Positions 1 to 59,314 of a DNA stretch of 59,314 bases are shown piece after piece; within the stretch, counting starts at the first letter, position 1; every line of letters begins with the position of its first letter. The notes below the pieces were generated by a model. That model did no database searches. It saw only the letters and a list, made by a program, of their open reading frames with translations, and was not told the origin of the DNA. The stretch spans positions 1 through 59,314 of the forward strand of contig CAZTHB010000002.1 in NCBI GenBank assembly GCA_964613485.1, in the 5' to 3' direction. The position numbers were made by a program, and so were the translations under genes. The DNA is from an uncultured Candidatus Saccharibacteria bacterium (GTDB lineage Bacteria > Patescibacteriota > Saccharimonadia > CAILAD01 > GCA-016700035).

Positions 1-365
1 CTCCCTTCGATCACAGAAGACTGCAGTGATATAGTGCGACACGTCCAAGCCGCATTTGAGCCAGACGCAACTTCTACAGGTCTATTACGATTAGAGCCAT
101 TGCATGTTTCCTCGTCTCGTGCAAAATCTACATCGTCGTTTAGTCGACGTACAGCATCCTCTACCCCAGCTTGAGCAGCATACAGGGCTCGATTCGATTG
201 GTCAGATGCAATTGACTGCTTTACCTCTCGCGTAGCGATCGTAGTAATACCAACAAACAAAACAATCAACACTGCCGATATAGCAATTGTTGTGAGCAGT
301 GCAGCCGAACCTTGATGTCGGTTCCTCCAAAAGCGTTTCACTCGATGAACCATAACTGTTTTCAT
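1..365 (-). CDS. PilX-like type IV pilus minor component; only the 5' part is present and the C-terminus lies beyond the window start
   Basis: My own minus-strand translation from the ATG at 365-363 gives MKTVMVHRVKRFWRNRHQGSAALLTTIAISAVLIVLFVGITTIATREVKQSIASDQSNRALYAAQAGVEDAV... It has a basic N-terminus, a hydrophobic helix and an NRALYAAQAG segment resembling the PilX N-terminal domain. It is the last gene of the pilin cluster. It is absent from the ORF track because it runs off the window. Confidence 0.5.
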   Translation of the reverse strand, partial: MKTVMVHRVKRFWRNRHQGSAALLTTIAISAVLIVLFVGITTIATREVKQSIASDQSNRALYAAQAGVEDAVRRLNDDVDFARDEETCNGSNRNRPVEVASGSNAAWTCRTISLQSSVIEG

Positions 366-395
366 AGTACTACAATCCGACCTTGCTGAAAACCA

Positions 396-1031
396 TTATT
401 GATACACCACATGGGTACGCAAGATAGTTGACGCAGCTAGCGTGTCACCAAGATTGTTGTCTGCCGGCCCACATGGGTTACGTATTCCATGCGAAGCACG
501 CACAGTCACCTCCCACACCTTCGGCTGGGCATCTTTACTGACAGTAGTATCGCGTATAGTGAGCACCTCACACCCTGTGCCTGCTGCGGTATCTGACCAG
601 GTTGGAGATTCGATCAAGACCTGATAGTTATTGAGACTTGTACAATCCTGCATCCTCGCTAAATGCCAATTGTTATCACTCGATAAGCTCAGCAAAGCAT
701 AAGCGCGCCTAGTATTAGAACGCGAGTCTACTAAGCAATGATAATCTCGAACGCCGGTCACACCATTCGGACGATCAGCTGGCACGGCAGGTGGCGTCGG
801 ACCAGTGGGCGCCTGCACAGCGTCTGTGCGAGAAAGGTCACGTGTGAGAGTGTCGATGGCATTCCTAGCTGCAGTCTGTGTGCGTGTAAGGCCTTGTGCT
901 CGGTTATAAATTCCTAAAATATTTACATAGCTAATGGTTGCCCCCAAGACAAGCGCGGCCAAGAATGAGATCGAAAACAAGAGCTCAACGAGCGTAAAAC
1001 CTGACCGTGAATGTAAAATATGCTTCTTCAT
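396..1031 (-). CDS. Minor pilin / pseudopilin with prepilin-type N-terminal cleavage-methylation motif
   Basis: The N-terminus MKKHILHSRSG|FTLVELLFSISFLAALVL has Gly at -1, Phe at +1 and Glu at +5, followed by a hydrophobic helix. The ATG at 1031 was checked. It lies in the pilin gene cluster. Confidence 0.8.
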   Translation of the reverse strand: MKKHILHSRSGFTLVELLFSISFLAALVLGATISYVNILGIYNRAQGLTRTQTAARNAIDTLTRDLSRTDAVQAPTGPTPPAVPADRPNGVTGVRDYHCLVDSRSNTRRAYALLSLSSDNNWHLARMQDCTSLNNYQVLIESPTWSDTAAGTGCEVLTIRDTTVSKDAQPKVWEVTVRASHGIRNPCGPADNNLGDTLAASTILRTHVVYQ

Positions 1032-1041
1032 ATAGCTATCC

Positions 1042-1608
1042 CTATTCGCTCGGAGCTATTAATTGTGTCGTTGCTATAGCATTGCTCGCCACGCCATTCG
1101 CATCATTCCAGCTCACTACTGCCTGTACATCGACTGCGGATACCTGCGAGACACCGCCACAGTTGCCCGGTGTAGATGCTTCGGTGGTTACAATAGCGCT
1201 ATTCGTGCAATATGGACGAACAGCGCGAATCGAAATACTATATGCTCCTGACTGATCGCCAACTGCTGCAGTTTGTGAGAGTGCGTTGTCAACGAGCTTC
1301 CACACGCAATCCTCTATCGCTGCACAGGGCACGATATGTATAGGCCTCGCAAAGACCCGAGACACGAAGTTATCCCAATTCATTTCCGTTTGTGCAGTAT
1401 TAGAATCCGAGAGATCTCGGTAGGCTCGTAGTCTTTCGAGCTGATCTTGGGCCATATACTGTGCCTGCGTGCGTTGGTTTGCAGAAACACCTGTACGCCA
1501 TGCCCTCAAAGCCGATGAATACGCTACGGTGACGACCGTACCGATAATTGCGAAGGCAAAGAGAATCTCCACAAGCGTCATGCCCTTCTGTCTGTACGCG
1601 CGTTTCAT
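1042..1608 (-). CDS. Minor pilin / pseudopilin with prepilin-type N-terminal motif
   Basis: The N-terminus is MKRAYRQKG|MTLVEILFAFAIIG, with Glu at +5. Its start overlaps the upstream stop by 1 nt (TAATG), indicating translational coupling. Confidence 0.8.
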   Translation of the reverse strand: MKRAYRQKGMTLVEILFAFAIIGTVVTVAYSSALRAWRTGVSANQRTQAQYMAQDQLERLRAYRDLSDSNTAQTEMNWDNFVSRVFARPIHIVPCAAIEDCVWKLVDNALSQTAAVGDQSGAYSISIRAVRPYCTNSAIVTTEASTPGNCGGVSQVSAVDVQAVVSWNDANGVASNAIATTQLIAPSE

Positions 1609-2387
1609 TAGTGCGTCACCAGCCTAAAACTTGATGAGGCAAAATTATATACTATTTCAGCCCTAAATCTTGGATTACTACCCACCATTTCCTGGCTCCA
1701 AAACTCCCACATAACCCCACAAGGTATTGAAGTAGCGGTACCCGGAGTCGGGTTATCCCCACCCCATGAAGCATAAGCAGAATCTACCCCGCTACCTGCA
1801 AAATAATTTAACGCTTTTGGCTCTCGTCGAAACGTGATGGTGCTTATACTCGCTGCACCTTGAATCAGGGTGGCGCCCGCCGGATTACTCGAGGACCAAT
1901 TATTCAGATCAGCGCACGGCACACCGGCTACACTCGGCAGTCTACGTATACCCCTATACACCATACCGATTGGCAGATCTACCTGTCGCACCACATACGG
2001 ACTTGCACTGGCTACAGTAGTAATTCGCCCTGTATCCATATTATATTGAGCGGTGTAATACCTTACGGTCAGCTGCCGAGCAAGTGTAGGGCTTGCCAAT
2101 GCGCTATCAGTACCGTCTGCGCTTACTGAGGTTGCAAAGACGGTATGGCCGATTCGCGTTGTTATATTGGGAGTAGGTATAGCTGCACCTGCCGGTACCT
2201 CATTCGAATCGATGCCAGACTGCACTTCTTTTATCTGTGACTCTATTTGCCTTGCGCCATCATAGAACTGTGTACCTCGCTGAGATGCATACCATAAGAA
2301 CGAGCCACCAGCCAGCATTGCCCCCAGTGCCAACGTAATCGTCAGCTCAATGATAGATATACCTTTCGCACGATTTCGAGTCTTCAT
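1608..2387 (-). CDS. Minor pilin / pseudopilin with prepilin-type N-terminal motif
   Basis: The N-terminus is MKTRNRAKG|ISIIELTITLALGAML, with Glu at +5 and a hydrophobic helix. It lies directly downstream of pilD. Confidence 0.75.
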   Translation of the reverse strand: MKTRNRAKGISIIELTITLALGAMLAGGSFLWYASQRGTQFYDGARQIESQIKEVQSGIDSNEVPAGAAIPTPNITTRIGHTVFATSVSADGTDSALASPTLARQLTVRYYTAQYNMDTGRITTVASASPYVVRQVDLPIGMVYRGIRRLPSVAGVPCADLNNWSSSNPAGATLIQGAASISTITFRREPKALNYFAGSGVDSAYASWGGDNPTPGTATSIPCGVMWEFWSQEMVGSNPRFRAEIVYNFASSSFRLVTH

Positions 2388-2419
2388 ACTTGCTTACGAG
2401 TATACCACTTGTGCTTGAT

Positions 2420-3220
2420 CTAGGTCAGCAGCTTGAAGTATGCATCCAGTAGTCTCTCCCCGGCAAAGAACCCTACGTACATACCGATGATAAGAAATGG
2501 TCCAAATGCGATAGCATCCTTGCGCGTCTTAAACTTCAATACTATGAGCACCAGGCTTATCACAGCTCCAATAAAGTACGTCGCAAATATCGCTACCACT
2601 AACTGCGTAGGAGTAAGTATCAACCCCATCAGTACAGCAAGCCTTATATCCCCGTCCCCCAGCCACTTGCCACGCGAACCAAACCACATAAGCAAGTAAA
2701 ATCCACCAAACAGCCCGGCACAAATCAGCTGTGATATCGCCAGGCTTGATTCGTGAAACAACAACCACCTCACCACGAGCCAACTTGCTGCAACAACAAT
2801 CGCTGGAATCGTGAATTGATCTGGGAGCTCCATATGCAGCCAATCATAAACGAACGAAGCAATGAGCAGTGTTGTAACCACAAGCCACACTCCAAACTCT
2901 GCCATTCCAAATGAAGTCTTCGGCTGAAAGTACACAAAGAGCCCAACCCATGATAACGCTGTAAGGAGCTCAACGAGCGGATACTGAAAACTGATCGACT
3001 TATGACACGTACGACAGCGCCCCCGTAGGCCAATGTAGCTCAAAACAGGGATAAGCTCATACCACTTCAGCTGCGTATGGCAGTGCGGACACATGCTGCG
3101 CCCCCGAGAGACATGCTTGCCATGAGCCAGCCGCCATATCCAAGCATTTAAGAAGCTCCCGACAAGCAGGCCATACAGAGCCACTAGCAAGGATGGTAGG
3201 GCGATTGATAAGGTAAACAT
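2420..3220 (-). CDS. pilD: Prepilin peptidase (A24 family aspartic peptidase / N-methyltransferase)
   Basis: The protein is polytopic and carries the CPHCHTQL...GRCRTCHKSISFQYPLVELL zinc-finger region typical of PilD/PulO. It sits in the pilus locus. The ATG at 3220 was checked. Confidence 0.9.
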   Translation of the reverse strand: MFTLSIALPSLLVALYGLLVGSFLNAWIWRLAHGKHVSRGRSMCPHCHTQLKWYELIPVLSYIGLRGRCRTCHKSISFQYPLVELLTALSWVGLFVYFQPKTSFGMAEFGVWLVVTTLLIASFVYDWLHMELPDQFTIPAIVVAASWLVVRWLLFHESSLAISQLICAGLFGGFYLLMWFGSRGKWLGDGDIRLAVLMGLILTPTQLVVAIFATYFIGAVISLVLIVLKFKTRKDAIAFGPFLIIGMYVGFFAGERLLDAYFKLLT

Positions 3221-3226
3221 AACTAG

Positions 3227-3232
3227 ATTATA
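3227..3232 (-). promoter_or_regulatory. -10 box (TATAAT on minus strand) 6 nt upstream of the pilD ATG; putative leaderless promoter
   Basis: The minus strand reads ctgTATAATctagttATG. The box lies between the pilin terminator and the pilD start. There is no SD. Confidence 0.4.
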
Positions 3233-3245
3233 CAGGCATCCGAGT

Positions 3246-3283
3246 CCTACTTTAAAAGCCCCTATAGGGGCTTTTAAAGTAGG
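3246..3283 (-). terminator. Strong palindromic intrinsic terminator downstream of the major pilin gene
   Basis: cctactttaaaagcccctataggggcttttaaagtagg is a perfect 38-nt palindrome. Its GC core GCCCCTATAGGGGC is flanked by T/A runs on both strands. Confidence 0.8.
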
Positions 3284-3295
3284 ATGTATTAATCC

Positions 3296-3724
3296 TTAGT
3301 TATTTACGCTGTATGCCGCAGCTGCAGCTTCAAGACAGACGCTAACAGTATCGGCTGCGCCTGATTGCACTCGAACCGGACCACCCGTACCTGGAGCAGT
3401 TTGAGGACAAGCACCAAGAGCGCCAGTTTGCCAGGTAAATGTCATACCCTGAGCTGTCAAGGTTCCACTAGTTGCACGCATATAGTTATTCGCCAAATCG
3501 GTCATATGGGCAGCTGTCGTAGGTGGCGTGCCACTATTATTACCCTTAAAGGCAGTTACTGCTGACAGAGTGCGATTCGCAATATCCTTGCGTGTGTTAT
3601 CGCGCTGGCCCCTCTGTGCCCCTTGAACCGCCAAGAACACTACCACCATGATTAACGCAGCAATAGCCAACACAATCACGACTTCGATCAAGGTAAAACC
3701 TTTTCTTAATGACTGATTTTTCAT
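3296..3724 (-). CDS. pilA: Major type IV pilin (prepilin with class III signal peptide)
   Basis: MKNQSLRKG|FTLIEVVIVLAIAALIMVVVFLAV is a canonical prepilin motif. A perfect SD (AGGAGG) lies 5 nt upstream of the ATG at 3724. The gene has its own promoter and terminator. The longer ORF-track start at 3784 would overlap that promoter. Confidence 0.85.
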   Translation of the reverse strand: MKNQSLRKGFTLIEVVIVLAIAALIMVVVFLAVQGAQRGQRDNTRKDIANRTLSAVTAFKGNNSGTPPTTAAHMTDLANNYMRATSGTLTAQGMTFTWQTGALGACPQTAPGTGGPVRVQSGAADTVSVCLEAAAAAYSVNN

Positions 3725-3766
3725 AATTCCTCCTAAATAATTTTGTGAGCGATAAAGCTTATGCTT

Positions 3767-3794
3767 ATCATAACAAAATGACACACGACGTCAA
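3767..3794 (-). promoter_or_regulatory. Sigma-70-type promoter of the major pilin gene
   Basis: On the minus strand, a TTGACG -35 (3794-3789) is followed by a 16-nt spacer and an extended -10, TGtTATGAT (3775-3767). Confidence 0.6.
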
Positions 3795-3799
3795 CTGCA

Positions 3800-5008
3800 T
3801 TACAGACCAGAGCCAACGAGAGAATAGACAGGAAACAGAATGCCAACAATTATGATCATAACCATGAATCCTAAGAAAATAATGATTAACGGCTCTATGA
3901 GCGTTGATAGGTTTTTGACTAGCTGATCCACTTCATTTTCATAGAAGGTCGCGAGCTTATCCAGCATATCCCCCATAGTACCTGAGTCCTCACCCACCTT
4001 CACCATTTGCCCTACGAGAGGCAAGAAATACTCAGTCTTAGCGAGTGACTCCGACAGCGCTCTACCCGACTTCACCTGCTCCGTCAATGTAGCGACCTCC
4101 GATTGCAGTAGAATGTTGTTAAGACTATCGCTCACTAGCTTTAATGACTCAAGAATTGGAATTCCGCTACTCGTTAAGCTGCCTAACGCACGCGCGAAAC
4201 GCGCCATGTACATCTTGATCAAGAGCTGATTAAAGGGCGGCAAGGTAATCTTCAATCGATCAACCAGCTTACGTCCGCTAGGTGATTTTGTGTAAATATA
4301 TATGCCATATATGGTCGCCACGATTGCAGGAATAATGATAAGCCAATACTTACCAAAAGCATTTGTAACAGCAATAATAAGCTGAGTAACGAAGGGTAGC
4401 TCCTTATTAAAGCTCTTGTAAAGCGTCTCAATCTGCGGCACCACGCTTGAAAGCATGTACACCAAGACGCCAATGATCACCAACATAACCAATGCCGGAT
4501 AGACGAGCGCCCCACGAATCTTGGAGATAATGTCAGCTTCCTTCTCTATCTGATCAGCGAGTCGCAGCATCGAGACATCGAGCGTACCACTAGCCTCACC
4601 AGCCTGCACCATCGCGACGTAGATGTGATTAAAACTGTCCGGATATTCCGCGAGAGCCTGAGAGAAGGCCGTACCGCCTTCGACTGACTTACCGATACGA
4701 AATATAATAGTCTGCAGCTTCTTATTATCAATTTGGCCAAGGGCACTATTAAGCGCAGTACCTACTGGCAGACCGGCCTTGATGAGCGTTGCCATCTGAC
4801 GCGTAAAGATCACCTTGGCCTTGATCGGCACCCGGCCAGTCGTGGAGCCGACGCCAAGTACGCTACCGCCCTTCGGATGAATCTCCATCGGGTAGAGATT
4901 TTGCTTAATCAGCAGCTTACCAGCAGCCACCTCATTGTCGGCCGATATAAAACCCTCTATCTCCCGTCCGGTGACTGTATCCTTGGCTTTGTATTTAAAA
5001 TCAATCAT
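3800..5008 (-). CDS. pilC: Type IV pilus inner-membrane platform protein (GspF/PilC family)
   Basis: The 402-aa protein has the duplicated T2SS-F architecture and three TM segments, and ends ...LFPVYSLVGSGL. An AGGTG SD precedes the start. Confidence 0.9.
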   Translation of the reverse strand: MIDFKYKAKDTVTGREIEGFISADNEVAAGKLLIKQNLYPMEIHPKGGSVLGVGSTTGRVPIKAKVIFTRQMATLIKAGLPVGTALNSALGQIDNKKLQTIIFRIGKSVEGGTAFSQALAEYPDSFNHIYVAMVQAGEASGTLDVSMLRLADQIEKEADIISKIRGALVYPALVMLVIIGVLVYMLSSVVPQIETLYKSFNKELPFVTQLIIAVTNAFGKYWLIIIPAIVATIYGIYIYTKSPSGRKLVDRLKITLPPFNQLLIKMYMARFARALGSLTSSGIPILESLKLVSDSLNNILLQSEVATLTEQVKSGRALSESLAKTEYFLPLVGQMVKVGEDSGTMGDMLDKLATFYENEVDQLVKNLSTLIEPLIIIFLGFMVMIIIVGILFPVYSLVGSGL

Positions 5009-5016
5009 CGACGCAC

Positions 5017-6510
5017 CTACTGTCGCATCAAGCGATCTAGCTCTTCGAGATTTACAGCGTAGTTCTTCGCTTCTTCATAGCTAATCTTACCTTCGTGAAT
5101 CAGATGCGCGAGCGTTGCGTCCATCGACTGCATACCATACTCGGCGCCAGTCTGAATGACGCCATCAAGCTGATGGGTCTTACCTTCGCGAATGATATTG
5201 CGCACCGCTGGGGTAACCATAAGGATTTCAGCCGCGGCCAATCGACCACCACCAACCATCGGAACGAGGCGTTGAGCTACTACTGCCTGCAATATGCCCG
5301 ACAATTGGATACGAATCTGCTGCTGCTGGTGTGGCGGGAAGACATCAATCATACGATCGATACTGCTGGCTGCAGAGTTTGTGTGCAAAGTAGCCAGAAC
5401 TAAATGCCCGGTTTCTGCCACGGTAATGGCAGTTGCGATGGTTTCGAGATCTCGCATCTCACCGATGAGTACTACATCTGGGTCTTCACGCAAGGCACTG
5501 CGTAGCGCCGCCGAGAAGCTAGGGGTGTCGAAGTGAACCTCGCGCTGCACAACGATCGATTTCTTGTGATGATGCTGATACTCGATCGGGTCTTCGATCG
5601 TGATGATATGCAGGGCTTTCTCACGATTAATCTTATCAACCATTGCCGCCAGCGATGTACTCTTACCCGAGCCGGTTGGACCAGTTACGAGCACCAGACC
5701 ACGCGGAAAATCAGTCATCTTGTTGACGATCGGCGGCAAACCAAGATCTTCGACAGTTCGGATCTTATTTGGGATCAGACGAAATGCACCTGCAGGATTC
5801 CCTTTCTCATGGAAGGCATTCACACGGAAACGGCCGAGGTCACCATACGCAAATGAAAAATCTATTTCCTTATCATGCGTGTAGATTTCTTTTTGCTCAT
5901 CATCAAGAAGATTAAAAACAATCTCATCTATGTCATCCGCAGTCAGCACCTTCGACTCACGAATTGGGGCCAACGAACCATCGACACGCAGCATGGCCGG
6001 CAGGCCAACTTGCAAGTGGATATCTGAAGCATCACGTCGGATGACCTCCTCGAGATACGGCTCGATAGTAGCGTGCCCACCACCAGAACGGATATTGTGG
6101 ACTTGGTCGACCTCAGAAACTGCCCTACCTTGCGGCTGTGTAGACGGAGTGCTCGCAGAGGCTTGCTCAATAACCTGACCTCCGGGAGTCACGGTCGTTT
6201 GCATAGTCGTTGGTGATGGAGGTAGGCTTGGTGGCACATCCATATCTTCATCGTCCAGACTTGCTGTCGGCACAACGATTGGTCCAGTCGCAACACCAGC
6301 GCTCCCATCCATCGTCATGGCTGGGGCGATATTCTCCACCAGGGGCTGGTCAGGAATAGCCGTCGCCTGCCCTGTGGAGGCGAGTGGATTCTGTGCACTA
6401 ATGATGCCCGATGTAGCCAATCCATCGTTTGTGGATGGAGATACTGCAGGAAGTGAGCCAGCTTGACTTGGTGCTGGCTGAGGAGTTGGAGTGGAGTTTG
6501 ATGGAGGCAT
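5017..6510 (-). CDS. pilT: PilT-type retraction ATPase with a ~145-aa Pro/Ser/Thr-rich N-terminal extension
   Basis: The C-terminal ~350 aa carries ASDIHLQVGLPAMLRVDG, Walker A GPTGSGKST and the ATLHTNSA His box. The start is uncertain because no SD precedes 6510 and internal Met codons exist. Confidence 0.8.
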   Translation of the reverse strand: MPPSNSTPTPQPAPSQAGSLPAVSPSTNDGLATSGIISAQNPLASTGQATAIPDQPLVENIAPAMTMDGSAGVATGPIVVPTASLDDEDMDVPPSLPPSPTTMQTTVTPGGQVIEQASASTPSTQPQGRAVSEVDQVHNIRSGGGHATIEPYLEEVIRRDASDIHLQVGLPAMLRVDGSLAPIRESKVLTADDIDEIVFNLLDDEQKEIYTHDKEIDFSFAYGDLGRFRVNAFHEKGNPAGAFRLIPNKIRTVEDLGLPPIVNKMTDFPRGLVLVTGPTGSGKSTSLAAMVDKINREKALHIITIEDPIEYQHHHKKSIVVQREVHFDTPSFSAALRSALREDPDVVLIGEMRDLETIATAITVAETGHLVLATLHTNSAASSIDRMIDVFPPHQQQQIRIQLSGILQAVVAQRLVPMVGGGRLAAAEILMVTPAVRNIIREGKTHQLDGVIQTGAEYGMQSMDATLAHLIHEGKISYEEAKNYAVNLEELDRLMRQ

Positions 6511-6538
6511 AGTATAGATAATTTCGTATTATTGTTGC

Positions 6539-8332
6539 TTAGTGATCCGTGGCAACGCGAGCGACTTCTTCGATCGTGGTCGTACCCGTTAGTGCCTTGA
6601 GGTATCCGTCTTGCTGCATGGTAAGCATGCCGTCTTTGATCGCCTGAGCCTGAATCTCGCTAGTAGTGCCGTGATTAAGCAAGAGCTTCTCCATCGCCGG
6701 ATTCATTTCAAAGACTTCGAAGATACCGATTCGACCAGCGTACCCTTCTTTGCAGTCTGCGCAGCCTTCCCCCTTGTATAAAGTATAAGCGGTTTCGCTA
6801 TATAAGGGCAAACCCTCATAGCCGTATTCGTCAGCTTTTGCCTTTTGTTCCGAAGGATCCTTAGGGAGAAAGGCGCCGATTATTTTATTGATGATCTGAA
6901 TGGCTGATGGAGTCGCGGCATATGGTTTCTTGCACTTCTGACAGACACGACGTACTAAGCGTTGTCCAATGACAGTATTAACCGTCGAAGCAATCAGAAA
7001 AGGCTCGATTTTCATATCAAGCATACGTGGGAGCACGCCAGATGCTGAGTTGGTGTGCAAAGTAGACAAAACCGTATGACCAGTGAGGGCTGCCTGCACA
7101 GCGAGATCAGCTGTCTCAGAGTCTCGGATCTCCCCCACCAGCACTACATTCGGGTCTTGACGGAGAATCGATCGCAGGCCGTTTGCAAACGTCAATCCCA
7201 CAGCGGTATTCACTTGGATTTGATTGATGCCGTCCATCTTGTATTCCACCGGGTCCTCGAGCGTGACGATATTGAGAGACACACTCTTAATCGCCTGCAC
7301 GACCGCATACAGTGTAGTCGACTTACCAGATCCAGTTGGACCAGTAGAGAGAATCATACCGTGCGGCTTATGCATGCCAGATTCGATCAAGCGCAAACTG
7401 CGCCCCCGAAACCCAAGTGTATCGAGAGTAATCGAATGAGCATTCTTATCAAGGATACGAATGACCACTTGTTCGCCATACGTGATCGGAGCAATTGCAA
7501 TACGAAGGTCGACTTCACGCCCCTCGAACATATAGATCGCTTGGCCGTCTTGGGTCATACGATGCTCATCGATCTTGAGGTTTGATAGGATCTTGATACG
7601 CGAAATGAGTGCTGGCTCAGTGGACTTCGGCAGCGTCATTACCTCCTGCAACATACCGTCAATACGAAACCGAATCTTCAGCTCATGTTGTCGTGGTTCG
7701 ATATGGATATCTGATACCTGAGAGTTAATTGCGTACTCGAGGATAGTGTTGAGCGCCCGCGTGATAGGTGCATCCTGCACGATATTTTGAGCTTTTGATT
7801 TATCGACTTGCTCTTTTTTTGCCGCCGCAGCCTCTTCTTTTTCAGCTGAAGCAACATGCTTAAGGACATCCTCAATCTCTTTACTATAGCGATCCGAGTA
7901 CATCCCGAGGATATGCGTAATCCCCGCTTGCGACGCTATGTACGCGGTCAGTGGATACCCGGTCTTGCGCGACACAAAGTCGAGCGCTTGCAAATTGGTC
8001 GGATCGAGCATCGCGACATTAAGTGTGCCATTAGAAACGCCAAATGGCACCGCCATATACTCACGAGCCACATCAAGAGGCAAAAGCTCGGTGAGCTTCT
8101 TGTCGATAGGCTTATCGAGATGCATCAAGTCAGCAAAGGGAATCTTCTTCGCGATCGCAATCAGCTTAACCGAATCTTCTTCATTGATTGCTTTCATCTC
8201 AAGTAACACTTGTAGAAGCCCTTTGTTTTCTTTGACCGCACGGAGTTTGGCAATCTCAAGAATATCGGGCTTCACGATCTGCCCTTGTGTGATAAGCGTT
8301 TCTATTTGGCGCTGATTATCAAGCGTCAGCAT
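6539..8332 (-). CDS. pilB: Type IV pilus assembly (extension) ATPase, GspE/PilB family
   Basis: It has an N-terminal GspE-N domain, Walker A GPTGSGKSTT and a tetracysteine motif (CQKCKK...CADCKEGY). An AGGAGG SD lies 5 nt from the ATG. Confidence 0.9.
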   Translation of the reverse strand: MLTLDNQRQIETLITQGQIVKPDILEIAKLRAVKENKGLLQVLLEMKAINEEDSVKLIAIAKKIPFADLMHLDKPIDKKLTELLPLDVAREYMAVPFGVSNGTLNVAMLDPTNLQALDFVSRKTGYPLTAYIASQAGITHILGMYSDRYSKEIEDVLKHVASAEKEEAAAAKKEQVDKSKAQNIVQDAPITRALNTILEYAINSQVSDIHIEPRQHELKIRFRIDGMLQEVMTLPKSTEPALISRIKILSNLKIDEHRMTQDGQAIYMFEGREVDLRIAIAPITYGEQVVIRILDKNAHSITLDTLGFRGRSLRLIESGMHKPHGMILSTGPTGSGKSTTLYAVVQAIKSVSLNIVTLEDPVEYKMDGINQIQVNTAVGLTFANGLRSILRQDPNVVLVGEIRDSETADLAVQAALTGHTVLSTLHTNSASGVLPRMLDMKIEPFLIASTVNTVIGQRLVRRVCQKCKKPYAATPSAIQIINKIIGAFLPKDPSEQKAKADEYGYEGLPLYSETAYTLYKGEGCADCKEGYAGRIGIFEVFEMNPAMEKLLLNHGTTSEIQAQAIKDGMLTMQQDGYLKALTGTTTIEEVARVATDH

Positions 8333-8341
8333 AAGCGCCTC

Positions 8342-8623
8342 CTATTGACCAAATATCTGTGTATTATCGCCACACTTCTCTGGCGCATCGATACATTTCT
8401 GAGGAGTCGAGTAATCGCTCAGCTTTTTCAGCTCATCCAACTTAGCGGCTGCTTTTGGCTGACTGGTGTCGGCTTCGTCAAGCGGCACATTTACAGGATT
8501 AGGAATGCTTACTTTGATACCGCTGTCCTTTGGCGCAGGTGCTAGTTGTGAATAAAGCAGAACACCCGCTGCGACAAATATCGCAATCGCTATTACTAGT
8601 CCGATCATATCGCGTTTTTTCAC
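8342..8623 (-). CDS. Small membrane-anchored protein of the pilus operon (unknown function)
   Basis: It has an N-terminal TM segment (IGLVIAIAIFVAAGVLLY) and a C-terminal Cys pair (QKCIDAPEKC). Its GTG start overlaps the pilO stop (GTGA) and is preceded by a GGAG SD. Confidence 0.5.
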   Translation of the reverse strand: MKKRDMIGLVIAIAIFVAAGVLLYSQLAPAPKDSGIKVSIPNPVNVPLDEADTSQPKAAAKLDELKKLSDYSTPQKCIDAPEKCGDNTQIFGQ

Positions 8624-9339
8624 TTGCTTGACTCCACATTCTGTTGGGCTTGATATTCTGAAAGCAGCATTTCTTTATCGGTAATTGCTGGCTTATCTTT
8701 GAAATATAATAGATATGTCATGTCGAGCGTCAGGGAGTTTCCGGTACCAGATATTTTGAGTGTTGAAAAATCAAACACACGCTGAGAAGACTCGATCGCC
8801 TTCAAGAAGTTCTTTATCTGTTCATAGGTACCAGTCGACTTGAATGAAAGCTGAAAACTCGATGCCGATGAATTAGTAGTGGTGGCTTCAGTAGTAGCTG
8901 CTAACGCGACCTGACTTTCCTTAGAAACATTATCGATATCGACTAGAGTCTGTGACTGAATTTTCTGAAAGATCGTGAGGATCGTACCAAGATCGTCTGT
9001 TGCTGGCAAAACTCGCTCGGTGATGCGCGAGAAATCTGACACCCCACTTGAGTCCGGCGTCTTGATTTTTGCTAGCTGGCTCTCTGACTGCTTGAGCTTT
9101 TCTATCTTCTTATTTGCGAGACTAATATAAATGTCCTGGGCCTTTATCTCATTCGACTTTTTGATGTTAGCTTGCGCAAGCTGATAGATAAAATATCCAC
9201 CCACGAGAACCGTGAGAACCGTACCGGTAATAATAATAATCAAGAAGTTGCGCATACTTGTCTGTTGCAGTTGAGTCAATCTCGTATCAGGAGCTTGAAA
9301 CTTTTTATTCTGCGCTGTATCGTTTTTTTTGATTGCCAT
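8620..9339 (-). CDS. pilO: PilO-like pilus alignment protein
   Basis: It has a single N-terminal TM, a coiled-coil and an alpha/beta C-terminal domain. It occupies the position after pilN. Confidence 0.55.
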   Translation of the reverse strand: MAIKKNDTAQNKKFQAPDTRLTQLQQTSMRNFLIIIITGTVLTVLVGGYFIYQLAQANIKKSNEIKAQDIYISLANKKIEKLKQSESQLAKIKTPDSSGVSDFSRITERVLPATDDLGTILTIFQKIQSQTLVDIDNVSKESQVALAATTEATTTNSSASSFQLSFKSTGTYEQIKNFLKAIESSQRVFDFSTLKISGTGNSLTLDMTYLLYFKDKPAITDKEMLLSEYQAQQNVESSK

Positions 9340-9341
9340 AG

Positions 9342-9977
9342 CTACGACCCCTGCCCTGTTTTCGTGGCATCATTTCTAAACTTCTGCACCAGATCTTTAT
9401 CCACAGAAAATACCACTGAAAATTCCTTTTGATCTGAGCTTTTATTCTTTTTATTCGAGACTGAGTCAATTTTTACATTAGTAAAGACTGCTTTCAAATC
9501 AAGGCCTGGGATTTGTTTCTCTGGATATGTATTGTACGTACTAAGCGCATTGCCAAACAACGCCACAGTATTAAAATCAGGAGCCGTAACGGTAGCCTTG
9601 ACCTCATAGCCCGGGTCTACTGTTAATGAAGTCATCTTTACCTCTTTTGGCAAGGCTTCAGCCAATTGATCAAATAGCTGACTAATAAGGATGCGGCTAT
9701 TGCTTACGCTATACGACGCATTAAGCGAATCATTAAACCACGCAACGTCTTCTTCCACACTCTTCTTCAGTTCAATGTCTTTTTTGAGACTCAAGATTGT
9801 ATCTGAGTTACCACGATACTGTAATGTACGTGTTCCAAGCAGGAGGAGGAGGATGACGATCGAAGCACCCACGCTCGTACATACCAGCATTGCAATAATT
9901 GTCACCAGTCGACGGGTCTGCTGATTTTTGAGCTTGAGGATGCGAGCCTCTGGCAGGAGGTTAACTCGAAGCGACAT
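9342..9977 (-). CDS. pilN: PilN-like pilus alignment protein
   Basis: The protein starts MSLRVNLLPEAR...; the INLLP-type motif plus a TM segment is typical of PilN/fimbrial assembly proteins. It follows pilM. Confidence 0.65.
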   Translation of the reverse strand: MSLRVNLLPEARILKLKNQQTRRLVTIIAMLVCTSVGASIVILLLLLGTRTLQYRGNSDTILSLKKDIELKKSVEEDVAWFNDSLNASYSVSNSRILISQLFDQLAEALPKEVKMTSLTVDPGYEVKATVTAPDFNTVALFGNALSTYNTYPEKQIPGLDLKAVFTNVKIDSVSNKKNKSSDQKEFSVVFSVDKDLVQKFRNDATKTGQGS

Positions 9978-9978
9978 A

Positions 9979-11016
9979 CTACACCATGTTCCTCAAGCCT
10001 AGACCAACGGCCGTCGAGTAAGACAATGCCATGCCCGCTAAGCGATCAGTAAAGTCTCGTGAGTAGCTAATCTTTTGCCATGGATTACCCATCTCAACCG
10101 CTAATCCAAGGGCATTAGCCAGGTACACCGGAAGCTCCGGCATAGCAGCTGGGCCACCCGTTATGACAATCTTTTCGATCTTCCCTGCATTACCCTGACT
10201 ATAGAAAAAGTCGACTGACTTACGGATCTCATCCACGATATTATCGAGAAGTGGCTTCATTGCGCGAAATACCTGGCCTTCAAGCTTTGTTTGGGTCATG
10301 CCAAACTTCCGCACGAACTGCTCGGCCTGCACTTCATCGAGACCTAAATTTTGCGCTGTCACGCGAATGAGCGACTTCGCGCCAATATTGACCGATCGAA
10401 TAAGGCCAGTTACACCTTTTGCCACTAATGCGATATCGGTCGTGAGCGACGTAAAGTCAACCAGCACAACGTCGATGTCAGCAGTCGGCACCATGGCTCG
10501 TGCCTGAGCGATCGCATTGACGTCCAATGCCATAAGCTCAAGTCCAGCCGACTGGAAGATACTGAGGTATTTATTTGCGACTACTGTTGGTGTAGCCACG
10601 ATCAGCACATCAATCTCTGCAACATCCTTATCTTGCGTCACTTTCGTAAAATCCAACTTGACCTGCTCAAGCGGCATTGGGATATATTTGTCAGCCTGAT
10701 AGCGGATAGAGTGCGCGATCTCCTGCTCGGTCATTTGCGGCATCTTGATGATGCTCGCAAATACCTTACTCGCCGGCAGCCCAGCTACGACGTTCTTGGT
10801 GCTCACACGAGCATCATTTGCAAGCTGCTTTAATGCAGCCGCGACTCGCTCGAGGTCCGCCGGTGCGTCAGAGCTCATGATCCCCTGTGGGAGCTCGATG
10901 TCACCGTACGTTACGAGCGTAGGTTTGTCGTGTATGTTTTTGAGCTCAACGAGTCGAACCCCGGAGTTACCGAGATCTACACCAAAGTAATGTTCATCTT
11001 CTGTAAATACTTGCAT
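9979..11016 (-). CDS. pilM: Type IV pilus assembly protein PilM (actin-like ATPase fold)
   Basis: The 345-aa protein has FGVDLGNSGVRLVEL and later actin-fold motifs. It sits in the canonical position ahead of pilN and pilO. Confidence 0.9.
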   Translation of the reverse strand: MQVFTEDEHYFGVDLGNSGVRLVELKNIHDKPTLVTYGDIELPQGIMSSDAPADLERVAAALKQLANDARVSTKNVVAGLPASKVFASIIKMPQMTEQEIAHSIRYQADKYIPMPLEQVKLDFTKVTQDKDVAEIDVLIVATPTVVANKYLSIFQSAGLELMALDVNAIAQARAMVPTADIDVVLVDFTSLTTDIALVAKGVTGLIRSVNIGAKSLIRVTAQNLGLDEVQAEQFVRKFGMTQTKLEGQVFRAMKPLLDNIVDEIRKSVDFFYSQGNAGKIEKIVITGGPAAMPELPVYLANALGLAVEMGNPWQKISYSRDFTDRLAGMALSYSTAVGLGLRNMV

Positions 11017-11023
11017 ACTAGTT

Positions 11024-11029
11024 ATGATA
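11024..11029 (-). promoter_or_regulatory. -10-like box (TATCAT on minus strand) 7 nt upstream of the pilM ATG
   Basis: The minus strand reads attATCATaactagtATG, i.e. TATCAT-N7-ATG. The only SD-like AGGA is 15 nt away. Confidence 0.3.
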
Positions 11030-11128
11030 ATTCCTACTTAATTTTACCATAACTACTTTCGTGAATGGGGACTTTTTAGCTTATGAGTTTTTACTATTGC
11101 GAACCGCTGCCTATTGGAGGTAAGGCGT

Positions 11129-14100
11129 TTAAAGCTTAGGGGTGTAATTGCCCTGTAGGTATACCAGGGAGTCTGAGTTACCATTTGGCAAAAGGTCAAA
11201 TCCAGGAGGGGTTGTAATAAGGCTCATACCATTACCGATAATATCTTCAGCTGGTTCGCCCCAATATCTATCCTCAGGTTGATAATCGAAGTCAGGATTA
11301 CTTATTGGTAGACCCGTGTTGTTTTGGAAATAGTTACGTCCAAAGGCTACACCATTCAACCCATACAGACCTCCACGCACCACGAGCCTCTTATTACACT
11401 GCTGGGCTTGAGCAACTTCTGCTGGACTGGCTGGGTTTTTGTATCCGGTCGTGTTCGTTGGATAAGCAGAGCAAGTATAGATCTTACCGGTAGCAAATAT
11501 GTACGCATCTATTCGGGTAACTGCTGGGTCAATATACACATCGCCCTTAACGAGAATTCCGAGGCTCGGTAATGCCGCTGCCAGATCCGTCAGATCACCT
11601 GCTGAGTTATAACTTACAGTTGCCGGACTCATTGCGACAATATCTGCTTTGATGGTCAATGAATCATCCAGTAAGACAGTGCCCTTACCACCATTGTATT
11701 TTTTTGGAGAAGGACCGTTTAGGGTGTCTCCGCCGTTTACTATATGAAATGCCGGGCAATTACTGCCTATAAAGCTGCCACCGATATACTGCCCTGCCGC
11801 GTTCAGTACAGAGTTAATACTACCGATCTTCTTCTCAGCACGCTTCGTAGGATCAAGCGGCGGCTTAGCTGGATCGTAGGATGTGCAAGTTGAACTATCT
11901 GCGATGCTCTTCACTCGATCATAGTAACTCGACATCTGGTCTTTCTGTAACGTGACTTCGTATGGAGAGAAGGTTGAAGCGCAAGCAGAGTTAGCATTTG
12001 CCTGCCCGAATAAATATGCATTTGAGCTACAGAAGTTACTCCCACCCATCACTGCCATAACCATATAGGTTGTGTCAAAGCTTGGGTCAGTAGCTTTCCT
12101 TACACCGCGCACGCCTGAGGGCTGCCCAACAATCCCCTGACTACTTATCATATCTAGCGATGTAGTAGAGCCATTCTGAATTCTCAGCCATGGATGATAG
12201 AATCCTCGCACAGTTACGGTTGTCTGACAAATCTGCCCAAACTCTTCTATACCACTTGGTCCTACATAAGCCATTTGCACCTTAAGTGGGATGTTCCGAC
12301 CTGTAATATTTGCAGCTTGTGGCTTCAGGGAGACATTAAATGTATGGTTAGCACCTGGATTTACCGTGTCGCTATCGCTAAGCGCTCCACCAGACACCAA
12401 CTGTGTAGTGGGACTAGTCCAAAATTCATCGCTATCCTCGGTCAAAACTAGGCGGTGGCCTTCATCTACACTTGGCTTCTTCTTCCATATTGAGCCACCA
12501 TTATTACCCATTACAACTTGTACATTGATAGTGCCTGCCATATCTGCCCCGCCGCCGAGCACGGCATTGAAGTTATTGCTAATACACTGGGCACTATTCG
12601 CGCAAACGTGTGTCTTCGTATCGAGATTGTAGGTAGTGCCTCCATATGTTGCGGTGAGGCGCAATGTGCGAGTCACTCCATCCTTGTACTCGTTTGGTAC
12701 AGTTATACTCGAGCTACTACCGAGTGAAACACCATCAATAGTAAGGTCAACTGTAGTCCCGCTCGGACCAGATACACTAGTTGTAATAAGAGAGCATGTC
12801 GATGTGATAGTGCCGCTGATCTTTGGTTTATATACCCAATCCACCGTAATAGTCTCGCCATTACCCGCCTGGCCAGCATAGTACTGATAGGTCGATGACG
12901 GGATAAGCGGCCCACCACTCTCCTTATACCCAACGAGATCGAAGCCAGTAACATTCGCTGAGGTCAACGAGTGAGCTTGATTTGCCAAGATACCGTTGAT
13001 CGCATATGGGTTACTTGTGTCGCAGGCCGTCGAGTCAATACAGACATTCGCTCCGCCATACGGACTACCAACAGCTCCAGCTTCGTTTATCTTACGGCCA
13101 GTGAAATTTACTCGTGGTGGCTCTTCTGGACGATTGTCCTTAAAGTGCACCGTGATGCTTGTCGTGACACCAGATCCTACATAAAAGCTATGCGGCTCGG
13201 CAGTGATGTCAAACACTGCACCAGGAGGTTGGTTTGAATACGTTGCTTCCATCTTTAAGTAAGACCAGTTGTCGTTAAGATCCATAGGAGACACTGTGCC
13301 GCCTACATTAGAGATAAGCGCCAAATAATAACCGCCGGAGTTTATCTCATCCCTCCATTCAGCGCTAGATTGAGTGTCATTATCAAGACAAATAAAGGTA
13401 AACCCGAATGGATTGCCTGGTCCAGCAATGCTCGTACTTGATACACAATCAACCAGTCTCTTGTCGGTCGGTACCCGCCCTTCTACCACAGAACCATCAC
13501 GATTATGAAGGATATGCGTGATCTTAATCGTGCCCTTCAAAATTGGCGCGCAGTCTATGTAGATGTCCTTGTTGCCCTGATTGGACCCATTCGCACCAGA
13601 TGGCATAATCAGATCCACGTCCTTCTGACAGCCTCCTGGAACTGTGACGATCGCGCGCCACTTGATATAGCAGCTAAAAGCTTGACCAGTCAACGATGCG
13701 TTTCTGTCACTCAGAGCATTAGCACTCCAGCTACCAGATGACCAATAGCCTGCCCCGTCCGTAGGAAAAGCACCATCGGCAGAGGCGTTACCGCAGCGGG
13801 CCTGACCTGCACGCGGCGTAACCAACACTGTAGCCCCCGACCACGGGTCGCCAGAAGAGCGCATCACCCTACCGCTAAATGTCACCGTATGGCGATCCGT
13901 CGCAGTCACACTACAAGCAGAGGCATTTTGAACGCCCAAGATGGAGCGAGCAATCTTTGAGAATATCGAGCTATTGCTCGCAATAGAGCAGAAAAATGCA
14001 TCGTTATCAGCAATCTGCTTCTGCGAGAAGGCGGAAGTCAATTTGCGAACATCCCACCCGTCATTGAAGAGACTTGCATCTTTTAGCACCTGCGCGTTGT

Positions 14101-15139
14101 AGTCATCCCACGAAGCGAATGAGCCTTCACCAATAGCAGTCAAGCGATCAATGTAATAGTATCCAGCTGCAGATTTCGTGATTGGCGTAAATTCACCAAC
14201 CTTCGTCAGGCGCTCTATTTCATTCCACTCGCTCTGGTCTTGAAATTGTCCGGGATTCGCTGCCCTATTGAGATTCAGCATCTTGATTGGTATCGCAGCT
14301 GATGGCGATAACGCGCTTGAATCTTCTAGATCTCTGCCGCTCGTTGCTACATTAATAATCTCTTCATCACTTGCATTGCGTTGCATGAGTGGCAAAATTC
14401 TTTGCTCGAGCGCTCCCTTCGCTAGGCGATCGGCCTCAGCCTCAGACCATGTAACTCCATTTACTGCTGAGATATCCCAGCGAGTAATGACGTGCAATAC
14501 ATCTCGATAACTCAGAACCTTAGTCGCAAGCACATCCTGCATTGCACGCATGCGGATAGCTCGAATTGCAGTTGCATCATCGGTAAATCCATATATAGCC
14601 TTGATGGCCTCAATATTGAGACGAATCGTCTCCGCATCATTGCTACCCTTCAAAGAATCTGGATTCTTTTGGAGCTCTTTGACGATATCAGAGTCCTTGA
14701 GCGACAATTTATTTCGCTCCATATCTGCCAACATTGCCTGTTCGATGAGGAGTTGCTCTCGCGCGTACTTCTCTACATCGGTGCCGGACGTGCTGCCATC
14801 ACGATTTGTCGCTAGCTTTCCATATGCATTCTTGGCATCCTCAAATTGCTGCTTACTTATCGTCTTCCCTTTTATTCGTGCGACAGCATCCCTATTCACA
14901 AAGTAGTTATAACCAACAAAAGCGACTGCAGCCACAAGCACAATCACAAAAATACCCAGGATCTTGGTCTTGAGCGTAAACCGAGGCGCTTTGTGCTTCA
15001 TGATATTAGCTGGGCCTTCTATTTCCCCACTCCCTGCATTGGTCGCCACAGTTGGTTGCACAACAGTAGTAGGCACACTGCCACGCTGCAGCTTGCCGCC
15101 GTCCTTCTTGGGACGCAAACTATCGATTGATCGAGGCAT
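11129..15139 (-). CDS. 1336-aa membrane-anchored giant protein: N-terminal TM + SurA-N/PpiC(parvulin)-like region + ~950-aa Cys-containing beta-rich extracellular region
   Basis: It is an uninterrupted ORF with a TM segment (ILGIFVIVLVAAVAFVGY). A PrsA/PpiD-like segment follows and ends ...KSAAGYYYIDRL. The Gly/Ser/Thr/Asn-rich remainder has many Cys. It lies immediately upstream of pilM on the same strand. Confidence 0.8.
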   Translation of the reverse strand: MPRSIDSLRPKKDGGKLQRGSVPTTVVQPTVATNAGSGEIEGPANIMKHKAPRFTLKTKILGIFVIVLVAAVAFVGYNYFVNRDAVARIKGKTISKQQFEDAKNAYGKLATNRDGSTSGTDVEKYAREQLLIEQAMLADMERNKLSLKDSDIVKELQKNPDSLKGSNDAETIRLNIEAIKAIYGFTDDATAIRAIRMRAMQDVLATKVLSYRDVLHVITRWDISAVNGVTWSEAEADRLAKGALEQRILPLMQRNASDEEIINVATSGRDLEDSSALSPSAAIPIKMLNLNRAANPGQFQDQSEWNEIERLTKVGEFTPITKSAAGYYYIDRLTAIGEGSFASWDDYNAQVLKDASLFNDGWDVRKLTSAFSQKQIADNDAFFCSIASNSSIFSKIARSILGVQNASACSVTATDRHTVTFSGRVMRSSGDPWSGATVLVTPRAGQARCGNASADGAFPTDGAGYWSSGSWSANALSDRNASLTGQAFSCYIKWRAIVTVPGGCQKDVDLIMPSGANGSNQGNKDIYIDCAPILKGTIKITHILHNRDGSVVEGRVPTDKRLVDCVSSTSIAGPGNPFGFTFICLDNDTQSSAEWRDEINSGGYYLALISNVGGTVSPMDLNDNWSYLKMEATYSNQPPGAVFDITAEPHSFYVGSGVTTSITVHFKDNRPEEPPRVNFTGRKINEAGAVGSPYGGANVCIDSTACDTSNPYAINGILANQAHSLTSANVTGFDLVGYKESGGPLIPSSTYQYYAGQAGNGETITVDWVYKPKISGTITSTCSLITTSVSGPSGTTVDLTIDGVSLGSSSSITVPNEYKDGVTRTLRLTATYGGTTYNLDTKTHVCANSAQCISNNFNAVLGGGADMAGTINVQVVMGNNGGSIWKKKPSVDEGHRLVLTEDSDEFWTSPTTQLVSGGALSDSDTVNPGANHTFNVSLKPQAANITGRNIPLKVQMAYVGPSGIEEFGQICQTTVTVRGFYHPWLRIQNGSTTSLDMISSQGIVGQPSGVRGVRKATDPSFDTTYMVMAVMGGSNFCSSNAYLFGQANANSACASTFSPYEVTLQKDQMSSYYDRVKSIADSSTCTSYDPAKPPLDPTKRAEKKIGSINSVLNAAGQYIGGSFIGSNCPAFHIVNGGDTLNGPSPKKYNGGKGTVLLDDSLTIKADIVAMSPATVSYNSAGDLTDLAAALPSLGILVKGDVYIDPAVTRIDAYIFATGKIYTCSAYPTNTTGYKNPASPAEVAQAQQCNKRLVVRGGLYGLNGVAFGRNYFQNNTGLPISNPDFDYQPEDRYWGEPAEDIIGNGMSLITTPPGFDLLPNGNSDSLVYLQGNYTPKL

Positions 15140-15253
15140 ACCTTTTCCACGTCATAATACTTACGTCTATGTTACCGTGGGACATAAGTGAGCGCAAGCA
15201 CTTTGATCGTGATGAATCAAAATTATGCTTGATCTGCAAAATATTCTCCTATC

Positions 15254-15262
15254 TGATACAAT
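15254..15262 (+). promoter_or_regulatory. Extended -10 box (TGaTACAAT) 6 nt upstream of the ychF ATG; putative leaderless promoter
   Basis: The sequence reads cTGaTACAATgtccggATG. There is no SD. Confidence 0.4.
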
Positions 15263-15268
15263 GTCCGG

Positions 15269-16351
15269 ATGAGCAATCTAAGTATCGGCATAGTCGGTCT
15301 GCCAAACGTGGGCAAATCCACCCTCTTCAATGCCCTCACAAAGTCAGACATTCTTGCAGCCAACTACCCATTCGCAACGATCGAACCCAATGTCGGCATA
15401 GTACCGCTTCCTGACAACCGTCTTGGGCGCCTAGCTGAAGTCGTAGGCTCCGAAAAAACTATTCCCGCCCCCGTGAGCTTCACAGACATCGCCGGCATCG
15501 TAAAGGGAGCTGCCGAAGGAGCTGGCTTGGGTAATAAATTCTTAAGTCACATTCGAGAATGTGCTGCCATCGTGCAAGTCGTGCGTGCCTTCGAGAATGA
15601 TGACATAATTCATGTCAACAATTCCATCGATCCATCGCGCGACATCGATACTATCAAAACTGAGCTCATTCTAGCCGATCTCTCAACTATCGATAAGGCT
15701 CTTCCACGCTACGAAAAAGAGTCAAAGAACTCCCCAGAAGCAAAACAAGCGGTTGCGGATTTACAAGCTCTGCGTGACGCACTGGATAATGGCGAGCTGG
15801 CGATCACGCAATATACCGAAGAGATTCCGCAAGCCGTGCGCGAACTCCAACTAATAACCGCCAAGCCTTTTATCTACGTCTTCAATGTCGACGAAGCAGG
15901 GCTCAGTGATACAGTACGACATGCTGAACTCATCGCGAGTGTGTCTCCCCTCTCCGCAATCGTACTTTGTGCCGAGCTCGAATCACAGCTTAAGGACATG
16001 AGTAGTGAAGACGCACATGAGCTGCTTGGCGAATACGGCCAACATGAATCGGGGCTCGAGAAGCTCGCCCATCTTGGATTTAAGACACTAGGCCTGCAGA
16101 CATATTTCACCGCTGGCGAAAAGGAGGCTAAAGCCTGGGTCATCCCACAAGGTGCAACCGCTCCAGAAGCTGCGGGGGTCATTCATACTGATTTTGAAAA
16201 GGGCTTCATCAAAGCTGAGGTCGTGGGCTGGGAAGATTTTGTTGGATTAGGAGGGTGGGCCGGTGCACGAGAGTCAGGTAAGGCGCGCCTTGAGGGACGC
16301 GACTACATCATGCAGGACGGCGATGTGGTTCTGTTTAAATTCAACGTGTAG
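15269..16351 (+). CDS. ychF: Ribosome-binding ATPase YchF (Obg-like)
   Basis: It has IGIVGLPNVGKSTLFNALT, the YchF coiled-coil insert and a C-terminal TGS-like domain (DFEKGFIKAEV). Confidence 0.95.
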   Translation: MSNLSIGIVGLPNVGKSTLFNALTKSDILAANYPFATIEPNVGIVPLPDNRLGRLAEVVGSEKTIPAPVSFTDIAGIVKGAAEGAGLGNKFLSHIRECAAIVQVVRAFENDDIIHVNNSIDPSRDIDTIKTELILADLSTIDKALPRYEKESKNSPEAKQAVADLQALRDALDNGELAITQYTEEIPQAVRELQLITAKPFIYVFNVDEAGLSDTVRHAELIASVSPLSAIVLCAELESQLKDMSSEDAHELLGEYGQHESGLEKLAHLGFKTLGLQTYFTAGEKEAKAWVIPQGATAPEAAGVIHTDFEKGFIKAEVVGWEDFVGLGGWAGARESGKARLEGRDYIMQDGDVVLFKFNV

Positions 16352-16394
16352 TTCTATCGAAATAAATAGCCCGGTCCGTAGACCGAGCCCATTC

Positions 16395-16862
16395 TCAACC
16401 ACCCAACAGTCGAGTCTGAATCTGACGCAGTAACTCCCTAGGCACTACATTCGTCACCTCGCGCTTATGGTGCTCACCAAACTCAAGATCGCTGAATTCA
16501 ATACCTCCGATTTCTACTGGATGAGCATAACGCGGCCGAACATGCCAATGGACATGTGGCTTTGGATCGGGATCGCGGTATGCATTGTTCATCAACGCAG
16601 CCCATGTCACATGCGTTGCGCCGAGCCTGGTTTTGACCTGCTCTTCGTAAGACTGAATCACGAAACGCAAGTCCATCCACTCATCTTCTGAGAGATCACT
16701 TAGCTCTCCCACGTGCCTGATGCTCGTTACATATGCGCGCCCTAGATAGAACTGGTCTGGAGCGAGTGTCACTTGCCAGAATTCGGTCGTGACGATACCC
16801 ATGCGCCCTTCAGACTCAAGAATATCGCAAACCTGACAACCTTCTACTGGATTGAGATCCAA
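16395..16862 (-). CDS. HIT family hydrolase
   Basis: It has an N-terminal CQVCDIL motif and the histidine triad HVHWHVRPR. The start is TTG (the only option upstream of the Cys motif) and is preceded by an AAGGGA SD. Confidence 0.85.
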   Translation of the reverse strand: MDLNPVEGCQVCDILESEGRMGIVTTEFWQVTLAPDQFYLGRAYVTSIRHVGELSDLSEDEWMDLRFVIQSYEEQVKTRLGATHVTWAALMNNAYRDPDPKPHVHWHVRPRYAHPVEIGGIEFSDLEFGEHHKREVTNVVPRELLRQIQTRLLGG

Positions 16863-16901
16863 GGTACTTTCCCTTCTCTATCGAATTTGAGAATGACGCA
16901 A

Positions 16902-16930
16902 AGTATACTATTACACCGAACATTCTTCAA
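16902..16930 (-). promoter_or_regulatory. Sigma-70-type promoter for the HIT gene
   Basis: The minus strand shows TTGAAG (16930-16925), a 17-nt spacer and TATACT (16907-16902). Confidence 0.45.
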
Positions 16931-16951
16931 GAATGAGCGGTATGGTAAAGA

Positions 16952-17527
16952 CTAAGCCTCGAGATCTTCGGACAAAATCCAGGTAATGTACGATTCGCGT
17001 AACTGGTAGTTGCCTACCTCCTGGGGAATGTGCTGATACAGACTCTCTAAATCCAAATATTTAGTCAACAATAACTTAAGGAGATCAAATCTCGGGATAT
17101 GTGCCCTCAGGCGCAGACCAGGATCATCATCAATAATGAGTATGCCTTGAGTGGCATTAATGAGGTGACCTTCTCTTTGCACATACAACAAGCTTAGGGC
17201 TTTCTTTGAAGGAAACCAGCCGTCGGTTTTTAGCCGCTCAAGACTCTTTTCGATCTCCGGTTTCAACGCAGCTATCTCGGCCTTAGCATATTCACTACCT
17301 TCATCGATCCACTCGGCGAAATCCCAAAGCAAGTGTGCAAAATGATACGCTGTCGGCTTATGGCTATCATCTCTCACAGTAAGCTCATCAGATAGATCTT
17401 TGCCAGAAGCGGGATTCATCTCGCGAGCACATAACTCATCGTACATCTGCTTCAGAGCCCGATACAGCTCAGCGGCTGATAGGTCTGGCTTATTGGCAAT
17501 CTTCTTAATGTCTGAATCTAATGACAT
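16952..17527 (-). CDS. Hypothetical cytoplasmic protein
   Basis: The ORF-track start at 17545 is GTG. The ATG at 17527 has an AGGAG SD 6 nt upstream (MSLDSDIKK...). I recognised no motifs. Confidence 0.6.
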   Translation of the reverse strand: MSLDSDIKKIANKPDLSAAELYRALKQMYDELCAREMNPASGKDLSDELTVRDDSHKPTAYHFAHLLWDFAEWIDEGSEYAKAEIAALKPEIEKSLERLKTDGWFPSKKALSLLYVQREGHLINATQGILIIDDDPGLRLRAHIPRFDLLKLLLTKYLDLESLYQHIPQEVGNYQLRESYITWILSEDLEA

Positions 17528-17577
17528 GCAATACTCCTGCGACACATTATACGCTCGAGAAGCAAGTAGGACTTACT

Positions 17578-18138
17578 CTACTTCACGCGTTCGAGATAGA
17601 CACCTGAACGTGTATCTACTTTGACCATATCACCAGCCTTGATAAATAACGGAGCTTGTACTTCGATGCCAGTCTCGAGCTTCACGGCCTTAGTCGCACC
17701 AGCAGCCGAGTTACCCTTATCTGATCCTGGCGCCTCTACAACCTTCAAGGGCACATTTTTCGGCCATTCAAAGCCAATTATTTGATCCCGGAAGAGATAG
17801 CCTTCGATTTCACCACCTTCAATAATGTACTTCGGCAAATCCGCATCAACGCTCATAGAAACTTCGTGAGTCTCATACGACTCCAAATCCATCAGCGAAT
17901 GCGTATCACCTTGTGTATAGAGATACTGCATCTTTACGCGCTGCAAGTCAGCCGGCTTCACGCGCTCATCGTTACGAAACGTTCGATCAATTACCCCGCC
18001 CGTTATGAGATTTTTGAGCTTGGTGTTCACTATGGAACCACCTCGACCCATCTGCTTTTGTGCATAATCGACGACTTTGTAGGGCGCTCCATCTATCTCG
18101 ATGAGGGTATCTTTGCGTAAGTCAGTTGGTCCGTACAT
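17578..18138 (-). CDS. efp: Elongation factor P
   Basis: The 186-aa protein carries GAPYKVVDYAQKQMGRGGSIVNTKLKNLITG, a typical EF-P sequence. Confidence 0.95.
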   Translation of the reverse strand: MYGPTDLRKDTLIEIDGAPYKVVDYAQKQMGRGGSIVNTKLKNLITGGVIDRTFRNDERVKPADLQRVKMQYLYTQGDTHSLMDLESYETHEVSMSVDADLPKYIIEGGEIEGYLFRDQIIGFEWPKNVPLKVVEAPGSDKGNSAAGATKAVKLETGIEVQAPLFIKAGDMVKVDTRSGVYLERVK

Positions 18139-18192
18139 ATTGTATATGTCTCCTTAATATTATCGTGAGACGTGTTTCTGAGTGAGCAGCTC

Positions 18193-18268
18193 CAAGGCGA
18201 TGCTGCGAACCGTAGCGAGTCGTACTATGCGTACGATGAGCGAGAATCGTAAAGCATCAACGATGCAG
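18193..18268. repeat. Copy A of a ~75-nt conserved intergenic motif (between rpsR stop and efp start)
   Basis: It shares CAAGGCGA-N30-GTACGATGAG with 32227-32300 at identical spacing. Within the N30, 14 of 30 positions match, and there is similarity downstream. Confidence 0.35.
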
Positions 18269-18288
18269 ATGCCGCTCAAAACGCGTCG

Positions 18289-18501
18289 TTATTTAACGAC
18301 GAATGGAAGCAAAGCTAGATGCCTAGCCCGCTTCAAAGCCTGAGCCAGCAAGCGTTGATGCTTCATGGAAGCCCCAGTGCGCTTACGCCCTTCAATTTTA
18401 CCAACGCTATTTACGTAGCGCTGCAAAAGTTTGACGTCTTTATAGTCGATAACAGTAATGTCTTCACTGTAGAGACGGTTTTGCTTACGAAATTCTGCCA
18501 T
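18289..18501 (-). CDS. rpsR: 30S ribosomal protein S18
   Basis: The 70-aa protein carries [26 protein letters not shown], a typical S18 sequence. Confidence 0.95.
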
Positions 18502-18535
18502 TATCTAATTTATTCCTTTCATATCAGCACCCCTA

Positions 18536-18985
18536 TTAGAATGGGATGTCATCCAAATTAATCTCATCGTCACCCATATCTTCAATCGGTGGTGCGTCCT
18601 TAGCTACTTTCTTGGGCGATGGAGCATCACTTCCACCCCCACCCTCACCAGGGCCACCGATAAAGTTGATGTCAGTTGCCACGATCTCGGTGCGTGATCG
18701 CTTTGATCCGTCCTGCGCATCCCATTGACGAGTCTGTAAGCGCCCAACGATCATTGCGCGACGTCCCTTTGTCAGATACTGGCTTACGAGCTCACCCAAC
18801 TTACCCCAAGCAACAACATCATGATACTCAACAGCATCTTTGCGGTCGCCACTCTGTGGATCCTGCCAGCTGCGATTGGTGGCGATAGCAAAACTCGCGA
18901 CTGACTGACCGGATGGCGTGGTGCGCAATTCTGGATCGCGCGTGAGATTCCCCATAATGATTGCCTGATTGAAGTCCTTAGCCAT
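18536..18985 (-). CDS. ssb: Single-stranded DNA-binding protein
   Basis: It has an OB-fold N-terminus (NQAIIMGNLTRDPELRTTPSG) and an acidic tail ending DDIPF. Confidence 0.95.
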   Translation of the reverse strand: MAKDFNQAIIMGNLTRDPELRTTPSGQSVASFAIATNRSWQDPQSGDRKDAVEYHDVVAWGKLGELVSQYLTKGRRAMIVGRLQTRQWDAQDGSKRSRTEIVATDINFIGGPGEGGGGSDAPSPKKVAKDAPPIEDMGDDEINLDDIPF

Positions 18986-19001
18986 AATGCGTATTCCCTT
19001 C

Positions 19002-19403
19002 TTACTTCTCGTTATCTTCTGGTGCTTCGTCTTCTACTTTGTCTTGCGCCTTATCTGCCTTGGCTGGCCTGTCGGCCTTTGGATTCTTAGTGTCGGTCTT
19101 AGCCTGATTGATCGACTTAATGTCTTCGAGAGATACAACCAGATATCGCATGACTTCTTCGGTGATGCGCAACGTATTATCTAGTTGCTGAACTTGTGAA
19201 GGATCAAGAGAAACTTGATAAAAAACGTAGATTCCCCAATCCTGCTTCTTGATCTTGTAAGCAAGTTTGCGCTTGCCCCAATTGTCTTTGTTATTAATTT
19301 TTCCGCCGAGCCCCGTAATCACGGTCTCAACTTTAGTCAGTGCACGCTCGAGATCAATCTCGAGATCAGGGTGCAAGACCACTGCAACTTCGTATTGTCG
19401 CAT
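19002..19403 (-). CDS. rpsF: 30S ribosomal protein S6 (with acidic/basic C-terminal tail)
   Basis: It begins MRQYEVAVVLHPDLE... and shows the rpsF-ssb-rpsR gene order. Confidence 0.95.
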   Translation of the reverse strand: MRQYEVAVVLHPDLEIDLERALTKVETVITGLGGKINNKDNWGKRKLAYKIKKQDWGIYVFYQVSLDPSQVQQLDNTLRITEEVMRYLVVSLEDIKSINQAKTDTKNPKADRPAKADKAQDKVEDEAPEDNEK

Positions 19404-19515
19404 AGCTTTCCTTTCTGCGGTTCCCTGTCTCCATACTAGGATGAATTTGACAGATTCACCGAATCCTCTATGAGATTCAGTAAAAAGGGTATTAATTTAA
19501 TCTAACAATACCGTA

Positions 19516-19544
19516 ATTATACCGAAAATGCGGATTTGGGTCAA
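19516..19544 (-). promoter_or_regulatory. Sigma-70-type promoter of the rpsF-ssb-rpsR operon
   Basis: The minus strand shows TTGACC (19544-19539), a 17-nt spacer and TATAAT (19521-19516). This leaves a 5' UTR of roughly 105 nt. Confidence 0.6.
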
Positions 19545-19560
19545 GCAGTTGACCTTGAGT

Positions 19561-19566
19561 TATAAT
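19561..19566 (+). promoter_or_regulatory. -10 box (TATAAT) 6 nt upstream of the ATG at 19573
   Basis: The sequence reads gagtTATAATctcgatATG. No good -35 was found. Confidence 0.3.
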
Positions 19567-19572
19567 CTCGAT

Positions 19573-20109
19573 ATGCAATATCTTGCTTCAAAAATACGCG
19601 GTACCTGGCTGCTTGATGCAAAAAGTACAGACACTCCCCTTATCGGTGTGATTGAGCAGCTCATCATCAACCCTGATAATTTTGAAATAGAAATACTCGG
19701 ACTCAGTGCGGGTGACAAACGACCCGTCCGGCATTATATACGGACCGATCAGGTCTCATGCGATACGAAAAGTGGTGTTATGCACTCAAACTTTGATGCA
19801 GTCGGGGTCCGCGATGATTTTATACGCGCACGAGACGCTATCAATGCTCATTGTGAACTTTTGCACTTTCGCGTTATTGACGAAAATGGTAAACGGATCG
19901 GGCGACTCGAAGACTATAGCTTCTCAATACCACTCTTTCGTGTAGAACGCATCCATGTCTCAGCTCCAGTGTGGCGAAGATTCCGAAATACACAGCTCGT
20001 CATTGGACGTTCACAGATTATTGATGTTGACAGCAAAAAAAAACTAATCAAGGTTAAAGCGACCCGAGTCTCCCAACGAACCAAGGCGACTCAAGCGGTA
20101 CCCGCGTAA
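19573..20109 (+). CDS. Hypothetical protein, possibly a tandem PRC-barrel-like protein
   Basis: I prefer the start at 19573 (MQYLASKIRG...). The ORF-track start at 19528 lies inside the divergent rpsF promoter. The functional call is weak. Confidence 0.5.
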   Translation: MQYLASKIRGTWLLDAKSTDTPLIGVIEQLIINPDNFEIEILGLSAGDKRPVRHYIRTDQVSCDTKSGVMHSNFDAVGVRDDFIRARDAINAHCELLHFRVIDENGKRIGRLEDYSFSIPLFRVERIHVSAPVWRRFRNTQLVIGRSQIIDVDSKKKLIKVKATRVSQRTKATQAVPA

Positions 20110-20205
20110 ATTGTTGTACTAAATACTACAATGTTCGGTTATTGTCTGCTTGTGCTTACATAGGCCTTAAGCCTATGATTGTATGCAAAAGGAGGGTTGT
20201 GGGCT

Positions 20206-20274
20206 TTGATAACTGTAGCACTCTGGCTAATTGCCATCGCCGTCTGCGTTCGCGCAGTAGTGGTGTCACGCTAG
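20206..20274 (+). CDS. Candidate mini-ORF encoding a single hydrophobic helix (22 codons)
   Basis: A perfect SD (aaAAGGAGGg, 20189-20196) is followed 10 nt after GGAGG by TTG. The translation is (M)ITVALWLIAIAVCVRAVVVSR*. Start and frame are uncertain. Confidence 0.25.
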   Translation: MITVALWLIAIAVCVRAVVVSR

Positions 20275-20323
20275 AAAAATAGAACGCAAAATCACACATA
20301 GATAGATAAACCTGAGCAAGCGG

Positions 20324-20920
20324 TTATTCGCTCTCTGCCATAACTTGTCTTATGTCAGAGTAACGAAACCCCTTGCGTATCAGGTATTGTACGAGTTTTT
20401 CTGGCGTCGCATACAGCGAGCGCTTTTTTTGTACGAGATGCTGGATTTGCATCTTAACATCATCACTATCTATTCCATCTAGTGCTCGCTGGATACTAGA
20501 CGCATCGATCTGCTTCTTCATCAGCTCAGCACGAATTACAGCAAGCGAACGGTTTTGGTCCATCCGCATGCGTACCCAGCGCTGCGCAAAGTCAGAATCA
20601 TCGAGATATTTCTCACGAATAAGTCGTTGTAATAACGCATCAATAATATCTTCGGGATATTCTTTTCTACTAAGGTACTGTCGAACCTCACCAATACTGC
20701 GGATGCGGTATGAGAGGAAGCGCAAAGCGGCCGCATAGCTCTTCCCGGCGACCGAGCTAGCCTGCAGCTCGTCTATCCGCTCACGCGTGACCTCATCACC
20801 GACGTGAAGGCCAAAGAGAGCCACTTGATAGTCCGAGAGTCCACATACAAACTCTCCATCGACCACAACATTTATGTAGCCCCCTCGGCGTTGTGGCTTC
20901 AAATCGGTAATTACCAGCAC
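20324..20920 (-). CDS. recX: Recombination regulator RecX
   Basis: The 198-aa protein has a three-repeat helical layout (...ALRFLSYRIRSIGEVRQYL...). It lies immediately downstream of recA. The start is GTG with an AGAGG SD. Confidence 0.85.
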   Translation of the reverse strand: MLVITDLKPQRRGGYINVVVDGEFVCGLSDYQVALFGLHVGDEVTRERIDELQASSVAGKSYAAALRFLSYRIRSIGEVRQYLSRKEYPEDIIDALLQRLIREKYLDDSDFAQRWVRMRMDQNRSLAVIRAELMKKQIDASSIQRALDGIDSDDVKMQIQHLVQKKRSLYATPEKLVQYLIRKGFRYSDIRQVMAESE

Positions 20921-20945
20921 AGAAAACCTCTTTCGTACTTACTAG

Positions 20946-22016
20946 CTACTTACCGGCCTTGGCTAGCTCACGAATCTGCTTATCAAGCTCTGCAACAACC
21001 TTTGGATGCTCATCCAAGAATGATTTAGCTGCCTCTCTCCCTTGACCAATCTTTTCGTCCTTATAAGAGAACCATGATCCGGCCTTCTGTATCAACTCGT
21101 ACTTCACAGCCAAATCAATCATGTCGCCCGATCTCGATATGCCTTGATTGAACATGATATCAAACTCAGCAATCTTGAATGGTGCAGCGATCTTATTCTT
21201 CACTACTTTTACCTTGACGTGGTTACCGACGCTTTGATCGCCTTCTTTGATTTGCTCTGTACGACGTATATCGAGACGAACTGAGGCATAGTATTTTAGA
21301 GCGTTTCCACCAGCGGTTACCTCCGGATTTCCGAACATCACACCAATCTTCATACGAAGCTGATTAATAAAGATAACAGTGCACTTAGATTTACTAATGA
21401 CACCAGTAAGCTTACGTAACGCTTGACTCATCAATCGTGCCTGAAGGCCAACATGCGCATCACCCATCTCCCCCTCAATTTCAGCTCGCGGTACGAGTGC
21501 AGCGACGGAGTCAACCACCACAATATCTACAGCCGCTGAGCGCACGAGAGTTTCCGTAATCTCCAGTGCCTGCTCACCTGTATCTGGCTGTGAGATGAGG
21601 AGGTCATCAAGATTCACGCCGATCTTTGCTGCGTACTCTGGGTCTAGTGCGTGCTCAGCATCAACGAAAGCTGCCAAGCCACCTGATTTCTGCACTTCAG
21701 CTACGGCATGCAGAGCCAACGTAGTCTTACCGCTTGATTCAGGGCCATAGATTTCAATAATACGTCCTTTTGGAATCCCCCCGCCTAGCGCAAGATCAAG
21801 TGCAAGACTGCCAGTTGGTATAGTCTCCACATGCACATGCATCCCCTCGCCCAAGCGCATAATTGAACCTTTTCCAAACTGTCGCTCAATCTGATCAACT
21901 GCTAGTTCAACTGCCTTTAAACGTGCAGCTTTTTCGTTCTTTGAATGTTTTGGATCTACTTCCATAACTGAATTCTCTTTCGTCTTAGTTGGCTTATCGG
22001 CTTGAGCTACTGGCAT
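20946..22016 (-). CDS. recA: Recombinase RecA
   Basis: It carries [20 protein letters not shown] and the L1/L2 loop regions. A strong AGGAGAGG SD precedes it. Confidence 0.97.
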
Positions 22017-22099
22017 ATCACCTCTCCTATCTTATATGAATTATCTTAAATCGATAATACCGAACAGTTACCGATCATGTCAAGCGCCTTTTGTTCGTA

Positions 22100-22130
22100 A
22101 TAAAAATTGGCCGTCCCCTTCGGGACGACC
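22100..22130 (-). terminator. Intrinsic terminator after the 22136-22807 gene
   Basis: The minus strand has the hairpin ggtcgtccc-gaag-gggacggcc (one G-U pair) followed by aatttttatt. Confidence 0.65.
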
Positions 22131-22135
22131 ATAAG

Positions 22136-22807
22136 TCACGACTCTGCACCATCTCCAGCGCCGAGCCCCAGCGGTGAGCTTACATCTGCCGTAGTCACGT
22201 CAATGACATCATTGCCAGTCGGCAACAAACTCTCATACGCCTTCGAGAGATCGTCAGGGAATACACCATGAAGGGTCATCGCAGTCGCGAGATCGGTATC
22301 TGTCTCAATCTGACGAAGAAGTTCGGCTGCCTGACCACGCAAGTATGGGCCGAGTAGCTGCCGCGCAAAGTCTCGACTCTCGCTTCCAGACTGAACTGCA
22401 AGAGCATGCAAGATGAGCGTCATCTCCGGCGTTAGCGAAGGACGCTCCTTGGTGGTCGCATTGACGACGCGCTGAACACCGAGATACCAACCAAGGCCCG
22501 TCCGAACCTCGAAGGTCAACTTGGACGTACTCCCGTCATTGAACTCGACATGGAAGTACAGGTCTTTGTTCGATTTGTCGCCACTCCCTGTGTTGACCGA
22601 GACCTGCTTGACCCGCAAGTCCTCTCGGCTTTTCAAGCGCTCCAAGAGGTACTTGGCCAAGGCAGTACACCGATCATGGTGTCGCGCCGGCTCCGACGTC
22701 GCATCATTGGACGTTGGCTTGAGGGTGCGATCGAGCATGGTCGGCGTCTGTTCACCAAGCAGCTCGAGCTCTGTCTCGACACAGGTTCGAATCGCTGATA
22801 GATCCAC
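22136..22807 (-). CDS. Hypothetical protein (orphan), moderately GC-enriched
   Basis: The 223-aa ORF starts with GTG after a GGGAG SD and has its own terminator. A hand-counted 100-nt sample is 56% GC, against 48% in adjacent recA. Confidence 0.6.
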   Translation of the reverse strand: MDLSAIRTCVETELELLGEQTPTMLDRTLKPTSNDATSEPARHHDRCTALAKYLLERLKSREDLRVKQVSVNTGSGDKSNKDLYFHVEFNDGSTSKLTFEVRTGLGWYLGVQRVVNATTKERPSLTPEMTLILHALAVQSGSESRDFARQLLGPYLRGQAAELLRQIETDTDLATAMTLHGVFPDDLSKAYESLLPTGNDVIDVTTADVSSPLGLGAGDGAES

Positions 22808-22895
22808 GGGGTCTCCCTTGAAGTAGGTACTACTAGATCAGAGTCACAGTACCATCAAACTAATAGCGACTCAAGCATATGGGTTATCTATATGA

Positions 22896-23939
22896 CTACC
22901 TGAGAGGCGTTGCGCTATCGAGCGTAAATCGAACGCTTTGTTGCGCTTCACCAAGCCCACCCAGCACACCGAGGTCTTGGTTTTGAACTGCCTTATTCGT
23001 AAGGGCAACGCTCGTGATCCCGGCATTATTTGTGTTAAGCACGAGTTCCTTTGCACTAGTAAAAGTCTGAGGAGCATCAGGCTGAACACTCCCCCGAAAG
23101 ACTTCTTTGCCATCAGACTGCACCACCAAGGCAATTGGCGCGCTTTTCGCGCTCACCACTACCTTCACCTGGTCTGACGCACTGACCGCTACCGTAGGGC
23201 TCACCGTACTACTCGCCTCTTTCGCTAGAGTCGCCGTAATGACATAGGTTTGCGTGGCGATTTTACCCAGACGGTTCTTGGCCGACAAACGAATCTCATT
23301 ACGACCATCAACAAGCGCGATTCTTTCTCGGAAGCTACCATCCGCAGCCACTAATACTGCCGAATCATTAATAAACAGATCAGATCCACCATCAACTCGA
23401 CCAGATACAAAACCATAATTAGTCGTGACGCTCGTCGCTTCATTCGTATTAAGACTCAAGCGAGGTGGCGCCGATAAAACCGCAACTTGCCAACCGATAT
23501 ACAGTACAACCACCGCGAACATAGCCACGATCGAGATCAAAAAAAACGTACGCGGGGTGATGATCATTTGCTTCGAGCGAATCGGCTTGAGGCCGAACTT
23601 GACTGCCCCACCTTGCTTACGCCGCGACTGCCGGCGCATCTCGCGCTCCGAAGCCCGTTCACGCTCGTAGATCTTCATAATTGGCTTAGGGTCAAGTCCA
23701 AGATAGTCGGCATAATTACGCACATAGCCGCGTGAATAAACATCATCCTTCAGCTCGTCGTAATCACCGGACTCAATAGCCTCAAGATAACTCAATCGAA
23801 TACGCGTCGCTTGTTCGGCCTCGCTGAGACTAAGCTCCAAGCTTTCACGACGATGCTTGAGAATCGTAGCTAGCGGCTGGTTTGCGCTACGACGCGATCG
23901 AGGAACTGGTGCAGTAGATTCAATCGGGCGTTCATTCAT
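22896..23939 (-). CDS. RodZ-like membrane protein (N-terminal XRE-type HTH, TM, C-terminal extracellular domain)
   Basis: It has the HTH LSLSEAEQATRIRLSYLEAIESGDYDEL and the TM FFLISIVAMFAVVVLYIGW. I prefer the start at 23939 (MNERPIE...), which overlaps the ftsK stop within ATGAATGA. Confidence 0.7.
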   Translation of the reverse strand: MNERPIESTAPVPRSRRSANQPLATILKHRRESLELSLSEAEQATRIRLSYLEAIESGDYDELKDDVYSRGYVRNYADYLGLDPKPIMKIYERERASEREMRRQSRRKQGGAVKFGLKPIRSKQMIITPRTFFLISIVAMFAVVVLYIGWQVAVLSAPPRLSLNTNEATSVTTNYGFVSGRVDGGSDLFINDSAVLVAADGSFRERIALVDGRNEIRLSAKNRLGKIATQTYVITATLAKEASSTVSPTVAVSASDQVKVVVSAKSAPIALVVQSDGKEVFRGSVQPDAPQTFTSAKELVLNTNNAGITSVALTNKAVQNQDLGVLGGLGEAQQSVRFTLDSATPLR

Positions 23940-26085
23940 CCGTCCCGCCTTCCTCCGCAGCATGCGACTCCATGCCACCCCCTTCTGATCCGGCTAAATC
24001 GGCGCTCGATATCAATACCTTACGCGGCTTCGCGCCGTCCTTCGGCCCTATCACGCCATTGTCTTCAAGCATATCAATCAGACTTGCGGCACGTGCGTAA
24101 CCAACCCGGAACTGACGCTGAATACGACTCGAAGAAGCTTCCCCTGAACGTAGCACAAATTCCAGCACCTCATCGTAGAGATCGTCGTCATGTCGTCCGC
24201 CGCCACCTGCAGCCATGACGCCACGGTGACCGATCTTTACGGCTTGCGCCAAAACATCATCCAGATATTCTGGGGCTTGTTCATCACGCAAGAATTTTGT
24301 AACTGCGCTAACCTCTTCGTTTGTCAGCAGTACACCCTGAGCACGCTTCGGCTTCATAAACTCAGGCGAAGAAAAAAGCATGTCACCCTTACCCAAAAGC
24401 TTCTCGGCTCCTGCCTGATCAATAATCGTGCGACTATCGATCTGGCTAGCAGTTGTTAACGCAATTCGAGCCGGTACGTTTGCCTTGATGATACCAGTCA
24501 CGACGCCAACGCTCGGACGCTGAGTAGCAAGCACTAAATGAATGCCTACGGCACGTGCCATCTGAGCGATGCGCACAATCAGTGCCTCGACATCCTTACC
24601 TGCGACAGCCATAAGATCAGAGAATTCGTCCAACACAATCACGATGTAAGGCATCGGTTCGACTTCTTTAAGCGCATTGTATTCAGCAATATTTCGCTTC
24701 GTTTTATCTGCTAGAAGCTTCAAGCGACGATCCATCTCTCCAACTGCCCATTTCAATGCCGATATCGTCTTATCTGGCTCATAAATAACTGGTGTCAAAA
24801 GATGCGGGATATCATTATAGAGCGTCATTTCGACGCGCTTTGGATCGACGAGAATCAAACGTAACTCAGCTGGGGAATTGCGATATAAGAAGGATGTTAG
24901 GAGTGTGTTAATCATAACCGACTTACCTGATCCGGTGGTACCAGCTACAAGTAAGTGAGGCATGCTCGCGAGGTCGGCTGTCAGGACATCTCCCGCCACA
25001 TCACGACCGAGTACAAACTCAAGCTTACTTGGCTTGGCCTGCATTTCCTTGCTTTCCATAATGTCGCGCAATCGAACCTGTGCAGCTTTTTCATTTGGCA
25101 CTTCGATACCCACTAAATCAGTACCAGGAATCGGAGCTTCAATGCGAACCTGCGGTGCCTTCAGCGCAAGAGCAAGGTTTCGATCAAGCGTGGTGATCTT
25201 ATTCAGCTTCACGCCAGTCGACGGACGCATAGTGTATTGAGCGACAGTGGGCCCGACATTCACGCCGACCATCTTTACATCAATAGCAAATTCCTTAAAA
25301 GTCGTGCCGATCACACCGGCTTTTTCTTTTTCATTACCGGCATCAGCCTTGGTCGACATGCCTTTGAGTAAATCAAGCGGCGGATACTTCCAATTCTTAT
25401 CAAGCATGGCGGTTACTGCTCGGGCTGTTGGCTTCGCCTTTACATCCTCCTCGCCACCACCAATCGCACCCTTGAATGGAAGCTTGGTGTTTACGGTAAA
25501 TCCTGCCTGCTTTACTTCTAGCTCTGGCTCGCCATCCGGCTTCTTTCCGCGCACCTTACGCCACAATTCGATTAGGCGAACATTTGTCGCGATTATGACC
25601 GTAACAAGCTCAAGCAACACTAAAACAAACAGAGCCAATGGTCGTGTCAATAATGGGTTAATGAGCATCCAAAGCCCATAGCCTATAAATCCACCTTGAT
25701 TCGACAACTCGCTCAAGGCCGATCCATCACCTGCGATGCCAAACTGCACGATTCCAGCCAGCAATATGAAGAAGACGATAAGGCCAAAATAGTTATTTGC
25801 CTTGAGCTCGTATTTACTGACACGAAATAGTGCATAGGCTAAGAAAAAAAGCGCGAATGGCAGCGGATACACAGCTTGACCAATCAATGTCTTAAGGAGA
25901 GCCAGAAGGTTGATGCCTAGCGAACCGGCACCACCAAAAAAAGCTACGATAATTAATACAGCAACACCGACGATAAAAATCGCTGCGATGTCTTGTTTGG
26001 CTGCCTTCGAGAGCAAAGGCTCTTTTTCGACAGTTGGTTTGCGGGCCGCTCGGGGCCGCGCTGATTTACGTGTTCGTTTTGCCAT
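23932..26085 (-). CDS. ftsK: DNA translocase FtsK/SpoIIIE
   Basis: It has N-terminal TM segments, a motor domain with AGTTGSGKSV, and a C-terminal gamma winged helix (SSRIQRQFRVGYARAASLIDMLE). Confidence 0.95.
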   Translation of the reverse strand: MAKRTRKSARPRAARKPTVEKEPLLSKAAKQDIAAIFIVGVAVLIIVAFFGGAGSLGINLLALLKTLIGQAVYPLPFALFFLAYALFRVSKYELKANNYFGLIVFFILLAGIVQFGIAGDGSALSELSNQGGFIGYGLWMLINPLLTRPLALFVLVLLELVTVIIATNVRLIELWRKVRGKKPDGEPELEVKQAGFTVNTKLPFKGAIGGGEEDVKAKPTARAVTAMLDKNWKYPPLDLLKGMSTKADAGNEKEKAGVIGTTFKEFAIDVKMVGVNVGPTVAQYTMRPSTGVKLNKITTLDRNLALALKAPQVRIEAPIPGTDLVGIEVPNEKAAQVRLRDIMESKEMQAKPSKLEFVLGRDVAGDVLTADLASMPHLLVAGTTGSGKSVMINTLLTSFLYRNSPAELRLILVDPKRVEMTLYNDIPHLLTPVIYEPDKTISALKWAVGEMDRRLKLLADKTKRNIAEYNALKEVEPMPYIVIVLDEFSDLMAVAGKDVEALIVRIAQMARAVGIHLVLATQRPSVGVVTGIIKANVPARIALTTASQIDSRTIIDQAGAEKLLGKGDMLFSSPEFMKPKRAQGVLLTNEEVSAVTKFLRDEQAPEYLDDVLAQAVKIGHRGVMAAGGGGRHDDDLYDEVLEFVLRSGEASSSRIQRQFRVGYARAASLIDMLEDNGVIGPKDGAKPRKVLISSADLAGSEGGGMESHAAEEGGTDE

Positions 26086-26376
26086 ATCCTATGTAATCGT
26101 ATTATGCCTGGTTTTCTGCTACTGTGCCAGATGAATTGACTGATTTCAGGCTCTTATGCTCACCCTTAACTGAACATAACCATTATAGCACAACTGGACA
26201 ATAAAATAAAGACTTGTCAAATATCATCCCCTCCTGGAAAATGAGAGGTAATGAAAAACTAACATAAGCTACTACCATATATCCGATAGCAGTAGAGCAT
26301 TATCCTTGAGATTTCCCACTCCCATCTGATATAGTCATTCATAAATCACGCACCTCCAGAGTATGAAAGGGGCCGC

Positions 26377-27078
26377 ATGGCCGCTCAAATTATCACGATC
26401 GATGGCCCGGCTGGGAGTGGCAAATCGACGGCTGCAGAAGCAGTCGCCAAACATCTTGGCGGCATCTGCCTCAATAGTGGCAGTGTATATCGAATCTTGA
26501 CCGTGCTCTACATCCGCCGTAAAGCATTGCAACCCTCGCTCACTGTTGAGGATTTCGCTGAATCCCTCAACGAGATGACCGATATCGCGATCACCGATGG
26601 TGTCGCCACGCACGCCTTCGGACGTCCCATCAGAATGACGGAACTCAAGACGCGTGAGGTCAATATCGAGATCTCCCCCGTTTCGTCAAACCCCCGCGTG
26701 AGAAAATGGGTCAACCGAAGACTGCACCAGTATGCCAACTTCATGATCAAGAACTTCTTTGTCACAATCGTCTGCGAAGGCCGCGATGCAGGGACGGTCA
26801 TCTTCCCCGAAGCAGCCCACAAGTTTTATCTGACAGCGCATGTCGATATTCGTGCAGCACGCATTGGTGAAACACCTGAGCAGGTCACAACACGAGACGA
26901 AATAGACCATGGCAAGCTGGTTGGCAAGCTGATTCGCGAGAGCCAAGCAAGAGCCCTCGGCTACAGCATCATCAACTCCTCAGACCTTGATATCGAAGAA
27001 GTCGTCGATCTAATCTTCTTGGTCATCGATGGCGAGTTCGATGAGTTGCTGCGTACGCTAGGCAAGCTTCCCTCATAA
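26377..27078 (+). CDS. cmk: Cytidylate kinase
   Basis: It has the P-loop ITIDGPAGSGKST and the length and layout of Cmk. Confidence 0.8.
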   Translation: MAAQIITIDGPAGSGKSTAAEAVAKHLGGICLNSGSVYRILTVLYIRRKALQPSLTVEDFAESLNEMTDIAITDGVATHAFGRPIRMTELKTREVNIEISPVSSNPRVRKWVNRRLHQYANFMIKNFFVTIVCEGRDAGTVIFPEAAHKFYLTAHVDIRAARIGETPEQVTTRDEIDHGKLVGKLIRESQARALGYSIINSSDLDIEEVVDLIFLVIDGEFDELLRTLGKLPS

Positions 27079-27080
27079 TC

Positions 27081-27110
27081 AAAGACCCCCTCGTCCGAGG
27101 GGGTCTTTTA
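27081..27110. terminator. Bidirectional intrinsic terminator between convergent cmk and RNase J genes
   Basis: aaagaccccctc-gtcc-gagggggtcttt forms a perfect 11-12-bp stem flanked by A and T runs. Confidence 0.8.
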
Positions 27111-27130
27111 ATCGGTATGATAGATTTGAC

Positions 27131-29209
27131 TTACGTTTCGATCACTACAGGAAGTACAATCGGATTGCGCTTCGTAACTTTGAAGAGGTAGTTTGCAATC
27201 TCGTCGCGCATGCGTGTCTTGATAATCAGTGAGTTGGCTGGCATTGCTTTATCACGCTTATCAAAGATATTTTGCACGATCTGACGACTCTTCTGTACAA
27301 GTTCGACATTATCTTTCATATAGATAAAGCCACGCGAGATGATATCTGGACTCGTAGCGAGCTTGCCGGTCTTCTTGTCGACCGTTGCAACCACCATAAA
27401 TACTCCACTTTCGCTCATAGCGAGGCGATCCTTCAAGACTATCTCTTGTACGTCACCGATGCCAGCACCGTCGATCAATACAGATCCGGCCTGTACTTTA
27501 GGCCCTTCTTTGACCGAACCTTTTTCATCTACAACGAGAGTCTGGCCATCTTCAATCACAAAGACATTGCTGTCGGCGATGCCTTCAGTCAGCGCGATCG
27601 CGGCGTTATGGAACATATGGTGCATCTCACCGTGGATCGGCAGGTAATACTTCGGTCGTACAAGCCGAATCATTTCTTTAATCTCATCGACACTCGCGTG
27701 CCCCGAGGTGTGCATGGTGCCAAGATCATCAATCGAAGCGGTGGCTGGCTGGTAAACATATGTTCCCCATCGGAACAGATTATCTACCATACCCCAAACC
27801 GACTTCTCATTACCTGGAATAATAGAAGCCGAGAGCACAACAACATCGGAGCCCTTAAGCTTCACGTCGCGGTGATCACCAGTACCCATACGCTGCAAGG
27901 CCGAGAAGGTCTCACCTTGCGAGCCAGTTGATACTACGGCCAATTGACCGTCGGAGTATTTCTCCATATCACGAGCCTTGATGAGTAGTCCGGCTGGGAT
28001 CTTCACATAACCGAGCTTGACTGATAACTCGAGGTTGTTGAGCATACTGCGACCCACCACAACCAGCTTGCGCTTTGACTTTGCGACTGCGTCGATAATG
28101 ATTTGCATACGGGTAATCTGACTTGAGAAAGCAGCAATAATTACGCGCTTGTTGTAGTTGCGCACGAAAATCTCATCGATCGTATCGACAATCTCACTCT
28201 CCGAAGCACTACGGCCAGTCTTTTCACAGCTGGTCGAATCACACATCAGCATTAAGACGCCTTCATCACCGATCTGCTTAAGTCGTTCTTTGTCAGAGGG
28301 TTTCCCATCAATTGGGTTCTCTTCAAAGCGCCAATCACCGGTATTTATAACTGTACCGACTGGTGTGCGAATCACGAGAGAACAAGCATCCGGAATAGAG
28401 TGCGTGATGCGCAAGAATTCGATATTAAACACACCAAGCTGGATGCGATCATGCTTATCTTGATCCACAATGTGCAGCTCTGGCTTAAATGGAAGTTTGT
28501 ATTCCTCAAGCTTGCGCTCGATAAACTTAATCGTAAACTTCGCAGCATAGATCGGAGCCGGAATCTTCGGCAGGAGAAATGGAATACCCCCAACGTGGTC
28601 TTCGTGGGCGTGCGTAATGAGGATTCCACGAATCTTATGCTTGCGCTGTTCGAGATACGTCACATCTGGAACCACGAGATCGATACCTGGCTGGTCTTCG
28701 CCCGGGAAGGAGAAGCCCATGTCCATAATAATAATGTCGTCTTCATACTCCAACGCCATGATATTTTTACCGATTTGATTCAGTCCACCAAGTGGAATGA
28801 TCTTGAGCTTACCAGCATCAATCTTGCTCACTCCAGGGATACTCACTGCAGCCTGTTTGGACGAGCCATTCGTGTTAAAGCTCCCCGTGACGAACGTCTG
28901 AGGGCCCTTTGGCATGCGCATGCGAGGCGGGCGGCCAAGTCCACCACGCTCCTGACGCTGGCCATTACGGCTATTGCCGCCGCCGTTATTATTGCGACCA
29001 CGCTGACCTTGACTCTGTTGGCTACCGCGACCTTGTGTGCGATTCTGAGCGCCGCGTCCTTGCTGCTGACGCTGCGAGCGATCACTTGCGCGCGCCTGTT
29101 CGCTACCCTGTTTTGACGCAGGCGTACGGCGAGTTGTTGATTCTGATTGTACCGAAGGTTTCGGCATGTCGTCGGCCGACAGCGGCCGACTTGTTAAATT
29201 ATCTGACAT
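27131..29209 (-). CDS. rnj: Ribonuclease J with a ~130-aa Arg/Gly/Gln-rich N-terminal extension
   Basis: It has the metallo-beta-lactamase motif ITHAHEDHVGG and the beta-CASP and C-terminal domains. The N-terminus is low complexity (QQQGRGAQNRTQGRGSQQSQGQRGRNNNGGGNSRNGQ). Confidence 0.9.
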   Translation of the reverse strand: MSDNLTSRPLSADDMPKPSVQSESTTRRTPASKQGSEQARASDRSQRQQQGRGAQNRTQGRGSQQSQGQRGRNNNGGGNSRNGQRQERGGLGRPPRMRMPKGPQTFVTGSFNTNGSSKQAAVSIPGVSKIDAGKLKIIPLGGLNQIGKNIMALEYEDDIIIMDMGFSFPGEDQPGIDLVVPDVTYLEQRKHKIRGILITHAHEDHVGGIPFLLPKIPAPIYAAKFTIKFIERKLEEYKLPFKPELHIVDQDKHDRIQLGVFNIEFLRITHSIPDACSLVIRTPVGTVINTGDWRFEENPIDGKPSDKERLKQIGDEGVLMLMCDSTSCEKTGRSASESEIVDTIDEIFVRNYNKRVIIAAFSSQITRMQIIIDAVAKSKRKLVVVGRSMLNNLELSVKLGYVKIPAGLLIKARDMEKYSDGQLAVVSTGSQGETFSALQRMGTGDHRDVKLKGSDVVVLSASIIPGNEKSVWGMVDNLFRWGTYVYQPATASIDDLGTMHTSGHASVDEIKEMIRLVRPKYYLPIHGEMHHMFHNAAIALTEGIADSNVFVIEDGQTLVVDEKGSVKEGPKVQAGSVLIDGAGIGDVQEIVLKDRLAMSESGVFMVVATVDKKTGKLATSPDIISRGFIYMKDNVELVQKSRQIVQNIFDKRDKAMPANSLIIKTRMRDEIANYLFKVTKRNPIVLPVVIET

Positions 29210-29249
29210 AATGTTCCTTTCTTAATCGATTGGTTTTAATGAATAAAAG

Positions 29250-29858
29250 CTAAGTTATTTCCTGAAGGATTTCTGGAATTTTGGCAAAATCTTCCTTCAG
29301 TGTTTCGCGCATTCCACCATTATAAAGGGCAGCTGCAGGATGGTAGAGCGGCAAGAAGACTTGAGCGCGATTTTTGCCGGCATGCGCGTAGGTGTGCTTG
29401 ATAGGCTGACCGTGCGCCTGGCCAATTTTCTTCTCGGGGAAGAATACCGACATCGAGTGGCGCCCGAGAAAGACTACCAATTTTGGCTGAATGATTTCGA
29501 TTTGCTCTAGGAGGTACGGGAGACAGGCCTGAATCTCATCGGGGAGCGGGTCGCGATTATTGGGCGGACGATATTTCACAACATTCGTGATGAATACGTC
29601 CTCGCGCGTCATTCCGATAGACTCAAGCATTTCTGCCAGAAACTTACCGGACGCGCCAACAAACGGTCGGCCTTGACGATCTTCCTCTGCCCCGGGGGCT
29701 TCACCCACAAACACGATGTCTGCTTCTGGGTCACCCTCGCCGGGCACAGGATTGCTTACTGATTTACATAATTCGGTACAAACCTCACAAGAGGCAATGC
29801 GAGCGGCGATTTGATCAAGTTTGGTTTGTCTTTGAACACGTTCGTCGCCCGCCATCAT
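29250..29858 (-). CDS. Family 4 uracil-DNA glycosylase
   Basis: It carries VFVGEAPGAEEDRQGRPFVGASGKFL plus an N-terminal Cys cluster (CEVCTELC). Confidence 0.9.
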   Translation of the reverse strand: MMAGDERVQRQTKLDQIAARIASCEVCTELCKSVSNPVPGEGDPEADIVFVGEAPGAEEDRQGRPFVGASGKFLAEMLESIGMTREDVFITNVVKYRPPNNRDPLPDEIQACLPYLLEQIEIIQPKLVVFLGRHSMSVFFPEKKIGQAHGQPIKHTYAHAGKNRAQVFLPLYHPAAALYNGGMRETLKEDFAKIPEILQEIT

Positions 29859-29862
29859 GTAC

Positions 29863-32004
29863 CTAGTTGGATTGAGCAGCTTTTTTGCTCAAATTAAACC
29901 TTCCTCGGTCGTCTTTCTCGAGCAGCTTCACCTTTATCTTGTCACCTTCCTTCAGTTCATCACTTACTTTTTCAACACGATGTTCGGCTATCTGGCTGAC
30001 ATGAACGAGTCCTTCACGACCCGGCATAAACTCTACAAAGGCACCAAACTCCATGAGTTTTGTAACCGTGCCGTCATATATCTTGCCTACTTCTGGCTCA
30101 GCGGTAATTGCCTCAATCCATGTTTTAGCCTGCTCGGCCTTCTCTGCGTCTTCGGAATAAATCATCACCAAGCCAGAGTCCTCGATATCGATTTGAGTAC
30201 CAGTCTCCTCGGTGATCTTGCGAATAGTCTCACCCCCCTTACCGATAACTTCCTTGATCTTATCAGGATTAATCGTAAGCTTTGTAATGCGTGGTGCATA
30301 AGGAGACATTTCAGAACGTGCTTCAGGAAGGATCTTCATCATTTCTCCCATGATGTGAGCCCTGCCTTCCTTTGCCTGCGCAAGCGCATCGCGCATGATT
30401 TCTACCGTAATACCCTTGACCTTAATATCCATCTGAAGAGCGGTGATGCCTTCACTCGAACCAGCAACCTTAAAGTCCATATCTCCGGCAAAGTCTTCGG
30501 CACCCTGGATATCCGAGAGAATAATGTACTTACCAGGATTAGCGTGATCAATCACTAACCCCATCGCAATTCCAGAAATCGGGCGCTTCAGTGGTACGCC
30601 AGCATCCATCAGCGACAAGGTTGAACCACAAACTGATGCCATGCTAGTCGAGCCATTTGAGCTCAAGATCTCCGACACGACACGTATTGCATACGGGAAA
30701 TCTTCCATTGTAGGGATCATCGGCTCGAGTGCACGTTCAGCTAAAGCACCGTGCCCAATTTCGCGACGACCTGTACCGCGCAACGGTCGCGCTTCACCGG
30801 TTGAATATGGTGGGAAGTTGTAGTGATGCATATAACGCTTACTCGTATCCTCTTCCATCGTGTCAATCAACTGTGCAAAGCTCGTCGGTGCAAGCGTCGT
30901 CAATGTCAATGCTTGAGTAGTTCCGCGCGTAAAGATCGCCGAACCGTGCGTGCGTGGCAATACACCCGCAGCACCAGAAATCGGACGGATTTCAGTAGTC
31001 TTGCGCTGATCAGGTCGCTCTCCATCTTCGAGAATAGCCCGACGAATCTCATTATCTATAGCTTTCGTAAAGGCTTCTTTGACCTTCCCCGCAGAAAATC
31101 GTTCTTTGTCGTCTTCCATCTCGGCAGGAAGCGGACCAAACTCCGCCAGCACCGCTTCACGAAGCTCATTAATCGAATCCTGACGCTTTAGGCCATCTGT
31201 GTGGCGAACATATTGTCCGAGCTTGCCATCAAGAAACTGCTCGATCTTCTCAGTAAGCTCTTGATCCGCCTTAAACAGATCAAACTTCTGAGACACAACG
31301 CCCATTTCTTTGACCATCTGCTCTTGGAGCTCAATTACAGGGCGCCAAGAATCAATCGATAGCTGCAAGGCTTCGAGCATTGTCTCCTCGCTCACTTCCT
31401 CCGCACCAGCTTCAACCATCATGATGGCATCCTTGGTACCTGCAACCGTCAGATTGAGCGTACTAGCATCTTGTTCGCTATTCGTGGGAAATGGGACGAG
31501 TTTTCCGTCTATCTGACCAATACGAATACCGGCCACGGGGCCCTCAAACGGCGCGCCCGTTAGCATAAGTGCGCTCGAGGCAGCAATGATGCCGATAATG
31601 TCTGGCTCATGCTCCATATCGACTGATAGTGGCATAACAACGACTTGGACGTCATTACGGTAACCCTTAGGGAAAAGCGGGCGAATCGGGCGGTCTATCA
31701 AGCGACAAGTCAAAATCGCCTTCTCGCTCGGACGCCCTTCACGCTTAATGAAACGGCTACCCGAGATCTTGCCAGCTGCATACATACGCTCTTCATAATC
31801 AATGAGTAGTGGAAAGAAATCCTGATCGGGCTTAGGCTCCGCTGCAACCACTGCGGATGCAAACACAACCGTATCGCCATAACGTACAGTTACGGCGCCA
31901 GTCGCTAAGAACGCGAGGTTCCCTGTTTCAATAGTTAGTTTTTTTCCTGCAAATTCAGCTTCGAAGGTGGCTTGCTTGCCACCAAACGGATGAATAATAT
32001 TCAT
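29863..32004 (-). CDS. pnp: Polyribonucleotide nucleotidyltransferase (PNPase)
   Basis: The 713-aa protein has two RNase PH domains, a KH domain (GKGGETIRKITEETG) and an S1 domain (GKIYDGTVTKLMEFGAFVEF). Confidence 0.97.
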   Translation of the reverse strand: MNIIHPFGGKQATFEAEFAGKKLTIETGNLAFLATGAVTVRYGDTVVFASAVVAAEPKPDQDFFPLLIDYEERMYAAGKISGSRFIKREGRPSEKAILTCRLIDRPIRPLFPKGYRNDVQVVVMPLSVDMEHEPDIIGIIAASSALMLTGAPFEGPVAGIRIGQIDGKLVPFPTNSEQDASTLNLTVAGTKDAIMMVEAGAEEVSEETMLEALQLSIDSWRPVIELQEQMVKEMGVVSQKFDLFKADQELTEKIEQFLDGKLGQYVRHTDGLKRQDSINELREAVLAEFGPLPAEMEDDKERFSAGKVKEAFTKAIDNEIRRAILEDGERPDQRKTTEIRPISGAAGVLPRTHGSAIFTRGTTQALTLTTLAPTSFAQLIDTMEEDTSKRYMHHYNFPPYSTGEARPLRGTGRREIGHGALAERALEPMIPTMEDFPYAIRVVSEILSSNGSTSMASVCGSTLSLMDAGVPLKRPISGIAMGLVIDHANPGKYIILSDIQGAEDFAGDMDFKVAGSSEGITALQMDIKVKGITVEIMRDALAQAKEGRAHIMGEMMKILPEARSEMSPYAPRITKLTINPDKIKEVIGKGGETIRKITEETGTQIDIEDSGLVMIYSEDAEKAEQAKTWIEAITAEPEVGKIYDGTVTKLMEFGAFVEFMPGREGLVHVSQIAEHRVEKVSDELKEGDKIKVKLLEKDDRGRFNLSKKAAQSN

Positions 32005-32226
32005 ATATTTCCTTATATTCCTTCTTCAGTTCTTGAGGTAAGTCTGCACTGATTCTTGTCAGGTGCCAGAGAACATATGACCAGGTCGTCTCGTGACGAT
32101 GATCCTATCTACTCTTTCACCTGCTTGTCATGCAGAGCGAAGTTATTTAGTTATCAATAGATATATTTTACTACAAAAAACGCATAATCGTTATTTTAAG
32201 AAGGGGCTTCCATACGGCATTAACTG

Positions 32227-32300
32227 CAAGGCGAATTCGAGGGGCGGACTGAGCCATACGATTAGTACGATGAGGGAGCACCGGAGAAGCTAACGCAGCG
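32227..32300. repeat. Copy B of the ~75-nt conserved intergenic motif (between rpsO stop and pnp start)
   Basis: It has CAAGGCGA-N30-GTACGATGAG at the same spacing as 18193-18268. It sits inside the 317-nt rpsO-pnp spacer. Confidence 0.35.
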
Positions 32301-32321
32301 ATTTGTACGTATGGAGGTCGA

Positions 32322-32591
32322 TTAGCGACGGAGCTTGAGCTTCTTCACGATAGCCTCGTACCGCTCCTGAGATGACTTCTGTAAGTAATCTAGGAGGCGT
32401 CGGCGCTTCGAAACCATAGCAAGCAAACCACGACGACTGTGATTGTCCTGCTTATGCTTCTTCAGGTGATCAGTGAGTTGCGCAATCTTAGTAGTAAAAA
32501 TCGCAATTTGAACTTCGGCAGAGCCCGTGTCCTTGGCATGCTTACCGTGCTTTTTGACCAATGATTTTTTGTCGAGTTGTGTTGTAGTCAT
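32322..32591 (-). CDS. rpsO: 30S ribosomal protein S15
   Basis: The 89-aa protein carries [37 protein letters not shown]. The rpsO-pnp gene order is present. Confidence 0.95.
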
Positions 32592-32609
32592 AATAGTTTA
32601 CTCAGTATA

Positions 32610-33275
32610 TCAGATAGGGAGAATATTTTCAAGTGCTACGGCGTCCCGTACATCATATTCACCAATTTTTGTACGTCGCAGAGCGGTCAGATATGCACCA
32701 GTCTGGAGTCCCTCCCCCAAATCTCGCGCCAAAGATCGAATATATGTCCCGCTCGAGACACGCACCGTAGCAGTAATTACAGGGTAGTCGTATGAAATAT
32801 CACGCCATTCACAAACTGTGACCGGACGTGGGGCTAGCTCAACCTGAGCACCTTCTCTGGCAAGCTTGTAAGCTCGCTTCCCGCCCACTTTCATCGCGCT
32901 GTAGATAGGGGGCGTTTGTAGTATCTCCCCTGTTAGCCCCATTATGACCTGATCGACTTGCTCTTGAGTAGGTCTCAAATTACTTACTTGTGTGCGCTTG
33001 CCTTCCAGGTCATCCGTTGTCGAGGTCTCTCCTAGCGTAATCTCAAGTTCGTATTCTTTGTCTTGCTTTAAGAGCGAATCTGCCTGACGAGTAAACTCCT
33101 TCCCCACCAGAAGCAACAAGAGCCCGGTTGCCAACGGATCAAGCGTACCGGCATGTCCGATCTTCTTAATCCCCGTGAGCTTGCGTAAAACATACACAGC
33201 CCAAAATGAACTCTTTTTATATGGCTTGTCGACGAGCCAAAGCCCTTGTGGTTCAGACAATTTTCCGCGTTTCAT
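32610..33275 (-). CDS. truB: tRNA pseudouridine(55) synthase
   Basis: It has the catalytic motif GHAGTLDPLATGLL and the truB-rpsO-pnp gene order. Confidence 0.9.
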   Translation of the reverse strand: MKRGKLSEPQGLWLVDKPYKKSSFWAVYVLRKLTGIKKIGHAGTLDPLATGLLLLLVGKEFTRQADSLLKQDKEYELEITLGETSTTDDLEGKRTQVSNLRPTQEQVDQVIMGLTGEILQTPPIYSAMKVGGKRAYKLAREGAQVELAPRPVTVCEWRDISYDYPVITATVRVSSGTYIRSLARDLGEGLQTGAYLTALRRTKIGEYDVRDAVALENILPI

Positions 33276-33319
33276 AATGAATACAAATAGTATGCGCTTT
33301 TTACTATAAATGCGCGAGT

Positions 33320-34237
33320 TTATTGAATTCCAGGACTGACTACTTGAGGCTGAACCTGCTGAGCTTGAACACTATTTTCAGATTGCTTAAGCTGCTCGGC
33401 AGCTGCTTGAAGCTGCTGCAACGTATCGCTCGGTAACGTCTGTGCGACGGTTTTTTGCTCCGTTTTTTCTTGCGGCTTCTGTGTACTAAACAGTACTTTG
33501 ACGATCTCTTGCTGCCGTGCGCCGTTACTCATCAGCTGCGCCGCCATAGTAAGGGCTTTTGCTGTTGTAGACGCTGTCGTAAAGCGGTTTGTATTTGCCA
33601 TAATCCCTGCAAGCAAAGCTGTGGCAATATCCGCGTTCATTAATCCTGAGCCAAGCGAATCAATTGTGCCAATCAACATCTCACACACGCTCGTAGCGTT
33701 AGTATCAATGAAGTTAACACTTCCGTACTGCTCATTTACTCGATGAAAATCGTAATTTATAAGATGAAGCCCGTCAAAAAGGGTTGGATTCTGCTCGAGA
33801 AGTGCGTCAATCTTACCAATTGAAAGCACACCGATCACAACCACGAGATCAAACTGAAATGCCCCGTATGAGAAGCTAGCATCTGACGATTTGAAATTGC
33901 CGGCGTGAGGAGTAATAGTGACATTGAGCCGTCCATCTGCCACATCGTATTTTAGTTTTTCTACTTCTACATGAGCGAGATCGAGTGAAACAATAAAGTC
34001 ACGTACTCCGTCGAGAGTACGAGAGATTTTGCCCGTATCTACAACTCCAGCACCAAGTGGTAGCTCGTCTGTAATTACAGCATGCGATTTTTTGCCAGCT
34101 GCAGCCAGCGCGTTTTGTAGCGCAAAGACCCCCATCACTTGATCAAGTGATGGCTGGCGGCCAGTGACGATCAGGACACTTTCGGCCTGCTTCAATAGCT
34201 CCGTGGCTTGTTGCTTCGGGGTAATCTCGGTATTCAT
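33320..34237 (-). CDS. DHH-family (NrnA-like) phosphoesterase homolog with degenerate catalytic motifs
   Basis: Length and layout fit NrnA. However, the expected DHH motif reads DFH (NYDFHRVN) and the first Asp-rich motif reads SLDQVMG. Confidence 0.6.
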   Translation of the reverse strand: MNTEITPKQQATELLKQAESVLIVTGRQPSLDQVMGVFALQNALAAAGKKSHAVITDELPLGAGVVDTGKISRTLDGVRDFIVSLDLAHVEVEKLKYDVADGRLNVTITPHAGNFKSSDASFSYGAFQFDLVVVIGVLSIGKIDALLEQNPTLFDGLHLINYDFHRVNEQYGSVNFIDTNATSVCEMLIGTIDSLGSGLMNADIATALLAGIMANTNRFTTASTTAKALTMAAQLMSNGARQQEIVKVLFSTQKPQEKTEQKTVAQTLPSDTLQQLQAAAEQLKQSENSVQAQQVQPQVVSPGIQ

Positions 34238-34336
34238 AAGTTATACGTATTCTTTAAGAGAATATGATATTGTACCTGATTTGATTATTAATGTCAATAG
34301 CATAACTTTTTTGTACGCGCTCGGATGAGTAATACT

Positions 34337-34365
34337 TTGACAAATTATCAGGTTTGAGTTATGAT
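34337..34365 (+). promoter_or_regulatory. Sigma-70-type promoter of rpsT
   Basis: TTGACA (34337-34342) is followed by a 17-nt spacer and TATGAT (34360-34365). The 5' UTR contains a GCGCCC...GGGCGC hairpin. Confidence 0.65.
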
Positions 34366-34429
34366 ACATCGGTCTCGCGCCCACCCCATCTAAGTCGGGC
34401 GCCAACAGCATAAACAAGGATTGTAATGA

Positions 34430-34774
34430 ATGCCAATTATTAAATCAGCTATGAAGAGAGTTCGTCAGCAAGCCAAGCGCCGTTCACGCAACCTGGCTGC
34501 AAAGCGAAACATCAAGGCTTCGAGCAAGCAGACACTTGCTGCAATAGCAACGAATGACATTAAGGCCGCCCAAGAATCGCTTAAACAGGCTATTTCGCAG
34601 ATCGATAAGGCTGCAAAGAAAGGCACCTTGCACAAAAACACCGCCGCACGCCGCAAGAGCTCCCTTACCCGTTCATATAACTCTGTCAGCGATACTGCTT
34701 ACGGCACAGATAAAGCGGTCAAAAAAGCAGCAAAACCGGCTGCAAAAAAGGCTCCCGCTAAAAAAGCTGCCTAG
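34430..34774 (+). CDS. rpsT: 30S ribosomal protein S20 (with Lys/Ala-rich C-terminal tail)
   Basis: It begins MPIIKSAMKRVRQQAKRRSRNLAAKR..., a typical S20 N-terminus. Confidence 0.9.
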   Translation: MPIIKSAMKRVRQQAKRRSRNLAAKRNIKASSKQTLAAIATNDIKAAQESLKQAISQIDKAAKKGTLHKNTAARRKSSLTRSYNSVSDTAYGTDKAVKKAAKPAAKKAPAKKAA

Positions 34775-34785
34775 GCTCGCTAGCC

Positions 34786-35706
34786 TCACGCCCGCGAAGC
34801 AAGACTTAGCACCAGATCAGTCATGGCCTGGTGCGGTTTTTTTATTCCTGACTTTATATCCACATCCGCCAATAAGAGATCCCGATAGCTTGCTGCGAGG
34901 CTTTCGGCGCTATAGCCACGAGATTGTTGTTTTGCCTTTGATGCTGCGTAAGGCTTGATATTGCATTGCTTTAGCTCCTCAGGGGTAGCGTCGTGAAAAA
35001 CCATTGTCATAACTCGAAAATGCCACTGTAGAGTTGCTAGAATCTGCTGCTCATTCGCTCCGATCCGCATAAGCTCATCATATAACCGTAGGCTACGCTG
35101 AGCATCGCCAGACTGAATGGACGCTATAAGATCAAAAACGGAGCTCGTCGGATCAGTCTGCACGACATCAAGGATGCGCTCTCGAGTGATTTGCTCACCG
35201 CCTGCAGCCAACTTATCGAGCTCATGATGTAACCGCCACTGATCACCAGCCACGCGCTGCACGAGTAATTGAGCAGCAGCTCGGTCTAGAAGTGCATCCC
35301 TGCGACTCGCCTCTTGCAGGAGCCAGGTAACTAATTGAGGCTCCGACAATGCGTCATGCAGCTTGGCAGAAGGGTGTGCGGCCAGCGTCTTATATAACTT
35401 GGAACGCTTATCCATACCGCGTCCGTCTAATACTGCGACCGTCGAATCTGGCACCTTCTCGAGTAATGTCATCAAAGCATCCCCTTCAGTAGTCACCTGC
35501 CCAAGAGAGCGAACCATTACCAGGCGATGAGAATAAAACATTGGTACCGCCAAGAGCTGTTGCTCAAGATATGTGAGTGATGATTCGGCCAAGTCACATT
35601 CAACCATTTCAAGCGCATCGGCGTATTTGCGCGCATACTGCTGTTTAAGCTTCGACATATGCTGCACTATCGCATAGTCATTACTCCCGCCAAGGAAAAC
35701 AATCAT
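34786..35706 (-). CDS. holA: DNA polymerase III delta subunit
   Basis: The 306-aa protein has the helical C-terminal pattern of HolA. It is coupled with mutM by a 4-nt overlap. The assignment rests on overall pattern only. Confidence 0.65.
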   Translation of the reverse strand: MIVFLGGSNDYAIVQHMSKLKQQYARKYADALEMVECDLAESSLTYLEQQLLAVPMFYSHRLVMVRSLGQVTTEGDALMTLLEKVPDSTVAVLDGRGMDKRSKLYKTLAAHPSAKLHDALSEPQLVTWLLQEASRRDALLDRAAAQLLVQRVAGDQWRLHHELDKLAAGGEQITRERILDVVQTDPTSSVFDLIASIQSGDAQRSLRLYDELMRIGANEQQILATLQWHFRVMTMVFHDATPEELKQCNIKPYAASKAKQQSRGYSAESLAASYRDLLLADVDIKSGIKKPHQAMTDLVLSLASRA

Positions 35707-36584
35707 AGCTTAGGTTCCGGCTGACAGCGAGGACAAATATGGGTACCTCGCCCCGCTACTCTTAGCTTCACTATGGTTGCTTCACAACGCTCGCAGGATT
35801 GCCCCTCGCGCCGAAACACTTTAGCGAATGTTAGATAGCTCCCCTTTTTGCCCTCTGCATCAACGTAATTTTTATCGCTTGATCCCCCTAGAGATATCGA
35901 CAACTGCATCACCGATCGCAAAGCTTGATAAAGCCTACGAAGTTTGATCGTACTCACTTTTCCTACGAGCGTCGCGGGATGAATGCGCGCAGCATATAGC
36001 CCTTCATCGGCATAAATATTCCCTACTCCAGCCATGACCGACTGATCCATGATCGCTGCCTTAATGCTCGTCCGTTTACGACGCTGTAAACGCTCGCGAA
36101 AAAGATCAAATGTAAAATCCACATCCAGCATTTCAGGCCCCAACTTGGCCATAAAGCTGTCTTCTGGCACACGGGCAGTCTCGACTAATTTCATCCAACC
36201 AAACTTGCGTTGATCATTGAAGAATAACTTCGAACCATCTTCAAAAGACACAGTGACGCGCGTACTACGGTCAGGAAGGCGGCCAATCAGACTATCTGTC
36301 GGATGCCCGCCACCAAAGCCTTCCCCCACTTTAGGACGAAACACCAACTGTCCCGTCATCTTCAAATGTACGATGAGCGAATAGCCCGTATCCAACTGAA
36401 TAATAAGGCCTTTGCCACGACGATCAATATCTGTGACTTGTGAGCCGATAAGCTTAGTATCCACTAATTCGGGGTCATTCGGGAAACCCTTGAGGGTGTC
36501 TGTCTCGACGGCAACGACGGTCCGGCCCGGAAGCATGCTCAGTAAACCAAGTCGAATTGTTTCGACTTCAGGAAGTTCCGGCAT
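35703..36584 (-). CDS. mutM: Formamidopyrimidine-DNA glycosylase
   Basis: It has the N-terminus MPELPEVE, an H2TH region and a C-terminal zinc finger (CERCEATI...CPRCQ). Confidence 0.9.
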   Translation of the reverse strand: MPELPEVETIRLGLLSMLPGRTVVAVETDTLKGFPNDPELVDTKLIGSQVTDIDRRGKGLIIQLDTGYSLIVHLKMTGQLVFRPKVGEGFGGGHPTDSLIGRLPDRSTRVTVSFEDGSKLFFNDQRKFGWMKLVETARVPEDSFMAKLGPEMLDVDFTFDLFRERLQRRKRTSIKAAIMDQSVMAGVGNIYADEGLYAARIHPATLVGKVSTIKLRRLYQALRSVMQLSISLGGSSDKNYVDAEGKKGSYLTFAKVFRREGQSCERCEATIVKLRVAGRGTHICPRCQPEPKL

Positions 36585-36602
36585 GCTCTTCCCCCTGCAG
36601 GA

Positions 36603-39359
36603 TCACTTCATTTCTCCCCAGTTCTTCCCGACAGCTTCCCCTACTTCGATTGGTACAGCAAGCTTAATCACCTGCTCCATAGTTTCCTTGAGCAAGTCCT
36701 TAACCTCATCGACTAGGCGATCATCACATTCAACAATCAATTCGTCATGAATTTGCAAAATCATATGCGCTTCACCATGCAAACGACCTAATCTTGGTGC
36801 CAGCTGAATCATCGCTAATTTCATCATATCGGCTGCTGTACCCTGAAGAGGCATGTTCACAGCCTGCCTTTCGGCAGCAGATCGAACAATATAATTACTC
36901 GACTTAACATCGGGGCACGGGCGTCGTCGGCCAAACAATGTTTCGGTGTACCCCTCTTCATGGGCTTGCTTCTTAAGAAGCTGAATATAGTCCGCAACCC
37001 CTTTTCGGATTTCGAAATATCTATCGATAAAAGCCTTACTCTCCTCGTATGACATACCTGTCGCGACAGACAAGCCGTGCGTATTCATACCATACAGCAC
37101 GCCGAAGTTTACGGCCTTTGCAGCATAGCGTTGCTCTTTCGTAACGTCCTTCGGGTCAACACCAGCGACTAATGCCGCGGTCAGAGTATGGATGTCTACC
37201 CCAGACTTGAAGTCCTTGATCATTGGCTTGTCATCAGACATTGCAGCCGCTAGACGCAGCTCGATCTGACTATAGTCGGCCGACACAAAAGTCTTACCCT
37301 TATCAGCAATGAAGCCTTTGCGAATCTCACGCCCAAGTGGTGTACGTACTGGGATATTTTGTAAGTTTGGATTATTACTCGACAGCCGCCCAGTCTGCGC
37401 AATGGTTTGCTGATAACTTGTATGCACGCGCCCCGTCTTCGGCTGTACAAGTTTCGGTAGCGAATCGACATATGTGCTCTTCAACTTTGAGACTTCACGG
37501 TATTCAAATATCAAATCAATGATTGGGTGCTGACCCCGCAATTTTTCAAGCTCACTAGCGGCAGTGGAGGCCCCTCCGCTCTTTACTTTTTTCAAGCCCT
37601 CGCCTTCAATTTTCAACTTATTAAACAAAATATCCTTGAGCTGCTGTGTCGAGTTGATATTAAACTCCTCACCGGCGTGCTTATAGATCGCCTCTATCGT
37701 TGTGGTCAAGCGCTTATCGAGCTGCTTAGAGAAATGCGAGAAAAATGTCACATCTAGCTTCACGCCAGTCAGCTCAACATCCCCAAGCACAGGAATAAGT
37801 GGCCACTCGAGCTCTTCGGCAACTTCATCGAGTTTACCAATATTCTTGAGCTCCTTGCTCAGACGCTCGTACAATCGCCAAGCAATATCCGCGTCTTCCG
37901 CAGCATACTTGACTGCTTCACCGATCGGCACCTGATCAAAGGTCTTTTGATTTTTCCCTCGTGCGCCAATTAACTCGGTAATCTCGATCATCTCAAGACC
38001 CAACTCGGCGAGCGCCAAGCCCGATAAAGTCTGTGCTCGCCCCATCGGATTAATCAAAAAAGCCGCCACCATGGTGTCAAATACGATCCCCTGTATCGTC
38101 ACACCAGCACATTTGAGGATCTGATAGTCATATTTGATATTATGGCCGACCTTACCGATGGTAGCGTTCTCGAGTACTGGCCGCAGCGCATCGAGAACGA
38201 CAGACACGCTTAGTTGCTCTCCTTCCGCATGACCGACCGGAATGTAATAGGCTTCGCCCTCCTTCCAGGCAAGTGAGATGCCAACCAGCTGAGCCGCAAC
38301 CGGCTCGACCGATGTAGTCTCGGTATCAATCGAGAAGACCTTCTGTTTGTTAAGCTTCGCAACCAACTCATCCAGCTGCTCTTGGGAAGTAACACCCTCA
38401 TACTTTGCAGACTTCAAGTGTGATCGCAGTCGCTCGTGATCCCTCGCATCAACGTCATATATCTCATCAAAAAGATTCTTCTGCTGCCCGACTTCACTCT
38501 GTGGCAACTTCGCAATCAACGATCGAAACTCAAGCTTGTGCAGGAGCTGCACGACCTTATCTCGGTCATACCTATGTAAGCGCGCGTCTTCAAGCTCAAA
38601 ATCACATGGCACATCGCGAACGATGCGCGACAGCTCAAGCGAACGATAGGCATCTTCTTTTCCTGATTCGAGCTTGGCACGCAAGGCCGGCTTGAGCTCG
38701 TCAAGGTGATCATAGATACCATCGAGCGTCTTATACTTCACCACCAGCTCAGCGGCCGTCTTTTCGCCTACTCCCTTTACACCAGGGATGTTATCGCTCG
38801 TGTCCCCTTTGAGAGCTTTCGTCACCAAGAACTCTTCTGGCGTCACCCCATAACGATCCTGCACTGCTGCCGGATCATATAGCACCGTATCAGAGAATCC
38901 TCGCTTGAGCGTATATATGCTGACATGTTCATCTACCAGCTGCAACTCATCCATATCTCCGGTCACAATCACGACTTCGTGCTGCTTCTTGAGCCGCTCT
39001 GCAAGTGTGCCGATCACATCATCAGCTTCATACCCTTCTACACCGACGACCGGGATTTCAAATGCCGCCAGCAGATCCTTCGTCACATCAAACTGCGGCA
39101 CGAGATCTTTATCAGTCTCTTTACGTGTCGCTTTATACTTCTCATCAAGATCATGGCGAAATGTCTTGCCGGGCATGTCCCAAGCCACGACGACGTACTC
39201 TGGCTTGAGCTCCTTGATGGCATTAAGGAGCATCATCGTAAAGCCATACACTCCATTAGTCGGCACACCATCTTTGGTACTTAAAAAAGGAATAGCGTGA
39301 AATCCGCGGTGCAATAAAGCGTGGCCGTCGAATATAGCGACTCGTGATCTAGTGCTCAT
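36603..39359 (-). CDS. polA: DNA polymerase I
   Basis: The 918-aa protein has 5'-nuclease, 3'-5' exonuclease-like and polymerase domains (SADYSQIELR, QIHDELIVE). Confidence 0.97.
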   Translation of the reverse strand: MSTRSRVAIFDGHALLHRGFHAIPFLSTKDGVPTNGVYGFTMMLLNAIKELKPEYVVVAWDMPGKTFRHDLDEKYKATRKETDKDLVPQFDVTKDLLAAFEIPVVGVEGYEADDVIGTLAERLKKQHEVVIVTGDMDELQLVDEHVSIYTLKRGFSDTVLYDPAAVQDRYGVTPEEFLVTKALKGDTSDNIPGVKGVGEKTAAELVVKYKTLDGIYDHLDELKPALRAKLESGKEDAYRSLELSRIVRDVPCDFELEDARLHRYDRDKVVQLLHKLEFRSLIAKLPQSEVGQQKNLFDEIYDVDARDHERLRSHLKSAKYEGVTSQEQLDELVAKLNKQKVFSIDTETTSVEPVAAQLVGISLAWKEGEAYYIPVGHAEGEQLSVSVVLDALRPVLENATIGKVGHNIKYDYQILKCAGVTIQGIVFDTMVAAFLINPMGRAQTLSGLALAELGLEMIEITELIGARGKNQKTFDQVPIGEAVKYAAEDADIAWRLYERLSKELKNIGKLDEVAEELEWPLIPVLGDVELTGVKLDVTFFSHFSKQLDKRLTTTIEAIYKHAGEEFNINSTQQLKDILFNKLKIEGEGLKKVKSGGASTAASELEKLRGQHPIIDLIFEYREVSKLKSTYVDSLPKLVQPKTGRVHTSYQQTIAQTGRLSSNNPNLQNIPVRTPLGREIRKGFIADKGKTFVSADYSQIELRLAAAMSDDKPMIKDFKSGVDIHTLTAALVAGVDPKDVTKEQRYAAKAVNFGVLYGMNTHGLSVATGMSYEESKAFIDRYFEIRKGVADYIQLLKKQAHEEGYTETLFGRRRPCPDVKSSNYIVRSAAERQAVNMPLQGTAADMMKLAMIQLAPRLGRLHGEAHMILQIHDELIVECDDRLVDEVKDLLKETMEQVIKLAVPIEVGEAVGKNWGEMK

Positions 39360-39367
39360 GAATGTTA

Positions 39368-40177
39368 TTATACCTGTTTTTCAGATAAGGAGGAGTCTGG
39401 GCTGGCCAACATCTGCAAGCGCAAGATTAGAAAGAGCTGACGCATACTATCTGCAATCTGCTGCGAGTGAATCACCGTACCGAATACTTCTTGCCCGTAA
39501 CTGAGATATGCGACCTTATCGGCGTAGATATTTATCTCTACCGGCATATTGTATGCTTCTGGGTCATAAAATGTATGTTCAATCAAATGTACTTTATGTT
39601 TAGCGGGTGTTTTTGGCAGCGTAAACCCTTTAGGAGTCAGTGCTTGAACCTTAATCCCCTTACGCACTCGAGTTGCGACAAAATCATCCAGATAATCTGA
39701 CCCAAGAAAATCATGCTGATTCGGCGAGATGATCAGCATAACATCCGCCTTTGTTTGTAGGATGTCATCATAAATATCCTTAAGACCTTCAATACCTTGG
39801 TAATGACGCACGGCTGGCTGCTCTGTTAACTGATGATATCTCTGTGTGAGCGTAGGTAGCAATGATTTAAAACGATATTCGTTATTGAGCAAAATATTTC
39901 TTCGCCTCTCAGCCAGCATTTCGATCTGAATCGGATTAGCTGGCAAGTAGCTCAATCGCTTACCTATCTTTGATTTTGTGATGAGCTGCAACTGTTCAAG
40001 ACGTACAAGAATAGAATACGCATTGGTGCGAGTCTCCCCGAGCCTCTCTGTAATGAGAGCCGGGGTGATTTCACCAATATCTAGAGCCAGTAAATATGCT
40101 GCCGCTTGATTCTGCTTGAGCCCAAGGCCCTCTAAAATACTGATATCACTTGATTGTTGTAGATTTGTCGATTTCAT
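39368..40177 (-). CDS. TrmB-family transcriptional regulator
   Basis: It has an N-terminal winged HTH (LGLKQNQAAAYLLALDIGEITPALITERLGETRTNAYSILVRLEQL). It is the first gene of the trmB-like/polA/mutM/holA string. TATAAT lies 9 nt upstream of the ATG. Confidence 0.75.
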   Translation of the reverse strand: MKSTNLQQSSDISILEGLGLKQNQAAAYLLALDIGEITPALITERLGETRTNAYSILVRLEQLQLITKSKIGKRLSYLPANPIQIEMLAERRRNILLNNEYRFKSLLPTLTQRYHQLTEQPAVRHYQGIEGLKDIYDDILQTKADVMLIISPNQHDFLGSDYLDDFVATRVRKGIKVQALTPKGFTLPKTPAKHKVHLIEHTFYDPEAYNMPVEINIYADKVAYLSYGQEVFGTVIHSQQIADSMRQLFLILRLQMLASPDSSLSEKQV

Positions 40178-40523
40178 TTCGACATAATTATAGCAAATTT
40201 TTACCTGTTATTCTAGTACTTTGCCATTCTATATTGACGATTAATGCTAATTACTCCATACTGTGTCCATCAAAACAAACAGCACCTACTAGTCACACAG
40301 AGTCCACCGCAAAGTCCTACAGGCAGATGAATGAATCACCTCTCCGTAAGACTTTACGGCCTTCACATAGACACCAATGATCTCGACAGCAGCTTCGGAA
40401 CTGCTGCCGGGATCCCAAAGATCTCGGGTGTGAAAACCCGGCATAATTCCGAAAACCGGACTCATACAGCAACGGCCCAGTGACCGACTCACTGAAGAGC
40501 ACCTACCAATACAAGGAGAAATC

Positions 40524-41066
40524 ATGGCCCGAGAGGGTTTCATCAGCCAGGACGACCGTCGCAAGGTCGCCTCAGACACAATCTGGGGCATGTCCCGCGG
40601 ACTGTTCGTCATCGTGGCAGTCATCATCGCAGCCTCGGTGATCGGCGCAGCCTCCTGGGGCATCAGCGTCGCCACCAGCGGCCCGCGTGGTGCCGGTGAC
40701 GTCGTGCGGGAACGCAACGACGCCAACAACCGGATCAGCGCTCAGGCCTTCTTCGAGGACACGTACGCCACCATCAAGGCGCAGGACCTCAAGTTGACCG
40801 ACGCGCAGCAGGCACTGGACGAGTTCCTGGCCACCACACCGCAGCCCACCAGCTCCGACATGGTCCAGCTGCAGCTCTACACGCAGCAGCTCAAGGCCAA
40901 GCAAACGACGGTGACCGGTCTCACCCAGATCTGTCAGGATGCCGTCGCGCGCTACAACGCCGAAGCCCGGAAGACCATCCGTGCCGAGTGGCGCGCTGAA
41001 GACCTGCCGTACCAGATCGACGCCACGTCGAGCTCGGACGAAACGGACTGCCAGCCGGCAGCCTGA
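40524..41066 (+). CDS. Hypothetical type II membrane protein (N-in, single TM, coiled-coil-like ectodomain) encoded in the high-GC island
   Basis: An AAGGAG SD lies 5 nt upstream of the ATG. The TM is LFVIVAVIIAASVIGAASWGISV. Coding periodicity is strongly G/C-ending. Confidence 0.7.
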   Translation: MAREGFISQDDRRKVASDTIWGMSRGLFVIVAVIIAASVIGAASWGISVATSGPRGAGDVVRERNDANNRISAQAFFEDTYATIKAQDLKLTDAQQALDEFLATTPQPTSSDMVQLQLYTQQLKAKQTTVTGLTQICQDAVARYNAEARKTIRAEWRAEDLPYQIDATSSSDETDCQPAA

Positions 41067-41138
41067 TCAAATTCGAGTCAACCCATCCACACCCCGGGGA
41101 GGGGCACCCTGCCCCTCCCATCAAGCAGAAAGAGACCC

Positions 41139-41735
41139 ATGAAGAACCTGAAGAAGTACCTCATCCTGCCCCTACTCGTCGCATGCATCGGCTTCACCGC
41201 CGTCGCCTGCAGCAGCGGCCCCAAGGAAGACTCCGCCCAAGGAGCCACCCAGAAGGTCACCGAGGAGTACAGCAAGGCAGCGGTCGAGGCTGTTCCCTAC
41301 CCGCTCCAGGAGATGAAGGAGGGCGGCTGGCTCGAGCGCATGAACTTGCGCGAGCGCCTCATCCGCTACTCCAAAGCTGACAAGATCAGCTACATCTACC
41401 TGTTCTCCGGGCAGGGTCAGCTCTTGGCCAACTACACCGTGAAGGGCAAGGTGTCCAACACCAGCTCCCAGATGACCACCGCCCAGACGGTCGACGACTA
41501 CTGCGGATCGGGCAACTACTGCCCGATGGCAATCGACGCCCCGATGGACGACGGTACCTGGGGTCCCTCCGAGGACGCCATCTTCTTCTTCACCACCGAT
41601 GGTGTGATGGTGCAGTGGCCCGGCCTCTACGTCTTGGCCGACGCTCCACTGGACCTCACCACCCAGCCGGTGCTGGTGTACAACACGGGCTCCAAGCCCA
41701 GCTCCGTCGCCGACGAGAAAAACTACGGCGGCTAA
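41139..41735 (+). CDS. Hypothetical lipoprotein encoded in the high-GC island
   Basis: The signal peptide MKNLKKYLILPLLVAC IGFTAVAC SSG has lipobox-like LVAC/AVAC. The mature part contains a Cys pair (DDYCGSGNYC). GC3 is high. Confidence 0.7.
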   Translation: MKNLKKYLILPLLVACIGFTAVACSSGPKEDSAQGATQKVTEEYSKAAVEAVPYPLQEMKEGGWLERMNLRERLIRYSKADKISYIYLFSGQGQLLANYTVKGKVSNTSSQMTTAQTVDDYCGSGNYCPMAIDAPMDDGTWGPSEDAIFFFTTDGVMVQWPGLYVLADAPLDLTTQPVLVYNTGSKPSSVADEKNYGG

Positions 41736-41799
41736 CCGAGCCATTGGACAATCGAGAGCCATTTGTCTCTCGTCTGCCACTCGAGCACTCTCTCGAGTA

Positions 41800-41825
41800 C
41801 CCACCCCTTGCAACATAGGGGTGGG
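41800..41825 (+). terminator. Stem-loop at the right end of the island (9-bp GC-rich stem, no U-tract)
   Basis: The stem-loop is cccacccct-tgcaacat-aggggtggg. A second hairpin, actcgag-cactct-ctcgagt, precedes it at 41779-41798. Confidence 0.4.
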
Positions 41826-41836
41826 ATTACCCATAT

Positions 41837-41865
41837 TTGAATAATACTAAGAACACATAGATAAT
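41837..41865 (+). promoter_or_regulatory. Sigma-70-type promoter placed for a leaderless transcript of the 99-aa gene
   Basis: TTGAAT (41837-41842) is followed by a 17-nt spacer and GATAAT (41860-41865). The ATG follows after 6 more nt at 41872. Confidence 0.5.
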
Positions 41866-41871
41866 AAACAC

Positions 41872-42171
41872 ATGACAATAATCGAATCTGAAAATCGAGA
41901 ACGGGACGAAGCGGAAGAAATGACCACTTACCAGGAAACGGTTGGCCGAGACACCCCGGAGGGGCGCGAGGGACTCAGAGACGCCCTGCAGGGTTTGCGC
42001 GACTTAGCGGCTCAGCATGAATCTGGCGCAATCGATGAACCCGACTGGAGAATTCCTGAAGAAACAAAAGCAACTGGCCGGAGAGGAATTGCTGAAGCGC
42101 GTGCTGCGCTTAAGGCCACAGATGAACGGCGCGCGGCGCGTGAAGCCGCTAGCGAAGAAGAGACAAACTAA
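41872..42171 (+). CDS. Hypothetical small, highly charged (acidic, Arg/Glu/Ala-rich) protein
   Basis: The 99-aa ORF has its own promoter and a strong terminator. I recognised no motif. Confidence 0.5.
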   Translation: MTIIESENRERDEAEEMTTYQETVGRDTPEGREGLRDALQGLRDLAAQHESGAIDEPDWRIPEETKATGRRGIAEARAALKATDERRAAREAASEEETN

Positions 42172-42198
42172 AAAAGAGCCCCTAGAGGCTCTTTTTTA
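42170..42198. terminator. Bidirectional intrinsic terminator between the 99-aa gene and rpoD
   Basis: The sequence is aaaaaAGAGCCcctagaGGCTCTttttt. Confidence 0.75.
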
Positions 42199-42219
42199 AC
42201 ATTACCGCTTAACAACTTC

Positions 42220-43347
42220 CTACTGGAGGTAGTCTTTAAGACGCTTTGAATCCTTGTGCTTACGCAGCTTCGCGAGTGCCTTCGCTTCGATCTGACGAAT
42301 GCGCTCTCGTGTCACGCCGAATTCTTGCCCCACTTCTTCGAGAGTGTGACTCTTACCATCCTCAAGACCGAAGCGCATACGCAAGATCTTCTGTTCGCGA
42401 GGAGTCAGGAGTGCCAGCGTATCGTTAATGTGCTCCTTGAGAAGCTCATAGGTCGCAGCGTCAACTGGAGAGACCGAATCTTGATCTTCGATAAATTCTC
42501 CGAGAGTCGAGTCTTCATCTTCACCAACCGCCGCATCAAGCGAAGTCGTGTCTTGGCTGATCTTCTGAATATGGAGCACCTTCTCGACATCCATTTCCAT
42601 TTCTTTTGCCAGCTCCTCTGGACTTGGTTCACGTCCAAGTTCGCTCGTCAGGCGACGCTGCGTACGAATAAGTTTATTGATTGTCTCTACCATGTGGACT
42701 GGGATGCGAATCACACGTGCCTGGTCTGCTATCGCACGCGTAATCGCTTGACGAATCCACCACGTAGCGTAAGTGGAGAATTTAAATCCCTTAGTGTAGT
42801 CAAACTTCTCTACGGCACGCAAAAGGCCTGTGTTACCTTCCTGGATGAGATCAAGTAAGTCCAAACCACGCCCAATGTACTTCTTGGCAATCGAGACCAC
42901 AAGACGCATGTTAGCTTCAGCGAGAGCGTCCTTTGCGGACTTGTCGCCCTGCTCTATACGCTTAGCCAACGAGACTTCTTCTTCTGCATTGATCAGTGGT
43001 ATTTTACCGATTTCGCGAAGGTACAAACGCACTGAGTCATCAGCGATATCTTTGATCGCTTCTTCACTGACCGCATTCTCAACATCTTCTTCTGGTTCGG
43101 TCTGCCAAATAAGCTTGTCTTTTTGGTCGACGACTTCGATCCCGGCATCGATCAAGGCCGAGTATAAATCATCCAATAGATCTACTTGTTCCTCTGCTTG
43201 AGGGATTGCTTTAAGTACTTCCTGCTGAGTAACGAACCCTTGTTCGCGTCCCTTGGTCACCAGTCGCTCAACTGCTGGCTTGAGTTCTTCAGGGATATTT
43301 GGCTCGAGATTACGAGCTTCTTCTGGTTGAGCTTTTTTGCGTGGCAT
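42220..43347 (-). CDS. rpoD: RNA polymerase primary sigma factor (sigma-70 family)
   Basis: It has regions 1.2-4.2, including [40 protein letters not shown] and the region 4 HTH. Confidence 0.97.
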
Positions 43348-43392
43348 ATCTATCCTTCCACTAACTTAGTAATAATGTATATAAAGTTGTAA

Positions 43393-45165
43393 TTACAGGT
43401 AGGTGCTTTCATCTTCCAGGAGGCGTTGGTACGCTTTGAGGAGCTCATTGGCAGCAGGCATATTGCCTTGCTGTTCTGCAACAGCAAGCTGACGTGATAA
43501 TTCTCTCTTCTTAAGAATAAAAATGTGTTTTTGCACTGTGTGCACTTGGGTAAAGGCTTCGAGCCCGCGTTCGTGTTCGCTTAAATGCGAATATTCATGT
43601 TCACCCCGTAGTGACAGCATCTTAACACGATCCGCCTGCTCTGGCAAGGATTTTAGGATCTGCTTCTCGGTCATTTCTGGGCGCTCAATGAGTATCTTCA
43701 CGAGCTCTTTATTCGTGTCCGATACATCGGAAATATTCAGATCCTGCAGAACCATACGAGTATCAGCAAACGCCAGGACCATCTCCATGAGCATATCTTC
43801 GAATTGCTCTTGGCGTGTCCGTTTGGTGGCTTTGGAGGCCTGAACACTAGGCGTCTGGTCATCATTCTGCTGTACTATTTGTTTGTTCGATTGAGTATTT
43901 TTATGTCCTTGTTTATGAATTTGTTCTCGAAGTAACTGTGCATCAACAGCTACCATAGATGCAATCTGTCTAATGTAATGATCGCGCTCGACTGAGTCAT
44001 GGAGACGCGCTATCACAGGCAATACAAACCCCACGAACTTCTTCTTACCATCACCCGACGACAGATCATGCTGGCTGGCGGCGTAGCTAATGATGTAATC
44101 AACTACATATGCGGCCTGCTCATACGCGACCACCCAGAGCTTCGGATCCTGCTTGATGAGTTCATCTGGATCCTTTGCCTGATCAAACCGTATCACTTCA
44201 AGGCGAATCGGAAGGCTGGCACCAAGCTCTAGAGCACGTTGAGTAGCTTTGATGCCGGCTTCATCCTGATCAAAACAGAGCTTCACCTTATTCGCCATCC
44301 GGCTCAGACTGACGAGCTGCTCCTGTGTAAGCGCGGTTCCACTGACCGCAACCACCTGTTCGTATCCAGCTTGCCAAACACTCAGAACATCGAGGTGCCC
44401 CTCGACTATAATTACCTCATCCTTAGTACGGATCGATTTTTTCGCTTGCTTCAACCCAAATATAGCTGTGGTCTTGTGGTATATCGGCGTATCGGACGAA
44501 TTAATGTATTTAGCAGCCTTTGCGTCCCCGAGAAGACGGCCCGAAAACCCGACCGCACGTCCACGCGCGTCGTACACTGGAAACATAATACGATCACGAA
44601 ACACATCGTAACCTGATTTACGCCCTGCCTTTTGAGTACTCAGCCCGGCTAGTTTTAGCTCATCTAATGTATAGCCGCGCTTCATAGCATAATCTGTAAG
44701 GCTAGACCATTCTTCAGAAGCATACCCAAGCGTAAAGGCCTTAATAGCCTCGGCCTTAATGCCTCGTTGATCTTTGATATATGCGAGCGCAGACGGTGAC
44801 TGTGAGAGCTGCAAGTGGTAGAACTTTACGGCCAACTCAACCAACTCATACAAGCGACTTCGGTCATCCCGTGGTGCGCGCGATTGTTTACTCAGCGTAA
44901 CGCCCGCCCTTTGTGCAAGCATCTCAAGCGCCTCCGGGAAGCTGATGCCTTCTGCGCGCATCACGAAGCTGATCACATCACCGCCCTCACTCGCACCAAA
45001 ATCGTGCCAGATCTGCTTATCTGGACTGACGAAAAAGCTGGCGGTCTTCTCGTCGCGAAATGGCGAACGCGCCTTATAATCCTTGCCGGCTTTCTTAAGC
45101 TCAACATAGCCGCCTACGATCTCGACAATATCGATCTTCGACTTTACGAGCTCTGCGTCATTCAT
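43393..45165 (-). CDS. dnaG: DNA primase
   Basis: It has a zinc-ribbon region and a TOPRIM domain (IIVEGHLDVLS). The dnaG-rpoD gene order is present. Confidence 0.95.
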   Translation of the reverse strand: MNDAELVKSKIDIVEIVGGYVELKKAGKDYKARSPFRDEKTASFFVSPDKQIWHDFGASEGGDVISFVMRAEGISFPEALEMLAQRAGVTLSKQSRAPRDDRSRLYELVELAVKFYHLQLSQSPSALAYIKDQRGIKAEAIKAFTLGYASEEWSSLTDYAMKRGYTLDELKLAGLSTQKAGRKSGYDVFRDRIMFPVYDARGRAVGFSGRLLGDAKAAKYINSSDTPIYHKTTAIFGLKQAKKSIRTKDEVIIVEGHLDVLSVWQAGYEQVVAVSGTALTQEQLVSLSRMANKVKLCFDQDEAGIKATQRALELGASLPIRLEVIRFDQAKDPDELIKQDPKLWVVAYEQAAYVVDYIISYAASQHDLSSGDGKKKFVGFVLPVIARLHDSVERDHYIRQIASMVAVDAQLLREQIHKQGHKNTQSNKQIVQQNDDQTPSVQASKATKRTRQEQFEDMLMEMVLAFADTRMVLQDLNISDVSDTNKELVKILIERPEMTEKQILKSLPEQADRVKMLSLRGEHEYSHLSEHERGLEAFTQVHTVQKHIFILKKRELSRQLAVAEQQGNMPAANELLKAYQRLLEDESTYL

Positions 45166-45171
45166 AGATTC

Positions 45172-45177
45172 ATTATA
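45172..45177 (-). promoter_or_regulatory. -10 box (TATAAT on minus strand) 6 nt upstream of the dnaG ATG; putative leaderless promoter
   Basis: The minus strand reads ggcTATAATgaatctATG. There is no SD. Confidence 0.4.
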
Positions 45178-45228
45178 GCCTGCTTTATCGAGAAAACCGA
45201 TCGCAGTACGAAAGTAATCCTTTAAAAC

Positions 45229-45783
45229 CTACAGATATTCCAAGAGCTTTGGAAAAATTTGCATGCCGCGAGAACCCAAAAAATGCCCAAATCCACGTAA
45301 AGCCACGAGGTCTGCCTCCAGCTTTTGAGCAAGCTTAAGCGTACGTTCTGGTGCTACAACTTCATCGTCATCACTATACATACATACCCATTGCATAACA
45401 TTGCCTCGCAGTACTGACCAATTTGGTTCTGGTGAAAAGAACTCACTCGCACGCCTATCAGGAGCATCGTAAAAGCCCGCAACCAGCACGACTTTGTCCA
45501 GCACTACACCGCTCGGTAAATGTTCGACGGCACGTAACGCCTGCCAGCAACCTAGCGAATGCGCGACAATCAATGCGTAGGGACGTATCTGCGCACCCAG
45601 TTCATCCATATGTTGCTGCCAAACCGCTATATCAGCCCGCTTACGGATAGCTGGAAAATGTGGCGCCAACACATCATAGCCGCGATCATGCAGCTGAGAC
45701 TGCAGCCAGCCTAACCAGCCACTATTCGGATCATCATCCCAGCCATGCAGGACGATCGCCTGTCGACCTACTTCCATGTCCAT
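45229..45783 (-). CDS. Alpha/beta serine hydrolase (YdeN/RBBP9-like)
   Basis: The 184-aa protein has a nucleophile-elbow-like AHSLGC and a C-terminal GHF motif. The start overlaps the upstream gene; an alternative ATG is at 45777. Confidence 0.65.
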   Translation of the reverse strand: MDMEVGRQAIVLHGWDDDPNSGWLGWLQSQLHDRGYDVLAPHFPAIRKRADIAVWQQHMDELGAQIRPYALIVAHSLGCWQALRAVEHLPSGVVLDKVVLVAGFYDAPDRRASEFFSPEPNWSVLRGNVMQWVCMYSDDDEVVAPERTLKLAQKLEADLVALRGFGHFLGSRGMQIFPKLLEYL

Positions 45784-46943
45784 GTGTCGAGCACATGATC
45801 GAACGTCTTACGGCTATAGCTATCGTTGTACGCCCCGGTAATCGTCATGGCTATGAAATTACGCTCTGCAAACTGTTGATCCGATTCTGGCAACACAATA
45901 AATACGTTGACATACACTGGATCACCTCCAGCCTGAGCCGCACCAACGATCTTAACAGCATCAATATTCCCTATTTTGATATCCTGACGAGCCGAAATTG
46001 ATTTGCCAGTTGTAGCATTTGTGATCAGCGCCTCCATCACTCGCTTTGAATCAAATCGTTGCGCACTGGGACTTGCCGATGCCTGCTCACTATCCTGCGC
46101 CACAAAATCAAAGTCACGAAATGTAGATACCACCACCGAAGAAACTTTTTGGCTGCCATAAAACACCGAGAGCTGACAATCTTTATTAATATCAATTCGC
46201 GGCTGTGAAGGTATCTGTATCGAGTAGCAGCCAGTCTGGAGTCGCTCATAACCGCTCGCTAATTCCTTAACTGACGTATCGCGTATAGGTGACAGAGTAG
46301 CAGTCTGCGAAGGGGTCGGCGCTGCAAAACGAGTACGATATACATTCCAGCCAACATAGCTTCCTCCAGCCAACAAGGATAGAAGTATGACGACGATGAT
46401 AATCGTCCGAAGCGAGCGCTTCTTCGGCACATTACTCTTACCAAGTGACTGGGCGGCGGACGCTTGACTGACATTCTGAGCTGCGCGAGCAGCAATATGT
46501 GGCGGAACGTTACTAGAAGCAAGTGGCGCGATTGTACCGCCAGACTCTGGAGCTAAGCGGACTGGAGCGGGGGCAATTGGGGCTGGATCCGGAATAAGTG
46601 GCGACTCCAAATCAATGGCATCAAGCTCGTTAGATATCACTGGAGAAGGTTGAGCGGAATCCGGCGTTGCAACTGCAGGTTGAGGCGTAGACTGTTGCTG
46701 TTCGGCGGTATTGGGCAGCTGTGGTGGTACCGGTACACCTACTGGTGCAGGGCTGGGTTGATTTGCTACCTCGGAACTACTACTAGCAGGTTGAGTGGCC
46801 GTAATATCTGGCAGCTGCGCTGTCTTTTCGACGTAGCCCTGTGCCAGTGGATTATGAAAGACCGGCGGAGTAATAGCGGGTTGCTGTGGGTCCTGAGGCG
46901 GCTGTCCTTGCCCCTGATTGGTGCCGTTCGTTTCTGGCTGCAT
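45768..46943 (-). CDS. Hypothetical membrane-anchored protein (Pro/Gln-rich N-terminus, TM, extracellular domain); paralog of 46993-47595
   Basis: The TM is IIIVVILLSLLAGGSYVGW. The ectodomain has a Cys pair 16 residues apart and ends LDTWTWK. Confidence 0.6.
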   Translation of the reverse strand: MQPETNGTNQGQGQPPQDPQQPAITPPVFHNPLAQGYVEKTAQLPDITATQPASSSSEVANQPSPAPVGVPVPPQLPNTAEQQQSTPQPAVATPDSAQPSPVISNELDAIDLESPLIPDPAPIAPAPVRLAPESGGTIAPLASSNVPPHIAARAAQNVSQASAAQSLGKSNVPKKRSLRTIIIVVILLSLLAGGSYVGWNVYRTRFAAPTPSQTATLSPIRDTSVKELASGYERLQTGCYSIQIPSQPRIDINKDCQLSVFYGSQKVSSVVVSTFRDFDFVAQDSEQASASPSAQRFDSKRVMEALITNATTGKSISARQDIKIGNIDAVKIVGAAQAGGDPVYVNVFIVLPESDQQFAERNFIAMTITGAYNDSYSRKTFDHVLDTWTWK

Positions 46944-46992
46944 AATACTTCAAGTATACCAGAGCGCGTTACTGCTCATGCTCTTACTGACC

Positions 46993-47595
46993 TCAAAAAC
47001 GCCATTGCCAATCACGCACAGTCGCATCAATTATTTCACGATCGCTTTGTGAAGTGTACCAGGCACGAAGTTCAAATTGCTTGAGACGAACACTACTCTT
47101 GAGTGGCAATTCATCATTCAGTGTGAGTAGATATGTCACCATAGATTCCTTATTCTGCGGATAATACTCAACAAACTTGTCTGCAACCTTACCTCCCCAC
47201 TGCACCTGCTCACGAGATGACAGCTCAGCATCGAGCGACCCCCAGCGATCCTTCCAATCTGTCTCACCCCCTTTGACTTGCTCATGGGTGTACGTGTTAA
47301 GTGTTACATATACGTGCTTACGAGGACGTGAATAAGCCGAGAAACGACACGTATCAGACTCGATCTGCCAATCAAAATCTTCGGGCAATACCAGCGCGCT
47401 ACAATCAGTCGTAAGTAATTTTTGACCCGATTGAGCTGCGATACTAACCGGCCTGGGCTGCATATGTACTTGTAGACGATCCTGCCAAGCTCGAGGCGCC
47501 AACAGTTGCCAAAGCGCATAGAGCACAGCAGCCAAAACACAGAATATCAGTAGCATCTTCAGACGATTTGACCTCTCAGCAGAAAGTCTAGGCAT
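46993..47595 (-). CDS. Hypothetical membrane-anchored protein; paralog of the 45768-46943 ectodomain
   Basis: I prefer the start at 47595 (MPRLSAERSNRLKMLLIFCVLAAVLY), which overlaps the upstream stop by 8 nt. It has a Cys pair 17 residues apart and ends VRDWQWRF. Confidence 0.6.
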   Translation of the reverse strand: MPRLSAERSNRLKMLLIFCVLAAVLYALWQLLAPRAWQDRLQVHMQPRPVSIAAQSGQKLLTTDCSALVLPEDFDWQIESDTCRFSAYSRPRKHVYVTLNTYTHEQVKGGETDWKDRWGSLDAELSSREQVQWGGKVADKFVEYYPQNKESMVTYLLTLNDELPLKSSVRLKQFELRAWYTSQSDREIIDATVRDWQWRF

Positions 47596-48487
47596 GATGT
47601 AAGTAGCGCGTGTAACTATCCCATCGAATACCAAGCAGGTGCGCTATCAGCTCGATACCCAGATCGGCAGTCATGCCGTCAGTATCTCGACTCGGGTTCA
47701 GTTCAACGAGGTCGATCGCAATTATTGATTCACGAGCCAGCTGTCGAGTAATGTAGGTTGCCTCTCGATAAGTGAGGCCTCCGCTATTCTGAATACCCGT
47801 CCCTGGTGCGTAGAGTTTGTCGATCGAATCAATATCGAAGCTTACGTGTAGGGGGCGGCCTCCGACCCACTCTTGCACATGATGCATCACCGCACCAATG
47901 CCGACGCCTGTGATGTCATCCATGGTAGCGTGCTCAATGCCTTCGGTATTAATCCAGTCTGCTTCAGGCTGATCGATATCTTTAATCGCGAGATAATAAA
48001 AATCCTGCGGCTTCATATACGGTCCCTGAAATTCATTATGCAAAGCGCCACCAGCAGCGATGCGGACCGGCATGCCATGCAGATTATGTGTAGTCGAAGC
48101 GCCTGGTGTCTGCGCATCCGGATGAGCATCTATATATACACATACAGCATCTGGATGGCGCTGTCGAGTTGCTAAAAGACTCGCAGTAGCAACCGAGTGA
48201 TCACCACCCAATACGATAGGCAAAGCGTTCTTGTCTTCAGCTACGATTGAGTGGCGCAATCCGGAGATCCAGGGTATGAGCTTATGGGCATTGCGAACCT
48301 GCTTCGCCGCCTTATCAGTAACATGCTTATCATCCGAACGCCATTGCACAAGCTCAACCGATCGAGCACAGGGAGCGAGTACCCCCTCTAGACCACGCTC
48401 TAATAAAACGGTCGGTCCGTCTTCGGCGCCATCACTAAAACTACCAAGGTTTGTGCCAGCTGCGAAGATTCGTATGTCTTTTTGCAT
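47588..48487 (-). CDS. Arginase/agmatinase/formiminoglutamase-family ureohydrolase
   Basis: It carries the Mn-binding motifs GGDHSV, DAHPD and SFDIDSID. The ORF-track start at 48493 is GTG. The ATG at 48487 was chosen but the start is ambiguous. Confidence 0.85.
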   Translation of the reverse strand: MQKDIRIFAAGTNLGSFSDGAEDGPTVLLERGLEGVLAPCARSVELVQWRSDDKHVTDKAAKQVRNAHKLIPWISGLRHSIVAEDKNALPIVLGGDHSVATASLLATRQRHPDAVCVYIDAHPDAQTPGASTTHNLHGMPVRIAAGGALHNEFQGPYMKPQDFYYLAIKDIDQPEADWINTEGIEHATMDDITGVGIGAVMHHVQEWVGGRPLHVSFDIDSIDKLYAPGTGIQNSGGLTYREATYITRQLARESIIAIDLVELNPSRDTDGMTADLGIELIAHLLGIRWDSYTRYLHHA

Positions 48488-48590
48488 AAGCACTATATAT
48501 TATAGCGACCCGGAGAAATATTTACGATCACCAAGCCGTACTCGATAAATCAAAGTCGGTATATTTGCAGGACATCATGATGAAACCAGG

Positions 48591-48596
48591 TACAAT
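48591..48596 (+). promoter_or_regulatory. -10 box (TACAAT) 6 nt upstream of the Mur-ligase ATG; putative leaderless promoter
   Basis: The sequence reads aggTACAATagaaccATG. There is no SD. Confidence 0.4.
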
Positions 48597-48602
48597 AGAA
48601 CC

Positions 48603-49940
48603 ATGCTTTCACGTCTCAAAAAACTCGTCCCCAAACAAGCCATCAATGCCTTCCACTACACTGAAGCACTCGCAGCTAGCTTTGCGTATCGCAATCCAAG
48701 CAAACACATGATCGTCATAGGTGTTGTTGGCAGCAAAGGAAAAACAACATTAGCAAACCTACTTTGGGCAGCATTAAGTGGTGACGGCTCAAAAGTTGGA
48801 CTTGTTGGCACTGCAAATATCCGCATCGGCAACTCAGAAAAACTCAACCCATATCACATGACTATGCCTGGTAGACACCGTCTACAGAAGACACTCAATG
48901 CTATGCGCGAAGCAGGTTGCCACTACGCAATCATGGAAGTGCCGTCCGAGGGACAAGCCCAATGGCGACACGTGGGTATCTCATTTGATGTGCTTATTTT
49001 TACAAATGTTACGCGAGAGCTCATGGCCAGTCACGACTATTCCCTCGAGAAATTACATGATCACAATCAAAGGGTCTTCCGTCAGGTCGCGCACCAAAAA
49101 GCAAAATTGATCAACGGGCGTGTTCAGCCTAAAATCCTCATCGCAAATGCAGACGCCGAGCATTTCCCGCAGTATTTTGCCCACCTTGCCGATATCAAGC
49201 GTAGCTACAGCATCAATACCAAGAGCAACTACCATGCCCAAAAAATCACGACCACCGGTAATCGCTCTGCATTCATCATAAATAAGCAACAATACACGAT
49301 AGCCCTTCCGGGAGAAGTAAATGTCTCCAATGCTGCTGGCGCAATCGCTGCAGCACTAGAGCTCGGTAAATCCCCCCGAGCAATACAAAAAGGCCTCAAC
49401 AACCTCAAAGTCATTCCTGGCCGTATGGAAACCATCCAGGCTGGTCAGCGATACACTGTGATCGTTGATTACGCCCACGAAGAAACTGGAATGCAAGCGC
49501 TTATGCAAACTGCTGCTGCAATGCGATCTAAGACCAATCAACGAATCATTACGCTACTCGGAGCCGAAGGCGGAGGACGTGACGTAGAAAAACGCCCAAT
49601 CATGGGCCGAATCGCCATGCAAGGCAGTGACTTCGTAATCCTTTCAAATGTCGATCCCTATAGTGACGACCCGGATAAAATAATTGCCGACATCGCCACT
49701 GGAGTCGAGCAAGCACAGGGCTTACGCAACCACACATATTACGCGATTGCCGACCGCCGTGATGGTATTCGCAAAGCACTCTCACTCGCCAACCCAGGAG
49801 ACATTGTACTCATCACTGGCAAGGGTGCCGAGCAGTCCATCATTATAGATGGCAAGAAATCAGCCTGGGATGATCGTACTGTGGTGCGTGAAGAACTTAC
49901 ACGACTCCTCAAACGTCCTAGTGGCTCGAAGAAGAAATAA
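48603..49940 (+). CDS. Mur ligase family protein (MurE-like UDP-N-acetylmuramyl-peptide ligase)
   Basis: It has the P-loop VIGVVGSKGKTT and the central and C-terminal Mur ligase domain pattern (DYAHE...). Substrate specificity is not deducible. Confidence 0.8.
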   Translation: MLSRLKKLVPKQAINAFHYTEALAASFAYRNPSKHMIVIGVVGSKGKTTLANLLWAALSGDGSKVGLVGTANIRIGNSEKLNPYHMTMPGRHRLQKTLNAMREAGCHYAIMEVPSEGQAQWRHVGISFDVLIFTNVTRELMASHDYSLEKLHDHNQRVFRQVAHQKAKLINGRVQPKILIANADAEHFPQYFAHLADIKRSYSINTKSNYHAQKITTTGNRSAFIINKQQYTIALPGEVNVSNAAGAIAAALELGKSPRAIQKGLNNLKVIPGRMETIQAGQRYTVIVDYAHEETGMQALMQTAAAMRSKTNQRIITLLGAEGGGRDVEKRPIMGRIAMQGSDFVILSNVDPYSDDPDKIIADIATGVEQAQGLRNHTYYAIADRRDGIRKALSLANPGDIVLITGKGAEQSIIIDGKKSAWDDRTVVREELTRLLKRPSGSKKK

Positions 49941-50346
49941 AGCCGATTATCGTCGCTGCCCACCAGCAAAGTTGCGACAGACTAATTGCTACCACCGATA
50001 ACAACTGAAACGACCGTGGAAATTTCCAAAAATCGTCCTGCTTATAGCTCAACATTTGCTTACGCAAGCGATCCAAAACCAAGCCATTGATCGCCAATAT
50101 TAATACTGCGGCCAATTTAACCTTCGTCCGGATCGTAATATACTCGGGGTTCAATAGCATGCTTCCAGTCACTATCTGAATGGCGACCGACGACCATATG
50201 ATCTTTTGAGCAACACCCGACAACCACCCCAACTGTTCTGCTTTCGCCTTACGAAACACCCACAGTAACCCCACTGCATCAACCAGCATCACTGCGCCAA
50301 ACCCCAGCGCAAACCCAACCAAATGAACGAACAGCTCTATTTCCAC
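49918..50346 (-). CDS. Hypothetical polytopic membrane protein
   Basis: It has four predicted hydrophobic segments. The GTG start overlaps the upstream stop (TAGTG) and follows a GGGGAG SD. Its 3' end overlaps the convergent Mur-ligase gene by 23 nt. Confidence 0.5.
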   Translation of the reverse strand: MEIELFVHLVGFALGFGAVMLVDAVGLLWVFRKAKAEQLGWLSGVAQKIIWSSVAIQIVTGSMLLNPEYITIRTKVKLAAVLILAINGLVLDRLRKQMLSYKQDDFWKFPRSFQLLSVVAISLSQLCWWAATIIGFISSSSH

Positions 50347-50612
50347 TACTTATCTCCCCTCTTATCACCCCAGCTCCAATGCGCTGGCTCGCCTTTTTTA
50401 TATGCTATGTAGATTAGCACTGCAGACCACAAGAAACCAACCCCAACTGATATGGCCGGACCTTGCCATGAACCACCGAAGCGAAGATCTAGCGCAGCAA
50501 TGGCACCAGCATATACTGCTGCCCATATCGCTACGACCAACCAAGCCTGCCAGGTTGCCGGCACCCAGCCCCAGCCATATTTCTTCGCTCGAAACCAATA
50601 TCGTTGCTTCAT
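50346..50612 (-). CDS. Hypothetical small membrane protein
   Basis: I prefer the ATG at 50612 (MKQRYWFRAKKYGWGW...), which has a GAGGA SD 5 nt upstream. The ORF-track start at 50624 is GTG. It has two TM segments. Confidence 0.5.
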   Translation of the reverse strand: MKQRYWFRAKKYGWGWVPATWQAWLVVAIWAAVYAGAIAALDLRFGGSWQGPAISVGVGFLWSAVLIYIAYKKGEPAHWSWGDKRGDK

Positions 50613-50634
50613 GATATTCCTCACACTAATGTCG

Positions 50635-51462
50635 CTAACTGCTCGTTGTCTTCATTGTAATCCGCTCATCCACGCGACTCAAAAATCCCTCTGCAATCAA
50701 TTCTTCAACTGCCTGCCGAATCTCATAATCAGTCCGCCCCAGCAAACCAGAGAGTGACGCTATAGTTTGAACCTCAGATTTTAAGACTTCTGCAAGTATC
50801 GCTCCTCGTAGCTGACGATGTGAGCCCTCGAACTTTGACTGACGAGCATAATGCTTACTACGGCGATTCGGATTTACCACCTGACTGGCAAGAAATGTAC
50901 CGTAGTCCATCAGTGCCCAGTACCATTCGCGAGGATGATCGTGATCAATTGTAGCCTCGATATATGGCAACAGCTCAACATCGCCCACGTCGTCCGCATC
51001 AGCAAAAAAATCATACAAAAATACACGCCGGATATTTGTCTCAATAAATACTGCAGGCTGATCGAATGCATAAGCGAGAATTGCTCCAGCGGTATTTGGC
51101 CCTATACCTCGAAATTGAGTCAGCTCAGCCTGGGAAGCAGGAAGCGCGCCACCATACTCATTCATTACTCGGTCAGCAAGCTCCTTAACCCAAAGAGCGC
51201 GACGATTGTACCCTAGCCCCTGCCACGTTGTGAGGACTTCAGCCACACTCGCCTGTGATAATGATGCAAAATCATCCCAGCGATCAATCCATTCAGCAAA
51301 CTTATGACGCACCCGACCAACCTGGGTCTGCTGCAACATCACCTCACTAATCACCACATTGTAAGGGGTGGGGAAATCACGCCAGGCCATCTGTCGGCCA
51401 TGCGCCGCATAATGTGCCCAAACTTGCTCTTGAAAATCTCGTATCCGGGTATCTGCCTGCAT
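50635..51462 (-). CDS. HhH-GPD superfamily DNA glycosylase (MutY/Nth-like) lacking the Fe-S Cys cluster, with a C-terminal winged-helix-like tail
   Basis: It has MLQQTQVGRV and an HhH-GPD region (FRGIGPNTAGAILAYAF). No Cys-X6-Cys-X2-Cys-X5-Cys cluster is present. The start at 51462 is supported by TATACT-N6-ATG and avoids overlap with the divergent gene. Confidence 0.75.
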   Translation of the reverse strand: MQADTRIRDFQEQVWAHYAAHGRQMAWRDFPTPYNVVISEVMLQQTQVGRVRHKFAEWIDRWDDFASLSQASVAEVLTTWQGLGYNRRALWVKELADRVMNEYGGALPASQAELTQFRGIGPNTAGAILAYAFDQPAVFIETNIRRVFLYDFFADADDVGDVELLPYIEATIDHDHPREWYWALMDYGTFLASQVVNPNRRSKHYARQSKFEGSHRQLRGAILAEVLKSEVQTIASLSGLLGRTDYEIRQAVEELIAEGFLSRVDERITMKTTSS

Positions 51463-51468
51463 CCTCGC

Positions 51469-51474
51469 AGTATA
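51469..51474 (-). promoter_or_regulatory. -10 box (TATACT on minus strand) 6 nt upstream of the glycosylase ATG
   Basis: The minus strand reads cggTATACTgcgaggATG. Confidence 0.4.
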
Positions 51475-51519
51475 CCGAAGATCACCCCCTGGAATAAACA
51501 CAATACAAGATGAAACAGG

Positions 51520-51525
51520 TATAAT
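51520..51525 (+). promoter_or_regulatory. -10 box (TATAAT) 7 nt upstream of the LCP gene ATG
   Basis: The sequence reads aggTATAATaaaagtcATG. There is no SD. Confidence 0.4.
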
Positions 51526-51532
51526 AAAAGTC

Positions 51533-53077
51533 ATGTCGGAATCCACTCAGCATCATCCTCGCAAGCGTGCCGATAAAGATTCTGCATCGCTCGATACAGC
51601 TACCGAGCAGTCTTTAGAGCCAGCAATAAACGAGGAGTCAGCCACCGAAATGCCTCAACGCAATCAGCCAGTCAAGCCTGATTTCGTATATGATCCAGTG
51701 CACGACAAGCGTCACAATCTCAACCGCTTCACGCGTGAGAAGCCGAAGAAGCCGTGGTGGAAAAAATTTCTCCTTGGCATATTGGTAGTGACGCTTATCT
51801 CTGGGGCTTGGTTCGGCTTCTTTGCGTTACGCAACATTACCAAAATTGCACCGAATTTCTTTAAGTTCCAGCAAAAACTCAAGGGCGAAGATGAAGGACG
51901 CGTCAATATCCTGCTACTTGGTATCGGTGACCCAGGCCATGATGGAGCCGGCCTTTCCGATACTAACATCCTCGTAAGCGTCGACACCCGAGACAAAAAA
52001 GTCGCCTTAACCTCAATACCACGTGATACACGAGTCAAGATCCCTGGCTACGGCTCAGCGAAGATTAATAATGCACATGCATACGGCGATGTAGCACTGG
52101 CCCAGCAAACGGTTGGCAACTTCCTTGACGTACCGATTCAATACTATATACGCACCGACTTTACCGGACTCAAGCAGGCGGTCGATGCGGTTGGCGGCAT
52201 AGAGATCGACAACAAAGAATACCTGTCAGATTCGGAGTACCCGTGTGACAACAATCAATGGCGTAGCTGCGGTTTCACCCTCAAGCCTGGCAAATACAAG
52301 GCCGATGGGACACTCGCACTCAAGTATGCCCGCTGTCGCAAAGGTACCTGCGGTGATGATTTCGGTCGCGCGGCGCGTCAACAAGAGGTCCTCTCGGCCA
52401 TACGTACTCAAGCCACTTCACTCGGCACTATCCTCAACCCCACCAAGCTTACCTCCCTGATATCTGCGGCCGGCGATAATGTAAAAACCGACATGTCAGT
52501 TGGAGAAATACTGCGCCTCAATGACCTCACAAAGGACATTCCAAATGATCAATTTATAAACGTCGTACTGTCGATCAAGGAAAATGGCTTCCTAAAATCG
52601 TCACCGGACGGCACTTCAGATCTTGTGCCAATCGACAGTACGCTATCAACCTTACAGGCTTTTGAGGACAACATATTTACCTGGGGGCCAATCTGGAAAG
52701 AAAATCCCAAGATCACCATTCAGAATGGAACGGCTATCACCGGGGTTGGCGGTAAGCTCCAGGCGAAGTTTGAAAAAGACAAATACCCGATCACCATCTC
52801 TCAAGTTATGAATGCGGTAAAAAAAGACTATGCCGCAACTCAGCTTTATGACATGAGCATGTCTAGCCCCAGTCCGACTCCGAAGATCTCAAGCAATACG
52901 CCGTCTCGCGAAAGTAAGCCAAACTCTCGAAGCTATCTCGAAAGTGTTCTGAAAGTCTCGGCTGCAGCTCCGCCAACTGGGGTTACCACTACGGACGACT
53001 TCGTAATCATCATCGGTAGCGACTACGCAAATTATTTGACAATACCAAGTACGAGCAGCAACGCAAACACCCGTTAG
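51533..53077 (+). CDS. LytR-CpsA-Psr (LCP) family cell-envelope phosphotransferase
   Basis: It has an N-terminal TM and the LCP core (NILLLGIGDPGHDGAGLSDTNILVSVD...SIPRDT). A long C-terminal extension follows. Confidence 0.85.
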   Translation: MSESTQHHPRKRADKDSASLDTATEQSLEPAINEESATEMPQRNQPVKPDFVYDPVHDKRHNLNRFTREKPKKPWWKKFLLGILVVTLISGAWFGFFALRNITKIAPNFFKFQQKLKGEDEGRVNILLLGIGDPGHDGAGLSDTNILVSVDTRDKKVALTSIPRDTRVKIPGYGSAKINNAHAYGDVALAQQTVGNFLDVPIQYYIRTDFTGLKQAVDAVGGIEIDNKEYLSDSEYPCDNNQWRSCGFTLKPGKYKADGTLALKYARCRKGTCGDDFGRAARQQEVLSAIRTQATSLGTILNPTKLTSLISAAGDNVKTDMSVGEILRLNDLTKDIPNDQFINVVLSIKENGFLKSSPDGTSDLVPIDSTLSTLQAFEDNIFTWGPIWKENPKITIQNGTAITGVGGKLQAKFEKDKYPITISQVMNAVKKDYAATQLYDMSMSSPSPTPKISSNTPSRESKPNSRSYLESVLKVSAAAPPTGVTTTDDFVIIIGSDYANYLTIPSTSSNANTR

Positions 53078-53104
53078 TATTCTCTCTTTGTTCGTAAAAC
53101 CAGG

Positions 53105-53110
53105 TATACT
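53105..53110 (+). promoter_or_regulatory. -10 box (TATACT) 6 nt upstream of the rarA ATG
   Basis: The sequence reads aggTATACTgtcactATG. There is no SD. Confidence 0.4.
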
Positions 53111-53116
53111 GTCACT

Positions 53117-54340
53117 ATGACTAAGAATGACCAATCGTCTACCCCGGCTGACACGCGTCCAGAGTTTCGTCCCCTAGCCGATCGATTACGACCCAGTTCT
53201 CTCGAAGAGATGGTCGGCCAAGAGAAGGTAATCGGCAAAGGTGCATTTGTACACGAACTCATCGAGCGTAATGAAGTAACGTCGCTAATTTTCTGGGGAC
53301 CCCCAGGATGTGGCAAGACAACCCTTGCACGCATAGTCGCCGCATCAGGAGACTATCATTTCGTTGAAATTTCTGCCGTGACAGCCGGCAAAGCTGATGT
53401 CATGCGCGTTATCGAAGACGCCCGTGCCATGCAGCGACTAGGTATGCGGACAATTCTATTCGTCGACGAAATTCACCGCTTCAACAAAGCTCAGCAAGAC
53501 GCTTTTCTGCCACACATTGAGAACGGCACGATTATCCTTATTGGCGCTACAACCGAGAACCCAAGCTTTGAGGTCATTACCCCACTCCTGTCTCGAAGCC
53601 GTGTGATCGTCCTTGAAGGACTATCTCATAAGGAGCTCGTAACCATACTCAAGCGTGCCACCAAGCTCTACAAGCAACTCAAAGTCCAGTCCAAAGCCCT
53701 GGATGCTCTCGCTGACTTCGCAGCCGGCGATGCGCGGGCCGCACTTAATGGCCTCGAGGCAGCGGTTCAAGTCTCCCCTACCAAGCTCGACCTCACAGCA
53801 GTTAAGCAAGCTATGCAGCAAGTAAACTTAAGCTACGACAAGACAGGCGACTTCCACTACAACCTCATCTCGGCATTCATTAAATCTATCCGCGGCAGTC
53901 ATGTCGATGCCGCCCTCTACTACCTCTTCCGCATGCTAGATGCCGGTGAAGATCCGAAGTTTATTGCCCGTCGCCTGATCATCCTCGCCTCCGAAGACAT
54001 TGGCATGGCTGCCCCTGCAGCACTCAATCTTGCCACTAGCTGTTTTCTGGCTGTCGAGCGAGTCGGTTTACCCGAATGTGAATACCACTTGGCGCACACT
54101 ACCATCGCGCTAGCAAAATCACCCAAGAGCCGAGCTGTCGCCGATGCGATGGGGCGAGCCAAGAAGGCAGTTCGTAGTTATCCTGCAGCACAAGTTCCGC
54201 TCGGACTTCGTAATGCCCCGACTAAGCTCATGAAAGAATTGGGCTACGGCAAAAACTACAAATGGCGAGCCGACTTTCAGGCCCCAGAAGGCTTCTTGCC
54301 AGAGGATCTGACCGGCGAACGTTTTTACTTTGACGACTAA
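53117..54340 (+). CDS. rarA: Replication-associated recombination protein A (MgsA/RarA AAA+ ATPase)
   Basis: It carries [35 protein letters not shown] and the C-terminal MgsA domain ([17 protein letters not shown]). Confidence 0.95.
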
Positions 54341-54393
54341 TTAATCACGGTATATAATCCTCGCATTGTACCTCTAGAAGATCTAGGAGCATC

Positions 54394-54699
54394 ATGCCCA
54401 CACAACAGCAAGCTCGCGTACTACTCGCGGAAGAACAGCCTGGCCGACTTGAGTTGAGCCAAGCCATCATGGAGCTCTGCATACCCGGCACGACTGAAGA
54501 CGAACGTGCGCAACAAGCTGTCGAGATGTATGAGATCATGCGTAGATTCAACAATCAGGAAAAGCTTTCTCCCGCAGAGAGCCGACTCTTCGACGAGTTC
54601 TTGCCCCGACTTTATAGGGCTCATCACTACGGCGCGATCGATGGCCGCCGGATCGAAGTCACTGTGACGGCTCGTCTCGGAGACCGAGTCGATAGCTAA
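54394..54699 (+). CDS. Hypothetical protein
   Basis: The 101-aa ORF has TATATAAT upstream and an AGGAG SD 5 nt from the ATG. Confidence 0.5.
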   Translation: MPTQQQARVLLAEEQPGRLELSQAIMELCIPGTTEDERAQQAVEMYEIMRRFNNQEKLSPAESRLFDEFLPRLYRAHHYGAIDGRRIEVTVTARLGDRVDS

Positions 54700-54780
54700 A
54701 CGAATGCATTCTATAGCGCTTATGCTTTCTCAAGAGCGTAAGCACTGCTAGAATGAACTCTCCGAGACATGGGGGTGTCA

Positions 54781-55044
54781 ATGAACCTACGCACACGTAT
54801 CGACTCTGCTCGAATCACCTGGCGCTCGTTTGAGCAGACACTGCACAACCAGCAAAAAAGAATGCGAGCCGCCAAGGATGCTCACGACGATCATTCGATA
54901 GGCAGACATCGTCAGGCATTGTGCGCAAGCCCGCACGTGGCTCATCCACGCGAGCTCTACAACATCGAGTGGCAGCGCCTTTCAGCCCTTAAGCGAACAC
55001 GCAGGCGACAAGCATTGAGTGCGTTTTTTCGGCCGGGATCATAA
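54781..55044 (+). CDS. Hypothetical small basic protein
   Basis: I prefer the ATG at 54781, which has a GGGGG SD-like run 5 nt upstream. An extended -10 TGcTAGAAT lies at 54746-54754. A terminator hairpin encloses its stop codon. Confidence 0.4.
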   Translation: MNLRTRIDSARITWRSFEQTLHNQQKRMRAAKDAHDDHSIGRHRQALCASPHVAHPRELYNIEWQRLSALKRTRRRQALSAFFRPGS

Positions 55045-55066
55045 TGATCTCGGCCAGTTTTATTTG
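55031..55066. terminator. Intrinsic terminator between convergent genes
   Basis: ggccgggatca-taa-tgatctcggcc forms an 11-bp stem with one G-U pair, followed by agttttatttg. An A/T run on the other side makes it bidirectional. Confidence 0.65.
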
Positions 55067-55071
55067 TTCAG

Positions 55072-56037
55072 CTATTGCCTGCGCCAATGTGTCGTGAGCG
55101 CTCGAGAAGGTAGCGTTGCAAGCCCCAAAATAATGCCCGTTATAAAAAGTAGTGCCGCAAGAATAAACATCCACCAGCCAACGTAACTAGCTGTAGCACC
55201 TTGACTCGACATATAAACCGACACAGGAATCGACACGAGAGCTAATGCGACCGACCAACCGATCAACTGCCAGCTCCCTACTACACGCTGTCGTTTGATG
55301 TAATGTAGTTGATCATTTTTTCGTGATATAACCGGGGGCTTCGCAGCTATATGTGCACCGAGCGCCAGGAGATTATTGATCTCTGGAGAATCCGCTGCCA
55401 ATAGCCCAGTCGAGATAGCCATCTTATATGCATTCACGGGCACGAGGATGTGAGTTTTTTGTTCGTGCATCTCGATGCTCCCTCGCCCCAAAAGATGCGT
55501 GATCTGTTCCATGCGAACAGGATCAAGATATTTGAGTATATCTGCCTGGCTACCCGGACTACTGTATACACCAAGTGCCCGCTCAACATCGACGCTCTCC
55601 AGTTGAAGGCCTACTGCACCTTTTGGCGGCCTGAGTATCGAGGTTTGCCAATTACTATTTAGAATCAAGCCATACCCCCGTATCCCGGGGGTATGCATGC
55701 TACAGACCAGAAAAAACCGCCGACGCCACGAAAAGCCAACTCTTGGCTTAATGGTTACCAGAGAAATAATCTGAGCACGCTCCTTATCTTCTAAAACCTT
55801 AATGATAAATGGCTTACCCCCTGCAGACGAAACGACTGAGTCGTTGAAGAATGTATGATCTAGCCCACCCTGCACAAGACGAGGGAATAGCTCAGATAAG
55901 CGCTTGTTGAGTATCGATACCAGCACGACTCGAAAGATCGTCACAAAGAAAAGCCCAGGCACAGAAAAGAGTACAACAAATAACCCAATAATCTGAACGA
56001 AAACTCCAACTACAGATAAAGTTTCTACTGCACTCAT
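55072..56037 (-). CDS. Hypothetical membrane protein (two N-terminal and two C-terminal TM segments around a soluble domain)
   Basis: The 321-aa ORF overlaps the upstream AlkD-like gene by 4 nt. I recognised no catalytic motif. Confidence 0.6.
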   Translation of the reverse strand: MSAVETLSVVGVFVQIIGLFVVLFSVPGLFFVTIFRVVLVSILNKRLSELFPRLVQGGLDHTFFNDSVVSSAGGKPFIIKVLEDKERAQIISLVTIKPRVGFSWRRRFFLVCSMHTPGIRGYGLILNSNWQTSILRPPKGAVGLQLESVDVERALGVYSSPGSQADILKYLDPVRMEQITHLLGRGSIEMHEQKTHILVPVNAYKMAISTGLLAADSPEINNLLALGAHIAAKPPVISRKNDQLHYIKRQRVVGSWQLIGWSVALALVSIPVSVYMSSQGATASYVGWWMFILAALLFITGIILGLATLPSRALTTHWRRQ

Positions 56038-56753
56038 ATCACCTCTCCCTTTAGATACTTTTGCCGCAAACTCGGCTCAAACCGCTCAATCGCGTAGCGT
56101 AGAGTAGTGCGCGGCAATGACATGTACCTTTCATCAGCTCGCAGCCAAGACTCCTCGACATCTTGGCCAACACGCTTCCCAACCTCGCGGAGCATCCAAC
56201 CAACCGCCTTCTGGATCAGATCATGCGAGTCATCAGCGAGCATAGAGGCAATCGTGAGAGCTGGTTCAGCCTTTCCTTCATAAATGTTGTAAGAACATGA
56301 CAACATTGCTATGCGCCGCTCCCACAGGTTATCAGACTGTGCCAATGGCTTCAGGACCGGTAGCGCTCTATCACCTAAATGTGCGCCCACGATGGAACCA
56401 GCCGACGAGTCCACCAAATCCCAATTATTAATTGACTGTGTATGCGCCAGATAAAAATCATAAACTTGCCGTTTCTGGTGAGCATCACCTCGTTTATACT
56501 GCTCGACCAATATTAGACAGGCGCTGAGGCGCGCTTCATGGTAGCTACTTGCGAGAAGCCTTTCAATCTCGACTAACGGCAGTTCTCGAAATCCGCGAAT
56601 GAGTATGCGCTGGTCCGGTACCGAAACACCATAAAACTTATCACCATGTCCATATTCACCAGGCTTAGTCTTAAAGAACCAAGCAGAGGCCTGAGCGCGC
56701 TCTGGCGTACCGGCCTCGCTCAAGAATCGTTCTAGGTCTTTGGCGCGTAACAT
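56034..56753 (-). CDS. DNA alkylation repair protein (AlkD-like HEAT-repeat family)
   Basis: It has the N-terminal signature ...AQASAWFFKTKPGEYGHGDKFYGVSVPDQR and WDLVD and LWERR motifs. Confidence 0.85.
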   Translation of the reverse strand: MLRAKDLERFLSEAGTPERAQASAWFFKTKPGEYGHGDKFYGVSVPDQRILIRGFRELPLVEIERLLASSYHEARLSACLILVEQYKRGDAHQKRQVYDFYLAHTQSINNWDLVDSSAGSIVGAHLGDRALPVLKPLAQSDNLWERRIAMLSCSYNIYEGKAEPALTIASMLADDSHDLIQKAVGWMLREVGKRVGQDVEESWLRADERYMSLPRTTLRYAIERFEPSLRQKYLKGEVI

Positions 56754-57400
56754 TACAGCCCAATCTGAGCATGTTTGTACATCTGAAGAGCCTTGCGATC
56801 TCCATCTACCTGCACATCCGCAACTCGCCCGCGATTCATGAAGAGCAACACAAACTCTGGCGCCTCCGCAGTCAGAGTGAGTTCATGCGGATCCTCGCCA
56901 CTCCCCCTACGCACTACGTGTACGTCTCCAGTCATACTATCTACAAGCGTCACGCGCAACTCACGGTCAAGCTTGCGTAGTGCAAGCCGTGACATACCCG
57001 GAATAAAGCTTGCTAGACCAGCATACAGATCATCAGAAATCTGCCGCTTACGATCTAGCTTGGCGCGCAAGATGTCTTCGTTATGAACAAAAAATTCGAT
57101 CAAATTATATCTCAGCTTTGTACCCCACCAAGGAATGTGTTCAATCAAACCGATTAACTCCTGATGAGAAGTGGCTTTTTGCTTACGAATCGCAGCCGTA
57201 TGAGCATCGTGCAGAGCCGGCACAACGATCCCCAGTCTGGCTAGAAATGAGCCTCGATCACGTACAATGACGTGAGCTATGAGGTCCTCAATATCCCAGC
57301 CATCACACAGCGTTGCAGCTTGCCACTGCTTCGCCGGCAAGCTGCGTAGCAGCTGAGCCATATACATTCGCTCAGCAATAATGAGTCGCTCAAAATCCAT
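56753..57400 (-). CDS. DinB-like / maleylpyruvate isomerase N-terminal domain (TIGR03085-like) metal-binding protein
   Basis: It carries WQAATLCDGWDIEDLIAHVIVRD, a signature typical of the actinobacterial-type family. A GAGG SD precedes it. Confidence 0.65.
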   Translation of the reverse strand: MDFERLIIAERMYMAQLLRSLPAKQWQAATLCDGWDIEDLIAHVIVRDRGSFLARLGIVVPALHDAHTAAIRKQKATSHQELIGLIEHIPWWGTKLRYNLIEFFVHNEDILRAKLDRKRQISDDLYAGLASFIPGMSRLALRKLDRELRVTLVDSMTGDVHVVRRGSGEDPHELTLTAEAPEFVLLFMNRGRVADVQVDGDRKALQMYKHAQIGL

Positions 57401-57478
57401 GGATTAAACCTCTATCTCCAGTGTACCATTTCGCTCATGGCAGGTGTCGAGTAAAATAGCCATAAGCAGCACTTCACT

Positions 57479-58234
57479 ATGAATTCATTTTTTACCCCTC
57501 GTACGAAACCATTCATCATCGCCCATCGTGGCGCGTCTGGCGATGCACCGGAAAACACTATCGCGGCCTTTCGCGAAGCAATCAAGCAACGAGCCGATGC
57601 TATCGAGCTGGACATACAACTTACCAGAGACAAACAGCTCGTTGTCATGCACGACCACAAGCTAGAGCGTACGACCCGTGGAAAGGGGCGTGTAGCCCGC
57701 AAACACTTACACGAAATTCAACGCCACTCGGCCGGTAGCTGGTTTGGTCCTGGATTTGCAGACGAACGGGCTCCTTCACTAGATCAGGTACTACAGATCT
57801 TCGGCCGCACAACAAGCTACGTCGTAGAACTAAAATTCTACGAGCCACGAGTGCGATATTTTTCAAACGCAGTCGTGCAGACCATTCAAAAGCATAACCT
57901 ACTCGATCGTTGTCTATTCTTATCATTTAGTCCGTTCATTCTGCGAGCCATTAAGCAAATCGAACCATCTGCAAAGACATGTCTTGCCTTTCGACCAATC
58001 GGAGATCATATACCACCACGCGCCACCCTCAGGCATGCTGATAGCATTGCCCTCGCTTCCCATTTCACTGACCTCGCCTACATACGCAAACTACGCTCAC
58101 TCAATCTACCGATCAATATCTGGGCAAAGACCCAGCGCAATGAAGACTATGATCATGAGATAGCGGTCGGCGCCGACTTCATCACCACCAACCACCCCAA
58201 GCTCTTGAGAGACCACCTCCGTGCCGCCAAATAA
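57479..58234 (+). CDS. Glycerophosphodiester phosphodiesterase
   Basis: It has the GDPD signature IIAHRGASGDAPENTIAAF...ELDIQLTRD. Confidence 0.9.
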   Translation: MNSFFTPRTKPFIIAHRGASGDAPENTIAAFREAIKQRADAIELDIQLTRDKQLVVMHDHKLERTTRGKGRVARKHLHEIQRHSAGSWFGPGFADERAPSLDQVLQIFGRTTSYVVELKFYEPRVRYFSNAVVQTIQKHNLLDRCLFLSFSPFILRAIKQIEPSAKTCLAFRPIGDHIPPRATLRHADSIALASHFTDLAYIRKLRSLNLPINIWAKTQRNEDYDHEIAVGADFITTNHPKLLRDHLRAAK

Positions 58235-59314
58235 GCCACGCTTCGAGCGCACCGCAAAACAAGCATCAGCTAAGCGGGATCGTCGATTCTGGCTCATAGT
58301 CGTATTCTTCATCCTGCTAAGTGGCTTTGTTGGCTCAGGTCTGTACCTCTATACCATCACCCATCGTAGCGCACAGGGAACCGCCGAATACGATATTGTC
58401 GCTCGCACAAGCCTCAGTTATGCTCTCGAGGATATACCGCAAAATACACAGGCTGATATTCTTGCCGCACTAAGACGCTACGCCAAAACTCGACAGCAAG
58501 ACCTTATCACTCAGCCCCCAGACCAAGCCGACATCATTATCACAACTCAGCCACAGACTGACGATACTATACTGGCCACTAATGCCGCACCAAAGCTCGT
58601 TGCAATCACAACTGGCAAACCACTAGATTCGGAGTCCTCTGTCATTGGCCTGCGTACACGGAATAAAGCAAAAATACCCCAGCTCGATCAACTCACGCAG
58701 GCCTTCGCGCCTACCTACCAACCTCAGCCCAAGGCCTGGACGTATCTGGCAGTCGGCGACATCATACCGGCGCGTGACGTTTATACCTATTCAAAACGCT
58801 ATGGGTTCTTATACCCCTACCAAAAGATCACCGAAAACCTCAAGCAGGCTGATCTGACGGTAGCAAATCTAGAAACCACCATAGCAGATGGACAGGCTAA
58901 TGGTGAGGGTGCAGGGATGATGGTCTTCACTGCGCCAAGCCAAGCCCTCAATGGACTCGTAGCATCAGGTGTAGATGGCGTAAGTCTTGCCAACAATCAT
59001 GCCATGAATGGCGGTTCTACGAAGGTCGTTGAGATGCTTAAGAACCTCGACACGAGCAACATAGGTCATTTTGGTGTTAGCACTACTAAGGACACCAACG
59101 CCTGGACGACCACTATTCACGGGCTTAAGATTACTCACCTTAGCTTCAATACTATTCCAGGGAACATTGAGCCCGGCGCTGATTCTCCTGGTGCCCGTCG
59201 TATCTCCCTCAAGCCATGGGGCACGCTCTCAAACAGCGACGTTTCGTATATCCAAGATCAAATTAAAGCAGCAAAAGCTCAGGCTGACGTCGTTATTCCT
59301 TGGTTTCATTGGGG
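58221..59314 (+). CDS. CapA-family (PGA_cap) metallophosphatase-like membrane-anchored protein, 3'-truncated by the window end
   Basis: My own translation from the GTG at 58221 gives VPPNKPRFERTAKQ..., the TM FWLIVVFFILLSGFVGSGLYLY, then WTYLAVGDIIPARDV...ADLTVANLE...SLANNHAMNGG. It is absent from the ORF track because it has no stop in the window. The exact start is uncertain. Confidence 0.7.
   Translation, partial: MPPNKPRFERTAKQASAKRDRRFWLIVVFFILLSGFVGSGLYLYTITHRSAQGTAEYDIVARTSLSYALEDIPQNTQADILAALRRYAKTRQQDLITQPPDQADIIITTQPQTDDTILATNAAPKLVAITTGKPLDSESSVIGLRTRNKAKIPQLDQLTQAFAPTYQPQPKAWTYLAVGDIIPARDVYTYSKRYGFLYPYQKITENLKQADLTVANLETTIADGQANGEGAGMMVFTAPSQALNGLVASGVDGVSLANNHAMNGGSTKVVEMLKNLDTSNIGHFGVSTTKDTNAWTTTIHGLKITHLSFNTIPGNIEPGADSPGARRISLKPWGTLSNSDVSYIQDQIKAAKAQADVVIPWFHW

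Follow-up and report, generated by a model that had tools for sequence, protein, structure and literature searches.

Superinfection exclusion is mediated by small phage-encoded envelope proteins, examples being T5 Llp, phi80/N15 Cor, Streptococcus TP-J34 Ltp, and lactococcal Sie2009. These are lipoproteins and/or bitopic membrane proteins whose genes lie apart from the structural and lysis modules. They are self-contained units able to work from the bacterial chromosome and have a patchy distribution and allelic diversity. Rz/Rz1 spanins combine an N-in type II protein that has a coiled-coil ectodomain and conserved cysteines with a lipoprotein encoded by the next gene. Phage morons, or lysogenic-conversion genes, are self-contained, differ in composition from their surroundings, end at a hairpin, and can be common to replicons that do not share the neighboring phage genes. 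Flexible islands and replacement hot spots, such as O-antigen and phage-receptor loci, lack integrase and transposase genes and place alternative unrelated cargo between conserved flanks in close relatives. The locus described here, a pair of envelope protein genes (p1–p2) in a chromosome assigned to Saccharibacteria, has features of all four.

Saccharibacteria are naturally competent and live as epibionts of Actinobacteria (PMC10633639). A Schaalia host prophage binds TM7x and infects it to a limited extent, and no phage before this host prophage had been shown to target a CPR bacterium (PMC13578794). The window analyzed here is the whole 59,314-nucleotide stretch of contig CAZTHB010000002.1, labeled as an uncultured Candidatus Saccharibacteria bacterium. 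It encodes PilB/T/C/M and RecA, and a whole-window Rfam search and tRNA scan found no rRNA or tRNA in it. The features of the locus are collected in Table 1.

Table 1. Features of the p1–p2 locus and its flanks, in positions of the window.
Feature	Position	Strand	GC or GC3	Basis and remarks
TrmB-like HTH regulator	39368–40177	-	GC3 0.43	Pfam TrmB, 3.7e-6; native left neighbor, divergent from the slot
Promoter-like site TTGACG-17-CATACT	40234–40262	+		Consensus scan; both hexamers kept in L153, L073, and L072
Native 5' leader, ~250 nt, upstream of any slot cargo	40263–40509	+	GC 0.452	Homology with L153
Cassette, probably foreign: SD, p1, 72-nt spacer, p2, ~15 nt	40510–41750	+	GC 0.630	Limits of L153 homology
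p1, 180-aa bitopic membrane protein	40524–41066	+	GC3 0.851	35 homologues; AF2 model
Recombination breakpoint within p1, end of TM segment	40640–40660	+		Identity switch between alleles
p2, 198-aa lipoprotein, lipobox ...AVAC24	41139–41735	+	GC3 0.894	119 homologues; AF2 model
Three-hairpin array closing the slot, no U-tract	41746–41825	+		Fold and conservation; native
orf99, small acidic protein, function unassigned by searches	41872–42171	+	GC3 0.47	Native right neighbor
rpoD (sigma-70), native right flank	42220–43347	-		Pfam Sigma70 regions 1.1 to 4

A first-pass annotation had proposed a high-GC island at 40261–41825, and the computed composition confirms it. The GC of this interval is 0.608 compared to 0.488 for the remaining window, which places it at z ~6.5 relative to 1.5-kb windows whose maximum is 0.532. 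The other 47 ORFs of the window have GC3 values of 0.39–0.62, far from those of p1 and p2, and a hand count of 69 G+C within 40591–40690 was exact on recount. This is the deviating composition of a genomic island (GC 0.63 against 0.49; GC3 0.85–0.89 against 0.39–0.62). The proposed limits were too wide. The cassette boundaries were set where homology to the relative L153 is lost and then resumed (34425–40509, then 41751–41845), and they show that the 5' leader and the end hairpins are native. The 5' part, from the TrmB-like gene to the cassette (40178–40509), has a GC of only 0.452. The Shine–Dalgarno sequences and the hairpins without a U-tract had been taken as further marks of foreign DNA. 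They have no discriminating value because the hairpins are native. AAGGAG precedes p1 (40513–40518) but not p2, which has GAAAGAG. Antisense shadow ORFs are not exclusive to the island either, and occur at 27272–27931, 28400–29116, 29857–30558, and 42256–42858. Mobility genes, a tRNA target, and direct repeats were not found next to the cassette, where the neighbors are the TrmB-like gene, orf99, and rpoD; nor were repeats of the leader or 3' flank found elsewhere in the window. Recombination is inferred instead.

The flanks of the cassette form a conserved slot. The TrmB-like gene is syntenic in four relatives (L073, L153, L157, and L159), and its product may regulate the slot. The homology of the leader to L153, which carries a Band_7 cargo, extends to 40509. 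Long invariant blocks appear in the leader alignment, and a hairpin, CAGCAGC..GCTGCTG in one sequence and CAACAC..GTGTTG in the other, differs by compensatory changes. The fold z-score of the leader is -2.9. An Rfam search of the locus, leader included, gave no match, and a consensus fold over five relatives was unconvincing because the distant leaders fail to align. The hairpin array at the other end (-40.7 kcal/mol, z -4.7) is 87.5% identical in L153, exceeding the flanking genes. It is also present in L072 and L073 with compensatory changes in the second stem, and it is predicted to be a terminator or stability element. The array is common to relatives with other cargo, which identifies the terminal hairpins as native. 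Downstream, orf99 has a promoter-like site at 41837–41865 and a bidirectional terminator at 42167–42200 by scan, with positional homologues in L153 (50% identity) and L159. For orf99, scans against Pfam, NCBIfam, PHROGs, and PADLOC stayed at noise level. The rpoD gene is 98.7% identical in L153 and 91% identical in L073.

Judged by their homologues (Table 1) and dN/dS values of 0.09–0.68, which indicate purifying selection, both plus-strand ORFs are real genes. Both products are cell-envelope proteins, as had been read from the sequence. The p1 protein has an N-in cytoplasmic tail, a TM segment at approximately residues 25–48, and a helical-hairpin ectodomain with Cys137 and Cys176 invariant in the alignment. 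Its AF2 model is all-helical (pLDDT 82; helices 11–51, 67–104, and 113–148). In p2, Cys24 aligns with the lipobox of the homologues, a cysteine pair lies at Cys123/Cys130, and the AF2 model (pLDDT 80) places a beta domain after two long helices. The first-pass annotation had recognized no motif in either protein, in agreement with the absence of significant matches for p1 and p2 in Pfam, NCBIfam, PHROG, PADLOC, and PDB sequence profiles. Foldseek searches of both models against the PDB gave no match at E<=0.001, and p2 matched one unnamed BFVD entry at 1e-9. A 220-aa antisense ORF (41172–41834) opposite p2 is a shadow ORF that some gene callers report; in two of the contigs identical to this locus it was chosen over the lipoprotein. 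The p2-type family, which comprises 781 clusters at 50% identity, is thus probably under-annotated in low-GC genomes.

The order of the two genes and the architecture of p1, an N-in bitopic protein with coiled-coil helices, are those of Rz and Rz1. A two-component spanin was rejected. The pair lies outside the lysis cassette in phages Floof and Hestia, and bacterial chromosomes retain it by itself under purifying selection. Moreover, p2 is a confidently folded 198-aa protein with a 174-residue alpha/beta domain, not a short proline-rich peptide like the o-spanin. The hosts concerned are monoderm and have no outer membrane.

Comparison of the TrmB–rpoD interval among relatives shows that its content differs. 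The close relatives L153–156, and also L159, have an SPFH/Band_7 gene in place of the pair, L073 and L157 have a diverged p1–p2 pair, and L072 has an alternative pair consisting of a small protein and a lipoprotein. The last was found by a metagenome scan for empty sites using the TrmB protein, which returned only this one short contig with the slot occupied. L072 and L073 differ in cargo within one species. Every cargo gene of the slot is GC-rich, codes for a membrane protein or lipoprotein, and has homologues in phages. The slot thus resembles a flexible island with conserved flanks, namely a promoter and leader on one side and the hairpin array on the other, but it is very small (one or two genes), its cargoes are of one kind, and it appears from its layout to supply expression signals. 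Among Saccharibacteria-type genomes the pair occurs in at least five unrelated chromosomal contexts, every time as a GC island, with GC3 values of 0.72–0.93 against a background of 0.30–0.60 (L007/L009/L017, L013, L020, L023, L161, and L162). This patchy presence in varied contexts, together with the Band_7 gene of L153–156, is also that of a genomic island. A single recent transfer into this site, as first suggested, does not hold. L157 is only 63% identical to the window in PolA and has a diverged pair in the slot already; this long occupancy indicates that part of the history of the pair is vertical. On its pattern of identities, p1 of the window is a recombinant. Upstream of the breakpoint it is 78–83% identical to the L073 slot allele and ~46% to L017, and downstream it is 83–95% identical to L017 and ~50% to L073. 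Its N terminus is therefore like the slot-resident allele, and its ectodomain, like the window p2, resembles alleles located elsewhere in other Saccharibacteria.

The same pair is found in phages. Adjacent p1–p2 genes are present in Arthrobacter, Microbacterium, and Curtobacterium phages. In Microbacterium phage Floof they are g28–29, in the early/DNA-metabolism region among nucleotide-metabolism genes and 3.5 kb past endolysin g21; in Arthrobacter phage Hestia they are g65–66, in the early/DNA-metabolism region between SSB and glutaredoxin. In donor-type phages, this setting and the phage-matched composition suggest core accessory phage content and not a moron. IMG/VR contained p2 on 112 contigs, and p1 lies immediately upstream in 37 of the 79 examined. 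Most of the pair carriers have 55–70% GC, and the pair has the composition of its contig. Phages of Rhizobium, Tenacibaculum, Fusobacterium, and haloarchaea carry members of the family as well, so it is no actinobacterial surface marker. The closest GC-rich relative of the window pair (66% amino-acid identity) is on phage contig L011, which has 65.6% GC and PHROG matches to GP88, a clamp loader, a ligase, and a CII-like regulator. The assignment of L011 to an Acidimicrobiales MAG comes from binning. L011 shares a 1282-bp cassette at 89% nucleotide identity with Saccharibacteria chromosome L013 (~45% GC). The flanks are unrelated and the cassette alone is in common, as with a moron, except that in the bacteria it is present without any prophage. 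The other L011 phage genes were not found in the Saccharibacteria loci, and other GC-rich islets did not match the viral or Actinomycetota loci compared. Replicons of the donor type, in which the pair has native composition, are therefore L011, the IMG/VR contigs, the SEA-PHAGES actinophages, and Actinomycetota genomes. We found no paper describing this gene pair.

We consider it likely that 40510–41750 is a two-gene envelope cassette whose source is the gene pool of actinophage-like bacteriophages with GC-rich genomes, and this judgment covers its origin and anatomy. The different slot contents of close relatives and the membership of the pair in a phage family point to repeated entry of phage genes into these bacteria. 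The DNA could come from lysed host cells or from phages that make contact with the epibiont or inject into it, and naturally competent Saccharibacteria cells would take it up. Fixation would occur by homologous recombination within the conserved flanks or within p1. The slot keeps its native promoter, leader, and three-hairpin end around the cargo.

The function proposed for the pair is an anti-phage one, similar to superinfection exclusion, and this is tentative. p1 and p2 would be located at the external side of the cytoplasmic membrane, where they probably form a complex, and may act as in the early program of the donor phages, as a barrier at the surface or membrane like that of superinfection exclusion. 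Such a barrier would block phage DNA entry or mask a receptor and protect the epibiont from phages of GC-rich hosts. The likeness to exclusion proteins lies in size, envelope location, self-containment, and patchy, allelically diverse distribution; the likeness in being encoded outside the structural and lysis modules is one of genome position only. There are also differences. The Pfam, NCBIfam, PHROG, PADLOC, PDB, and Foldseek searches showed no homology of either protein to Llp, Cor, Ltp, Sie2009, or Imm/Sp in sequence or fold, and no structural analogue was found. p1 and p2 are an obligate two-gene module, and they occupy a non-prophage chromosomal slot in a phylum other than that of the presumed phage hosts. 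A known defense system was rejected, as p1, p2, orf99, the TrmB-like protein, and the alternative slot cargoes matched no PADLOC-DB v2 model. On phage origin and an exclusion-type role taken together, our judgment is evenly balanced. A further proposal is that the TrmB-like regulator, structured leader, and three-hairpin end form a dedicated expression slot. Through DNA uptake and recombination this slot would swap envelope modules of host phages (p1–p2, other lipoprotein pairs, and SPFH genes) as strain-specific phage protection. We regard this proposal as doubtful.

The alternative that survives best accepts the phage origin and assigns another function. That SPFH/NfeD genes repeatedly lie near the pair or take its place is a hint of a role in membrane organization. 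The pair would then be a membrane-organizing or envelope-remodeling module functionally related to SPFH/NfeD scaffolds, with which phages would condition the host membrane early in infection and which Saccharibacteria would keep for envelope homeostasis or the epibiont–host interface. An SPFH/Band_7 gene replaces the pair in the slot of L153–156 and L159, and the pair adjoins NfeD-flotillin or Band_7-NfeD operons in L013 and L161. Phages, too, encode SPFH proteins, with Streptomyces phages accounting for 39 of the 95 matching records, and p1 combines a TM segment with long coiled helices. Four distant p2 homologues have a prepilin N terminus, indicating that the p2 domain can be displayed on pili. 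However, neither p1 nor p2 resembles SPFH, NfeD, or pilins in sequence or structure; the co-location may be no more than the result of insertion hot spots that imported GC-rich membrane genes have in common; and the within-species swap between L072 and L073 is more typical of parasite-driven diversifying loci. We judge a scaffold function unlikely. Actual membership in either class was rejected. The SPFH genes only replace or adjoin the pair, and neither protein has a Pfam match; as to type IV pilins or pseudopilins, the window p2 has a lipobox, PF07963 is present in 4 of 57 homologues, and there was no pilin fold match.

The direction of transfer could also be reversed. The pair would then be an old Saccharibacteria/Patescibacteria resident, inherited vertically and exchanged by transformation, that phages and Actinomycetota acquired from these bacteria, and something other than foreign origin would explain its high GC3. 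The diverged copies in the same slot of L073 and L157 and the purifying selection fit this history, as do the p2 relatives with native composition in many other CPR phyla. In an unbootstrapped NJ tree the Saccharibacteria alleles form one group, sister to a high-GC viral/Actinomycetota clade, and phage L011 nests within the Saccharibacteria group. This nesting would also fit a phage that took the pair from Saccharibacteria, or one that infects them. Against residence, the same tree places the low-GC CPR and Firmicutes copies in separate clades, the p1–p2 pairing was detected almost solely in GC-rich replicons, and the composition of the pair is that of its replicon only in phages and Actinomycetota. 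GC3 stays at 0.85–0.93 across alleles with dS of 0.8–1.1, while the other genes of these genomes have 0.30–0.60 and the neighboring GroES/GroEL only 0.42–0.56. The L023 pair shows A/T-biased decay (25 GC>AT against 5 AT>GC changes), which indicates that the high GC is not maintained in place; the window lineage has no clear decay of this kind (13 against 10 changes). A resident origin is quite improbable.

The original proposal was that chromosomal DNA of an actinobacterial host had been captured directly, with surface proteins serving in host mimicry, exclusion, or attachment. The part of it that stands is a foreign, high-GC family associated with Actinomycetota. The composition agrees with it, the lifestyle of competent epibionts on Actinobacteria would provide the opportunity (PMC10633639), and homologues of native composition (~70% GC) occur in Spongiactinospora, Actinocrinis, Micromonosporaceae, and Actinospica genomes. 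The chromosomal donor does not stand. These chromosomal copies are only 36–48% identical, the nearest GC-rich source is the phage contig L011, and the Spongiactinospora copy (L024), the sole Actinomycetota copy that could be checked, is identical to an IMG/VR provirus contig (L076). Homologue searches showed no matches in Actinomyces, Schaalia, Corynebacterium, or Cutibacterium, and published analysis found no strong signal of horizontal transfer between TM7x and Actinomyces (PMC7427843). The distribution of the family in phages of many phyla leaves mimicry or attachment without specific support. Host-chromosome capture is very unlikely, and the host-origin idea is partly right in that GC-rich (actino)phages, as opposed to host chromosomes, probably make up the donor pool. 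The weakest alternative, a chimeric assembly of epibiont reads with GC-rich host or phage reads, would account for the abrupt composition shift at both ends and is effectively refuted by junctions that agree at 100% identity among 16 contigs, which come from independent runs (SRR294769xx, ERR15459718, SRR115675xx, and SRR27472032) of several sequencing projects, by a left junction within an intact ORF whose frame is kept, and by the slot architecture shared with relatives.

The 89%-identity cassette of L011 and L013 and the five or more contexts of the pair provide sequence-level evidence for repeated entry of GC-rich phage genes into epibiont genomes, where the imported genes are retained under purifying selection. 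Published genome comparisons had shown little sign of gene exchange between cultivated Saccharibacteria and the Actinomyces that host them (PMC7427843). The choice of an antisense shadow ORF over a GC-rich lipoprotein gene in a low-GC genome is an annotation pitfall. The pair also defines an uncharacterized phage envelope family of moderate size, with ~780 clusters at 50% identity and no Pfam entry. Its members in easily handled SEA-PHAGES phages (Floof gp28–29 and Hestia gp65–66) make the function of the family directly testable.

GC content in a sliding-window profile climbs from 0.40-0.47 to 0.56-0.66 between ~40350 and 41850 and then drops back. The high-GC island reported at 40261-41825 by the first-pass annotation is confirmed by its GC of 0.608 compared to 0.488 in the remainder of the window (z ~6.5; highest 1.5-kb window elsewhere ≤0.532), by a recount that returned exactly the 69 G+C counted by hand in 40591-40690, and by the GC3 of its two genes. 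These encode a 180-aa membrane protein (p1, GC3 0.851) and a 198-aa lipoprotein (p2, GC3 0.894), compared to GC3 0.39-0.62 in the 47 remaining ORFs of at least 150 aa plus orf99, a small ORF beside rpoD. Three corrections apply. The AAGGAG SD assigned to both genes is present at p1, but p2 has GAAAGAG. Long antisense ORFs are not unique to the island, and the leader and terminal hairpins that had been included in it both fall outside the foreign DNA, whose limits are narrower. The 180-aa p1 is encoded on 16 contigs, and the six compared (runs SRR29476927, SRR29476923, ERR15459718, SRR11567528, SRR27472032, and SRR11567540) are 100% identical to the window over both junctions. These identical junctions in separate runs rule out an assembly artefact, and the island is a real feature. 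On two contigs matching the window, L001 and L002, the gene caller picked a 220-aa antisense ORF over the p2 gene. Homology and GC3 identify the plus-strand ORF as the true gene and the antisense ORF as its shadow; the choice made on these contigs indicates that the p2 family is likely mis-annotated where it is present as a GC-rich island.

Coordinates of features in the window and in comparison loci
Locus	Feature	Coordinates	Remark
Window	Type IV pilus cluster	3800-11016	PilC-like T2SSF, two T2SSE ATPases (one with MshEN domain), PilM
Window	RecA	20946-22016	near pilus cluster
Window	FtsK	23932-26085	near pilus cluster
Window	ORFs with next-highest GC3	22136-22807; 26377-27078	0.62; 0.61; slightly raised, well under island
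Window	Other long antisense ORFs	27272-27931; 28400-29116; 29857-30558; 42256-42858	
Window	Promoter-like site	40234-40262	conserved across all four close loci
Window	Leader	40263-40509	GC 0.452; 3' flank of cassette 0.446
Window	Foreign cassette	40510-41750	GC 0.630
Window	AAGGAG of p1	40513-40518	
Window	p1	40524-41066 (+)	
Window	p2	41139-41735 (+)	
Window	Hairpin array	41746-41825	
Window	orf99	41872-42171	
Window	Bidirectional terminator	42167-42200	common to orf99 and rpoD
L001	Antisense ORF	6649-7311	window 41172-41834, minus
L002	Antisense ORF	3254-3916	window 41172-41834, minus
L007	GC-rich islet	8144-9040	
L009	GC-rich islet	16210-18784	
L013	GC-rich islet	11027-13094	
L013	~130-nt repeat (80% identity)	10727-10856; 13194-13317	upstream of NfeD-flotillin operon and of secA
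L161	GC-rich islets	5015-7210; 11711-15280	
L162	GC-rich islets	3549-4055; 5551-6615; 10868-12195	

The boundaries of the foreign segment were set by syntenic contigs of relatives, compared over the slot between the TrmB-like regulator gene and rpoD. L153-L156 (PolA 87%, RpoD 98.7% aa identity to the window) align over 34425-40509, resume at 41751-41845 (87.5%), and continue from 42218 onward; their slot holds a 341-aa Band_7/SPFH gene (GC3 0.82). L073 (PolA 81%, RpoD 91%) carries a diverged pair (p1 49%, p2 45% aa identity; GC3 0.65-0.68 compared to 0.38-0.53), as does L157 (PolA 63%), and L159 (PolA 63%) carries a small TM protein with Band_7 (GC3 0.71). L072 is the same species as L073, because its flanks are 100% and 97% identical, and it holds a different ~97-aa protein and a 192-aa lipoprotein with relatives in Vibrio phages. 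Every slot cargo type has phage homologues. The differing cargo of these syntenic relatives marks the slot, on sequence evidence, as a replacement hot spot, and the locus behaves like known small flexible islands. The ~250-nt leader shares long invariant blocks across all four close loci despite the differing cargo, shows compensatory changes in one hairpin, and has no Rfam match. It is a candidate for an as yet undescribed cis-regulatory RNA or for the TrmB-like regulator's operator region. Three successive GC hairpins with no U-tract (fold z -4.7) are kept whatever the cargo. Their identity with L153 (87.5%) is above that of the flanking protein genes, and the second stem has compensatory changes in L072 and L073. 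This array is a candidate terminator, RNA-stability element, or recombination anchor. orf99, which has a promoter-like site of its own and no family match, encodes a small, strongly charged acidic protein; its position beside rpoD is kept in L153 (50% identity), L073 (128 aa), and L159.

The p1 protein has a variable cytoplasmic tail, a single TM helix, and a helical-hairpin ectodomain (AF2 pLDDT 82), and its alignment contains the motifs NRIxAQAFFEDTY and YNAEARKTIR..WRS.DLPYQID and two invariant Cys. In p2 the lipobox Cys24 is in register with that of its homologues; a pair of long helices and a beta domain of seven strands make up the rest, with the motifs YIYL, KGKVS, and IFFFTTDG (pLDDT 80). 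Neither protein matched Pfam, NCBIfam, PHROGs, PADLOC, PDB sequences, or PDB folds; BFVD gave a single unnamed entry at 1e-9. A family profile search returned 781 clusters (50% identity), of which 493 scored E≤1e-10; every one is a stand-alone protein of comparable size. Four distant p2 homologues in CPR (P0092, P0094, P0104, and P0110) have a prepilin N terminus (PF07963) instead of a lipoprotein signal, a fusion suggesting that some CPR bacteria may present the p2-type domain on type IV pili or pseudopili. The dN/dS was 0.09-0.68 in every comparison, which shows purifying selection on both proteins; p1 evolves faster than p2.

The family originates in phages. GenBank phages of Arthrobacter, Microbacterium, and Curtobacterium carry p1 adjoining p2 at 30-41% identity, and p2 occurs without p1 in phages of Rhizobium, Tenacibaculum, and Fusobacterium. 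In Floof (g28-29) and Hestia (g65-66) the pair is surrounded by genes of nucleotide and DNA metabolism and is outside the lysis cassette. A p2 relative is present on 112 IMG/VR contigs, with p1 directly upstream in 37 of the 79 examined; nearly all of these 37 have 50-71% GC, and the composition of the pair agrees with its contig. The species-representative genomes with the closest copies (65-92%) are Saccharibacteria MAGs, where the copies invariably have GC3 0.72-0.93 over a background GC of 0.38-0.56. Copies from Actinomycetota (Spongiactinospora, Actinocrinis, Micromonosporaceae, and Actinospica) are 36-48% identical and fit their ~70% GC genomes; the Spongiactinospora locus coincides with an IMG/VR provirus contig. 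Copies in other CPR, in DPANN, in haloarchaea, and in Firmicutes have native composition, and p1 was not detectable with them. A few plasmids carry p2, including Streptosporangium and haloarchaeal ones. Relatives of p2 were seen in DPANN and haloarchaeal genomes and megaplasmids (L031, L032, L041, L043, and L045; plasmid hits H93, H95, and H99), and haloviruses have relatives of the SPFH slot cargo annotated as lipoprotein or prohibitin. The p2 family spans the bacteria-archaea divide, presumably via viruses.

The pair is shared as a cassette. The phage contig L011 (JAGOCC010000022), binned to an Acidimicrobiales MAG, is 65.6% GC along its whole length. Its genes are small and co-directional, with PHROG matches to GP88 (1e-59; relatives mostly in mycobacteriophages), phrog_24053, a clamp loader, an ATP-dependent ligase, and a CII-like regulator. 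A 1282-bp segment is 89% identical between L011 and L013, a Saccharibacteria chromosome contig whose background GC3 is 0.30-0.43; it comprises precisely the two genes plus 58 nt before p1 and 15 nt after p2, and the flanks are unrelated. No further L011 genes were found in the Saccharibacteria loci compared. The window is assigned to Saccharibacteria from the named relatives of its cassette, its gene content, and its syntenic contigs. The pair occupies at least five chromosomal contexts in Saccharibacteria, with GC3 0.85-0.93 in each: the TrmB-rpoD slot (the window and, going by neighboring locus tags IT415_02940 and IT415_02950, a contig with an 88% identical TrmB), PGM...-pair-acyltransferase-GroES/EL (L007 to L010), pair-NfeD-flotillin-SecA (L013), Exo_endo_phos-pair-Lactamase_B-Band_7-NfeD (L161), and NusB...-pair...-LeuRS (L162). 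Pair-carrying contigs also contain many other small islets of GC3 0.70-0.95 amid genes of ~0.35-0.60; among them are NfeD-flotillin/Band_7 operons and several small hypothetical proteins. These islets suggest widespread entry of GC-rich DNA into these genomes. The ~130-nt repeat in L013 has a shorter look-alike upstream of p1 and may be a common leader or regulatory element.

The p1 of the window is a recombinant. From 40524 to ~40640 it is 78-83% identical to the L073 slot allele and ~46% to L017; from ~40660 to 41735 the window matches L017, L007, and L018, Saccharibacteria copies from other chromosomal contexts, at 83-95% identity and L073 at ~50%. The crossover falls where the TM segment ends, and N-terminal types of p1 are shuffled relative to ectodomain clades family-wide. 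An unbootstrapped NJ tree places phage L011 within the Saccharibacteria alleles and makes this group the sister of the alleles resident in the slot of L073 and L157. The sister of both groups combined is a large GC-rich viral/Actinomycetota/actinophage clade, and low-GC CPR and Firmicutes clades stand apart from them. This topology is compatible with phages having acquired the pair from Saccharibacteria, but composition is hard to reconcile with that direction. Alleles dS 0.8-1.1 apart keep GC3 >0.84, compared to ~0.3-0.6 in those genomes' own genes. The L023 lineage, with GC3 0.72 and 25 GC>AT versus 5 AT>GC changes, shows compositional decay; the window lineage has 13 and 10. We infer that divergence took place chiefly within a GC-rich reservoir, with repeated import into Saccharibacteria, and that the window's ectodomain-plus-p2 segment would have been imported or exchanged comparatively recently. 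The proposed capture from an actinobacterial host holds to the extent that this is foreign DNA with a link to high-GC Actinomycetota; GC-rich phages are a better description of its proximate source, and it did not arrive in one recent event.

Entry could be by DNA uptake through competence. Natural competence is a trait of Saccharibacteria (PMC10633639), PilB/T/C/M and RecA are encoded in the window, and the window's pilus cluster with RecA and FtsK fits a competent, pilus-dependent epibiont lifestyle. Abortive injection by host phages is an alternative route; a Schaalia prophage binds TM7x and infects it to a limited extent (PMC13578794). Either would be followed by integration via recombination. 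A published analysis of TM7x against Actinomyces gave no strong HGT signal (PMC7427843), and our literature search found no paper on the pair. In architecture the pair is like two-component spanins, but it lacks three of the four features that define them. It resembles Sie (superinfection exclusion) lipoproteins in lifestyle, but differs in sequence and fold. A superinfection-exclusion-type function is proposed tentatively, by analogy with phage early envelope proteins, the within-species swapping of cargo, and the phage homologues of all slot cargoes. Its main functional rival is a membrane-scaffold role tied to SPFH/NfeD, genes that replace or adjoin the pair. If exclusion is the function, an extracytoplasmic p1-p2 complex would act as the barrier.
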